A stretch of 63,226 nucleotides of DNA, taken from Chara braunii (taxonomy: Eukaryota; Plantae; Charophyceae). Below, piece after piece: positions 1 through 63,226 of this stretch. A program made the position numbers and the translations under genes. The DNA lies in assembly GCA_003427395.1 (NCBI GenBank), contig BFEA01000031.1:4956736-5019961 (forward strand). The letters run 5' to 3'. Numbering within the stretch: the stretch's first letter is position 1; each line of letters opens with the position of its first letter. The notes beneath the pieces were generated by a model. The model was not told the DNA's origin and ran no database searches. It saw only the letters and a program-made list of their open reading frames with translations.

Positions 1-280
1 CCTTGAGGACATCGACGAAAGGCTTCCCGTCTGCCGTCTTCTGGTAGAGCGTCTCCTCGAACAGAATCACGCCGCTGATGTACTGCATCGCCCCAGGAGC
101 GGTGAAGAGAAGCTCCCTCAGAGCCCTCCTGTTGGATTCCACATTCTCCACGTTGATGCTGGCCAGTCTCTTCCCGATAGTGCCCGTGCTCTCGTCAGCG
201 GCGAGGATACCCCTCCCAGGGGTCGCAATTTTCTTCGCCGTGGCGATGAGCTCGTCCGCGTACTTGCCAACGTGCGCCAT
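1..280 (-). CDS. FBA: Class I fructose-bisphosphate aldolase, cytosolic type, N-terminal ~93 codons (continues beyond left edge)
   Basis: Manual translation from ATG at 280: [108 protein letters not shown] and [13 protein letters not shown] are class I aldolase hallmarks. No transit peptide. Absent from the ORF track because no stop lies in the window. Confidence 0.95.
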
Positions 281-904
281 TTTCCTTCCTTCCGTCCTTC
301 CTTCCTTCCTTGCTCCCGAATCTGATATGGACTCAGCGATGGCAATCACTTCAGGCACTCGGTTTGAGGAAAGGCGGATCATACGACAGCTTCTCTGTAC
401 CTCTCGGCTGAGTGGTCTCTGTATTTGTAGACTGATTCCTTCTGATTCGTCAGGGATGTCTTCCCTCATGTCGCCCACANGCCCTCTCCATGACGAATCT
501 ACGGGCCTCGCTGCACTACTCTTGAAATGCACAAAAGACAAAAATCATGTCGCTGTATCTTTCCATGTTCTAGCTGAAGATTCACTCTCGTTTTGCACCT
601 TTCAAGAGTAGTGCNGCGAGGCCCTACCTCGCTCGTGCCCCTCGTGCGGAGGTCTAGTTCAGGTGTCTGGTATTTTTCAACGTCGTCAGACACTCGCCGT
701 GAGATCTCAAGATCGAAAGACCCACTGATACTCCAAATCAGACTCAGCCTCCTCAAGTGGGTGCGGGCCGCGAAATCAAATGTCCGGTCCTTTTCTTTTC
801 TTTTGGAAAACTCCACTCGCCTTTGGTTAAGGGGGTGGGAGCAATATGCATGCCCTCTAATGGCTGGAGGGAGACAACAACGCTATGTTTTAGGTAGGTG
901 GTGA

Positions 905-2488
905 AGGTGAATTGAAAGAATGTGAAAGATGATGAAAGATGTGACCCGACGAGCTTGTGCCGAATGCGAGGGGTTGACGCGTGGGGCTACGACGGACTGT
1001 AGTGCGCGGGCGAACTTGACGGGTGCAGGAGGACTAAGCAGGGTGACGACTTCGTGGGTTGGTGCAGGACGACGGGTTGTCCGCATCGGAGATAAAGAGA
1101 GAGGAAGAGGGAGTTGAGGTTGATGGACGTGGATTTGCAGTTTTCTTTGTCTTTTCTCCCTCTTTGCTTTTGTATATAAATTTTGATCTCTGCTCAGGGC
1201 GACTCGCCCGTTTTGTTTTGCTTTCGGAATCCTTGTCTCGGTTTCATCCCACACTCGTTTTGCGATTGATCTTGATCACATTTGTTGTGTGTTTTGTCGA
1301 ATGAATGTCATGTCTATTGTTTTTTTTTTGTCTGGTCCTTGCCTTTGCTTGTCATTTTGATACACTCATGAGCATAGTAGCAACTTCTGCGTAGTCGTCA
1401 TTACTGCTTCCATTGTTGTTTATCCTTTTTGAGCCACTGTTGTTGCAATGTTTGATGTGTAATAGCACCTTGCATGCTCAGAAACGATTGCGTGCGGGAT
1501 CACGGAGTGACTAGATGATTGGGTAGTTGATTGTCCAAAAACAAACGAATACCTCACGGGGATGCGTGTAAGCGCGATCTGATCTGCGCAGCCTACACGT
1601 ATCCACGCGCGCCGATTCGCGACCATTGACGAACTTGACACCTTCGATATCGGGTAGGCGGGAATTTTCCTTCCCTCACGCACCTAAACGGATAGGAATT
1701 TCAGATATCCCATCGGGAAAATCCCCCTGCCAGTTAGACGTGTGCGGAGGAATTCCATCACACCGCAATGATAAGATGCCGAGCTCCTGGGACTCGGAGT
1801 ACTTCGACCCTTAGGTGAGAGAATGTATTAGGCAAAGATACCCGAAATTCCCCTGCCTAACCGAGAATCGATTGTGCCCCACGGAGTTTCTTTGTGCCAC
1901 TACCAGCGATCCTAGGTGCCCGATTTTCCCACTACGTACAACACGCAGTACTTGATATCCCCTGGCTTCGTCACTATCACTACCAATTTCCCTCCCTTCC
2001 GTCTCCTCCTTCCGTATCACCAACTCACTGTGGTTCTGTGGAATTCCATCGCCCCGTACTGGCCCCGCACGCCTTGCGAAAATTGTCAGCGACGCGGCAA
2101 CCGACGAGCCCCATAAACTAAGAGGCCTAACCAAAACGCGCGATGAGAGACGCCACGTGTCTGCAGCCGAATGTCCGAGTCATCGGAACCACAACCATCT
2201 CGGGCGGGTCTCTGCCCGAACCGCCGCCAACAAAACAGACGGATCGGACGACCTTGAATGCACCACGCAGGCCATCTGCCGTATGCTGCACGACCTCGAC
2301 CGCCATCAAACCGGAAGTAACTCGCCCCTTGGCCCTATTGCATCTATACCCCCGAAACATTACCACAGGTGATCTAAGTTCCGACTTGGGACTCCACCCC
2401 CACTTTCCCAAAAATCCTTGGCACACCCCTTTTCGCACTTCCAGGCCCACATCCCACTCCGATCAGGAAGTCGCGTTGGGCGTGAGGT
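905..2488 (+). repeat. 5' LTR copy (lacks the first ~870 bp and the terminal ~13 bp seen in the 3' copy)
   Basis: Aligns by eye at roughly 85-90% to 10855-12442 (e.g. ccgaatgcgagggg(t/c)tgacgcgtggggctacgacggactgtag ... gatcaggaagtcgcgttgggcgtgaggt). Confidence 0.88.
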
Positions 2489-2500
2489 TGGTATCGGAGC
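2489..2500 (+). promoter_or_regulatory. Primer-binding site for initiator tRNA-Met
   Basis: TGGTATCGGAGC, one mismatch to the plant consensus TGGTATCAGAGC, directly after the 5' LTR. Confidence 0.85.
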
Positions 2501-2633
2501 TCGACACGTGACAAGGTTCTAGGATTCATAGCTGGGCGATCTGGCTAACAGGGGACGACCTCGACCGCGGAATGCGCATCAACGGGACCCCGTCGTCACT
2601 AGAAGCCAGTCTGCGGCCCAACGCACAGTCAAC

Positions 2634-3950
2634 ATGAATGTTAATCAACAGAATCCCCAGCAGAATCCTAATCAACCCGTACCACGAGCACGGGCTCCCA
2701 TGACGCCATCCGATCTTTATCTATTCGACCCTGCTCATCACCTCGCTGGAGCATGGCTAACCACGCTCCGGGCTCAGCAGTATGATGACAACGAGGCACA
2801 GGTGAATATCCCCACATTTTTGGGAGGAGATGCCCATCACTGGTTTAGTACCTATGTACGGGTCGATCCCCCAACATTCGAGCGAGATTTCTTGAACCAA
2901 TTCGATTACATCCACCCAGAACAGGCTCTTTTTATGATCAAAGATCGAGTTAAAAAACCCCTCGAGTCTGTCACCGAGTATCGAAACGGATTCTATAGGA
3001 TGTTTGTGAAAACAGAACGAGGCGAGCAGGTAGGTAGAGATTTTTTCATCGATGGACTTTACAGCCGAATGATGAGGGCGAAACTGCGAAAACAGTTCTC
3101 CCCCATCAATCACACGCTGCAACAGATCATGGCAGATGCAGAGGAAATGGAACGAAAGTTCGTTGCGCGTTTCCTAGAAGGGAAGGACTATCCTAGGAAA
3201 GGAGACTCATCCGAACAAGCGAGAGCTAAAGCTGAGTTGGCTGCACTGCAGAACAAATTTGAAAACATGGGTTTTGTGTCGGGCCCTGTCAGCTACCCGG
3301 AACAGATTAGTCCCAAACGACCGGTCCCGAGTGTGATTACGAGCATGCCCGTGGCCGTGATTACAGCACCCCCACCACCGATCGAAACCCCTGCGCGACC
3401 GAATGAATCAGCCGCCCTATTAGAGCTACCAAGGCATTAGTTACTCTGATTCAGGAAAGCAAAAAGGAACAGCGGGAACACAACGCTCGAATAGAGGCAA
3501 TGATGAGGTCGATGTGACCAACAGCAGTGTGTGCCTCCCCGGTTCAACACGGATTGACTCCGACACTCCCTCCTGCAGTGATCCCGGGCAATCTGAACGT
3601 CTGTTACATGTGTCGTCAACCAGGGCATATAGCCCGAGATTGCCCTCATCTACCCCCGCAACAACGAGTCGGAGCCGCGCCGGTAGCAGCGGCCCCGATC
3701 ACCAACGGACCTGAACGAGTAGGGGCATTGATGGAAGAAATAGAAGGGGTTGGAAGCACATTAGCTACGACGGAGGAAGTCGCTGAACTAATCCCGTTAG
3801 ATCAGTATGTAATGCTTGGCTACTCGGGGCTTGGGATGATTGGAACGATTAGACCCGCGCTTGAACAAAGAGAAGTGGCGGAATGGCGACCTTCTCCAGG
3901 GGAAATGGAGTCGGGAGGACCCACGTTCGTCACTGGGAGATCGATATTTT
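2634..3950 (+). pseudogene. gag (capsid-like region plus CCHC zinc knuckle), disrupted
   Basis: ORF 2634-3440 has a Retrotrans_gag-like pattern (LGGDAHHWF...ESVTEYRNGF...FFIDGL). ORF 3527-3952 has CYMCRQPGHIARDC. Confidence 0.85.
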
Positions 3951-4610
3951 AAATATCGTTCGAGCCTTGGAGCATCGGATTCCTCTTCCGATTGGACATC
4001 TACTTTCGATATCGAAACAAGTCAACGAACGGATGCTACAACATTGCAAGGCGAATCGAAAACGATTCGCCCTTGCCCGAACAACGAGCACAAAAACGAA
4101 AAATCCCACGCCAGATGAAAATGCAGCACAAACTTCAGATTCAATACGGTTAGGATTAATCCAGAAAGATGATCACTTCCTACGGATCAAACCGATACCA
4201 TGGAAATCCGCCGAATGCGACATCGAGATATGGGGAATCCCGTACAATGCCATTATCGATTCGGGAACCTTTGTTTTGGCTATCTCGTTACGGGTAGTTG
4301 AAAAAGCAGGGAGGAAGAACGATCTAATCATGCTTACGGAAAAATACCAACTCGTTTCAGCAGATAAGGAGAAGATTAAAATCGTGGGACGAATGACCAA
4401 TGTTGCTTTTCGATTAGGAAAGGTACATGCGTTGAGAGATGTTTTGGTCTTAGACGTTAACACTTACGATGTTCTTTTTGGCCTTCCCGCTCTTGTGGCC
4501 CTGAGAGTCAGTCTGGATTTCGAAAGACGATCGATTGTCCTCCGAAATATAGGAGGAAAACCGTATGTTGTACCGATGAGATTGACCCTTCGTACCACCA
4601 TTAACGTGAC
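3950..4610 (+). pseudogene. Retroviral-type aspartic protease region
   Basis: AIIDSGT catalytic motif and YDVLFGLPAL in ORF 3883-4782. Confidence 0.85.
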
Positions 4611-5250
4611 TTCGACTAGATTCAAGGAAAGTCGTGGCGGTGAAAGATGCTCGTGTCCCCACGTAAGTGACGCAGGTTCGATCTTTTCTAGGACTGGCAT
4701 CGTACTACCGTCGTTTTATCAAAGGCTTCGCTGCGATTGCGCGACCTCTGACGAATCTGCCGCGAAAGGACCAGCCCCTTAGTTGGGACGCATAGTGCGA
4801 ACAGACCTTCTCCACCCTTAAAGGTGCTCTAGCAACGACACCTATTTTGATCCGGCCAGACCCTACGAAGCAGTTCATTCTCAACACGGACTGGCAGCCA
4901 GAGGCGATTTCCGCTATTCTAGCGCAGATGGGGAACGACGGCCGAGAGCACGTCATCGAGTACTCGTCTCGTACGCTGTCGGACGAACGAAGGAACGAAT
5001 CAGGCCCGCAAGGTGCATGCTATGCTGTAGTCTGGGGAATTCAGCACTTCCATCCGTACTTGTACGGGCAGAAATTCCTCCTTGTAACCGATCACGAACC
5101 ATTATTGACTCTCGAAAAGCTCACCAATTATACGGGTATGATTGGACGGTGGGCGGTGCGCCTACAGGAATACGATTCCGACATCATCCACGGAAAGACA
5201 GAGAGGCACGAACGCGGATGGGTTGACACGTCTGCATCGCCCCGCTAAGA
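4611..5250 (+). pseudogene. RT connection and Ty3-type RNase H (RT core missing)
   Basis: RPDPTKQFILNTDWQPEAISAILAQ...EHVIEYSSRTL...AVVWGIQHFHPYLYGQKFLLVTDHEPL...RWAVRLQEYD. No YxDD core is visible between protease and this segment. Confidence 0.85.
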
Positions 5251-5479
5251 TACTGAAGGGCGAAGAAATCATTCCGTGGAAGGATCCTGAGTCAGCGAAC
5301 GGACCCAAGTACGGACAAGTGACGGTGCTTCCATGTGGCAAGAAGCAGGCGATTGGCAATGGGTGAAGGAGGTAATCCTACAACTCCTCTATCTCCCCTC
5401 TCATCTTCATCTTTTCTCTTTCTACCTGACAAATTTTGTTATTTTTGTGAAGCGATCTCGCTCGTCTACTCTATCTCAA

Positions 5480-7560
5480 TGCGTCATAGTGGGGAAGGGT
5501 ATGCATAATGGATAGATTGTCGACAGTGTGTCGCACGAGCCCATGGCTCATGCATCCAGTACAGAAATGGCAATACGCCTTGGTTGTGTCCCTTGTGTCG
5601 GACTGATAAGATCCCGACTGAAGCTCGATTTCTTGACGCCACGTCAAAAGGGTTGGAAAAAACCCAGAAGTTTAGAAGGGTCAAGGTATGGACGGACATC
5701 ACTCTAATTGCCACCTTGGTAGGAAACCCCCTCCAGACCTTCACTAAGAAAGACCAGAGGAGGGCCAATGAAAGGGCTCAGGATTATCGTTGGAATGAGG
5801 GCCGGTTAAAAAAATGGAAGACGGATGGTAGCGAGATTTGGATGGTGGTGCCGCACCCGTTTATGAGGTATGACTGGGTTAAGACGACAAATGAGGAAAC
5901 GACAACCCACTTTGTCGTACGGATCACGGAAGTGGCAATCGACAAGAACGAGTGGTACTGACCCAATATTCGTGATGATGTGAAATTCATCGTCGCAAAT
6001 TGCCAGGTCTGCGTTGCTGACAAGGCGCCGATCCAGCCGCCGAGATCAATAGTACCGAGGGTAGTGGAACGGCGGTTTCAGAGGGTTAGAGAGAAGGTTA
6101 ACAATAGTCGTATTTTTCAATACAACTTCAGGACACCCTTCACCACTTCAGGATGCAGCCTGCCTAAATAGGTGGTTTTCACGGTCTTCGGAGCTTTCAC
6201 CACCTCAGGACCATTCAGGTCTGAAAATCACGAATGGTCCTGAAGTGGTGAAAGCTCCAAAGACCCTAAAAACCATTCAGGTCTTCGAAGCTTTCACCAC
6301 TTCAGGACCATTCAGGTGTGAAAATCCTGAATGGTCTTGAAGTGGTGAAAGCTCCGAAGACCCTGAAAACCACCTGTTTAGGCAGGCTGCATCCTTAAGT
6401 GGTAAAGGGTGGTTTTCATGGTCTTCGCACCTTTCACCACTTCAGGACCATTCAGGATTTTTAGACTGCCAAAAACTCTCACTTGACCACTTCAGGACAC
6501 CCTTCACCACTTCAGGATGCAGCCTCCCTAAACAGGTGGTTTTCAGGGTTTTCGGACCTTTCACCACTTAAGGACCATTCAGGATTTTCAAACTGCCAAA
6601 AACTCTCACTTCAGAATTTTCATTCCTGAATTTTCAGCTACTCGATAAGTGCTTCTGGAGGGTTAGCATGGATACTACCGATATTGTGGTGCCCCCTGGA
6701 CCTAATAGCTGCGAGTATTCAATCCTACTGGTATTTGTACATCACTTTTCGAAATGGATTGAGGCATATCCGTGTCATACAGGACAGGCGGCTGAAATTG
6801 CGCGGTACGTCAACCGGTTTCTAGGGATGCATCAAGACATAGAGGAAATCCTAACCGACAATGGGGTACAATTCAAAGGGAAAGTTTTAAGGAATCTGGT
6901 CGTACAAGGCGTCGCCATTGGGAACACTGCACCCCACATGTCACAGTCCATTGGCCTAGTAGATGACGCAAATCGAGTGATAAAGATAGCACTGCGACAA
7001 AACATCGTGGCACGGGATCCGAGGCCCTAGCCCGATATCGTAGATCACATCCTAGCGGTCCATCGGGCAACGCCTCGCGAATGGACGGGCCTTAGCCCCT
7101 TCCAATTACGAACCAATAACGTAGTTTGTGTCTCGATACCGAGCCTCCCCTCTGAATCTTCATTGAACCGACGGCCCACAAGAACCACGGTTCGGGACAA
7201 GGCCAAACGGCACACGGAGCTGATGGAACGGTCCCTTCCCCGATTAGCCCGAAAGCGCCTGAAAATGACTGAGTTGACCCACGGTCGACAAGTCCGTAGC
7301 TACGAGGCGCGAAATGGGAACGTAGGACCACGGCCCCAGTATAAATTAGGGGACTTGGTGCAGGTGAGGAAATGTGCTCGCCAAGGCAAGATAGCGCCAC
7401 GATTCTTCGAGCGATTTCGTGTGATCGAACTCGGCCTGAACGGAGTGAACACTGTGCGCTTCGTGCCGGAGGTCTCAGAAAGTCGATCGGCTAGACCGAT
7501 CGTACGCCACGTGTCCTATCTGTGTCCTCTCCCTTCATCCCCACCTCTAGTTGCGTCTGC
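5480..7560 (+). pseudogene. PHD finger plus integrase (HHCC and DDE core), interrupted by an insertion at 6090-6657
   Basis: WIDCRQCVARAHGSC...WLCPLC; H...W-x-NIRDDVKFIVANCQVC; FQRV|SMDTTDI...HFSKWIEAYP...ILTDNGVQF...APHMSQSIGLVDDANRVIK. Confidence 0.85.
6090..6657. mobile_element. Foldback-type non-autonomous insertion with 9-bp TSD (Mutator-like TSD length)
   Basis: GAGGGTTAG at 6081-6089 and 6658-6666. Removing the insert restores integrase FQRVSMDTT. Interior built of direct and inverted copies of ttcaccacttcaggaccattcagg. Confidence 0.8.
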
Positions 7561-7646
7561 TTCCTCCTTCGCTACAGAGGAGGACGACGATTCTTTGTCA
7601 CTCTCATCCCCTCCTGTCTCTCTTGCTCCGTCCTCATCTCCATCGC

Positions 7647-9163
7647 CATGAGCTCTTCAGTGGAGCAGGTGATCAGTGCGCAGCTGCTAACCCCGAGAGG
7701 ACGGATCAGTACCATCCGATAAGTACAGCGGTCACGCCTCAGTGTCGATCTTCTTCGATTTGAATTTTCTTTCTTCAGTACGGCGGCAACCCACACAGCG
7801 ACGAAATTCCGGTTTTCGCAAGCGGCAGCAACACGTGTTCTGGCCGAGATTTTGGCCTTCTAGCGTCTGTCCCCTCCTGGCATCGGGGATATTACGGCGG
7901 TGCCATTGGCGATCCATCCCGACATCCTTCGAACCTTGCGAGCGTGGGGCGAAGAGATCCAGACTGCGTGGACAACACTCCTTGCTCGACACGGGGATAC
8001 AATCGTGCTCGCACACGACATCGATCTGCAGCTTCGCTCTTCCAGCGATTCGCCGCCGATCGTGTTACCAGAGCTTCGTTCCTTTGCGCCGCCCCAATGA
8101 GTCGTCACTGTCTTTCTCTCTTTGGCCTTTCCTCTAACATCCCCACCCTCTTGCAATCTGCTTACGCCCCCTCTCCCTCTTATCGTGTCAAGCAGATCAG
8201 TTTGCCGATACTGAACGAGGAGAAGTGGAGCGACTGGTGGGAGGCGTACGCAGAGCTTGTCTTCTGCTTGCTGGAAGTAGAGTTCGCTGGTCTGAGCCGG
8301 CGCCGTATGGAGAGGGTCCAGAACTTCCAGACGATGAAGTGGAGCTGCTGATTGTACAAGCCTGGAGAACAGCGACGGAGGGGGATCTATTGGGGATACT
8401 GTTCGAAAAGGTGGATGACGGAAATCTCACTCTAATTACGAGCGAACTGCTTGAGTTTCATACGAAGTTGGTGGACGACCTGCCACTGGATATCTTATCG
8501 AGGTGTGACAATCATCCTGGCACCCACGTGCTTTCCCGAACACTCGAGACACGCCTGCTGTGGTCCACGTGTACTGAGCAGGACGGCGACAATTGTGTCT
8601 ATCCGTCCCAGGCTCTTTTTCTAGAGATCGACGTCACCGATCTCACAGTGTGGGACCCCATCATCTGGAAAGGAAACGCTTGGCAAGAGGAACACGAAGG
8701 CAAGGAGGAAGGCGAAGAAGAAGAAGAAGAAGAAGAAGAAGAAAAAAAAAAATCGAGCAGAGATAGTGACGATCCTGATTACATTCAGGAAGAAAAAAAG
8801 GACGAGGAAGAAGAGGAGCCAGCAGAAAAAGAAGAGGTAGCCGGTGGGCAGAATCAGCAGCCCGAACAAAGCAAGGAAGAAGAAGAGGCCGGAGCGCGAA
8901 AACGGTTAAAAAAGGCGGAGGGAAAACAGCCGGTTGAGGAAAGGTCCCCGCCGGATCTATTGTTGGAAAACCCGTGGCTCGATCCGGAGCCCCCAAAGGA
9001 AGACGAAGGAAACCATGGAACCGCAACGGAGGGATCGGGAAGATGTCGCCGAAGGAGAGAATCGCCGACTTCGTATGGTTCCTCTGGCCGACCTACCCTT
9101 CGCCTACATCAGCATGAGGGCGATCAGCCTTCGTCCCCGTTCGTTCTCTCGCCGTCCCCTTGA
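7647..9163 (+). pseudogene. Extra sense-strand ORF(s) downstream of integrase, unknown function, acidic C-terminal tail
   Basis: ORFs 7900-8100 and 8225-9163 (ELLIVQAWRTATEGDLLGILFEKV..., poly-E tract) lie inside the element between INT and the 3' LTR. Confidence 0.55.
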
Positions 9164-9992
9164 CTTCCTAATGCTCACCCGACTCCCTGGTAGACCCCCG
9201 TTCCCCGTTGGATGGTGTCCCTTCCCTCTAGACCTCTTCCACCACCTTTACGCCACCCGTCTCCTAGTCACCCTCTTTCTGCATGTTACCACCCGCTCTG
9301 TAGTAGAGCCTTTTCTTCTCCATGTTCTCATGTTTAGCGCAGATTGGTGGGAATCTAACCATATAGAAATATATTGTATTATATTAGGAACAATCCCCGC
9401 CTGTGAAGACTACGAGAATTTTCGCACCACCCTTCGCCGCACTCTCTCCACTATCTACCCCGACTATATTGCCTCTCTCCCCCACCATCGCGAAGAACAT
9501 AGTTTGCCCTGCATCCATCGCTCCATCCATTACACCTCCCTTCCCGCTTTCGAATCTTCGGCCATCAACCGCTTCATGCCTCCTCTTCCCCAGCATCCTC
9601 CACCGCCTCCCCCATTGGTAATTAGATTGCCCTTCCCGNGAAACCTGTAGGTTGGAANGCTCCTCGCCCCCACTCCNGACTAGCCACCCCCTCACCATGC
9701 CCCCATNTATCNCCTTCCCTTTCCCCTTCCCGTAGGACATTGGTGTATGGTTGATTGGCACGTGCCACGGCGACGGCACGCACGATCCCCTCCTCGGACT
9801 GAAGAGAGCTCATCCTGAGAAAAATTATAGGATAGAGCCACGTGTACCACCCTGAATGACTTCCACACTCTTTTGCACGGTTGGTGGCCACGTAGAAAGC
9901 TCCGCGTGTGGATCGATTAGAGAAATCGACACATATCACGATTCAAGCAAGCAGAAGCTTGCTTAAGATTGGAACCCCTTGGGTGTCACATA

Positions 9993-12455
9993 TGTGACGA
10001 ACCAATTTCTGTTCCGCGTGATTCTCTGCGCGATGACAATCAGGGGTCCTAAGATGGGAAGGTTGGGCCAATTAGAGGAGATCGGGATCGAAGGAAAATT
10101 GCATCAGTGTCCTCGCTTTTTTGTCTTTTCTCTTTCGTCGCTTCTTTTCGAATGGCTGGGTTCAGGGCCGAGCAAGTCCCGAGAGGGCCGATTAAGTGGC
10201 TGTCGCGCCGATAAAGGCGGGAATAATAATGTTTGACATCGCTTCTTTCTCGTTCTGTTGTCGGGTTTTAGGCGCGGAGGTTGCGAAGGAATTTTGCTTC
10301 GTTCTTTTTTTATTTCTTTTCGATTCTTGTCGAACCCTTGACGGCTCTCGGAACTTCGGATTTTCTTTTCAGAATTTGTGTTTCTTTTTACATCAGCTAG
10401 GAATTTAGGAATTCGGGATTTCTTTTGTCGTGCATTGTCTTTCTGGAGCGTTTCTTTTTGCGGCTACAACGTAGCTCTGAATAGTCAGCGCCCTTAATCT
10501 TGCAAGTAACTGTAATTTTTGGGTGGGCACCATTGTAACTGTATTTTTCTTCTTGAGCGTCGTCTTTCCCACCCTCTCTTTCCTTTTTGCTGTGCCTGGT
10601 TGGCCCCGTGACCTGCATGCTCGGATCGATACGTGGAAAGTGGCTACGTCCCCCACACCGCGGTCTGGCCATGCAGAACGTAGGCGGTCCCTCTCCTAAT
10701 CCCCTTTGTAAGTCCTTGCAATTTTCCTTGCAATTTCGTGTTCTTCGCGCATGCATGCACGCTATAAATTCTGGCAGCGCGATTAGATAGCTCTCTTGAC
10801 CAGTTGTTGGAAGCTTGGGGTAGCGCGATCAGTGAGGGTCGGCTCAGGAGTGAACTAAGAGGTGAGTTGAAGTGGAGTCGGGCGACCCGGCGCTGGTCCC
10901 GAATGCGAGGGGCTGACGCGTGGGGCTACGACGGACTGTAGCAGGCGGGTGAACCTGACGGGTGCAGGAGGACTAAGCGGGGTGACGACTTCGTGGGTTG
11001 GTGTGGGACGACTAACTGCCAGCATCGGAGAGAGAGAGAGAGGAAGAGGGAGCTGAGGTTGATGGACGTGGATTTGCAGTTTTCTTTGTCTTTCTCCCTC
11101 TTTGCTTTTGTATATAAATTTTGATCTCGGCTTAGGGCAACTCGCTTGTTTTTTTTTGCTTTCAGAATCCTTGTCTCGGTTTCAGCCCACACTCGTTTTG
11201 TGATTGATCTTGATCGCGTTTGTTGTGTGTTTTGTCGAATGAATGGATGAATGAATGTCATATCTGTTGCTTTTCTTTTGTCTGGTCCTTGCCTTTGCTT
11301 GTCATTTTGATACACACGTGAGCATAGTAGAAACTTCTGCGTAGTCGTCATTACTGCTTTCATTGTTGTTTATCCCTTTTGAGCCACTATTGTAGCTGTG
11401 ATGCCTGATGTGTAATAGCACCTTGCATGCTCAGGAACGATTGCGTGCGGGATCACGGAGTGATTAGATAATTGGGTAGTTTATTGTCCAAAAACAAGGG
11501 AATACCTCGCGGGGATGTGTGTAAGCGCGATCTGATCTGCACGACCTACACATATCCACGCACACCGATTCACGACCATTGACGAACTTGACACCTTCGA
11601 TATCTGGTAGGCGGGTATTTTCCTTCCCCCACGCACCTAAACGGATAGGAATTTACGATATCCCATCGGGAAAATCCCCCTGCCAGTTAGACGCGTGTGG
11701 AGGAATTCCATCACACCAAAATGATCAGATGTCGAGCTCATGGGACTCGGAGTACTTCGACCCTTGTGTGAGAGAATGTGTTAGGCAAAGATACCCGAAA
11801 TTTCCCTGCCTAACCGAGAATTGATTGTGCCCCAGGGAGTTTCACTGTGCCACTACCAGCGATCCTAGGTACCCCGATTTTTCCACTACGTACAACACAC
11901 AATACTTCATATCCTTCGGCTCGGTCATTATCACTACCAATTTCCCTCCCTTCCGCCTCCTCCTCCCGTATCAGCAACTCACAGTGGTTCCGTGGAATTC
12001 CATCGCCCCGTACTGACCCCGCACGCCTTGCGAAAATTGTCGGCGACGCAGCAACCGACGAACCCCTGAAACTAGGGGGCCTAACCAAAACGCGCGATGA
12101 CAGAGGCCACGTGTCTGCACCCTAAGGTCCGACTCATCGAAACCGCAACCATCCCGGGCGGGTCTCTCCCCGAACCGCCCCCAACAAAACAGACGGATCG
12201 GACGACCTTGAATGCACCGTGCAGGTCATCTACCTTATGCTGCACGACCTCGACCGCCATCAGACCAGAAGTAACTCGCCCCTTAGCCCTATTGCATCTA
12301 TACCTCTGAAACTTTGCCACAGGAGATCTCAGTTTCGACCTGGGACTCCACCCCCACTTTCCCAAAAATCCTTGGCACACCCCTTTTCACACTTCCAGGC
12401 CCACATCCCACTCCGATCAGGAAGTCGCGTTGGGCGTGAGGTTTTGGGCGTCACA
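9993..12455 (+). repeat. Full-length LTR, 2463 bp
   Basis: Termini TGTGACG...CGTCACA form a perfect 7-bp inverted repeat. TATAAA at 10763. The 3' two-thirds match 905-2488. Confidence 0.9.
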
Positions 12456-12926
12456 GCGTCGTTCTGGTATGGAACAGCCATAAGTCACTGAGTCTAACAG
12501 CATTGAAACCACCTAAGAAGAATTGCTAGGACCCAGGGTTCAAAAACATTCTTAAGACCACCAATCAACCATCCGCGTATGGTGAACCCTGAGATCTATT
12601 ATTTGAGAGATTTTTTTTTTTTTTTTAAATGAATACAGTCAGCCCTCCTTCTATTTCCTTTCACCCCCTACTCTTCTTCATCTCCCGACGAGCCGACCTC
12701 CTCTTTATACCTGCATCCTTAGGGACATCCAGTTCGTTTTTTCCTTTTCTTTTTTCTTCTTTTTCTATTGCACAGGTCTCTTCCGCCCACCTGCAGGTCA
12801 GGAGCAGCCCCTGCATGTTCTCTCGTGAACACGGTGCTGGCTGCTACTAGGTTCCCCGTATGCCTACAATTAGGAGTAGTGGTAAGTAGGTAGTGTGAGG
12901 TGAAATTGAGAGAATAATACAACTTT

Positions 12927-12927
12927 A

Positions 12928-12978
<51 letters not shown>
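12927..12978. repeat. (AAT)n microsatellite
   Basis: About 17 AAT units. Confidence 0.95.
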
Positions 12979-12979
<1 letters not shown>

Positions 12980-12980
<1 letters not shown>

Positions 12981-13693
12981 ATTGTCCCTTCATGATGCCA
13001 AATCGTACAGAAGTGAGTCAAGAAAGTGGGCCGCAGGCCCGCACACCGCGGGAAGATGGAGGGCGGATGGGACCGCTTCACCAAATGAAGGCGAGGAAAA
13101 GGACTCGACCTCTGAAAAGACCCGACCCTTGTGTGGTGTGCACACAGATTTGCATTGGCAATGAATGCAGCAAGCGGTCGGAGCCTAGAAGGCGCAACTC
13201 GGGAAGGTTCTCAAGCTATTGTTGCTGGGCAGGCGCCTGTGACTTATATTGTCGCTGGTCAAGGCAATGAGAGTGGAAGGGTTGGTGAGGCTGTTCTTCA
13301 GCCTGGGTGAGTATCACGTCGAACCTGAAACGACGAACCCAGAAGATCGTAGATGCTTGGTTGGAGTATTGGTCGTCGTAGATTGTCGAGGTACTGAAGA
13401 TCGCGATGCTTGTAGTCCGTGGATTTAGTAAATCTAAGGATGGAAAAAACGGGTTTCTAGCAACGACTTCCCGGTACCGATTCCCAACAGTAGTCCTATG
13501 GGTATGGTTGATGCGGACTGAGGATTTGTTTTTTGTTGAATCTGCTTTGTCCACTTAACGTCCAACCAGATGCACAGTTGCTGGCATAATGCTACACAGG
13601 TCTCTTCCAGATAAAATAAGAAATACACTGTCCCTTGATGATGCCAGATCGCACAGAAGTGGGTCAAGAAAGTGGGCCGCAGACCCCCACACC
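12980..13693 (+). repeat. Two ~70-bp direct repeats (12980-13048 and 13626-13693)
   Basis: ca(t/c)tgtccctt(c/g)atgatgcca(a/g)atcg(t/c)acagaagtg(a/g)gtcaagaaagtgggccgcag, each preceded by an A-rich tract. Confidence 0.8.
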
Positions 13694-16642
13694 TCCTGTA
13701 CCGCCGAACTCCGTCTATCGTCCCACGTCGTCTTGAAGGGAATGGTGGAACGAACGATTAAGCGATGGAGGCTGGAGACAGAAGCATGGCACTCCTCAGT
13801 TCGAAGGTGGATACGAGGTTGGGCTTGAGTAGAGCAGCGTTGTCGAGCGCATCGGTCCCGCACGGGGACCCTCCCGACCACGTCACGCATGATTTTGCAG
13901 GACTTGTTATGTAGAGTGTTTCCCTGCTCCACCAGAGTGCGCCAACCGTACCTCTCGCGAGCCCCTACGACAGGACAGGGTCACGTGAGGCACGTCTTAC
14001 CTCCACCCGCGGGAGCTATCACCATCCCTTGAGTGGGCGTATCCCCGCCGAGCTACTGAACCACGTGCGAAGACTTTTGTATGCAATCGCCAAGGTGGCT
14101 CGCTGTAGCATAGGGGGTGCACGCGGTTTACGCTCGTATCGAACCCGTACGTGAGCCATCGGTCGAGGCGCTGATCTCTCGGACGCGACCTTACGGCGGT
14201 CGACTAGAACGGTCATTCTAACCATGCGATACTCTCTGAGAAAACAATTCTTCAAGTTTCACTCGTAGATCGCTCTTAGTCTCTTTCTACGCTTGACCCA
14301 TAAGGGCCATAACTTCTCCCGGACTAAGGTCAGGTCAAGACCATTCACAAACTTTTGTAAAAATGGGACGTTACTTCTCGAGTCTCCTCCATAATGACCA
14401 GCCATGCACGAATACATGAGTAGTCTCAATGATGGAGTACTATGTGGTGCCCTTAAGGGAGCGGTCCCATCCAAGCTATGGGGTCACTCTCGGTGCTCAG
14501 GCGTCGGCGAAAGCGCGTGCTAAGAAGGGTAAACCTTTAGCGAGCGCAAATGCGCCCTGAGAGTCTTACCATCTTCTGCACCCTGCGGTGCCCTAAACGG
14601 TGCGGGGTAGGATAGTCCCTAGGGCAGGAAGGAATTCGGAGCAGTGGTGAGTTGCCTGGCGCACCACCGGCGACATGCTAATCCTTCCGCCCGAAACTTT
14701 ATCATTCCACCAAAATAAATTAAAAATTAAAAAAAGAAAAACAGTAACGATAACAAAAAGAAAAACCCAAATAAACCACCGGATTTTTACAAAAACTAAG
14801 CGTGGCTTATGGGTCCAGCCTACCCAGAAGGTGCGAGTGCCCGTTAGATAGGAAAATCGTCTCCCGAGGTAAGGTCTAGCGAGGGGGTCGCCTTTCCCTT
14901 TCGAGCGATCGTCCCATAACTTATTATGTGCTAGACTTCGAGTATAGTCCGCGCTCAGAGATGAATAAGAGGGACGCCTAAACGACGGAAAGGCAAAATG
15001 CCCAGCTATGCGAGTCCTCGTGAATACTTGTCATTGCGACGCTTCATGCACTACACACATCCTTCCAATTTTCTATAGGAATCAGTGGTGCGAAAGACAC
15101 TCAAGTGTTAGAGATGAGGTATCGTGAATGAAGTCTCCTTCACGATATTGAATGGCTGAACAACAAGCCCCTTAACCCTCGTGGCACTTCTGTCTTTTAG
15201 GCAGAGCGTTGCGGCGGGTAATGCGCCTACGCCCAGCCATAGGGGGTACCCTTCTGAGCTGAGTTAGAACCTGGAGTGTCCTGGACAAGGACCTTGAATT
15301 CAAGTTTTGGACTAACGTCTGGCTAAGATGATTTAAATAGCAGGGGCGAGCGTGTACATGACTGCGACATCGGAAAGTTCATGCATGCGCCCCTTCCCTT
15401 AGTTGTCAATAGTTAAGCTTAAATAAAAGTGGTTCGGACACTCAAATAGAAGGTTTGTGGGGTATCAAACAATCATTCTCACAAACAACAATGTCGCTTG
15501 TCCTTCCGAATTTACACAATACTCAGATTATCACCAAGCTTAAACCACAAAGATCTCTTATGCATACCTGTGATCACACAGAATTTGAACAACAACATCA
15601 CATACCCTAAGGGAGTCAATTTTACCATTTTTTCTGCGACTCACACCCTGCCTAATTCATACAAGCCCCAACCATTTCCCAATACCCCTCAACAAAGGTA
15701 CCTTGTCTTTAAAAATGACCAATTAGAAAGAAGTCTGGGTGAAAATCCCAAGAAAACATAAAAAACCACAGGGGTTGAGGCCTTAGGTCGAGATGCTGAA
15801 GCAGGCAAGTTGTGTCGTAAACCGACCAATCGGCAACCGACTTGTTATCAGTGATAATAGAAGATGATACTCTGTAGGATCAGGCCGAACAAGTCGAGCC
15901 TTCAATCGAATTCCCTGTCCTGTATCACAACACAGGCCAAAGAGAGTCGCTACTACGTTTGAGCCAAATGGAGAACGTGTTACATCTCGTAGCCTAGCTC
16001 CTCTACTAAGTTTCCTTCTACCTTCCTCTGACTGGCATCAAGTTATCGGAAGTCTTGGCAGCATCTCCCCTAGACAAGGAGAATTGTCAAGCTTCTTCTA
16101 GTTGAGAAATAATCTAACTCTCCTTATTCTGTAAAAATTTCGGCAGCGCCTCCCGTAGGAAAAGTACCTTTTCACAATTTATAGGAGACCAAAAATGACT
16201 ATTTTTTTTCAATTTTGTGAAAATTTTGTCAGCGCTTCCCATAGGAACAGGAGGTTACCAAGATTAATACAAAGCTCAAAATATAAAGACAAAGTACAAC
16301 CATACGTGGGGTTAACTTTTGACGCTTACTTGATAGTTGGAACTGGAGATAGTTTACATGATCCTCTTTCGAAGATTGAATCATGAGCTATCACTAGTCC
16401 TAACTTCTAGTAGGGTCAGTCCTACCACATCCCAAGCTTCCGTCCCATCATCCATCTCACCTACCTATAGCTCCAACACTCAGCGAGCATCTAAAGCAAC
16501 TAAGCTATCAAAAGATGCCAAGACGAATGCCCGCAAACATGCGTAAATGAACATATCTCTCAGTTCCATATTACTTTAATCCAAATAGTTCGTTAATCTC
16601 TCAATTTTTTTGACCCTTAGTAAACCCTCTTTTCTATGACAT

Positions 16643-17943
16643 AGGATCAGACCGCCCAAACTTAGGGGTACGCCTGACCTGCCTAAGCAAAACAAATAGG
16701 GTACGCACAACTAGACTGCCCCAACTTAGGGGTATGTCTAGCTTGCATGACTGAAACGTCTGTCCAAACTGCCCCAACTTAGGGGTATGCCTGGCTCCAC
16801 ATAAACTGTGTACATAAAGCATATAACCAGACCGCCCTAACTTAAGGGTACGCCTGACTTCTGCGTAACTAACGACATGAGGCATAAAACTAGACTGCCT
16901 TAACTTAGGGGTACGCCTAGTCAGCCTTAAACGAAGTTTACATATTGCATAGGATTAGACTGCCCCAACTTAGGGGTATGGCAAACTTGCCTAACCAAAC
17001 ACACTGCGAATGGTTAGACCGCCCTAACTTAAGGGTACGTTCAACCTACATAATGTCAACGACAAGGGCATATTGCTAGGCCGCCTCAACTTAGGGGTAC
17101 ACCTAGTTAGCCTAAACAATTTTAAAGTACATAAGGTAATGTGATCAAACCGCCATAACTTAAGGGTACGTCTGATCTGCCTAAACAAGTTACAGACGAC
17201 GTATGACTCAGCTGCCCCAGCTTAGGGGTACGTTTAGCCTCCGTAACACCAGCTCAAACAACCACAAATACTCAGTACAAACTTTATAACTTTCTCTCTT
17301 CTTAGGCAGATAGTCAGACCTACCTAACTTAGGGAGACATCCAACCCTGCCTTGTGTTTAAAAGGAAAAATAAAGAAGTTTTATACTAACTGTCTGCCTC
17401 TTTTGTATTATCACGAGCATAGGACCGAACCGCCCTAACTTAAGGGTGCGCTCAGTCTGCCCGGGTTACCTTCACTTCATATTCTTCATTTGTCTCTCTT
17501 CCCTTTTTGTTCTACATGACTTACTGACTGACTTTCCCAACTTAGGGTGACCAGTATGTCAGATAATACAAGTTTGTATAATATATGTATCAAATTTTAT
17601 ACTTTGGTTTGTCATTAAGTTCACAGCTTCTGACTAAGCCGCCCCAACTTAGGGGTACGCTTAGTCTTATGTCTTTGTCCCCTTGGAGAAAAACACACAC
17701 AAAATTGGGTCTACACAACTTGGAATATCCCCAACTTTGTTTTCAGTAACCCAAAAGAAAACACTAGGATTCTGAGTCCTCCCAACTTAAGGTGCCCGTC
17801 CTTCTGTTTAGAAACCCCGGAAAAGAAACAGTAACTGGACCGTCCAGCTTAGGATAGGCCCAATCCTTGACAGGCCATGCAATCAGCCCAGCAAACATAA
17901 ATAAAACACAGCACTGAACCCACTCAACTTAGAGGGATTCAGC
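16643..17943. repeat. Array of 17 stem-loop units, core (C/T)GCCC(C/T)-AACTTA-(G/A)GGGTA(C/T)G with variable paired flanks
   Basis: Loops start at 16659, 16723, 16776, 16839, 16902, 16967, 17026, 17088, 17157, 17219, 17326, 17437, 17539, 17646, 17784, 17846 and 17926. Confidence 0.9.
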
Positions 17944-20900
17944 CTCGGGTTGGTCAAACGCATGCAAAATACCTTCCTCATGCCTTCTCCCTTTTTTCCT
18001 TTTCTTAATTCAAACACATTAAATATATGACTTTCACACATTATTCATTCCTTTCAGTTCGCAGTGGTTCAAGAAATAACGTACAAACAATATAAAGTCA
18101 AAAATAGTATTTATCATAGTCCCAGTCAGACAAAAGTAGTAGGTTGAGGGGAATACGGGATCACACGAGTAAAGCGAGATTATATCTCAGTGTTCCCTGC
18201 CTCCAGAACCCCACCTGGGCTCCGACAGAGCTCCCACAATCGGTGGGTGGACCTCCTACAAGGTCTTGCTGCGGTCCTACGGGTTGCAATCCCGCCTGCC
18301 GCCTTCCTCTCGTAACCTCATATTAGACTTAGAGTAAGAAAGACAGATTGAGGGGTTTCAAACGCTTGCGATACAAGGGTTGGACTTACTCAACTCTCAG
18401 GAGAGGGCCTTTTTGTCTTCAATCTCATGAGGGTCCTGCAATGATGGTCAGAACGCGCAACAACTGGTCAAACTGGAGTGGAACAGTTGGCCGTAGGCTC
18501 TCTGACAACCTCCAAGTTGTCGCGGTGGCCCCTATAAAGAGTCTGATCACACCTTTAAATCTTAATGCCTCAGACTCAGTCCAAACTACAACTAAGCGAC
18601 CTCGCAAAACTGCATTCGGATAGCGCACTCCCCTGTGCCGTACTCAAATTTCAGCAAAGCTTAGTAATACTTAGCGAGGCAGCAGTGGACAAAGCAGTCT
18701 GCGCACAGTAGCCAAGCAAGGTAGCATTACCCACCAACAGGCCTTGCAAGTGCCGCGAGTTGAGGTAGCTCGTGGTGATGCACGACGATGCACAGTGTCG
18801 TCCAAGCCGCCAGACCCGGCGAACACCCAACTAGACACATTAGTTTCAGCAGCAAGACCCTGCGGAACCCAACCAGACACAGTAGTAGAGCACAGCGGCA
18901 GCGTCTAAAAAAAACGAACACTAGCAGTAGCTCAAATGCATGCGACTGCCGATTACGCAGACCAGCATTATGACAAAGGAGGTCGACAAGCTGGACTTGT
19001 TACCAAATTGCATTCAACTGGAAATCGGATTGAACTAAACCTTACCCTTTTGATTCCCTGCGTATCTGTTGTTTCAGGTGTACCGCCCAACCAAACTCTT
19101 CATCTGACAGTGCTCCTTTGCATGTGCACCCGAGTCTGCACAAACATTTTGCCTGTTGAAACCACTGCTTGCGTCTATCTACATTCCTTCTGATCTCTCT
19201 ACTCAAGCATATCGTCGGACCCCATCCCGCATTGTTAGTTCACATTGGTAAGTACCTTCTCTCTCTTCCCTCTGCTGCGTGAAACTCATATCCCCCTCGC
19301 GGTATCACTCACTACCTTGTTTCCTATACCTCCTATTCTGATTATGCATTCACCCTGTATGGACGCACCTGGCCTTTTGTGCGGACAGGTTCATTCACCG
19401 TTGTGGTCATAATGCTCCTTCGTCAGATAAGCAACCTCGACTACTCAAATCTTTCCTTCTTCGTCAACGCGCAGCTGCATTCGACCTTTGACTCACCTCG
19501 CACCGTAGGTGTCATAAGGTGAGTGTTCTCCCCACTCTCGTTCTCTCTTACACGCATACACACACCCGTTACCCACCGCCTGGCCTGCACCTGGCCAACT
19601 CCTTGGCTAGGTTCATGCCTTCTTACCAACGCCGGCGGGAAACGTGGGTCTATGATGCCAAACAAGATCGTGATAACGATGGCTGAAATCACAATGAACA
19701 CAGCAGTAAGGTCAGCACTACATATCTCCTCCGACTCGCCGTCTTCTTCCGCTTCGTTCTATTAGCGAATGGTCGGTTACACCTTCGATGAAATGAGCAA
19801 AGATCGGAATGAATCTTCCGTTAGAATGCGCAAAAATTTCCTACTTTCCAGCCATACACGCAGAGTGAGAGAATGAGGTTACTTTCGTCGATATGATGAG
19901 CATCGCACCGGTCAACAGGTAAGTCTCCAACCTCTCGCTTTGCCTTGCTACTTCCATCGAACGATAAGCGGACTCCGTATGAATCTTACGCTAGAATGGG
20001 GGGAAAATACACACATGTCTACCGCCTTTCTCTCGTCGTTCCGCAGACACGCACCTTGACTCCCCTTTCGTACCTACCCCTCACATCCCTCCGCCTTCGT
20101 CTGCTTCCCTGTCAACTTATTCTCCTTCTTTCCCTCTCCATTCTCTACTTCTTACGCTTGCTCGTGCAACAGCCTCGCTGCCACACCCATTTTCAACTCT
20201 CACCAAGTGTTCAAAAAATGGAATGAATCTTCTGCTAGAGAAAAGGGAAGATACAATGATACATTGCTACCTCCCTGATGCGCAATTCTAATTCACCGTA
20301 CCGCCAACTGACCTTCTTAATGTAAGATCCGCCAACGACATCGGATTCGCCATTCATCAAACTCCAACTTCAATTCATGTTTTGCCTGCCTGAGGCTGCC
20401 TCTATAAAAGAACGAGCAAACAAAGATCCCTCCTCCTCTTTTCTCCCTATCTCCTCGACACTTCCGCACACCCTTTTCCTCTCCTAACTCCTATGATCGT
20501 ATTNNNNNNNNNNNNNNNNNNNNNNNNNNNNNNNNNNNNNNNNNNNNNNNNNNNNNNNNNNNNNNNNNNNNNNNNNNNNNNNNNNNNNNNNNNNNNNNNN
20601 NNNNNNNNNNNNNNNNNNNNNNNNNNNNNNNNNNNNNNNNNNNNNNNNNNNNNNNNNNNNNNNNNNNNNNNNNNNNNNNNNNNNNNNNNNNNNNNNNNNN
20701 NNNNNNNNNNNNNNNNNNNNNNNNNNNNNNNNNNNNNNNNNNNNNNNNNNNNNNNNNNNNNNNNNNNNNNNNNNNNNNNNNNNNNNNNNNNNNNNNNNNN
20801 NNNNNNNNNNNNNNNNNNNNNNNNNNNNNNNNNNNNNNNNNNNNNNNNNNNNNNNNNNNNNNNNNNNNNNNNNNNNNNNNNNNNNNNNNNNNNNNNNNNN

Positions 20901-21323
20901 NNNNNNNNNNNNNNNNNNNNNNNNNNNNNNNNNNNNNNNNNNNNNNNNNNNNNNNNNNNNNNNNNNNNNNNNNNNNNNNNNNNNNNNNNNNNNNNNNNNN
21001 NNNNNNNNNNNNNNNNNNNNNNNNNNNNNNNNNNNNNNNNNNNNNNNNNNNNNNNNNNNNNNNNNNNNNNNNNNNNNNNNNNNNNNNNNNNNNNNNNNNN
21101 NNNNNNNNNNNNNNNNNNNNNNNNNNNNNNNNNNNNNNNNNNNNNNNNNNNNNNNNNNNNNNNNNNNNNNNNNNNNNNNNNNNNNNNNNNNNNNNNNNNN
21201 NNNNNNNNNNNNNNNNNNNNNNNNNNNNNNNNNNNNNNNNNNNNNNNNNNNNNNNNNNNNNNNNNNNNNNNNNNNNNNNNNNNNNNNNNNNNNNNNNNNN
21301 NNNNNNNNNNNNNNNNNNNNNNN

Positions 21324-21750
21324 TATCGTTTTCTTTTTTTTTTTTGTATGTTAGGGGGAGCGGCCAATGGGGTGTGGAGGCGACGGGGTGGGGGGAATGG
21401 AGGGCGTGGGGTTGGGTGGTGGGGTTGTCGTGTAGGCGGGCCGACGTGTGGGTGCTGGGGCGGAGCGGTTATGGATGGATGGCATGTGGGCGGTCTGGGG
21501 GTAGGAGCAGACCGACTTGTTGACGGGTCAGCAGGGGCAGGGCGGGGCCAGCCGGGGCAAGGCGGCCTTTTTTTTTTCACATATCGATGAACGCCGCCCA
21601 CCACCCCGTAGCCACCAGCACGCGCGTGCCCGAACCGGGGCTGCGTTCAAGTTTTTCACGCCACGTGGCACATGGCACGTTTGAACGCGATTGAACGCGG
21701 CCTTGACACGTTTGAACATGCGCGTTTGAACGCGAACACGCAAACGGTTA
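21324..21750. mobile_element. Probable MITE end fragment with GAACGCG subterminal motifs, abutting an assembly gap
   Basis: Clustered ttgaacgcg/gcgttc motifs, G-rich tract and T runs, similar in style to 47800-48226. Confidence 0.4.
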
Positions 21751-21959
21751 TATAGTAGTACGAAATTTGACTACTAGCCTTGTGCGACAATTTTGTAGGT
21801 AGTTCCATTCTTTTCCCTCTAGCGACTAGTACTGGTGTTTAGTAGCTATAAATCAATTTTAGTCAAAGTCACTAATCCTCTTTTAGGCACTTGTGTGAGA
21901 TAGTCACCCTTATTTAGTGCATTGCATTAACTAAAGACGACTGCCATCAAGTTCGTCGG

Positions 21960-24900
21960 TAAGAACGATGGTTCCTTGGGTTGACAGACAGAAGGTGGGG
22001 CGAGGGATGAGGCAAACATGCGTTCCTATTTTCTATCAGACATCCCGCATCTCGGGTTTTTTGTTGTTTTCACTATGTGTGACTATGTGCATCGTACTAT
22101 GTGAGTGCTTGTGCGCTTTGATTGCCCTTCCGCAAACACTCAATAATTGTCAGAGGTTAGCTGCTCCGTTTTGGAGGTCAAAACCTGGTCAGTCTGTGAA
22201 GATCTGAGCAAGAAAGCGGAAAGACGACAGCAGGAGGATGTAAAAAAATAACCGTCCGATGTGGTGTGATCAAAGGCTTCACGAGCACGCTCAATCTCAT
22301 CTATGTGTAATCGTAGGGAACCTCCATGGAGATCGCTCTCTGTTGACTGATACATCAGTCGGTACGAAGCGTCGGAGAATCCACAGATTCAACAGGGGAT
22401 CTGGTGGCGATGTTTTTGGTTAAAGGGGAAGCCAAAAAACAAAAGCAAAAGGAGAAAGAAGAGCGGAAGAAGCAACAGAAACAAACTCAGGAGAAGAAGG
22501 AGAGAGAGAAATGCAAGTGTGAGAGTAACGCGAGATAACGACTTGAGAACGATTTGAGAACGATTTGAGAGTAGCGCTAATCATTGATATGCAACTGTCA
22601 CGAAGATGGGGTTTGCTACTTCAGGAACAGGGGATCGAGCACAAGCAAGAACGTAACTGGAGGAAGAAAATGCTACAACACAAACTAAGCGGACGACAAG
22701 TGGCGACTAAATCTGATATAAACAAAGAGATTGTGACAATAAGTGCGGAGATGGAAAGAATGAAACTAAACTCTGAATTATTTTCAGAAGAGGTAGAACC
22801 CGAGTCCCCAGATATTAATCCTCTGACATTAACTGCAAAAAAGATGTACAAAACAGCGAAAGGAAGGGGAAGACCACGGAAGACACTACCAATGAAACCT
22901 CACAACATCATCAAGGACATAATACCAGGAGTGGGCCTAGACGCGAGGGAACGTTATGTGCAAGAGGTGAAAGAAAAAATGGAAACACTTGATTACAAAA
23001 AGGTTAAGGAACCGTGTCAACACGATCAGGTACCGTACATCAAGAAGCAGCAAGCGATTGTCGACTTTGCTGGGCGGCGGACAGGCAAAACCTTTTGTCA
23101 TTGAAAGGCTACACCTTTACCATTTCTACCTCCAAGAGAGTCCAACAACTCTGACACAAAATCCTCATCCTGAGAAGTATCCGAAGAAAGTGATAGCGAT
23201 GGGTGCAACCACTGGACTATCCAACAATTGTGGGGACTTTGTCGTGGGTTAATCTGGGAGTGTAAGGAATATGTTGGACTTGATCATGAGTTGGTGGTGA
23301 ATTTGAGATTGGTTGTTTCTGCTCTTACTACAAGTGGTTGTATACTATGGGGGAGGAAATTCCTGCCTGACTGGATGACGTGGTTTCTCAATCGTGATGA
23401 GGGCTTGGACGTTGGAGAAATTTGTGTGTATGTCAGGATTTCAAGTTCCCCGTACTGCAAAGTAGTTTATATCGGAAAAAACAAGAAATATATCAATGTC
23501 TGATGGAGTGATCATGGTGGGAAATGTTGCCGGGAGGGTCCGAGAAATCACTTTCATCAATGACTACGAAGCTATGAATGGGATAAGTATGTTTTACTCC
23601 CAATTTTGAGCGTGACAGCAAAACAAATATCGGTAATTGAGGCCTATTATATTAATATTCGAGTTTAGTTCTAAATAGCACCGGATGTCGATCTACCAAT
23701 GCTCGACGCTGCGACGACGCATTAGGGAGGGAAGGAGAGAAAGGAGAAAGAAACAAGTACGTAAGCATAATAACTCGAGTCATATGTCATAGGAAGGCGT
23801 TGGTATTATCAAGTTCAGTGTGATCGAAGGACGAGCTAGTTTTCGTTTGAATAACTTGTTGCTGAAGTAGGATTGTCAATATGTTAGAATTTTTTGCTGA
23901 CATCTTGTGGAGGGAATGCTTGGTAAAGATGGGTAGAAACGGTTAGAAAGAGGTTTCGTTCAATGTGTGGTTATTTGCTCGGGCAAAACTAAGTTTCTGC
24001 TGGATTATAAATATTTTTTGAAGCAAGGAGGTATTGTTTAGATCATTAAGTTGCGTAAATGTAGAAGTGTCAATACTAAGGGCAGACGATATCTGATCTC
24101 CCTCCTTACGAACAAGAGTAAGCAAATCCTGAAATCTAAATGTAATTTTATTTTTTTTCTCAAACTTTTCCCCGTGGTTAAGGATTTCAGTATGAAGCTA
24201 ACTAGATCTCTGCTCAGACGCATCGTTAACAATGTTGCTAAGAATGGATATATCTTCGACTTATAGAAAAAATCCATTGCCAACATTTAGTTCAATGATC
24301 GAAACAATTTATGAGGGGTACGTAGACTTCTTGAAAGTAAGATAAACAACTTGCTGATTCCTGTAGCAGTCCGTGAGACCCCGAAGCGGAAAGTGGGAAA
24401 GGTCTAGACTAAAAAATCGTGAGTTATTGACATACTTCATAACCACAGACTTTATGTACGGTGGGAGGTTTCCACTTGCACTTGTGCAGGGGTTCCGCTT
24501 CCAAGGTACAAAGGACATGTGCGTTGCAGAATCTGGGATGATGTCCGACTTTTGTCGTTTCTGCACAATGCACGTAATATTTGGAGAGCACTGAATGTCA
24601 GCAAGATAAACCAATTACATCTCAGGTTATTAAAAGTCTGTTTCGTTTGGTCATTGGGTGGAGGTTTCCAGTTAGATTTTAGTGCAAAGGAAATCGCAGC
24701 CTGTATGAACTGCACTTTAAGCCATTCTGGTGAGTTGTCTGCAGATTAAAACTATGAGGTGAGGATATTGTACAAGAATCTAGTATTGGCACCGACAGAT
24801 CGAAACTCTGGGAAACTATCGTCCGCAGATTTGATTCTATATTCCTAAGAGTTTGCTAATACTGCTCTGAGTTTTGCTCAAGTTTGTTTCTCTCAGTTGA

Positions 24901-24960
24901 AGTTGGGTAATGGCCCCTGTACTTCTCAACTTTTCCTTCAAATATCTCTTAAGATCTTTA
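21960..24960 (+). mobile_element. Degenerate Penelope-like element remnant (GIY-YIG endonuclease N-terminal, truncated before the RT core)
   Basis: ORF 23228-23503 CVYVRISSSPYCKVVYIGK fits the GIY-YIG motif. Downstream fragments CAGVPLPRYKGHVRCR...FLHNARN and LVLAPTDRN. Upstream coiled-coil/AT-hook ORF 22565-23104 (KGRGRPRK). Confidence 0.6.
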
Positions 24961-27900
24961 GAAAGGACGTTGGGCTCGGTTCCCATCCGTGCTGCTTCCC
25001 CACGAACATATTGAAGCTTTGTCCCTTAAAAAAAAAAAAAAAAAGGTGTGGCGAGCCTCTAAGTGATCATGAACTTGTCGCAAGTCCGCTTGTTGCCCTG
25101 GATACAGAGGACCGAAATGGATCCTTGGGACAAGTTGGCATGTCATGCTTGCAACAGGCTCTGGATCACGGTTGCAAAGTGGGTATTTTACCTCGAAATC
25201 TGAACATGGGGAACATCTCCGAAAAAGATGAACATGGGGAACGTCTCACGAGAAGATGCAGACGAGGAAACACTAGAAATGAATGCAGACGAACAAGCGG
25301 ACCACCATGCAATCCCATGGATGAATAAACACTTGGGGGTGATTTCATTTCCCCCTAAGGATGAAAACCCAATCCCGCTCAATCTTTTTTTATTAGGGAA
25401 ACAATGCGGGGGTCACAAAAATGAGTAATAATTGCACTACAAGGCCATGGGCCAAGATACAGTTTCCGAATGCAGTTCGGGCAATGTATACAACCTAACT
25501 TTCAGGCAAGATAAGGTGCTTCGAGCCGAAGTGCAATTGCAAACTGTATCTTGCCCCAATGCCCCATAGTGCAATAATAATTTTTTTCTGTTACTCTATT
25601 TTTTTTTTACCAACCACATAAACGCAACCCTTTTTTTTTCCTTTAAAAAAAAAAAAAAAATTTGCGAGTCGTCCATCTCCACGGTGTTGAGTGAACCCCC
25701 GAAATCGAGGCCTTGACTGTCAGTCTGCTCTATTATTTGGTGGGGAGCAACCCTTTTTGGAGACCGGATCCACCGTCTCTTGGATACGGCAATTAAACAC
25801 TTTGTATTCCTTTCCTCTGGTTTTTGAGGCTGTAACCTATACTTTTCCTATGTTGGAGCTCAGTTTTCCCCTGGGGCTGCATGCGTTACCCATCCCAGTC
25901 CGAAGCTCTCTACTTTCCACTTTAGACTGAGATGGAGGAGGGTAGGGTGACATCATGACAAACGCCACCCCCCAAGGCTTTGATCTGAGCAGCTTTATTG
26001 TACAGTACCAGAATCCTACAGACTGGCAGATCGAAAAACGAGGTCCCTAGCAAGTGTGGCCATTGCAAAGCGGGGAGTGGTCCTGTTGGTGGACCTTCAG
26101 GGATCGACAGGAGACTTTCAGGTTAATGTTGTCAAGCAAGCCAGCCTCCGTCGGATGCTGTCATTAATGGTTACCCCATTGGCAGTGTGAGTGATCGGAA
26201 GAGACATGGACATAGCACAGGGTTGCTCGCGCCTATGTTCCCCCCAGGCCGGGCCGGCCGCGAATTTTTGGTCGAGGCCGCGACCGATCGAGGAGGCGGT
26301 TTTGGGAGCGGGGAGCGGGTTTACGGTGGGGGGGCACCCCCTCGAAGTGGCAGACCGTCAAAAAAATAAAAAACGGGGGGGTCCTACACATGGGCCTGAA
26401 AGGGCGGACCGGGAAAATTCGTTCGTCCCCCGAGTGGTGTTTCGTCGATGCAGGTGCGCAGGGAAGAGGGTCAGGAACACATGGGAAAAAAAAATATATA
26501 TATTTGACCCCTGCGGGGGCGGGTTAACGGGGGTTGGATGGGGGTTGGATGTGGGTTGGGTTGGGGCGGGCAGGGCGGGCGAGTCAGGTGGGGGTTGGGC
26601 GGGGGTGGGGATGGCAGACCCCAGGCAGCTCAGGGCCTCAGGCAGGCGTCAATTTCATTTGTGAGGGTGTCGAAAGTTCGTGAATTTTTTTGAAACAGCA
26701 CATTCATAGGAATCATAGGTCAAACCCTATTTCGCATACCAAGGTCACAAAACATTCACAATGAATCACAATGCGGGCAACCATAAGTCGTAAACAATGT
26801 TAACAGGCAATTGTGTCACAGTGTGTGTTCATTCATGAGGCTGGTGAAAGTTCGCGAAACAACACATTCATTAGCATATCATCCCTGTTTGGCATACGGA
26901 ATTCACAACACATTCATAATGGGGGCAACCATGACATGCATGTGCGTGGCATCCGACAAAGACACGATTTGCAACATTGCGACAACAATACCCGCTGTGT
27001 CGGGGACATTTACGACAACAAACCAGAAACCGCTCGACTCATATGCAAAACCAAGGCTGGAAGAGGAACATGAAGAAGAACAAATCAGTGACAAAGCATT
27101 TCAATGGAAATGCGTATGTACAAGGCCAAAGCCAAAAACCGCACCCCTCAACACCATCGTCTCTACCGTAATACCGAGCAGCTAAAAAAAAAAAAAAAAA
27201 AACCTAACGCCCACATAATGTCGTCATCTCCATGGAACAACATCAATATAAATATGGAACTACCCTGCAAAAAAAATGTCCAGCCAAAAAAAAAAAAAGT
27301 AATGAAATAAAAAAAACACCACTGACGCCGTCATCTGCTCCCAGAAGAGCGGCCCGTGCCCCTCCCTGTCGGAGGACGCGTGCAGCCTCTCCCGGAGGAC
27401 GATCGACCATGCTGTCCTCCCGGGCGCCCTCCTCTCCTTCTGGCACCTGTGCCCTCCACACCACTGATGTATGCCGCCTGTCCTGCAGCGTCTGTCGCGG
27501 CCACGGCCGCTCTGCGTCTGCGGACCACACTCTAGAGCGGCTCGGACTCTGTGTCTGCGTCCTCGTCCTCGACCGCCTATGCAGGAACCGTATCTCGCTG
27601 CCTCTGAATCGCGTCCAACGCTGCCTGGTCGGCGGTGACCTCTGCTGCGAGTCGAGCCTCCACTTTTGTAATGCCGCGGTGTCGTTTCGTCCCGGGACGC
27701 ATCAACAACCCCTCCTCGCCCGATGTGTGCAGTTGTCCCTAATGCATGTCCGTCGATGTCCCTGCGGCCTGGAGGACCAATGATCTCCTCGTCGCCGCTC
27801 GTGACAAACCGAGCATGCGGCCTGCCATGTGAAGGCTCGAATGTCCGGACCCACCCTCCGCAGCCTGCGTCTGATCTGGCAAACGTCCCGCGAAGACGCC

Positions 27901-29649
27901 CCTTCCGACATCATAGTCCGCCCTCAAGTGGTCCCCGACCCGTCGATGAGCTAACCATCCGCCGCCAACACCGCCTCGGACCGGCGGCGGGGAAGCGCCG
28001 CTGTGCGCAACTCCGGATATCGGCGTCTTGTCGTCGGCGTCGACCCCCGGCTCTGCGGCCCGTGCGGGTGGTGGAGGCATCAATCCTGCACATCCGCCGC
28101 CATCACTACGTCGGCCCGACCCGACCTCAACCGCCCCGGACTCCCTCCCTCTCACGTCGCTGAGCGACGAACCCGGCCATCGAGGGCTCTGCACTACGTA
28201 CGGCGGCGGTGAATATGCCCCCTAAGTGGGCCGTCTCTCGCCACTCCTGCGACCCATATGTGGGAAAGGGTCCTCTGTCAGCGCCTGCGCCAAAGCGTCG
28301 GCGTTAAATAAAGCGTGCGCTCTATCGTCAGGGCGGAGGGGGGGGACTGTGGGGTCCCTCAAGACCAAGGCGAGCCAATACGCATCGTCCTCGCGACCGT
28401 AGTCGTCGTCATCATCTCCGTCGGGTCCATCGTCTCCCCCACCACCCGCGTCGGCACCCTGTCCCTCGTCAGCTGCGGTATCCCCATCTCCACCGGGTCC
28501 ACCCTCTCCCCCGCCACACACGGCGGCACCCTATCCCTCATCACCCGCGGTCTCGCCGTCGCCACCGCCTCCACCAGGGGGAGATCGTCCGCCCGCGGCG
28601 ACATCCCGTCCCTCGTCACCCGATGTGTCGCTCTTGCCATCGCCACCCACGTCCATATCGTCACTGATTCCACCCTCTCGCAAGTCTGCCTCCATCGTCG
28701 GCGTCAAAGCCGCCCCACCCTCCTGTCTCCAAGTCCCTATGTCGGCTCTGCTCCTCTAGGTACGCGAACCGACCCTCCCATCCTGCCAAAGTCAGCAGCC
28801 GCTCCTCCTCTCGGTCCAGGCGGGCATCCCGCTCCTCCTCGGTCTCAACACGGCCCCGCAAATCGAAGTTGTCGGTACGCACCTCCGACGGTGAGGCATG
28901 TCAACGTCCCGGGGCGCTGAAATCCCCCAAGCCCCCACCTGTGTGTCCGACGTCAAAGTCGTTTCTACAGAGCTCCGACGGCGAGCGGGGGCGGATACCA
29001 GAGCCCGAAGGAGTCCTCTCCCCCTCACGCTCCTCGTTCTCATACGTCCGCTCTCTCCCTGCTGTCGACGCCATCCTCTCTGAAGGCCTAAGTGCCTCGG
29101 GCGGTGTAGTGGTCCGATGATGGGAGGGAGAGTAGCGACGATCCTGACGGGGCACCTCCTCCTCCTCGGCCTCCCTCTCGTGCTCGCTGTCGCTCCTAAC
29201 CTCCCAACGCCTGCCCGTCATCCGAAGGCCTCCTCGTGGCTCCAGCTCCAACACGTCGGCCGCACTCGGACGTCGTCCACGACGACCACCACCTCTGCCG
29301 GTGCCACTGGCCTGTCCGATCGACGACACATCATCAGTGATGACCGATGTGTGTGAATCCATGCCGTCAGGTCCTCCACCGTAAGTGAAGTACACCCGCT
29401 CTGTCGTCGTGTCGCCACTAACGGGCGCGTCATCATCATCGGTCCACTCGTCGCAAGGGTCGCCGCCATCTGCATCACTATCTGGACCGTCGCCGACCGC
29501 CTCTGGCCACGGTCGCAGCTCCGTCGCCCTCTGGCCGAACACGTCCTGAACTGCACGGGCTCTGGATAGTCGGCTATCATGGAAAGCGACGACCTGCTGC
29601 TGGATCGCCTGCTCGCGAACAATGCCTGCAGGTCGTGCTCCCCACACCT

Positions 29650-31952
29650 CGGGCTCCACGTCTTCTCCCGACCGGTCCCCTGAACCCGTGGCAACACGTA
29701 GCCACCACCTTGCTGTGTGAACGCGGCCAGTTTGAGATTGGTGGCAATCTCAACCTGCTGTGCAAGCTTGGCAAACCCAAGCTTGCAGCGCCTCGCCGTG
29801 TTGATGCGCTCGTGCTGCGCCCAGTTCCTCTCTGCTGGAGAGGCAGACGTCCACAAGTGCATGACACGGATGACGATGGTGCGCAACTCTGGGTGGTGAC
29901 ATCCATGGGCAAACCACCACGCCGCACAACGCTCGGTCTCGTGGTATCTCCTACAATCGTTCGCCTCGGCATCGGACAACTGTCGATCTCCTCGCCTCGA
30001 ATGGAAATGCCTCATCTGGTCGCGAACGGTCCTATACAGTCTGTTGACCAGATCTACGCCAGTCTGTGCGAGGAGAAATTTGTCGCAGTCCTCGACCACA
30101 CGGGCGTCGTCACTGGTCGTCTGCAATGACTCGTAATATCGAAGGGACTGTCGACGAGGGTTGAGGAGGTGTGCCGCGGCATTTGCGGGCTCGAGCATGT
30201 GGAGGTTGCAGATAGCAACCTCACGCACACACGGCTCGATCATGTCCGTCGGCACTTCGACCCTCCTCATCAGCTACAGCACATGCTGACTCCAGTCGTG
30301 AACGATGGACATCATCATCCGCCCCCTATCCATCCTCCGCAGCAGCTGGTGGACGGGCTCCATGACACGGATGGCGTAGTCGACACATCGCCAAAACTTC
30401 CTGTCGCAGATCTGTTGCTGCACCCACTGCGCCTGGGCGACAAGCCTGCGCTCCAACGGGATGCGTGCCCAAGCATCCCCGTGCTGCATGCTCTCCAGTG
30501 CGTCTCGTCGGCCTTTGAGACACGTCAGCATCAGAAAAATCGATGCGAACCGTGTCTCGACGGGCTCGACGAGCTGAACGCGAGAGCTCACCTTCCTAAA
30601 CAGGGCGTGAGCAGCGCCGTGCCATCAAATAAATCGCACTAATGCTCGTGCACGGATGATAGTGTCCTTGACCCACCCCACTCGCGTTCTGATATCTGAC
30701 AATATCAAGTTGCAGACATGGGAGGAGCAGTGAAGCCAAGTGATCCTCCTGATGGAAGGGTCCTCGTCTGTGGCGAATCTGCGCGCCGCCGCCATATAGT
30801 AACTGGCGGATTCTATGCAGAAGCCGATCACGTCCTTTGCAGGAAAGGACAAGATGATGGCCCGCCACCTGCGGTACACGATATCCGCAGTGTCACGGAC
30901 AGACCCGTCACGTGCGACGGTGGCGTACAGCAGGGCACCGTTGGCACCCCCGGCAAGGAAGTTCACGAGCGGCTTGCCGCTGCGCGACTTCCTCCCGTCC
31001 GAGAGGATGGTGGCACCGGTGTGCCGGAAAGCTGAGCGCACCTCGCTCACCATCGACGCCACCTTCCCCCTCTGTGAAGGGATCCCGGTGGCCGTTCTGA
31101 CCCTGTACATGGAAACCGGAACTGAACTGTTCGCGACACTCCTTCTGTTGCCCGCCGAACCCTCTGGATCTCCGGACCTCGGAAGGCGTTGAATGCCAAC
31201 CCCTTCGCGTAGATCCACTACAGCCACGCGTCATGGAACTCGGCCAACTTCTCCTTGTCCTACATCTCGTCGATCGTCGTCTGTCGAGCCTTCTTCTCCC
31301 TGGCCGTCTCTCGCTCCTCGACGTCGCCCTCCCCCACCTTCCTCTTCTCCCTCCTTGCGCGGTCCAACTCAAGTCGTGGTGCCCTAGGAGCGGGACCCGC
31401 TCAACCGACGCCTCTCGACGTCATCACCACCTCCTCCCTGGCAGGTCAGGGTCTGTGACTGCCTCATCAGCCGTCCCCCCCTCCCAAACCCCACCCTCGA
31501 GACCCTCCTCCTCATCGAGGGCGTCCTGAATCTCGTCCCTCTCTCCCTCGTCCATCCGCTGTTGCTGCCGACCCGCAACCTCTCTCGTGTCCCATACCCC
31601 CTCGTCAGCCATCCACCTCTGCACCCGCCGAGCAGTCGCGGGCTTGAATGTGTAGTCCATGTGGTTCCATATTTCCGCGAGAACTCTCATCCCCGCAGCC
31701 TTGCAGTACTTGGCCTGCGTGAAATGGCGCGCGACCTTACATGCATTCCCCTGAAACAAGTGGCCGCAAAAGTTGCAACGCAACATTCGGTCCCCATGCA
31801 TCTTCGCCAGGTTCCCCACATGCTGTCCCACGGTGACAAAGTTCCACACCAAGTTCCCACGCCTCAACTTCGCCATCTCCCTCTCAGACTGCGTGATGAA
31901 CCCCCCACCCGCAGACCCCCCCGTACCGCTGGTCCCTGCACCCCCCATCATT
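29650..31952 (-). pseudogene. hAT transposase (BED finger, DUF659-type core, C-terminal dimerisation domain), fragmented
   Basis: VWNFV...LRCNFCGHLFQGNACKVARHF; GATILSDGRKSRSGKPLVNFL; WLHCSSHVCNLILSDI; PVETRFAS; WWFAHG..HPELRTIVIRVMHLWTSASPAERNWAQHERI..ARRCKL, spread over several frames. Confidence 0.9.
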
Positions 31953-32334
31953 GTTCCCTGACTCAAAGCGTCGCAGTTGTCGTGTCGTCCGTCGATGTCG
32001 TCGTTCCCGGTGCTCCGTCGATGAATGGCCTCGACGCCGCTGCAGCCTCCGCGGGCCCCGATGTCGCAGCCCTCCTCGACCTGGCCGTTCTCGGCCCCTT
32101 CAGGCCATTCGAGTACCCGACCACGATCGGCCGAGTTCGGCCCCGATCGGCCGAGGTCGGCCGCAATCAGCCTCAATCGGTCGTGCTCAGCCGCGATCGG
32201 CCGCGACCTGGCACTAAATTTGCCGCGCGTGGAAAAAGGCCGCGCGGCGATGGTGCCCGCCGACGACCTCGCGCTGGGCGATGGCAGCTTAGCAGCGGTG
32301 ACCACCTGCGATGGTGCGCCGCGGACCCGCGCAA

Positions 32335-32426
32335 AGAAGAAGAAGAAGAAGAAGAAGAAGAAGAAGAATAAGACGAAGAAGAAGAGGGAGAAGATCTCTC
32401 TCTCTCGCGCGCGCGTGCGCGCAAGC

Positions 32427-32487
<61 letters not shown>

Positions 32488-32772
32488 NNNNNNNNNNNNN
32501 NNNNNNNNNNNNNNNNNNNNNNNNNNNNNNNNNNNNNNNNNNNNNNNNNNNNNNNNNNNNNNNNNNNNNNNNNNNNNNNNNNNNNNNNNNNNNNNNNNNN
32601 NNNNNNNNNNNNNNNNNNNNNNNNNNNNNNNNNNNNNNNNNNNNNNNNNNNNNNNNNNNNNNNNNNNNNNNNNNNNNNNNNNNNNNNNNNNNNNNNNNNN
32701 NNNNNNNNNNNNNNNNNNNNNNNNNNNNNNNNNNNNNNNNNNNNNNNTCTCTCTCTCTCTCTCTCTCTCTCT
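32335..32772. repeat. (GAA)n and (TC)n microsatellites spanning an N gap
   Basis: Directly visible. Confidence 0.95.
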
Positions 32773-33446
32773 CGCTCTCGCTCTTTCTCTGTGAGTGTGC
32801 AAGCAGATAGGGCGGCAGCCTAACGGCAACAGCAAGAATTGTTGCCGCCTCAGATAAATGGCAGCATTTATCTGAAACGGCAACAGATTTGTCGTGGTCC
32901 GGGCCTGAACCCACCGCCCCCCACACCCAGTGCCCACAGAGTGCCCCCACCCAGTGGCACTGAAACAAGGCCGAAACGGGCCCGCGGGCCTTTTTTTTTT
33001 TTTTTTTTTTTGGTTCCGTTTTTTTTTTTTCCACGCGGCACGGAATGTCGGACACGAAAAACAAAATATGGGCGTGCAGGGCTTTTTCAGCCGTAGTCAC
33101 CCATATTTATATATTTTTTTCCGACGTGAAAAATCGAAAAAAAATTGTTGCACCGAACTCGGCTGGTCGGTCGTGGCCGAACCCGGCCGATTTGGCCGAC
33201 AGCCAAAGCCGAGGCCGACTTGACCCCCCCGGCCACGGCCGGGCGTGCAACATAGGCTCGCGCTACTTCACTTGGCAGTTCGAGTCCACCGGATACCTTT
33301 GTCAAGACTGTTGGGCACTCAGAAGGGTATGAAGATGGTGAGCTCAGCAGTGGGCTCAATTGGGAGGGGAGGATGTTGTGTAAGACAAGCGTTGGGTACT
33401 TGTGGGATTTGTCAGAGAGGACCACTCGGGGAAGAAGGGTTGGCCT

Positions 33447-35602
33447 TGTGACAATCTCTTACATGTAAGAATGCCATCTTCTACGTAGTTGTACTGAGGA
33501 GGTTGGAGAAGAGAGAGAGGTGGGAAGGGGGGGCGTGGGGGGGGCCAATTGCACTAATGCCCCTGTTCTTTCTAGAAAGTTGAGACCACGACGATTGGGA
33601 GGACACGCTATAGCGAGTACGAAAAATAGTGATTGACGCAGCGTTTTTTTTTTTTTTTTTTTTATCACGGAACTGGGCGGGGATATTTTGGTGCGGTTAC
33701 TGCACAGAGAAGTTTCTTGAATTTCTTTTTGAATTTTGAACTGACACAGGTTCTCATAATTTCTTATTGCAGTTAGGATTTTAATTAGGCTAGGAATTTG
33801 TGAGGATCGTAATTTTGTCTGTAATGGCACAGGGCTCTCTACTCGTGCACGCATAAGTGCGTATTGCTCTACACCCTGCTTCCGCAGCGCCCTACATTTG
33901 AATCGCAATTGTAAGCGCTTCTTTCTTTTTCTTGGCGAGCGCAGACGTAACTGTAATCCTCGCCGTTCTTAATCTCTTCTCTTTCTTTTTGCCACACTGA
34001 ATTTTTTTTTTGCCTCTCTCCCGTCTGTCTCATTGGCTTACAAGTGCATGACTGGATCGATGCGTGGAGTGCGGCTACATCGCCCACAACGCAGGTCCCT
34101 CGTGCACCCGAAGGCACTCCCTCCTTCTCACTTCGTCCTGGGTAAGCATAATCCGAAATTACCTCGCCCAACTACTGACTGCTATAAAGCTCGCAAGCGC
34201 GACTAATTCACTCTCTAATCTACACTTGGGAGTTAGCGCGATCGAGAGGATCAGCTAACGAGCGGAGACAGGAAGGTTGGGTATGCGGGGTTGACATGTG
34301 TCCACGAAGGACGGTGGCATAAGGGCGAATCTGGCTTGCATACTCGGACCAAGCGGGGTGACAACTTCGGGTTGTTGATCGGTGTGAGGCGACGGACTGT
34401 CCGCATCGTGGGAACGTTGAGAGAGAGAGAGAGAGCGATGGAGAGAAGACGGTGTGCTGAAAAGGGAATTGTTTTCTTCGCATCCTCTGTGCAATTTTGA
34501 TCTCCCGCTTCGGCGTTCTCCATTGTGGCACTTTCTGGACTTTCCTATCTTTTCTTCGATTGATGTATGAAGCATTTTTATCTTCCCCACCTCTTCGTTT
34601 TGATTGTCTGAAGGATTGTTGTTGTAGAAACAAGGGCGCAAGAAATAAACGGCTTGCGGAAGTGTGAAGATACGTATGTGAATCCGCCCACTTGTGACAT
34701 AATAATGCCCTTGTGATGATCGGACGTGACGACAGTTGTCCCGTATACGAGTGTTTGCCTGACTCGGCACCTCCTCTCGTTGCACAGTCAAATGTATGAG
34801 TCAAGCCCCCCTTGCCCAACATGGATGTCCGCCTGCCATTCTGGATCATGGACCGTGCCTGTCTGAGGACCCCGAGTACAGGGAATACTGGGGTAACAAA
34901 CAACTCTTTCGCCGATCGAAATTACGACTTCCAGTTTACTACTGTCAAACGGAGGACGATCGGCAGTGTGCTCGGGACTTTCACCAGGCCCTTGGACGGA
35001 ATTCCCGAACCCGAGATTACCCCAACGCCCGTAATTATCATTACCATCTTACATTGGGGTTCGATGTCATTGAAACCGACTTCCCTCTATTCTATCTCCT
35101 TTTCCCCTATCACCATCTGACGGTAGTTCCCTGGGATTCGATCGCGCAATGCTGGCCCCGGAGGCCGTGTTTTGAGTGCTATCAGTACAACACTTACCGG
35201 GCGGTGGGATTCGTACAATGGACCCGCTTTGAAGCTGAGCACCGAGAACACAGTCTCTGGCTGACGCCGTCCACGTCAGACTCGGAGATTTGTGAAACTC
35301 GCCGCCGACAGGTGTTTGAACAGAGAGACACCCGGTGTGTTCCATCAGTGCACCAGTTGCGAACTTGTCCGAGGCGACGGGGCCAGTGAAATTAGTCATT
35401 CGACCCTGAGAAAAGGCAAAACCCTAGACCCGGCCCTGCACAGAAACCGCTTTTCCATCCCCGAACCTTGACACAGGAGATCTCAAGTCCGACCTGGGAC
35501 TCCACCCGACCTCCCTAAACTCCTTGGCACACCCCTACTACGCATTTCTCCCCTATCACTCCGAAAACGGGAAGTCGTGTTGGGCGTGTGGTGGGCATCA
35601 CA
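33447..35602 (+). mobile_element. Solo LTR (2156 bp), distant relative of the 9993-12455 LTR
   Basis: TGTGAC...ATCACA termini. Flanks GGCCT/GCCCT (5-bp TSD with 1 mismatch). TATAAA at 34183. The 3' end gatctcaagtccgacctgggactccaccc...gaagtcgtgttgggcgtg is shared with the other LTRs. Confidence 0.85.
34796..35389 (+). CDS. LTR-encoded Cys-containing protein of unknown function (197 aa, open)
   Basis: Amino-acid similarity and an excess of third-position differences against the disrupted homologous frames at ~1740-2116 and ~11690-12070. Confidence 0.6.
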   Translation: MSQAPLAQHGCPPAILDHGPCLSEDPEYREYWGNKQLFRRSKLRLPVYYCQTEDDRQCARDFHQALGRNSRTRDYPNARNYHYHLTLGFDVIETDFPLFYLLFPYHHLTVVPWDSIAQCWPRRPCFECYQYNTYRAVGFVQWTRFEAEHREHSLWLTPSTSDSEICETRRRQVFEQRDTRCVPSVHQLRTCPRRRGQ

Positions 35603-36289
35603 GCCCTGCATAGGCCATGTCCCCAGGACAATCATCTGATTTGGGCAGACAGGGAGAGAGCCCGCTTTGATAACAGGCCATACTCTGATGTGGAAATGAA
35701 AGGGGCAATGAAGAGTGGTCTCAGGCGAGCGACCTGAGAGCTCGGGGTGGCGTAGGAGAGTTGGGTGTGGCAGGGGTTCAAGGCACACCCGGTGGTGGTT
35801 CTTGCGGACGTGAGCCCAAGGCAATGGCTTGGCCGGGCTCCATAGGACCACAGCACTCCGGGTCTGGTTTTGTGCAAGTGGCTGCAGCAGTAGAGTTGGG
35901 GTTAACAGTACATTCTAGGGGATGGTAGGCGGAGGCAAGAACTAGGGAAGGATTCGTAGCAGTAGGCTGGGGGAGCGGTAACTAAGAGGGGGACCAGCGC
36001 TGTCAGTCAGAAGGGGGGAGGTTAGAGAGTGTGGACTCTGTGGAGGTATAGGGGGCCACTTGGTTATTCCAGGCACAGTGGTCTGTTAGGAGAGGGTCAG
36101 CGTTGAAGGGACGAGGTTTCGGTGTGTAGGTTAGACCTTGGAGCCAATAGGCTCAGACAGTGTAGTACTTAGGGTAGGGTAGAGGTGTTGTTCTGATTGG
36201 TTACTCTTTAGACCATTATTGATGAAGTTTGCATTGGAATGAGGAGGAAGTCTGATTGGTTGCATTAGTGATTGGTTGTGGTTAATGAA

Positions 36290-36376
36290 GCCCTCCAGGA
36301 CATCCGTTAAAATTTGAGTGATTTAGAGAAGATTAGCATAGCCCCCGCACAAGGATGACACGCATAAATCGAGAAA
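36290..36376 (+). pseudogene. U6: U6 snRNA pseudogene, 3'-truncated, with A-rich tail
   Basis: ggacatccgttaaaatttgagtgatttagagaagattagcatagcccccgcacaaggatgacacgcataaatcgagaaa matches plant U6. The ACAGAGA box is mutated to TTAGAGA. Confidence 0.9.
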
Positions 36377-36983
36377 AATAAATAAATAATAACATCCATA
36401 TGTATGATTAGGGGGTTGTCCCCAAAAAACAGAAAGTGGACCATTTTGGCAAAACATTGTCAGAGAGACGAGGGCGGCGGCGGCGGCGCTCCGGTAGCGC
36501 TAAACATAGTGCTAATCGCTAGCGCTAATTCTGCGCCTAGGCGCAGTAATTACGCCAAGTATGATTAGAGATAGGGTTAGCGGTACCGTCCGCCTCCCCC
36601 TCCCCGCCCTTCTCTGTCGTGGTGTGAATGTCAGAGAGATGGCAACTCCTCATTTGCTATCTAGGCCATTCTCTCTGACACCCGCTGTGAGCTTGAGGCG
36701 AAGGTCCTTCTGGTAGTCGGGTATTATCAAGACTTCTGGACCCGGGTTATGCTTTCCTTTCTGTCGGAGTAACGAATGGACAGGTAAAACTCTTCTCACT
36801 TCTCGATTGATGGGGATGGAGTTTATCCTTTGATTTATTTGAGGCTTCCTTATTAATATGGTTATACGATTATTTGGTTGAATGCTTGTTTTAAAATTTT
36901 AGAGCAATTTTGTGTCAACGAGTGAATTCAGCTTATTGTTGTCGTGGATAGAAATTACATTGGATTCGTGTTTGAGAGACACG

Positions 36984-39560
36984 ATGGGGGAAATTTCATC
37001 ATCGTCTGGCTCACTTTCCGTTTCTGAGAAAGAACGAATTCAAAATTTAATCAACAGTTGTTACAGCGAAGGAATCTTTCCGGAAAACTTTCGTCCGCAG
37101 GTAGTAGAGTCTGAGGAGGACTTTGACCGCGTTTTGGTCAACCCAGAGGTATATCGGATCCAGCGTAAATGGTTGGCGGAAAACGCAGTAACGATAGCCT
37201 TTGGTGGTGATTCCAATTCGCTACCTGCATCGGTCAAGGAACGCTTAGTGCGAATCCATAAGAATGGCTGGACCAAGACCGGCAACATTCTGGCCTCACC
37301 AAAACGAGGCATTTTCCGGAACGAAGGTTTCAATTTGATAACCTACATGGCGTCAGCAAAAGAAATCACCACGTGGCTCCTTAGAAAGAAGGAGGATACC
37401 GTAGTTTTGGAAGACAAATCGTACACGCTCACGATGAGACCATGGATGTCGGAGGCTGAGCTGTACGATTTGAGAGAATCCACTCAGTTGAATTTTTTCT
37501 GGATTCGTTGTCTCCAAGTCCCTATTGGGGTCTTACCTCACCTTTAAGGGGCTATCGAAGCTTTGTATGGGAAAATTCTGAAGTCATATCCGGTATTTAA
37601 AGATAAAAAAAACACCCTCCCTTCTAAATATTCGTTTTGATGTGGAATCCTCGGCACGTACCCATTACAAAAGGTACTTGGTGGTGGATATGGAGGAAGG
37701 GGGTTTTGTGGAGTTGGAAGTGATATGTGCCGCTACGCCATGGTGTGAACGTTGTCGTAGGTATTTTCACGATGAAGCAGATGAAGATTGCCCATACAAA
37801 AAGAATTATCCCAAGAAGGCGTCGTCCATCCCACCGAAGAGAAAAGGGAAAACCCCTGCCAATTTGGAACCGCAACCCAAAAAGGGGCCCGGGAAAGAAA
37901 TCAAAACTTGGCGGAAGAAGGAAGGGGGATCAGGCACGGTGCCTCACGAACCTGTAAAACAAAACCCCCAATCTGACTTGGGTCAGGGGAATGGCAATCC
38001 CTCTGGGAGGGAAAAATTACAGCAGGTTCAGGGAAAAAGCAGATCTCCCTCGTACAGAGATGTTCTGAAATATCCTCCCCCGCAGGGAAGCAGAAATCAG
38101 AACGGTCACAACTCCCAGTTACTAACTGGGGGGTCAGAGGTAATGATGGTAGAAGCCAATCAGCAGGCTGCTGGCGGCCAATCTTCAGGTATTATCCCTA
38201 CAGCTGTAGATATCACCCTTTCTCAACCAACAGAGAAAGGCTCAAGACTTGCTTCAGAGGAATCAACTGAAATTCAATTGCAGAAGGGGGATTCGGATTC
38301 AGAAATGGAGGAGAGGAAGGGGAGAGAGGAGCAGGATGAAGAGGAGGAGGAAGAGGAGGATCCCGAAGAAGAAGAAGAGGATGATGAGGAGGAAAGTTTG
38401 ATAAAGAANAACCCCCCCCCCCCCCTCCGTCCCCTGTGCCCTCGCTAAAAACAGGTAAGGCAGCGGACATTTTAACCCGGTTGGAATCATCAGGGGAACA
38501 ATGGCATCTGTCTGATCTGTTTGACGGAAAGATTCCGTGTTCGAATACAGGGGTACCAGCTACTCCTATCAAGCGCTCTCCGAAGGAAGCAAACGAAGAT
38601 CCTGATCAGAATTTTTTTTCCCCAGCGGAAGACCATGAGTCAGATCCTATTGCAAACTCAACAGAGGAAACAAAGAAATCCTCTGTTCACCATAAGAAGA
38701 AGAGTTATGTTTCTGCTAGGGGTCAGGAGAGTTGCCAGAAAAAAAAAACCTCCCTTCGTATTGACGATGATTTAGCAGGTGATGTTTTATCCCCTGCTAA
38801 GCGTTCACGCATTGATTTAAACAAGAAGGCACCACGGTTTCAGGAGGAGGAAAGCCCGGGAGAGGAAATTTTGAGAAGCTCTGCAAAGAAAAGGGAACGC
38901 CCTGCTGGTTTAAAAGCGGTCAAGTGCTCTCTTGCTCTTGCAACTCTTGTTAAAACTCTCTCCAGAACAGATAAACCTTTAGGCTGCCTCCCCCTCTATC
39001 AAGTCCCCCTGGTCTGTACTCCGACCACTTCGGGAGCCCAGATCCTGACATTCTCCTCAGAGGAAGGCAAGCCAAAGTTGCCCAGTATTCCAATTTATTG
39101 CCCTCCGTCGAGCGATGATGTCAACAGGATGTTTAAAAAGAATTTCCTGTTTGATTTAGCTGAAACAGGGATAATGCATGAACCTAAGATGGCCAGGCAC
39201 CTGGTGGAAATGCCGGGGGAGGGCAAAGTTGCATTATTTTTGGCCTTTTTGGCCCTCGATTTTCAACAAGGCAAGGATGGTTCATCAGCCCCCTCCCATT
39301 TTCATTGGATAGACATATCCCATTTTGCCTCTCCGCATTCGGAAATGTTGCAAAGCATAAATCTGGCAAATTCATTAACGGCCAAGGCGGTAGCTGATTG
39401 GTTAATCCACTCAGATAACCTACGGCTGACTCAATCAATGTCTTTTAGAGAACAGATCCTCAAAACACAAGCGAAAATTGCAAAAATGGTTGCATCTACA
39501 TCTCAGGCCCAGGCCCAGCCTACTCCAGTAGTATTAGAGTTAGACCCAAACAACAGCTGA
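36984..39560 (+). pseudogene. LINE ORF1 (long; zinc-knuckle-like CERCRRYFHDEADEDC, acidic linker, extra C-terminal domain)
   Basis: Three consecutive ORFs (36912-37547, 37642-38448, 38436-39560) broken by a stop and homopolymer frameshifts. L1-type LTMRPW...FWIRCLQVP motif. Confidence 0.8.
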
Positions 39561-39591
39561 ATCCAACTCGACAACGGCAAGGACTCAGTTA

Positions 39592-42500
39592 ATGGTCCTT
39601 CCCGATAAAATTGCAATCTTGAATTGGAATGTAAGAGGGCTAGGTGACTCTAATAATACCTATAAAAAAAATCGACTGTCGTCGTGGATCTATTCCAAAC
39701 ATGCTCACTTGATCTGCCTTCAGGAAACCAAACTTGATGCGGAAAAAATTGTGAAGCCCAAAGATGGTGGTCGGGCCCGCAAGTTTGGGCTCCTGCGGAC
39801 GGATCAAAGGGAGGGGTTGCAATACTTATCAACAAAGATTTGGATGTGGTAACCCTAGACAGCTATGCAGATATCGAAGGTCGGTGGGCCTGAAAAAAAA
39901 TACCAGTTGAGGACGAGGACTGGGCGATAATGTCAGTTTATGCGCCTGTCGAATACCCTGCCTGCATCGATTTTTTTGCGAACTTACCAAAATATATTCC
40001 TGACACGGAAAATTTGATTTTGGCAGGGGACTGGAATACAGTCCTCGTCCCAAGTCTCGACTCTCCACGTCCTGGGCCCTTAAGAATGAATGGTCAGTTA
40101 CTCTCTGAACTGGTTAATTCTCAGAGTCTTTTCGATACATATCGGATTTTGAATCCTGAATCACCTGGTTATACTTGGCATGGCCCTAGGCCTTCTCCTC
40201 GCGCTCCTCAACCAAAGAAAAGACTGGATGTCATCTATGCGCGGGGATCCCCCTGGGATCGCTGCATTGGGGCGGAACTGAAGTATGGGTCAATGTCTGA
40301 CCACAATCCGGTGATCATGGACATCATTGCTAAAGATGTCATCAAAAAGTTTAAACCGTCGTTCAGATTGAACGTTAAAATCCTGAAAGATCCGGGGATC
40401 CCGTCTTGGGTGTCCACACAGGTAAAAAACTGGGATAAGGCTAGAGACCTCTTCCACAGCGTAGAGGAGTGGGCAGACACTGGGATTGCTATTATTCAGG
40501 CTGCCATAGAGGAATTCTCTAGGATGAAAGCAGCCGCTCGCTCGTGGAAAGAGAAATGTTTATTAGCCACTATCGAAGAAGCAGAGAATTCAATGGGGGA
40601 TGACCCATTTACGGAATATTATTGGTCAATTAGGAGAACTGTCGCACGCTTGGAACTGGGGCAATTGGAAATCCAGCGTCAGTCTGACTGGTTGGACTGG
40701 CTAAAGGTGAGGCAACTGGGGCAACTGGCTATAACCGGATGACTAAACTCACCTTCCGGTCGTTGATTCTTCGTCAAGCAAAACCACCAAGGAGGGAATT
40801 GATCCATCCTTTTGTCCTGACGGCTCCCCTTGCCACTGAAACCACCCAAATATGTTCCTATGCAATAGGACATAGTGACCACCAGACGGCCGTATGATTC
40901 CTTTAACACTAACTTATCGGAATTTTCTGATTTTTTTAATAAGACTCAAAAGAAAGTTCCTCTGACTCAAAGAAACCTTCTTGAGGCTCCCATCACAGAG
41001 AAAGAGGCTTTCTTGGCAGCCAAATAGATGGCCTCAGGCAAATGCCCGGGCCCGGATGGCCTGAACTCTTTCTCTGTGCATGGGAAGCCTTTGCCCCCTT
41101 TTTATGTGAAATTTACAATACGGTTCTCTCGACAGGCTCCCTCCCTAAAGGGTCGTCCGGGGGATGATTTCTCTTCTATACAAAAAAGGGGACAAAAGGG
41201 AGGTACGCAACTGGCGTCCGATCTCCATTCTCAATGTGACTAATAAACTGTTAGGGAAGATCCTGGTCATCAGACTTGCGGAAATTCTCCCCTCTTTGGT
41301 TGGGGTAGAACAGCGAGCCTTTGTCAAAGGGAGGTCTATTTTTGAAAATATCCTAACGACGATTCAGGCACTGAAAATAATCGGAAAAGAGAATAGGAAC
41401 TTAGCTATCCTTATGCTTGACATGGAAAAAGCTTATGATAAGGTAGGCTGGGCGTTTGTGAATACATCGCTGCTGAGGCTGGGCTTTGGCCCCAAGTTTT
41501 GTACTTGGACTAAAGCTCTCTATGCGAATGCAACAGCTGCGGTTGTGGTAAACGGTAAACTTTCCGAAGAATTCACCCTGACGCGCTCCTTGAGGCAGGG
41601 TTGCCCCCTGGCACCATTAATTTTCGTTCTCCAATTAGATGTATTGCTTGATAATATAAGATTCAATAATAGTATAGAAGGTTAGAGGTCACCCCCTTCA
41701 CTGCATTGGAAGGTGGGGGCTATTGCTGATGACTTAACCGTGGCCTGCATGAATACCTCAGATTGTATGCTTGAACTACGTAAGATTTAAGATATGTATT
41801 GCGAGCTATCGGAAGCCTCAATAAATTGGGATAAATCTATCTTTTTCCTCCTCCGTCATTTCGAGTTGTGTGTAGAGTGGGGACTGCGTCGGGTGCCTGA
41901 TTCTTCTTCTGACAGATTTCTGGGAGTACAGATTTCTCTTTCAGATTGTTCTTCGATGCAGGATAACATATTGGTGGACAAAGCGGTTTCCAGAATGGCA
42001 AAGTGGGAACGGAGGCACACTCTTTCTCTCTTTGGTCGAGCTTTAGTACTCTATGCTTCTGCATTTTCAACCCTCTGGTTTCCCCTGGCGGTCTGCTTGA
42101 TAGGAGAGGAAGCCTACAGGAAAATTAAGAGAGCTGCTGCACGTTACCTTTGGAAGCCGTCGGCAACTGAAGCGCAAGGTTTTATCTCCAAAGTGGCCTG
42201 GGAAGCAATAGCCAGCCCACGGAGCCAAGGAGGCCTGGGGGTATTGGATCCCTTCAAGCAAAACCTTGCCTTGGTGTCAAAGTGGCCAGTCCAAGCAATG
42301 GTCGGTGAAGAATGTAAACTCTGGATGAGACTGGCGGAATATATCTTGGGCAGCGAATGGGGGCTGGAGGACCCTTCAAGAGTGTGGTTATGTCTCATGT
42401 TGCCATCATATTCACAGCGACGTCCCCAATCAAGAATCTGCCGAAAGATTCTCTATGCCTGGTATAAGCTCAAACCTATGGAGTGGAACCTGCCTCAGAC

Positions 42501-43818
42501 GAAAATGGAATGCCTAAATCAACCTTTATTTGACAATCCTTACATTCTCCAGCAGGATGGCAAGCCGTTTGCAGTTAAAGGGGGAGCCTTAAATTTTGGT
42601 AATTCATGGATCAAGAAAGGAATCCTTCAAGTCAAAGACATCTGGGACTCAGATGCCTCCGACTGGTTGGACGAAGAAGCCCTGAGAAGGAAACTTCCCA
42701 GGGTACAGAATCTGTCACGAAATTATCAAGCCTTGCTGGAAGCAATACCGCAGGGGTGGGCGTACTTGTTCCAGGCAGACATAGAGAATGTGCAGAACAC
42801 TTGGGTCAGATCTCCGACTCATACTAATGAGGTGTGGAGAGTACTGGGCCCAGCTGAGGAACATGGTATTAAGGTACAGTCATGGTCTCTCCCTTCGATC
42901 TTTCGGACCACGGGGCAGCTACGAGAGACTGGAGAACTTACGGTGCCGAAAACTTCAGATTTAGAAGAGGTGCGGGTCTTCCTACAGGAGGATGGGAGGG
43001 AAAAAGCCACAGCTTTTCTAGGGAGAGATGCAGTCTCGTATCGAGTGGACCCCCTCCTATATGGATGGAAGGGGCTTAGGTCCAATGACTCTTTTATCCC
43101 CCTGTACCAGTATAACTCTAAAGTAGGGGTTGAAATTCAGAATGCTAAATCAAAAGTTACGCCGGCTTCCCTGGCCCTTAAAAGGGCTGATCAGCAGCAA
43201 CTATCAGGAGTCTCAGAGCAAAATTTGAGAATTCTTTGGATTGCTCTGAAGAAACTCCCTTCTCAGAAGCAGGCGGCAATTATTTGGTTACAGTCCCTGT
43301 TGGTTACTGCGACCGCATTGTATTTGTCGAACAAAGGGATGGAGGTCTCCCCCACCTGTCTACGTTGTAATTGGGGCTGGGAAGATCATGCTCATCTGTG
43401 GCTGTTCTGCCCCATGTTGGATGATCTGTTAGAATGGTGGAAGAGGCGTTGGCATTCACTCCACGATCAAGAAATGCAGTGGTCCGATGATTGGTGGCTT
43501 ACAGGAATCCTCCCTTCGACACTCTGCTTACACTCAGGAACTGGGTATGTGGCTTTTTGTTGTCGAGGGGCGCTGTTAGAGAGCATCTGGACAGCACGGA
43601 ATGCTAAGGTTTTCAAGGGCGAGACTTTCTCAGTTCACCAACAGAAGGCACTGATGAGGTCAAAACTGAGAATAGTTATCACTGCGGACTGGATTCAGCA
43701 CCGAATACCCGGAGCTAGGAACTTACAGTGGTTCCAACGCACCTGGGGCTCCTTTAGCAAATGGGCGACAATTAGCCCTGAGGGGTCCTTCTCTCTTTCT
43801 CCCTGGCTTTCGTGTTAA
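39592..43818 (+). pseudogene. LINE ORF2 (APE endonuclease, reverse transcriptase, zf-RVT)
   Basis: NWNVRGL, ICLQETK, SVYAP, LAGDWN, RLDVIY, SDHNPV; KCPGPDG, LLYKKGD...NWRPISIL, LDMEKAYDKV, SLRQGCPLAP, ADD; CLRC...EDHAHLWLFC. Several stops and frameshifts. Confidence 0.93.
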
Positions 43819-44409
43819 GAGGTTTGGGTAGGGGGATTGAGTTGAAGGACCTCATGATTAGAATTAAATGGGGTCGATTTAGACCACCGTGGGATTTAAT
43901 GGAGTATATTCTCTTAATTTTCAGTTCTTCCCTGTATTTGGCTGGTTAGACAATTGGCAGTAGCAGGTCATGGCATAGCTATCTTAAGTAGAGAGAATAG
44001 TCATCAGTACCTTTTTTTTGAGCTTAAAGGTTGATCCTTTTTTTGGAAGGTTGCTTTTGATTTCAGAAGGGATGCTGAACCCGATTTTCAGCTAAGCCTA
44101 ATCTGGGTAATGGCCCCAGGGTAACTCCGGGTAGAATTGTGAGGTCCCCGGCCTCTCCAACTCTGATTTTAATGTCACTTATCAACTTTCCAAAAAATAA
44201 TAATAATAATAATAATAAAAAAATGATAATAATTAGGGGCTGCGGTGTTGACAATCAATCCCCTTGGCCAGTGCTGGTCATTCATCAATCTCGTGCTGCT
44301 GATATCATGCAAACGGGACGAACAATGCGCCCGGTTCCAAGCACAAGGTGCTCGCCGCGGATAGGTGATGACGTTTGGTGAATGTAGCAGCAACTCGGAG
44401 GCCCCGTGA

Positions 44410-44503
44410 CCAGTGAAAGGGTCAGGTATTGTCCAGTGTAAGGGTCAGGTATTGTCCAGTGTAAGGGTCAGGTATTGTCCAGTGTAAGGGTCAGGTATTG
44501 TCC
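44410..44503. repeat. 23-bp tandem repeat, about 4 copies (CCAGTGTAAGGGTCAGGTATTGT)
   Basis: Directly visible, near-identical copies. Confidence 0.95.
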
Positions 44504-44841
44504 TTCATCGGCACGAAACTGATGTCCATTCTGGCCCGGCTACTTCTCCGGAAGTCACGCGGGAGAGATTGCCCTTGCATTTGCCATGTGGAGTTTTTTT
44601 TTTTTTGGGACTTTGCACAAGGCCCGTAACATTATTGGATACTTCCTTCGGAACGACGCATGTATGCGCAAGCAGGACACGCCCCCAAAATTTTTAAAAA
44701 AACGGAAAATGAGAGGCCAGATCCAGTCGTTCGTTTACAATCTGGCCGCTCACTTCGCCATTTCGCGATTTTGCGATCTTGCGATTTTGCGGGCATTGTG
44801 TGAGTATGCCCTAAGCGAGGCTGATTGATGCACAGATGCGT

Positions 44842-44940
44842 GTACTTCGGGACATCCGTTAAGATTGGAATGATACAGAGAGAGAAGATTAGCATGGCCC
44901 CTGCGCGAGGATGATCCGCAATAATCGAGAAATGGTGCAC
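44842..44940 (+). pseudogene. U6: U6 snRNA-like copy (probable pseudogene)
   Basis: cttcgggacatccgttaagattggaatgatacagagagagaagattagcatggcccctgcgcgaggatga...atcgagaaatggt. Has a 4-nt GAGA insertion after ACAGAGA, no oligo-T terminator and no TATA at -30. Confidence 0.9.
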
Positions 44941-45300
44941 ACACGCGGCTGTTAGCAAACACCTTAATATAGGCTCGTACCCAGGGAGCCGGGTGAACGT
45001 AGTAGTAATGGCAAGGGCTACCCCTTTTCCTTTTTGTTTTTTTTTTCGTTGTTGTTTTTTTACCTCTTTTAGAAAGGAGGAGAAAATGCGTGTGGACAAA
45101 AACAAAAACAAAAACAAAAACAAAGAGTCTGATTCCACGGGGGTCTGTTAAGTGACAGACTTGTGTATTATTCAGCCTCAGGACCACGTGCCGGGAGAAT
45201 GGGGACTTTCTCTCTCGCCTTCCCACTGCGGAGGAAGCGGGCCGCCTCTCCACTCCCGCACCTCAGACGGATCGATCACGAGAACGGCGGAGTCCTTAGG

Positions 45301-45307
45301 TATATAG
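45301..45307 (+). promoter_or_regulatory. Probable TATA box of the GS gene
   Basis: TATATAG about 210 bp upstream of the ATG. A CACGTG motif also lies at 45185. Confidence 0.5.
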
Positions 45308-45513
45308 CCCCTCAGTAGGCGTACTCCCACCAGTCCAGCGTCGTCTCGCAATCCAACCCATTACGGATCGGTCCCCTCTTCCACCCTCCCCTCCTACCTA
45401 TCAAGCTGCCATCGCCGGTGCTCCAGCATTAGCAATTTAGCTCCATCACGGTGGCGGAGCAGAGCAGATTTGAATCCCAGAAGAAGCAGAGCAAAGTGAG
45501 AACGGGGACGAGG

Positions 45514-46584
45514 ATGGCGGCGACCGTAGATGACCTCTTGAGGCTGGAGATGCCTGCGGGTGAGAAGCGCATCATTGCAGAGTACATCTGGGTGGGAGGG
45601 AGCGGTCTTGACCTCAGGAGCAAGCCCCGTACCCTGACTGGTCCCGTCAAGTCGGTGTCTGAGCTTCCCAAGTGGAACTACGATGGCTCCAGCACGGGCC
45701 AGGCTCCCGGCGAGGACAGCGAGGTGATTCTCTATCCACAGGCCATCTTCAGGGATCCCTTCCGAGGCGGGGACAACATCCTTGTGATGTGCGACTGCTA
45801 CACTCCTCAGGGCGAGCCCATTCCCACCAACACCCGCTACGCCGCCAACAAGCTGTTCCAGCAGGCGCTGGAGACGGAGCCGTGGTTCGGCCTGGAGCAA
45901 GAATACACTTTGCTGGAGAAGGAGCACAAGTGGCCGCTGGGCTGGCCCGTCAATGGCTACCCCGGCGCGCAGGGGCCGTACTACTGCGGCGTGGGTGCTG
46001 ACAAGGCGTGGGGGAGGCGCATCGTGGACGCCCACTACAAGGCCTGCGTGTACGCCGGCATCACGATCAGCGGGACCAACGGCGAGGTGATGCCCGGGCA
46101 GTGGGAGTTCCAGGTGGGGCCGGCCGTCGGCATCGCGGCCGGGGATGAGCTGTGGGTGGCGCGGTACTTGCTGGAGCGGATTACCGAGTTGGAGGGGGTG
46201 ATTCTGTCCCTGGACCCGAAGCCCGTGGAAGGCGACTGGAACGGTGCCGGGTGCCACTGCAACTTCAGCACCAAGGCGATGAGGGAGGACGGCGGATGGG
46301 AGGTGATCATGGAGGGCGTGAAGAATCTGGAGCTGAGGCACAAGGAACACATCAAGGCGTACGGCGAGGGCAACGAGCGGCGGCTCACGGGCCGCCACGA
46401 GACGGCCAGCATGGACCGGTTCTCGTGGGCCGTTGCGAGCAGAGGGACGTCCGTGAGGATCGGAAGAGACACGGAGGCGAAGAAGAAGGGGTACATGGAG
46501 GACCGTCGCCCGGCGTCCAACATGGACCCGTACGTCGTCACCTCCCTCGTCTTCGACACCACCACGCTCTGGAAGCCATTATAG
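45514..46584 (+). CDS. GLN1: Glutamine synthetase type II, cytosolic GS1-like, 356 aa, intronless
   Basis: [91 protein letters not shown] at 45514 gives the canonical 356 aa (the ORF track starts at an upstream GTG). Confidence 0.97.
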
Positions 46585-46846
46585 AATGAGGCATATACAG
46601 TGACATAGCGGTTTTCTATGTCACAGTACACCAACCTGTACGCGAGTTGTTGTAAGAGAAGGTAGTAGTTGCAAGGCTCTTTGTGGTTCGATTTTCTGGT
46701 CCATTGTTTCTGCGTAAGTTATAGTACACTTCGGTCCTTGCTGTTCATCTTAGCAGCACGAAGGATGAATTCTTTAACAATGATGCATTCATGACATAAT
46801 GTAGATACCTCCGCTCGAAAGTACATCGCATTCAGAGCCGGTTCTG

Positions 46847-46927
<81 letters not shown>
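46847..46927. repeat. (GT)n(GA)n compound microsatellite
   Basis: Directly visible. Confidence 0.95.
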
Positions 46928-46930
<3 letters not shown>

Positions 46931-47356
46931 AAAGACGTGTAGTTGAGGAATGAATAGTGCAGTCGTTTCTGTCATAATAATCGACAGGAGGAGTGAGGTA
47001 TGCAACGTCTGTATATGTCCTCCACATCGACATGGCGAGGTCAGTGTCCTTCATCTTCGTTCTCTGGCGCCAGCTAAGCGAGGATTGGTTCTGGTTCTTT
47101 GTCTTGAAATTTAAGATCGGAGCTCGTTTTTATGAGGTGAATGCTTGTGATGACTTCGTTGTCCAGTTTGATATTGTACATCTCAGTACCTGTCTTTGTG
47201 ACAGCATCTTCGGTCTGTCTGTATTCTTCTCTGCCCTCTAAGGAGTCCTCTCAGACTGGTTGTTATCTCGTCTGTTGTCAACAGAGTGAATGTGGCCGTA
47301 ATCGTCAGCACGGGCATTGCTGAAAGTTCTATTTTAAATACGCGCGAGCCGAGCAG

Positions 47357-47511
47357 CACTCCACAGCGGACATTTCTGTCCCTCGCTGTCTCGCCCATAA
47401 GAAGAGCAACCTGTCCCAGGGCCTGGTGACGCCGTACCCATCGGGCCCGATGCTCATGCTGTCCACTCCACAGCGGACATTTCTGTCCCTCGCTGTCTCG
47501 CCCATAAGAAG
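47357..47511. repeat. ~48-bp direct repeat, two copies
   Basis: cactccacagcggacatttctgtccctcgctgtctcgcccataagaaga at ~47357 and ~47464. Confidence 0.9.
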
Positions 47512-47799
47512 ACAAAACATATGGCGGCGTATCATTCCATGTTCTGCAGAAGATTCATTCTAGTTTTGCACATTTGGTGAGTAGTGCAGCCAAGCCCTAA
47601 GAGTCACGTGCAGAGACCAGCAGGCCCTAGCTACGTGAGCAACCCATAACTGCTGAAACACAGACCTGAAGTAGAATCTTGAGTATATATTCGGCCAGCT
47701 CGAGCTCTACTTCATATTCACTGCCTACCTTGATTTTTGTTGAGGGGTCTGTGCTACATGGCTGCGAGGACCCTTCAGATAGCCTGCATGGGTTGTCTG

Positions 47800-48226
47800 A
47801 GTGGTGCTAGGGGGATTCCCCCGCCCGCCCCAAAAAGAAAAAAAAAGGACCCTTCACACGCACACACACATTCACGCACACACATTCATACATACACAAA
47901 TGCACACATTCACGCACACACATTCATACATACACAGATGCACAATTTCACGCACATATATTTTTATTTTTATTTTTATTTTTTGCCTGTTTTGCCTGGG
48001 GCATTGGCCCACAATCCCCCCCCAAGCTCCGCCGCCGCTCCCCACACTGCCCACAGTCCCCCCAAGCACCGCTGCCACTCCCCACATTGCCCAAAGGCCC
48101 CTCCCGCCCCGCACAACTCCCTACGAAAACGCGTCAAACGCGTTCACGCGCGACCAGTGAACGCGCGTTCACCGCGTTCATACCCTGAACGCGAAACGCG
48201 CGTTCAATGAACGCGCGGTAACACAG
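47800..48226. mobile_element. Probable hAT-type MITE remnant
   Basis: GAACGCG/CGCGTTC subterminal cluster ending ...GGTAACACAG. Left terminus not identified. Confidence 0.45.
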
Positions 48227-48499
48227 GGGATAGGATAGTATTTGAGTGCTGGGTAGACAATCATTCTGATTAGTCATCATCTATCTCTATTTCATGATCT
48301 CAATCATCCACTCTATCATCCTGAATCATCCTAAATCATCATAAATGATCCTCAATCATCCCAAATTATCATCAATGATCATCAATGATCATCAATCATG
48401 AATGTATTTTCATTACAACGGACGCTAGGCCCGGTTCCCAGCATGTGCTGCTCCCCACGAATAGATTGGAGCAATTAAAAAAAAAAGGAAAAAAAAAAA

Positions 48500-48725
48500 G
48501 TCTTGTTTCTCTGGCACACTTTGCAACTGTTGGCATACTCTATGCCGTCAGATTTCATTCCTGGCCAAGTGTACGCATGCATCAGATTGGCTAAAGTCTT
48601 TTGCCGACCGAAATGTCCCTCTGTGTCGTGACATTCCCCTAGGATCAAACTGCAGATCTCCTCGTTGTTAGGAACGCACAGACAGTCTACTACGTTAGTC
48701 TTCTCAAATAACAATCCCTTTGTAG
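48500..48725 (-). pseudogene. Ty3/gypsy integrase zinc-binding (HHCC) fragment
   Basis: LCVPNNEEICSLILGECHDTEGHFGRQKTLANLMHAYTWPGMKSDGIEYANSCKVCQRNK. Confidence 0.85.
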
Positions 48726-49944
48726 TTGTGTCGGACCCGCCAGGATGGTAGTCCGAAAAGATGGAGAACAAGGGGTTCAGGACGGAGGAACTGGAGATGG
48801 AGCTGGAACGAACAGCGCAGCTCCGACGCAGACTCAACACCGCACGTACTCCAACAAGTGCAAAATGAAGAATGACGAGATACAGAGTGCAACTGGGGTA
48901 TACCCCCAGCGGACTGACTGGACTGGACTGGAGCGGTCTGGTACTGACAGTGGTACCGGGCAGGACTGGACTAGATAGAAACAGTACACGGCCTGTGGGG
49001 TCAGGCCACGGCCTGGTCCCAAAGGCCGAACTGGTAAATAGTTGAATAGGCCCTGGTTGTAGGCCAGTGGCCGTAGGCCAGGGCAGATGGAGGCCCGTTG
49101 TACGATCCTCAGACCTGTAATGGATCGCAAGAGTCATAAACACGCTATCCGAGAAAGAAGTGAAAGTCTGCAATAAACAGAAAGTTGATGCGGAGCACAC
49201 TTTATGCGGAGTCCATGCGATGCAGCCTCAGCTACATAATGTCAAATGAAATGCAAATGTTTGGTATACACATCCTAGCTAACAGCAGAAAATGAAATGT
49301 AGCAATATACAATCCTAAAGTCCTTGAGGCAATTGCCCCAGTGCTGAAAGGAAAAAAAAACAATATGTCACAAGATAATGTCATGTCGCTGAACCACTAA
49401 GAGTGGGATGGTCTCAGAGGGGGTGAATGCCGCCTAAGAATCGAAACTCCTAAGGGCAGTCACACATGATGGTGGGAGAGTGGTAGCGAAACAAAACCAA
49501 TAACCCTAACATATAGAACATCGGGGTGGGTAATGCTCGACAAAAGGATGACACCATGCAGGGTCGACCATAAAAAAAGGGGAGCCTGAAATAGGGTGGA
49601 GATATGCCTAACTGAAGGCATGCAAGGGTCGGCACTAGGGTGATGAGGGCAGTGGGTAAGGGAAATATGCACACAACTAACCGACTGGGAGAGGAGGGAG
49701 CTAGATCTGGGAGCAAGGAAGCCAAGATAACGCTACGGTCCCATTGCCTATGTGATACCAAGGGAGAGTCCAACTCAAAGAGACTCAGCTAAATGAGAAT
49801 CATCATGCGACATATGCAAGGGAATGTATAGGGTAGGGTGGTGGCTTGAAGTAGTCACGTCCAAAGTAGTTGAAGCCGATAAGATGGTTGAAGTCGACAA
49901 GGTGAATGAAGTCGTTGAAGTGGTCGATGACGTCGATGAAGTAG

Positions 49945-51715
49945 GATTTTTTCCCGAGTTAATCCAGAAGTGTAAGGAATACCTTGGAGTTGATCATGAG
50001 TTAGAGGCGAATCTTCAATGGGTTGATTTTGCTCTTAGTGCAGGTGGTTATATAACATGGGGGAGGAAATTCTTGTCTAACTGGACGACGTGGTTTCTCA
50101 ATCGTGATGAGGGCTTGGACGTTGAAGAAAGTTGTGCGTATGTCGGGAATTCCCCGTACTGGAAAGTAGTTTATATTAGAAAAAATGAAACAGATGTCAA
50201 TATGAAATAGAGTGAGGAACGTGGGAAATGTTGTCGGGAGTGTCCGGAAAATCATTTTCGCCGGTGGCTACGAAGCTGTAGACGGAGAAACTATGTTTTA
50301 CTCTCACTGGTGAGCGCGACAACAAACGAACTGCTGGTAATCGAGGTATATTATATTAAACACTGAAGTTCAAATCTTAATACCATCGGTCGTCGATTCA
50401 CCAATACTGGACGCACCATGGAGGGAACGAGAGAAAGGAGAAAAAAACGAGCATCTAACTTGAGTCATATGTCAAAGGATGAAGTTAGTATCATCAGTTT
50501 CAGCATGAACGAAGGCTGAGCCAGTTTTCGTCTGAATAAATTGCTGCTGAAGCAGAATTGTCAATATGTTAGGAACTTTTCAATGACATCTAGTAGAGGG
50601 AATGCTTGATAAGATGGGTGAAAACAATTAAAATGAGGTTTCGTTCAATTTGTGGTTATTTGTTCGGGCAAAACTAAGCTTATGCGGGATCATAAAAATT
50701 TTATGGAACAAGGAGGTACTATTCATATGGTTAACTTGTGTAAATGGAGAAGGATCAATACTAAGGGCAAACGATATCTGATCTCTCTCCTTAGGAATAA
50801 GAGTAAATGGGTCATGATATATAAATGCGATTTGTATTTTTTTTATCGAATTTTTCATCGTGATTAACGATTTCAGTATGAGGCGAAGTAGAATTCTGCT
50901 CAGACTCATTGTAAATGTTGCTATTAAGACTAGATACATCTTTGACTCATAGAAGAAGCTCGCTGTGAGAATCTAGTTTAATGATCGAATTAGTCCATGA
51001 GGGGTACGTAGACTTCTTGATGGTAAGATAAACAACTTGCAAATTCCGGTCGCGGTCCGTGAGACCCTGAAGCGGAAAACCAGAACGGTCTGGATAAAAA
51101 ATTTGTAAGTTGCTGACATACTTCATAACCATTGACTTTATGCATGTCGGGAGGTTTCCGACTGCATTTGTGCAGGGGTTCCGCTTTCGAGGTTCAAAGG
51201 ACATGTGCGTTGCACACTCTAGGAGGATGTCTGGGTTTCGTCGTTATGGGACACTGCACGTAATATCCCGAGAGCACCGAATGTCGTCAGGATAGACCAA
51301 CTACGTCTTGATTTTTTGGAAAGTCTATTTGGTTTGGCCATTGGTCAAAGGTTACCAGTTATATTTTAGTGCGAAGGAAGTCACAACCTGTATGAAGTGT
51401 AATTTAAGCCATTTTAGCAATTTGTCCGCAGATAACGACTATACGGTGGGGATATTGTATGAGAATCTAGTATTGGCACCGACAGATGGAAACCCCGAGG
51501 AGACTATCGTCCGTAGAATTTGGTTTTATATTCCTAAAAGTTTGCTCATGCTGCTCTGAGTTGTGCTCAAGATTGTTTCTCTCAGTTGAAGCCGGGTAAT
51601 GGCCTCGATACTTCTCAACGATTCCTTGAACTATCTGTTAAGATCTTTACAGGGGATGTTGGGCCCGGTTGCTAGCCGTGCTGCTCCCAATGAACATATT
51701 GGAGCTTTGTCGCTT
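49945..51715 (+). mobile_element. Second Penelope-like remnant, paralogous to 23235-25030
   Basis: Colinear similarity (e.g. tggtttctcaatcgtgatgagggcttggacgttg); CAYVGNSPYWKVVYI; ENLVLAPTDGNPEETIV. Confidence 0.6.
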
Positions 51716-52932
51716 AAAAAAAAAAGGTGTGGCGAGCCGCTAAGTGATCTTGAACTTGTCGCAAGTCCGCACGTTGTCATGGAACAACATAATGCCATGG
51801 ATACAGAGGACCGAAAAGGATCCTTGGGACAAGCTGGCATGTCAGACTTGCACGAGGTTATGAATCAATGTTGCAAAGTGGGTATTTTACCTCGAAATCT
51901 GAACATGGGGAACATCTCTGAAGAAGATGAACATGGTGAACATCTCAGGAGAAGATGAGGATGAGGAAACACTAGCAATGAACGCAGACGAACAAATAGA
52001 CCAACAAGTAGTCGATTGGCTGAAGGAACATTTGGGAATGATTTCATTTGGCCCTAAGGATGAAGACCCAATCCCGCTCAATATTTTTGTATTGCCAAAT
52101 TATGAGGGAGTCACAAAAATGAGTTATAATTGCACTATGGGCCAAGATACGGTTTCCGATGCAGTTCGGGCAATGTATACAGCCCAACTTTCTGGCAAGG
52201 TAAGGTGCTCGAAGTGCAATTGCAAACAGTGTCTTGCCCCATAGTGCAATAATAACTTATTTTTGTGATTCTATTCTTTTTTTTTCCAAACACACACACG
52301 CAACCCTTTTTTTTTTTGCTTTTGTTTTTTGGAAAGCCCTTCTACAAACCGTCCATCCCAGCGATGGTGTGTGAACCGTCGGAATTGAGGCCTTGGGCGT
52401 GGGGCTGCTCTATCATTAGTTATGGAGTGGCCCTTGCTAGAGACCAAGTTCAACGTCTCTTAGATACAACAATTAAACACTGTGTATTCCTTTCGTCTAG
52501 TTTATGAGGTTGTAGCTTGTACTTTTCCTACGTCGAAACTCAGTTTTCCCCTGAGGTTGCATGCGTTACCCATCCCAGTATAAAGTTTTCTACTTTCCAC
52601 TTTAAACTAAGATGGAGGAGAGTAGGGTGACACCATGATACTCGCCACCTCCCAGACCTTGGATCTGACGAGCTTCACCGTACAAAATATCCTACAGACT
52701 GGCAGATCGAAGAACGAGGTCCCCAGCAAGTGTGGCCATTGCAAAGTGGGGAGTGGTCCTGCTGGAAGACCTTCAGGGATCGACAGGAGACTTTCTGAAG
52801 CTGTTTATTTCGTCTAACCTCCTGGATGTCAAGCAAGTCACCCTCCTTCGGATGCTATCATTAGTAGTTACCCCGTTAGCAGTGTGGTTGATCCGAAGAG
52901 ACATGGACATTCTACTGGGTGGCTCGCACTAC

Positions 52933-53209
52933 CTGCGTTGTCACTTGTAAGCACCCTCGTACGAGTACGGATTCGTACTCTTGTACTCGTACGCTAGGGG
53001 TTCCGTACGAGTTTTTTTTAATTGTTATTATTATTTTAAATCCGGTATTGTTTTTTTTTTGTTCCTTAAATTCTAATAAGAATCTGAAGATGATGCTCGG
53101 CCAAATGTTGCTTGTTTTGTGCTGTTGCATCACATAGTGTTTTTTTCGGATTGTTTTGATGAGTTTGTTTTTTTTTTTNNNNNNNNNNNNNNNNNNNNNN
53201 NNNNNNNNN

Positions 53210-53245
<36 letters not shown>

Positions 53246-53264
53246 TTTTAAAAAATATTTTAAA

Positions 53265-53310
<46 letters not shown>

Positions 53311-53432
53311 TTTTCGTACGGGGGCGTACAAGACGAACAGGTTCCCGTACAGGTTCCCATACAGATCCCGTACATATATTACCTGTACGTTTCGTACGGA
53401 AAGCCCCCGTACGTGTATATTATGCAACGTCG
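52933..53432. mobile_element. hAT-type MITE (CGTAC-rich family)
   Basis: 8-bp TSD CGCACTAC at 52925-52932 and 53433-53440. Termini CTGCGTTG...CAACGTCG. Confidence 0.85.
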
Positions 53433-53584
53433 CGCACTACATTTGGCCGTTTAAGTCCACCAAACACCTCTGCTGGGACTGCTCGACGTCAAAAAGGGTA
53501 TGAAGATGGTGGGCTCGACACTGGGCTCAGTTGGGAGGGAAGGACGTTGTGTGGGACAAGCACTGGGTACTTGTGAGATTTGTC

Positions 53585-56500
53585 TTTTTTTTTATTTTTT
53601 TTAAGCCCTTTTGTGAGTCCACTATCTCGGCGGTGGTACGAGAACTACTAAAATTGAGGGCTCGTTTAGTGGGCTGCTCCATATTGGTGGGAGCGGCACC
53701 TGCTGGAAAACGGGTTCACCGTCCCTTGGAACAGCAATACAATATGTTGAGTCGGGGCCACAGTCATCAGTAGTATAATCATAGTCGTTTCCCACTCGGC
53801 TGCAAACCAAACCCTTCCTCTACTTGAGCTCTATTTCTTGAAATCAATATAGCCCCATCTGCAGCCTTCCCCTGAAGAGTATTTTGGAGTGTGTGGGGGA
53901 TATGCTTCTTCGTCCTTGAGTCAACCTTGAGTTAGAGCAGCACAAGTGATTGTGCAATTTGCTAGCATCTTCCCCTTGCAGCATGAAGAGTTCATCCACT
54001 TCCCGCCGACCCACTCAATCCCTCAATGTTGGGATAAGAGTCAGGACGTCGGCTGCGGTCATGTTGATGTACCTCTCAATTGGAATTTTATCAGTCTCCA
54101 TCCCAACGACATTAAACCCTGAACCCTTAGGGTTTTTCAAGCTATTTAGGCCCACTCATGTCCTTCCTTCGGGCAAGGTTTGTCACAGTTGAACCCGCGT
54201 CACTCCTGCATCCACTGATCATTGTCTTTGTGTTTGCCGACCACTATTTTTCCATGGTTGTTGCTGCGCCTTACGTGGTGTGAAGTCACATTCCCGTTGT
54301 GCGCAGCGGGCGGTTAGGAAGGTGGGGGGCGAGATACCGGGTACAGGGGGGGGCCTGGGGCATCTTGGGCACTTTGGGCATAAGTCGTGTGGCGAGGTGG
54401 CTGCGATGGCAGTGATGGCAGTGAAGCAGGTGGTGGGGGAGATGGGAGGAGGACAAAATTTGGCTGGAGGTATGGGACTTGGAAGTCAGAGAAGGGTCTC
54501 CTTTGCCATCTGGGTTCCGTGGTCATCCATGGTTTCCATGTGATGTTCAAAGAGGAGTCCCATTCGGAGAATATTCTGTCGGGGTCTTGCCAGATATACG
54601 CATATGAATCTCGGATTGCGTGCCTAGCGAGGGGATCTTTCTCCTCTAACATGTCTCTTCTCATCGACTTCCATGCTTCCCGGGTCTTGGTCCTAATATG
54701 TTCTTCAATGGCCTGTTGCGCCTGCTATAGGCCGAATTGGTGCTCCTTCCTTTCAAAGGAACAGCAGGCTCTCCATGCTAACATGAGGATTAGCAACCGT
54801 GTGTATAGAATAAGTTGGTTGCGAATAGGGACCAGTGGGCATGCAGATGACGGTTCTCGCCCAGGAGCAGAAGGCCAAGGTCCTTAATGATATGATGGTC
54901 CGTGAGGGAATGGAAAGCAGCATCCCACCACTGCCACAGTTGGGTGACCATGGGGCGTGCAAGCATGCAATGTTCAAGTGTCGCACAGGCTGGCATCTGA
55001 GTCCTCGAGCAATATGCACAGATGGGAGATAATTCCCCTTTCTGTTCAAGATCTGTTCTAGGGGCAAGCCAGTCGGGGGTGGGGAGGCATCGGTGCAGGA
55101 TCTGCCACTGCAGAGACATGTGGTTCGTTGGCATGATCTTCGCAAATTTGGACCAGGTGAAGGATGTGATACGTTTCGTTCCAACGAAGAGTCCCGCGCC
55201 CATCTGTTCGCTAATATGTTGTTGATTTCCTGGTCTTGTCGTGATGCTTTGTATCCCCCTTCAATGGTGTAATCCCATATGTGCATAGGCCGAGGGCTAG
55301 GCCACTCCCACTCGGCCGGGTCGAAGGGGAGTCTGGCAACCGACATTGTTGACTGAAATGTGTAGAGGTCATTTTGTTGATCTCCTACCACCCTGACTTG
55401 CATCAGACCTGCCCAGCCGTGTTTCGTGTCTAGGTCTCCATTCTTTGTTAGTTTGGAGAACTTCGCCCTGAGCAACTGAAGCTCATATGCTTCCAGTTCA
55501 CAGACCCCATCTTTTTTGTTCATGACTGTAAAGAGAACCAAGGGCGGGACAGGTCTGCGTATCTATCTACCCAATCGTCTTTTTCCGTTGTTGGGTTCTT
55601 CTGCAGGGTGAGGCGCCAAGCAAGAGGGAGGGCCTCTCTTAGCAGACCCGCTTTTTCTTCAATATGTTTTGTATGTTTGAGTTTGTTGCACAGTTGGGTG
55701 GGAATTGCCCAATCCCCACTGACCGAGTCTCACAGGTCCCCTACTGAAAAAACCCTCTTCTTGGCCCAAGTGAGCCATGGAGAGTTTGTCATTAGGGGAA
55801 ATGGGTCGCCCGTTTCTTGGAGGATATGCGGGTTGCCAAAATAGGTTACCTCCATATGTCATGCCATCTATTGGGGGGGTGTTTCTGTTGTGACCCTCTT
55901 CGCCTCCAGAGCTTGAGCATGTTCGGCGAGAGCGGATCCACCATCATGTCCAACTTTGTAGTGTGTATCGGGTTCACAGGCTATGTTTGTTTCGAAGGCG
56001 ATGTAATAGTCCAGTGGCTGTTTGTCAGCCACTGGAGTGGGTGCACCGTTCCCGACACCTGCGTTTGTGGGGCTAGACTGGCTATTTGCAGACAGGTTAG
56101 TTGTTCCCATGGGATGTCGTTTCCTATAAGCAGTCGGGCGAGGACTCTAAAAATGAGAGCCTCACTTTCTTTCTCAGGAGCCAAGATCCCCAAACCCTGG
56201 CCCCTTTAGACCTAGGTTGTGTGAGCATATCCCATTTCACCCTGTGGAGACAAGATTGAGGTTTTGTGTTGTTTTTCCATAGGTATGGTGGAAGCGTTTT
56301 TTTCAATTTGGCATGCTGTCATTTGTTTAGCGGCCATATTGCCAATTTGTACCAAATGCCCGCCCGGATAACACTGTTGATGGTCAGCGCGCGTCCTACC
56401 TGTGAGGTGTGCACACCCTCCCATTTGGCCAATCAGTCCACTGCCACATCGACCAGCCTGTCGCCGTGGTTTGGGGGAGGGGCATCGCAGTCAATCTCAC

Positions 56501-59500
56501 ACCCAAGATCCGGATGGCTTCTTCTTTGGGGGCCCATACAACCTTCGGTTCAGGGGAGGGGGGCTCTCCTTGGGGTTGGAGTCACCAACCCTCTATCTTG
56601 AAGCCCTAGTTGACCTTCATGTCTGCCGCTAGTGAAAAGAGGTGTATGACTTGGGTGAGTGCTTGGAGGTTGGATGGATCCGCCCGTATGAGTACGGTGA
56701 GGTCATCTGCAAAGAGCGATGTCATAGGTATGAGGTGTTGGGTTATATCTGGAATAAGCACTTTGCTGATTTGAGGGTGGGCGTGGATCATGGATGCGAG
56801 GGCCTTCATGACTATGACAAACAACAACAGTGCAATGGGGTCTCCTTGGCAGACTGACCTCTGAAGGTGGATTGGTGGGGAGAGGTGACCATTGAGCATT
56901 ATGTTAATCGTAACCGATCTACACAGCTGGTGCACCCACTGATAAAAGGTCGGACCAAAGTTCATCCTAGCTAAGGAGGTGTCGAGGAAGTCCCAGTCGA
57001 CAGGATCGTACGCTTTCTCAAAGACTATGAAGAGGATCACCGCTTGGGCTTTCCTCTAGCGGGCGTACTTAAATAGTCTCATTAACCAGGAGGATATTGT
57101 CTTGGATTTTGTGATTGGGCATGAATCCTGTTTGGTCCAGGTGAATCAGCATGTTCAAGTTCATCAGAGACAACAACCCATTGGTAAGAACCTTGGCCAC
57201 CAGTTTGTTGGGAACCGGGAGAAGAGTAAAAGGTTTGTAGTTCCTTATGTTCTCCTTGTTCCCTTTCTTGTAGAGGAGGGTTGTGACTAGTGTCGTACCC
57301 CCGTTCACCGTTCACGGCCCTGGTGAACGCGGGCCGGTCAGTTCACGGAGTTCACGCAGAGCGGGAACTCCGTTTTTTTTTTTTTTTGGCTTGTAGGGGG
57401 TGTTTTCTTTGCACACGTTTGTGCTCCATGTCAACGGGCACCTGCCCATTTTTTTATTTATTTTTTTTCGATCAGAATATTTTTTTTTAATTTTATTGGG
57501 AAAAAAATAAAAATGAAGTTCGGTTGTGTTAGGCATGGCTTTCGTCGGCCGTGTGGGGCATTCGCAGGCTGTTATGTGCCCTAAAAAAAACAATTATGAT
57601 GATATTATGATGACATCATGACATTGCGGCAGGCCGCCAGTGCCATACTAAAAAAAAACGGTCGGGCCTTGTTTCCCGCAGGGCCCTGCGCCAACACCCC
57701 GCCCACCTCCACCCCCAAATTTTATTTTATTTTTTTCTAAGACACCCCGTTCTGTTTTATTTTCTTTTTCTTTTTTTAAGATTTGAAGGCATAGGGGTGT
57801 AGAAGGCCCCCGCACCACCCCCTTCCTGCCCCGATCCCAACCGTACCGGCGCCCAGGTGGGCGGAAAACCCGTGAACGGCCGTTAATGGATTTTGGCCCC
57901 GATGACCGGTGCCGGTCACGTTCACAGGACCGGCACTGGTTGTGACCCCCCGATAATCATCACCCCGAAGGAGCCCTCGTTTTGTATAGCATGTATATGT
58001 TTCATAATGTCATCTTGGAGAAGGTCCCAAAACTATACCCAAAATTCTTTAGGGAATGAGTCGATTCTAGGGGTCTTCTCGTCTTCCATTCCTTGTAGGG
58101 TCTCCCATACCTTCTCATGGTTTATGGGCTTGTGCAGGTCGTCTCTCTGACTTTGTGTCGGGCGAGGGCGGATGAACTGCAATAATGTGTCTCTCCCTTG
58201 GTGAACCTCGTCTGGATGCTTGTTGGGTGTTTCAGACGTAAAGAAGTTTTTTTATAGTATTTGGCTGTGTAGTCCACAATTTTGTAAGTGTTGGTTGCCT
58301 TCGGGGCGTTGTTGTCGAGCGGGTGGTTGAATATGGGAACATTGGTTGTCCTCGACCTTGCTCTAGCCTTGTTGAAAAAGACCTTCACCATTGTTCCATC
58401 TGTGTTTTTTCTTTATTTTGCCCTGCATTCTCCACACATGTGCCTATTGGTCAAGATACTCCTGAAGGTGGTCACGACTTCTTGTTGTCTATCAATGGAG
58501 GGGCGGTGCAGGGGGTCTTTCATCAGCTCATCGTCCCATTCTTCGAGGTCCCACATGAGGCTCTCCAGGCAGGCTTTTCGATCTTTGGCATGTTGGATGG
58601 AGAATTTTTTAGCTCTCTCCCTCAGTTGGGCCAGACCCTTGTTGAACCAGTCTACTCTCTCTCCCGATTCGGGTTTCTGGGTTCGCCAAAAGTCCCAAAA
58701 GTCTTTAATGAGGTTTTTGAATCTAGAGAGGGGGAGCAAAGAGGCATCGATTTGTAGAAACCGGACCCTCGTTGGGTACGATTATGGAATGAGAGTCCCA
58801 GTGTTATCATCCTGTGGTCGAAGGACTTGGACGGACTGATCGTTGTGATTTCCGTCGTGGTGACGATGCCCATTAAGTCTTTGGACACCCAGTGTAAGAT
58901 CAATTCGTGAATTGGCCAGTCCCTGCTCACACCTGGATGATAGACAAGTGAAGGCCTTTTGGGCAGGGTGCAACAAGCGGAAAGCGTCCTCAAGTTGTCT
59001 GCCTGCCATAATCTGTCTAAGGATGAGGATGTCAGGGTCAGGGGAGAGTGTTGAAGGGGTTGTGAGATCTCGACATCAAAATGTGGATCTGCGGTCCAGC
59101 GCCGGGTCGAGTGCGGTATTACAGTCATTAGCGAGTATGACGGGGGCGCCGTTCGGCAGCTGTTAATGGAGGGCAAGCTAGAGGTCTACCCTAGATGAAG
59201 GGTCATTAGGGGCATACACGCTAACCAAGTAGAACTCATTTTCCTCATACTGCAGCTTCAAGGAGACTCATATATCGTGCAGTTTGTCGCTGTCGACAGC
59301 AAGCTGTTTGACTTTTGAAGACGGAGGTAGCCAAATAGCTACACACGCGGACGCTTTATCTCGTGCGGGTGCAGCGAAGGACGTGTATGGCCAGATGGCC
59401 TTGGCTTTTCGTGTTGCGTCGGTGTGCCCTGCAAGTGCGCCTCTTGGATATAGATTGCATCAGCCCATGATCTGTTGCCCGGGTCTCTAAGCATGTCCCA

Positions 59501-60450
59501 AATAACATCCTTTTTCCGTGGTGTGGCCTGTATGAGCCCATTAACATTCAGTGAGCAGATATCTATATCTGCGTGAGCTAATTGTTCTTCCCAATTGGGG
59601 CCGACTCCTGATCGGGAGGAAAACGGGGGGAGGGGGGGGGCATTGGGGGGGTTAGGAGGGTTGGGGGGGTTGGGGGGGCCGGAAGGGCATGGGGGACTGT
59701 GGGGGGGTTGTCGGAGTCAGCCGATGTTGTGTGCAGGTTGGTGAGGGGCAAGTAAGCGGTTGTCGTTCGTAGCTTGAGGCCCATGCATGTCGAAGAGATG
59801 TGGGGAGAGCATGTCATGTCGTTCCATGTCAAAGTGTTTTTTCTCAAGAGGATGGGCAGGTCTAGCAGGTCGCGGGATCACCGTATGTTGGTGGTTCATC
59901 AAGTTGCTCCAGGGTGGAACTTATGTGTATCTGTGTTCATGCCATCGAGATAATTTTTCTGAGTTCGTCCCTAGCTGCCCAGGGTCAATTCAATCTATGT
60001 TCTTGATTAGAAGCACAAACAGTGGATCATCCAAGCAGTTGTGCTCTTCTAACACATTCAATTTGTCCTCCATGAAGATCTGCATGAAGAAGAGTACCCT
60101 ACGTAGCGTCCATGTGAAGCTAGTCCTGAATTGGTCAGTGGACCGGTCCATGAGCTCCATGTGGGTGAACCAAGTGTAGGCGGAATGTGTGCTTTCAGGC
60201 TTGACATTCGACTTCATTAGGAGTATGAAACAAATAACACCTTCCAAGAAGGACAATGAATATGGCAGCACGGCCCCCAGAACCCCCTCCGCTTGCGTCT
60301 CTCGACACCAATATTTAAGTCGTTTGAGAATCACAGTTGTGGAAGGGTTGCCCCTCCAGCCTTCCAAAGTGAGGGTCTTCGGGTCTAAGGGTTGTTGGGG
60401 GGGGGGGTCAGGAGGGGGTCTGAGCCCCAACATCCACTATCCTCCTTCCC
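53585..60450 (-). mobile_element. Degenerate L1/Tx1-type LINE (ORF1 remnant, APE, RT, zinc finger, 3' UTR, poly-A)
   Basis: Minus-strand LNVNGL, VYAP, SRIDL, LYKKGNKENIRNYKP, FEKAYDPVDWDFL, RSVCQGDP, SLFADD, CAYC...TLEHCMLA. T tract at 53585-53602. Confidence 0.88.
57288..57938. mobile_element. hAT-type MITE inserted in the LINE RT
   Basis: 8-bp TSD GTTGTGAC at 57280-57287 and 57939-57946. Termini TAGTGTCG...CGGCACTG. GTTCAC/GTGAAC subterminal motifs. Confidence 0.88.
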
Positions 60451-61821
60451 TCTGTCTGGCCAGGGGGAAGATTATGACATCATGCGGTACCTGTACCGGG
60501 GAATCGCCATCATCTTAGAGTCTGACCCAGCACCGTAGTTTCCCGTGGGGAGGATCGCCCGGCGCCTCATCATCTGAACGCAGTGTTGTGTTGTCATCAT
60601 CATCATGCAGTATTTCAATTCTGCGAGGACGACAGTTCCGGTACTCGGATTAAGTGTCAGAAGCCGTGGATGATGCGTGTGTGATCCGTTCTTCCGGATG
60701 TTGTGGTTGTGCCTTCCATGTGAAGTGCTGACTCTGGTTTTCTTGTGATTGAATGGGCACAGCAGCATCAGGCGAACTGCAACAGAAAAATTTCCCAGAA
60801 TTAAATAATCGTTTTATATTAAAATTACATTCTAAATTTTAAATTTTCATTCCATCTTAAACAATGTCATATAATTTAAAATTTATTCTCAGCGATAAAA
60901 ATATATGAATTAAAAAAAACTACTTATTTAACACAACAACATGGCTAGGTAATCATAATATAAATAAACAAATGAATTTAATAATGCAAAACTATAAACT
61001 AGTGTTAACAGCAGATGATTTTTTCTACACATATTGCATGTAACGAAGTGATTTTAGCAAAACAAAATAGTACCTTGCAATAAGAATGAACAATAAACCT
61101 TTATACATCTTCCATCATTTTTGTTTTTCATGTCATATAAATAAAAATCATTCAACATTGGGATACATTAATTATTTCAACTATTCGTAGCCTATTTTGA
61201 TAGAAAAAAACAAACACAATATTTGAAAAAAATACAAAGATCGTTTTTTACTTAAACAAATAAAACCAACGCACAATCACTTTATATTTATGGACGTGTT
61301 GAATACAATCAATTTGATTGCAGACTGTTTACATTACTATTGATATGACACTTGTTACTTTCAAATCCACAACAGCATGTTAATGATTTCACTGAAAAAT
61401 ATATGACATATTACAGATCTTACCAACATAACTAACTACAAGAAATATATCCACACCCAAATAAACAATATACGCCACAAAAGTATAATTATCAATTATT
61501 TATTCAAACAGAAGACACAATAGAAAAACAAAACAATGCACTTAGAATAACAAAAAACATTCTTATAACATCTATTTTACAAAACACATCAAAGAGAAGA
61601 AAAAAAAAATATTACAAATCAATAATAATAATATAAACAACCTTTCAAAAACTCGGACGTCTGTTCATTCGATTATACACAAATAGTTGCTATAAATTTT
61701 ACATAGGTAAGTTTTCTAACCACCAATGAATAAAAAACCTTTATACTTTACGGTACACTTCACAAATAGTTTCAACAAACTCTTATACATAAGATAAAAT
61801 ATCGTAGCAAATACCACAACA

Positions 61822-62109
61822 CTGCGTTGCCACTTGTACGCACCCTCGCACGAGTATAAATTCGTACTCTTGTACTCGTACGCTAGGGGCCCCGTACGAG
61901 TTTTTTTTTTTTTTTTTTTTTTTNNNNNNNNNNNNNNNNNNNNNNNNNNNNNNNNNNNNNNNNNNNNNNNNNNNNNNNNNNNNNNNNNNNNNNNNNNNNN
62001 NNNNNNNNNNNNNNNNNNNNNNNNNNNNNNNNNNNNNNNNNNNNNNNNNNNNNNNNNNNNNNNNNNNNNNNNNNNNNNNNNNNNNNNNNNNNNNNNNNNN
62101 NTTTTTTTA

Positions 62110-62148
<39 letters not shown>

Positions 62149-62261
62149 GGGGCCGTACAAGACGTACAGGTTTCCGTACAGTTTCCCGTACAGATGCCGT
62201 ACAGATATTACCTGTATGTTTTGTATGGAAAGGCCTCGTACGTGTACTCTATATGACATCA
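61822..62261. mobile_element. Second copy of the CGTAC-rich MITE family
   Basis: Homologous to 52933-53432. TSD CCACAACA/TCACAACA (7 of 8). Confidence 0.85.
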
Positions 62262-63144
62262 TCACAACATATTATATTATATATATATATTTTTTAAAAT
62301 AAGAATAAAACTTACATATTTGATATTGTATTTTGCCTATTTCATTTCTACAACATTGTGAAATATGGAAAAAGATCTACAGAAAGCAAGGATAACCAAC
62401 ACAACAAGACTGATACATTGTAAGTATTTATTACTATTTCTATCAAAAACGTATTTTATAATAAACTACAACAATTAAAATACAAATAAAATTATAAACC
62501 CCCCCAAAAAAATAACCAAATAAAAATTCATATTTGTTATTTTATACACATACAACTAGGCCCACTAGCCCGTAGCTACTGAGGTCCTTAGGCCGACCTC
62601 CGTACGTACGGGCGTTTAGGGTTCCGTTCGGGGTCCGAACTCGACGACATGCCTAAAAAAAGAAATTTTTTCAGATTGTTTTTTTAAGGTTCTCTATGAT
62701 GTGAGGTACATATCTATATATTTTCTAGTCATTTTCCTAAGCAAAACAAGAATAAAAAAATGCCAAAGATGGCGATGTCAAAGCGTGCTAGCCCACTAAC
62801 TGATTTTTTTTTTTCACTTTTTATTTTTTGTTTTCACTTTATTACGAGGCCTGAAAATGTGGATTATTTGTTAGAAGTTTTTCACTTAGTTTTTTATTAT
62901 GTGAAGTACACATAAGTAAATTTTTAGGGCATTTGGATTTTTCCCAAAAAAAAAATAAAATCACTAAAGATGATGGTGTCAAAAACGTATACGCTCTCTC
63001 ACTAATTTAAATTCTTTTTTGATTTATTTTTATTTTTATTATTAGTTATATTTTTTTTATTTGTTTTTTTTTTCAAATTGGTAAATAATTTGGATGTAAT
63101 GCTCAGACAAATGTTGTTTAATTTATTTTTCTTCATAATATTTA

Positions 63145-63146
<2 letters not shown>

Positions 63147-63210
<64 letters not shown>
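63147..63210. repeat. (ATT)n microsatellite
   Basis: Directly visible. Confidence 0.95.
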
Positions 63211-63211
<1 letters not shown>

Positions 63212-63226
63212 TTTTTTTTTTTTTTT

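Follow-up and report, generated by a model that had tools for sequence, protein, structure and literature searches.

The long terminal repeats (LTRs) of retrotransposons are treated as non-coding control regions, which are masked by annotation pipelines and assumed to be neutral for age estimates. The DNA analysed here, a stretch of 63,226 nucleotides from Chara braunii (contig BFEA01000031.1; the window), contains an open reading frame (ORF) within an LTR, and an earlier note on this sequence had proposed that it is a protein-coding gene conserved at the amino-acid level between diverged LTR families. This raises the question whether LTRs can carry a gene of their own. According to our analyses, the ORF is very probably an intact copy of a gene of approximately 165-200 codons that is integral to the LTRs of a related group of Ty3/gypsy elements. 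Ten copies from three lineages (S, A, and B) were found, five of which are intact ORFs of 164-197 aa. The gene is previously undescribed and has no known relatives or fold.

The reading frame and its LTRs

The window contains a full Ty3/gypsy element and a remnant LTR with the following features.

943-2489, + strand: 5' LTR of the full Ty3/gypsy element; the PBS TGGTATCGGAGC comes next at 2489-2500
1776-2254, + strand: broken lineage-A gene copy in the 5' LTR, with a stop at 1812 and a frameshift near 1950 (tblastn with P0001)
10884-12443, + strand: 3' LTR of the full element, 90% identical to 943-2489
11729-12208, + strand: broken lineage-A gene copy in the 3' LTR, with stops at 11822, 12014, and 12098
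34040-34257, + strand: conserved stretch upstream of the remnant LTR body, with CTATAAA at 34182-34188, then GCAAGCGCG
34258-35592, + strand: remnant LTR body, alignable to the 5' and 3' LTRs (MAFFT alignment, blastn blocks, end alignments)
34796-35389, + strand: intact LTR-borne gene of lineage S, 197 codons from an ATG start, stop included in the span
34937-35179, + strand: conserved core domain (aa 48-128), running from YYCQTEDDRQC through GFDVIETDFPLFYLLFPYHHLTVVPW to CWPRRPCFEC (alignments)
35204-35386, + strand: C-terminal half, GF..R.E.EH, then a PSTSDSE acidic patch (35267-35287) and a basic tail

The element at 943-12443 has the organisation of Ty3/gypsy, with two direct LTRs, a PBS, and domains in the order gag, PR, RNase H, and IN. 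Between the LTRs, Retrotrans_gag was found at 2634-3440, an aspartyl protease at 3883-4782, RT_RNaseH at 4847-5248, and rve at 6668-7030. The RVT domain itself was not detected in this element, and thus the copy is defective. The gene is present in both of its LTRs, lies wholly within the repeated sequence, and is encoded on the sense strand. For these two LTRs the earlier note had given a homologous reading as a composite, and the homologous sequence was indeed located in each of them, although both copies are broken. Over 161 aa, the copy in the 3' LTR shares 46% identity with P0001.

The ORF at 34796-35389 contains the peptides that had been quoted for it, and each of the other frames contains 2-16 stops. 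In the core of the gene, the residues F96, P97, P104, L108, and W113 are invariant, and Cys58, Cys125, and Cys128, the only invariant cysteines, are kept across all intact lineages. The C-terminal half is common to lineages S and B and degenerate in lineage A. The gene is predicted to encode a small protein of basic character (pI 8-10), in which a hydrophobic beta-rich core is combined with a Cys cluster and an Arg/Lys-rich tail; the final 45 aa contain 9-15 K+R.

The LTR around the intact ORF is a remnant. Its body ends where the 5' LTRs join the PBS and is followed by GGGCATCACA at 35593-35602. The approximately 220 nt directly upstream of the body (34040-34257) match 10614-10883, the sequence that immediately precedes the 3' LTR in the full element, and no match to internal element sequence was found further up- or downstream. 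This feature had been described as a solo LTR, but it is not cleanly solo. The CTATAAA motif of the upstream stretch also occurs inside the family-B LTR (5' boundary at 45859 of L003 and 48 of L001), which suggests that 34040-34257 is probably part of the true LTR and contains a candidate promoter. Because the CTATAAA region is absent from the 5' LTR of the full element, and no convincing TG...CA terminus with a target-site duplication was found around either the remnant LTR or the full element, it is uncertain where the window LTRs truly begin on their 5' side. Adjacent LTR DNA had been said to barely align between the LTRs. This is correct for the immediate flanks of the ORF, but a block at 34280-34440 and another at 35455-35592 (77% identity) do align.

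Relatives, coding signal, and selection

Copies of the gene were sought by an exhaustive profile search, a word search, a metagenome scan, and tblastn. Seven copies were found beyond the window, one in Chara braunii (BFEA01000018.1), five on four BFBZ01 contigs, and one on an ENA metagenome contig. Among 1.84 billion representative proteins, the profile of the core had only three real matches, namely P0001 (E 5e-24), P0002 (E 9e-11), and part of the Chara braunii gene model GBG61242.1 (E 2e-9). The word search contributed P0005 (ENA metagenome), the metagenome scan L007 and L008, and tblastn a degenerate copy on L001 (-); word searches that used the complete 197 aa or the three-sequence core gave no match. 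One further candidate, the ENA repeat protein P0004 (E 5e-4), was rejected as a chance match on a low-complexity repeat. In tblastn, the window ORF matched the copies on L003, L001, and L002 with E values from 7e-24 to 1e-16, and aa 53-184 were covered on L003 and L001. The relatives found come from Chara braunii and from contigs that look like Chara.

A coding function is indicated by the distribution of differences over codon positions 1/2/3. In ungapped alignments, 35015-35203 of the window ORF differs from 1922-2110 at 19/21/41 sites (p=0.004), and 34967-35200 differs from 11828-12061 at 28/25/52 sites (p=0.002); blastn independently gives the same alignment offset. The excess of third-position changes that the earlier note had seen by eye is thus real. 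It is also seen when lineage S is compared with every other lineage (p 0.003-0.035). In the best pair, L001p and L003, the differences are 26/27/73 (26/28/74 in the alignment of the whole LTRs), with a dN/dS of 0.16. L002 and L001m differ at 25/28/63 sites, and L004 and L001p at 63/55/108 sites with saturated dS. The comparisons of L008 with L002, L001m, and the 3' LTR of the window element gave dN/dS values of 0.17-0.18 (0.17 for the 3' LTR). Across five independent sublineage pairs the ratio is approximately 0.16-0.18, and not near 1, the value that had been named as evidence against a gene.

Would a conserved non-coding element of the LTR, such as promoter or enhancer DNA or an RNA structure for packaging or dimerisation, leave the same traces, with the frame as a by-product? 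Conserved non-coding blocks are known in LTRs, and in the present LTRs the DNA conservation of the 5' block and of the U5 block at the 3' side equals or exceeds that of the ORF core. Likewise, L001 and L003 are approximately 70-76% identical in the LTR sequence outside the ORF, as compared to 75% within it. However, in the alignment of these two whole LTRs a 3-periodicity of substitutions exists in the ORF only (p=3e-8). It is absent from the 1252 nt upstream (132/123/124; p=0.84) and from the downstream flank (p=0.81). A non-coding element is also at odds with the dN/dS values of the five sublineage pairs and with the five frames that have stayed intact although synonymous divergence is saturated, a combination that supports the proposed LTR gene. 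When neutral change was simulated at the observed third-position divergence, the ORF remained open in at most 0.8% of the runs. RNAalifold found no consensus structure (-1.05 kcal/mol, 9 pairs). This explanation, very improbable in our view, is largely refuted.

The alternative that the real gene lies on the antisense strand is more remote still and hardly credible. In each of the three window copies, an antisense ORF is open over the block (35067-35399, 1811-2134, and 11810-12088, coding for 110, 107, and 92 aa), and tblastx found 49% identity over 37 aa. Their third positions, however, are the second positions of the sense frame, which are among the least variable, and the antisense ORF of the remnant LTR stops at 35067, inside the conserved block. 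The intact copies at other loci contain 1-16 stops in every antisense frame, and the antisense frame that shares its third positions with the sense frame contains 6-16 stops in every intact copy. Antisense coding and RNA structure, both of which had been listed as possible causes of the conservation, thus do not account for it.

The sense frame is thus shown to be protein-coding and to have been under purifying selection while the element lineages diverged. A different pattern was found after insertion. The 5' and 3' LTRs of the window element differ at 11/16/18 sites in the ORF region (p=0.41), where their identity equals that of the flanks, and L007 and L008 differ at 8/10/11 sites. Because the differences between the two LTRs of an element are neutral, the target of selection is the replicating element, as for gag-pol, and not the inserted copy, in which the frame decays neutrally. 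The S lineage of the window has a long branch (0.93), with synonymous sites that are saturated relative to all other copies. For this lineage itself, the evidence of selection consists of the positional skew and the intact frame.

These patterns also bear on the origin of the gene. Accessory ORFs of retroelements are often thought to have been captured (PMC7264820), and the ORF could be an ancient host fragment carried along in the LTR or could have been domesticated by the host, in either case without a role in the life cycle of the element. We consider this improbable. Apart from the chimeric gene model discussed below, no cellular homologue was found among the 1.84 billion representative proteins, and the position of the ORF is shared by three LTR lineages whose divergence has reached saturation. 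Purifying selection between the lineages, together with neutral decay after insertion, is the pattern left by a gene that the replicating element needs and the host does not.

Position in the LTR and predicted expression

The location of the gene relative to the LTR borders is stable. The copies of L003, L007, and L008 lie upstream of a U5-PBS junction, with gag zf-CCHC and PR additionally found downstream in L003, and the distance from the end of the ORF to the end of U5 or the PBS is constant in all three lineages (approximately 200-250 nt). A conserved CTATAAA motif is situated approximately 600 nt upstream of the ORF. The earlier note had placed the ORF downstream of the TATA box of the LTR. 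The box of the other two LTRs, TATATAAA (at 1173 and 11111), is deleted in the remnant LTR, where a different conserved motif, the CTATAAA at 34182, precedes the ORF. In six copies, no AATAAA- or TGTAA-type hexamers were found between the ORF and the end of the LTR. Because the ORF lies downstream of CTATAAA and is not followed by a poly(A)-type hexamer before the LTR end, the gene is most likely contained in the R/U5 part of the LTR. These assignments, including the U3/R/U5 borders and the route of expression, are deduced from motifs.

An LTR promoter, with CTATAAA as the candidate, would thus be located upstream of the gene, which would be transcribed as the first cistron in the 5' leader of the genomic RNA, before the PBS and gag. 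Lone LTRs whose promoter still fires would transcribe the gene as well. The ORF of the window is intact but resides in a remnant LTR, and its present-day expression is hypothetical. In this copy, the sequence from CTATAAA to the start codon contains nine ATGs, of which one is located 4 nt before the start and in another frame, and because of these upstream ATGs simple scanning from the CTATAAA promoter would be inefficient.

Alternatively, the ORF might be an exon of a longer spliced coding sequence, for example by extending gag at its N-terminus or by belonging to a host gene such as Chara CBR_g19774. The Chara braunii protein GBG61242.1 does use codons of the L003 copy as an internal exon, and an acceptor-like motif is found before the start codon of the window copy. 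This motif had been pointed out by the earlier note, and the string CTGAC...TGCACAG is present at 34758-34787, but it is confined to the window copy and no acceptor-like motif is conserved in the others, which argues against an exon. Moreover, the start (MWTN) and stop positions are the same in L001p and L003, the periodicity ends at the stop codon, and five copies are full ATG-to-stop ORFs of similar lengths. The gene model itself (GBG61242.1/CBR_g19774) spans 78 kb, fuses a DCP1/WH1 protein to transposable element sequence, and looks chimeric. An exon is considered improbable, and a self-contained LTR gene is strongly preferred.

The product and its place among known systems

What the protein does can be addressed by its sequence only in part. 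None of the seven members scanned had a Pfam family above threshold, the MMTV Sag family and the zinc-finger families being included in the scan. A Pfam line for 2_5_RNA_ligase2 (16.7 bits against a cut-off of 27) was taken as chance. The profile search of the PDB gave no match, and ESM Atlas feature searches with the window ORF and P0002 gave no usable match. AlphaFold2 models were unusable, with a pLDDT of 42 for the core (three sequences) and 39 for the full length (eight sequences), and too poor for an evaluation of metal-binding geometry. The zinc binding that the earlier note had considered possible is not supported by the alignments, in which three cysteines are invariant. C58, C125, and C128 could be joined by a fourth ligand, for which the candidates vary among the lineages: where S and A have C50, B has Asn, and the residue at position 119 is Cys in lineage S, His in lineage B, and Tyr in lineage A. 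The product may act in trans on the RNA or nucleoprotein of the element, for example in RNA binding and packaging, nuclear import, or the regulation of expression, a suggestion that we regard as tentative and rather doubtful. An extended version of this idea is less likely again. Each LTR would then be a self-contained gene with promoter, leader, and ORF. Lone LTRs would supply a trans-acting protein (a silencing suppressor or RNA chaperone), dead copies would be a resource shared by the live family members, and the Cys/His swap at the fourth ligand would mark an undescribed metal-binding fold.

The closest parallel is the sag gene of MMTV, which is also a complete sense ORF, is contained in an LTR of unusual length, and is maintained by selection as an accessory gene. 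The two genes are not related in sequence, as neither Pfam, including the Sag family, nor the PDB gave a match. They also differ in context. MMTV is a mammalian retrovirus, whereas the host element in Chara is an algal Ty3/gypsy retrotransposon without env. Furthermore, sag resides in U3, whereas the ORF of the window is downstream of the TATA-like motif and hence probably in R/U5, and sag is expressed from spliced mRNAs through an acceptor just upstream, whereas a conserved acceptor was not seen in the Chara gene family. Coding sequences that share LTR DNA are also known from other retroviruses: nef of HIV-1 overlaps the 3' LTR, and HBZ of HTLV-1 is transcribed antisense from the 3' LTR. These genes overlap the LTR only partly or are antisense, whereas the Chara ORF is sense and entirely inside the LTR. 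The antisense promoter of HTLV is located in the 3' LTR (PMC7264820).

Plant LTR retrotransposons contain additional ORFs (aORFs), among them gene23 of Grande, those of RIRE2 and Retand, ORF1 of Ogre, and env-like ORFs (PMC7264820). Like the Chara gene, these are family-wide extra ORFs with unassigned functions and no database homologues, they show conservation among related families of elements, and some of their products are nuclear or basic (PMC7264820). However, all those described are internal to the element, in most cases between pol and the 3' LTR, and many are in antisense orientation. The Chara gene is family-wide but lies outside the internal region, and thus differs in location from an aORF in the sense of PMC7264820. 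That article contains neither the phrase "in the LTR" nor "within the LTR" and mentions no aORF inside an LTR. A location in the LTR is unusual for a gene outside a few animal retroviruses. Owing to this location, the Chara gene is duplicated at both ends of the element and left behind in solo LTRs.

A selected LTR gene is a plant-lineage counterpart of the arrangement seen in MMTV sag, and it places an orphan protein family among the few accessory genes listed for retrotransposons. It also means that, between families, the LTR does not serve as a neutral clock over its whole length, and it accounts for chimeric host gene models such as CBR_g19774. Solo LTRs are very numerous in the repeat-rich 2-Gb genome of Chara braunii, and they could supply a protein and not promoters alone. 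With one small basic protein, the gene offers a concrete and testable handle on the extra functions needed by these retrotransposons.

The reading frame, its host LTR and neighbouring elements

The ORF described in the earlier note lies within a remnant LTR; it comprises 197 codons, begins with ATG and contains the peptides quoted there. The window also holds a full Ty3/gypsy retrotransposon, whose 5' and 3' LTRs (LTR5 and LTR3) are 90% identical to each other and each carry a homologous copy:

943-2489 and 10884-12443, LTR5 and LTR3 of the full element
2489, primer-binding site (PBS) TGGTATCGGAGC, directly after LTR5
2634-3440, gag
3883-4782, aspartyl protease
4847-5248, RNase H
6668-7030, integrase core
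34796-35389 (+), window ORF

In the full element, the protease and RNase H domains nearly abut (4782-4847) and no RVT domain is detectable between them; it thus looks like an RT-deleted, non-autonomous copy. Three long ORFs without Pfam match between the integrase and LTR3 (7163-7651, 8225-9163 and 8934-9650, all +) could be internal accessory ORFs of this element.

According to MAFFT and blastn, the ORF-carrying LTR is a distant relative of LTR5 and LTR3, alignable with them in four blocks: the 5' part, the AATTTTGATCTC motif, the ORF core (34945-35200) and the final ~140 nt (35455-35592; 77% identity). The core alignment is gapless, and blastn recovered its offset independently of any frame. 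Both gene copies in the full element are broken: LTR5 has one stop plus a frameshift, LTR3 three stops. This explains why their peptide could earlier be read only "as a composite". Here the broken copies were read with X at stops only, and neither a consensus nor a repaired version was made.

Elsewhere in the window, two U6 snRNA matches (36290-36390 and 44842-44946, +; 72 and 65 bits; ~80% identical to each other) flank a LINE-like stretch with an endonuclease domain (39930-40742) and zf-RVT (41794-43818). A 377-codon ORF that lacks introns and encodes both glutamine synthetase domains, N and C (45451-46584, +), lies directly 3' of the second U6 match and may be a retrocopy. Direct repeats of ~3 kb (23234-26230 and 49944-52927; 76-94% identical, 26.7 kb apart) enclose the remnant LTR and the LINE, and may represent a giant element or a segmental repeat.

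Relatives of the LTR gene and selection on its product

Pfam and word searches with the window ORF gave no match, and an exhaustive profile search was therefore used. It returned three real matches: P0001 (164 aa; E 5e-24), P0002 (173 aa; E 9e-11) and, within the 1077-aa "hypothetical protein CBR_g19774" of Chara braunii (GBG61242.1), residues ~440-590. The gene model of the latter, 78 kb long (10001-88218 of locus L003), fuses a DCP1/WH1 protein to the LTR gene, which serves as an internal exon, and is probably a chimeric prediction. The DNA of these three matches lies at the loci L001 (BFBZ01005442.1), L002 (BFBZ01007459.1) and L003 (BFEA01000018.1:3200914-3299131). On L001, tblastn detected an additional, degenerate minus-strand copy (L001m; the plus-strand copy is L001p). 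P0005 (175 aa, on the ENA metagenome contig L004) was found by a word search with the family alignment, and two more BFBZ01 contigs with the gene (L007 and L008) by a JGI-type metagenome scan. The LTRs of BFBZ01 (assembly GCA_003427375.1) share 72-79% identity with the window LTRs and with those on the Chara braunii scaffold. Homology spans about aa 50-185 of the window ORF, beyond the core recognized earlier; P0002, L003 and P0005 have homologues of its C-terminal half (GF..R.E.EH...PSTSDSE...RD.R with a basic tail after it). A maximum-likelihood tree resolved three lineages:

Lineage A: LTR3, L002, L001m, L007, L008 (LTR5 was assigned here from its identity to LTR3)
Lineage B: L001p, L003, L004
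Lineage S: the window ORF, on a long branch

The excess of third-position changes previously noticed by eye holds up in counts of differences at codon positions 1/2/3, which were 19/21/41 for the window ORF versus LTR5 (63 codons, p=0.004) and 28/25/52 versus LTR3 (78 codons, p=0.002). Between the window ORF and every other lineage, synonymous sites are saturated and the positional skew is retained (p 0.003-0.035). In estimable pairs, dN/dS between sublineages was 0.16-0.18.

Differences at codon positions 1/2/3 and dN/dS (pairwise Nei-Gojobori on codon alignments) between gene copies
L001p vs L003 (171 codons): 26/27/73; 0.16 (bootstrap pN/pS 0.18-0.37)
L002 vs L001m: 25/28/63; not estimable, dS saturated
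L008 vs L002: 42/41/82; 0.17
L008 vs L001m: 23/27/54; 0.18
L008 vs LTR3: 57/46/89; 0.17
L004 vs L001p: 63/55/108; not estimable, dS saturated

The decisive control was the whole-LTR alignment of L001 and L003, which gave 26/28/74 inside the ORF (p=3e-8), 132/123/124 over 1252 aligned bases upstream (p=0.84) and 18/14/15 downstream (p=0.81). Identity within the ORF is close to that of the rest of the LTR, so it is the pattern of change, not its amount, that carries the signal. An antisense coding frame was rejected, as the frame sharing third positions holds 6-16 stops in every intact copy, and so was conserved RNA structure, of which RNAalifold finds none. In neutral simulations at the observed third-position divergence, the frame remained open in at most 0.8% of runs per lineage; five copies, drawn from all three lineages, nevertheless run uninterrupted from ATG to stop (164-197 aa). 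These coding tests and intact frames give good support to the central proposal of the earlier note, namely that the LTR carries an accessory gene for a protein.

The two LTRs of one element are identical at insertion. LTR5 and LTR3 differ by 11/16/18 in the ORF region (p=0.41), where their identity (0.906) equals that of the flanks, and the close pair L007 and L008 by 8/10/11. Inserted copies thus decay neutrally, and the protein was kept in the replicating lineages. A gene of the element, such as gag, behaves in this way; a host gene does not.

Position within the LTR and possible expression

In all lineages the ORF has gag-pol orientation and ends ~200-250 nt before the LTR end. The LTRs of L003, L007 and L008 pass directly into the PBS, which in L003 is followed by gag with a zinc knuckle and then by protease. 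Upstream of the ORF, CTATAAA followed by GCAAGCGCG is kept in lineages S, A and B, with CTATAAA at these places:

34182, in the window remnant LTR (S)
10762, upstream of LTR3 (A)
inside the family-B LTR, whose 5' boundary (L003 45859) was fixed by the L001/L003 comparison

We infer that the true starts of the window LTRs probably lie farther upstream, near 33910 and 10484, in which case the first ~400 nt of LTR5 would be missing or replaced. Against this, a purine-rich tract lies just before 10884, and a search for a target-site duplication of the window LTRs found none.

Every LTR copy other than the 5' LTRs is followed by a GGGCRTCACA-like 10-mer (window 12446-12455 and 35593-35602; L001 ~2549-2559), which the four 5' LTRs (window 2489, L003 47990, L007, L008) lack, running straight into the PBS. 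The 10-mer may mark the actual end of the LTR, a favoured target site or the remains of a PBS. In L001, a ~530-nt AT-rich insertion at 1976-2507 interrupts the family-B LTR; it contains a 177-nt palindrome, partly matches window 60780-60884 (81% identity) and looks like a MITE.

If CTATAAA is the promoter, the ORF falls in the transcribed part of the LTR. It could then lie in a long R, which we consider rather doubtful, or in some other arrangement of the LTR. The preferred reading, with about even chances, is that the ORF lies in a long U5 and would be the first cistron in the leader of the genomic RNA, because it is downstream of CTATAAA, hexamers of the AATAAA or TGTAA type are absent from the stretch that separates ORF and LTR end in six copies, and an A/T-rich motif follows CTATAAA after ~310 nt (TATATAAATTTTGATCTC in lineage A; AATTTTGATCTC at 34493 in the window). 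Nine upstream ATGs in the window copy argue for a nearer start site or an involvement of splicing. The acceptor-like motif pointed out earlier is present at 34758-34787 but is not conserved in the other copies.

The protein and comparison with known systems

The protein is basic (pI 8.2-9.7), with a variable, Pro-rich N-terminus, a conserved core (C-x(6,7)-C ... GFV.I.T.FPPF.LLLPY..L.VVPW ... WPR..C..C), an acidic Ser/Thr patch and an Arg/Lys-rich tail. Only three Cys are invariant and a candidate fourth ligand varies with lineage; zinc binding is no more than a possibility. Pfam, PDB and the ESM Atlas yielded no relatives, and AlphaFold2 pLDDT was 39-42. The favoured guess, albeit one we regard as unlikely, is that the protein acts in trans as a cofactor of the element, either binding nucleic acid or regulating.

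In a review of plant LTR retrotransposons and their additional ORFs, every such ORF is located in the internal region and none within an LTR is named (PMC7264820); full-text literature searches for LTR-located ORFs returned essentially only sag of MMTV. This superantigen is encoded by an exceptionally long 3' LTR and expressed via an acceptor immediately 5' of its reading frame (PMC3026287). The Chara gene resembles sag in architecture, whereas the sequences are unrelated and the part of the LTR concerned is probably different. It represents a retroelement accessory gene located in the LTR, and a new protein family.
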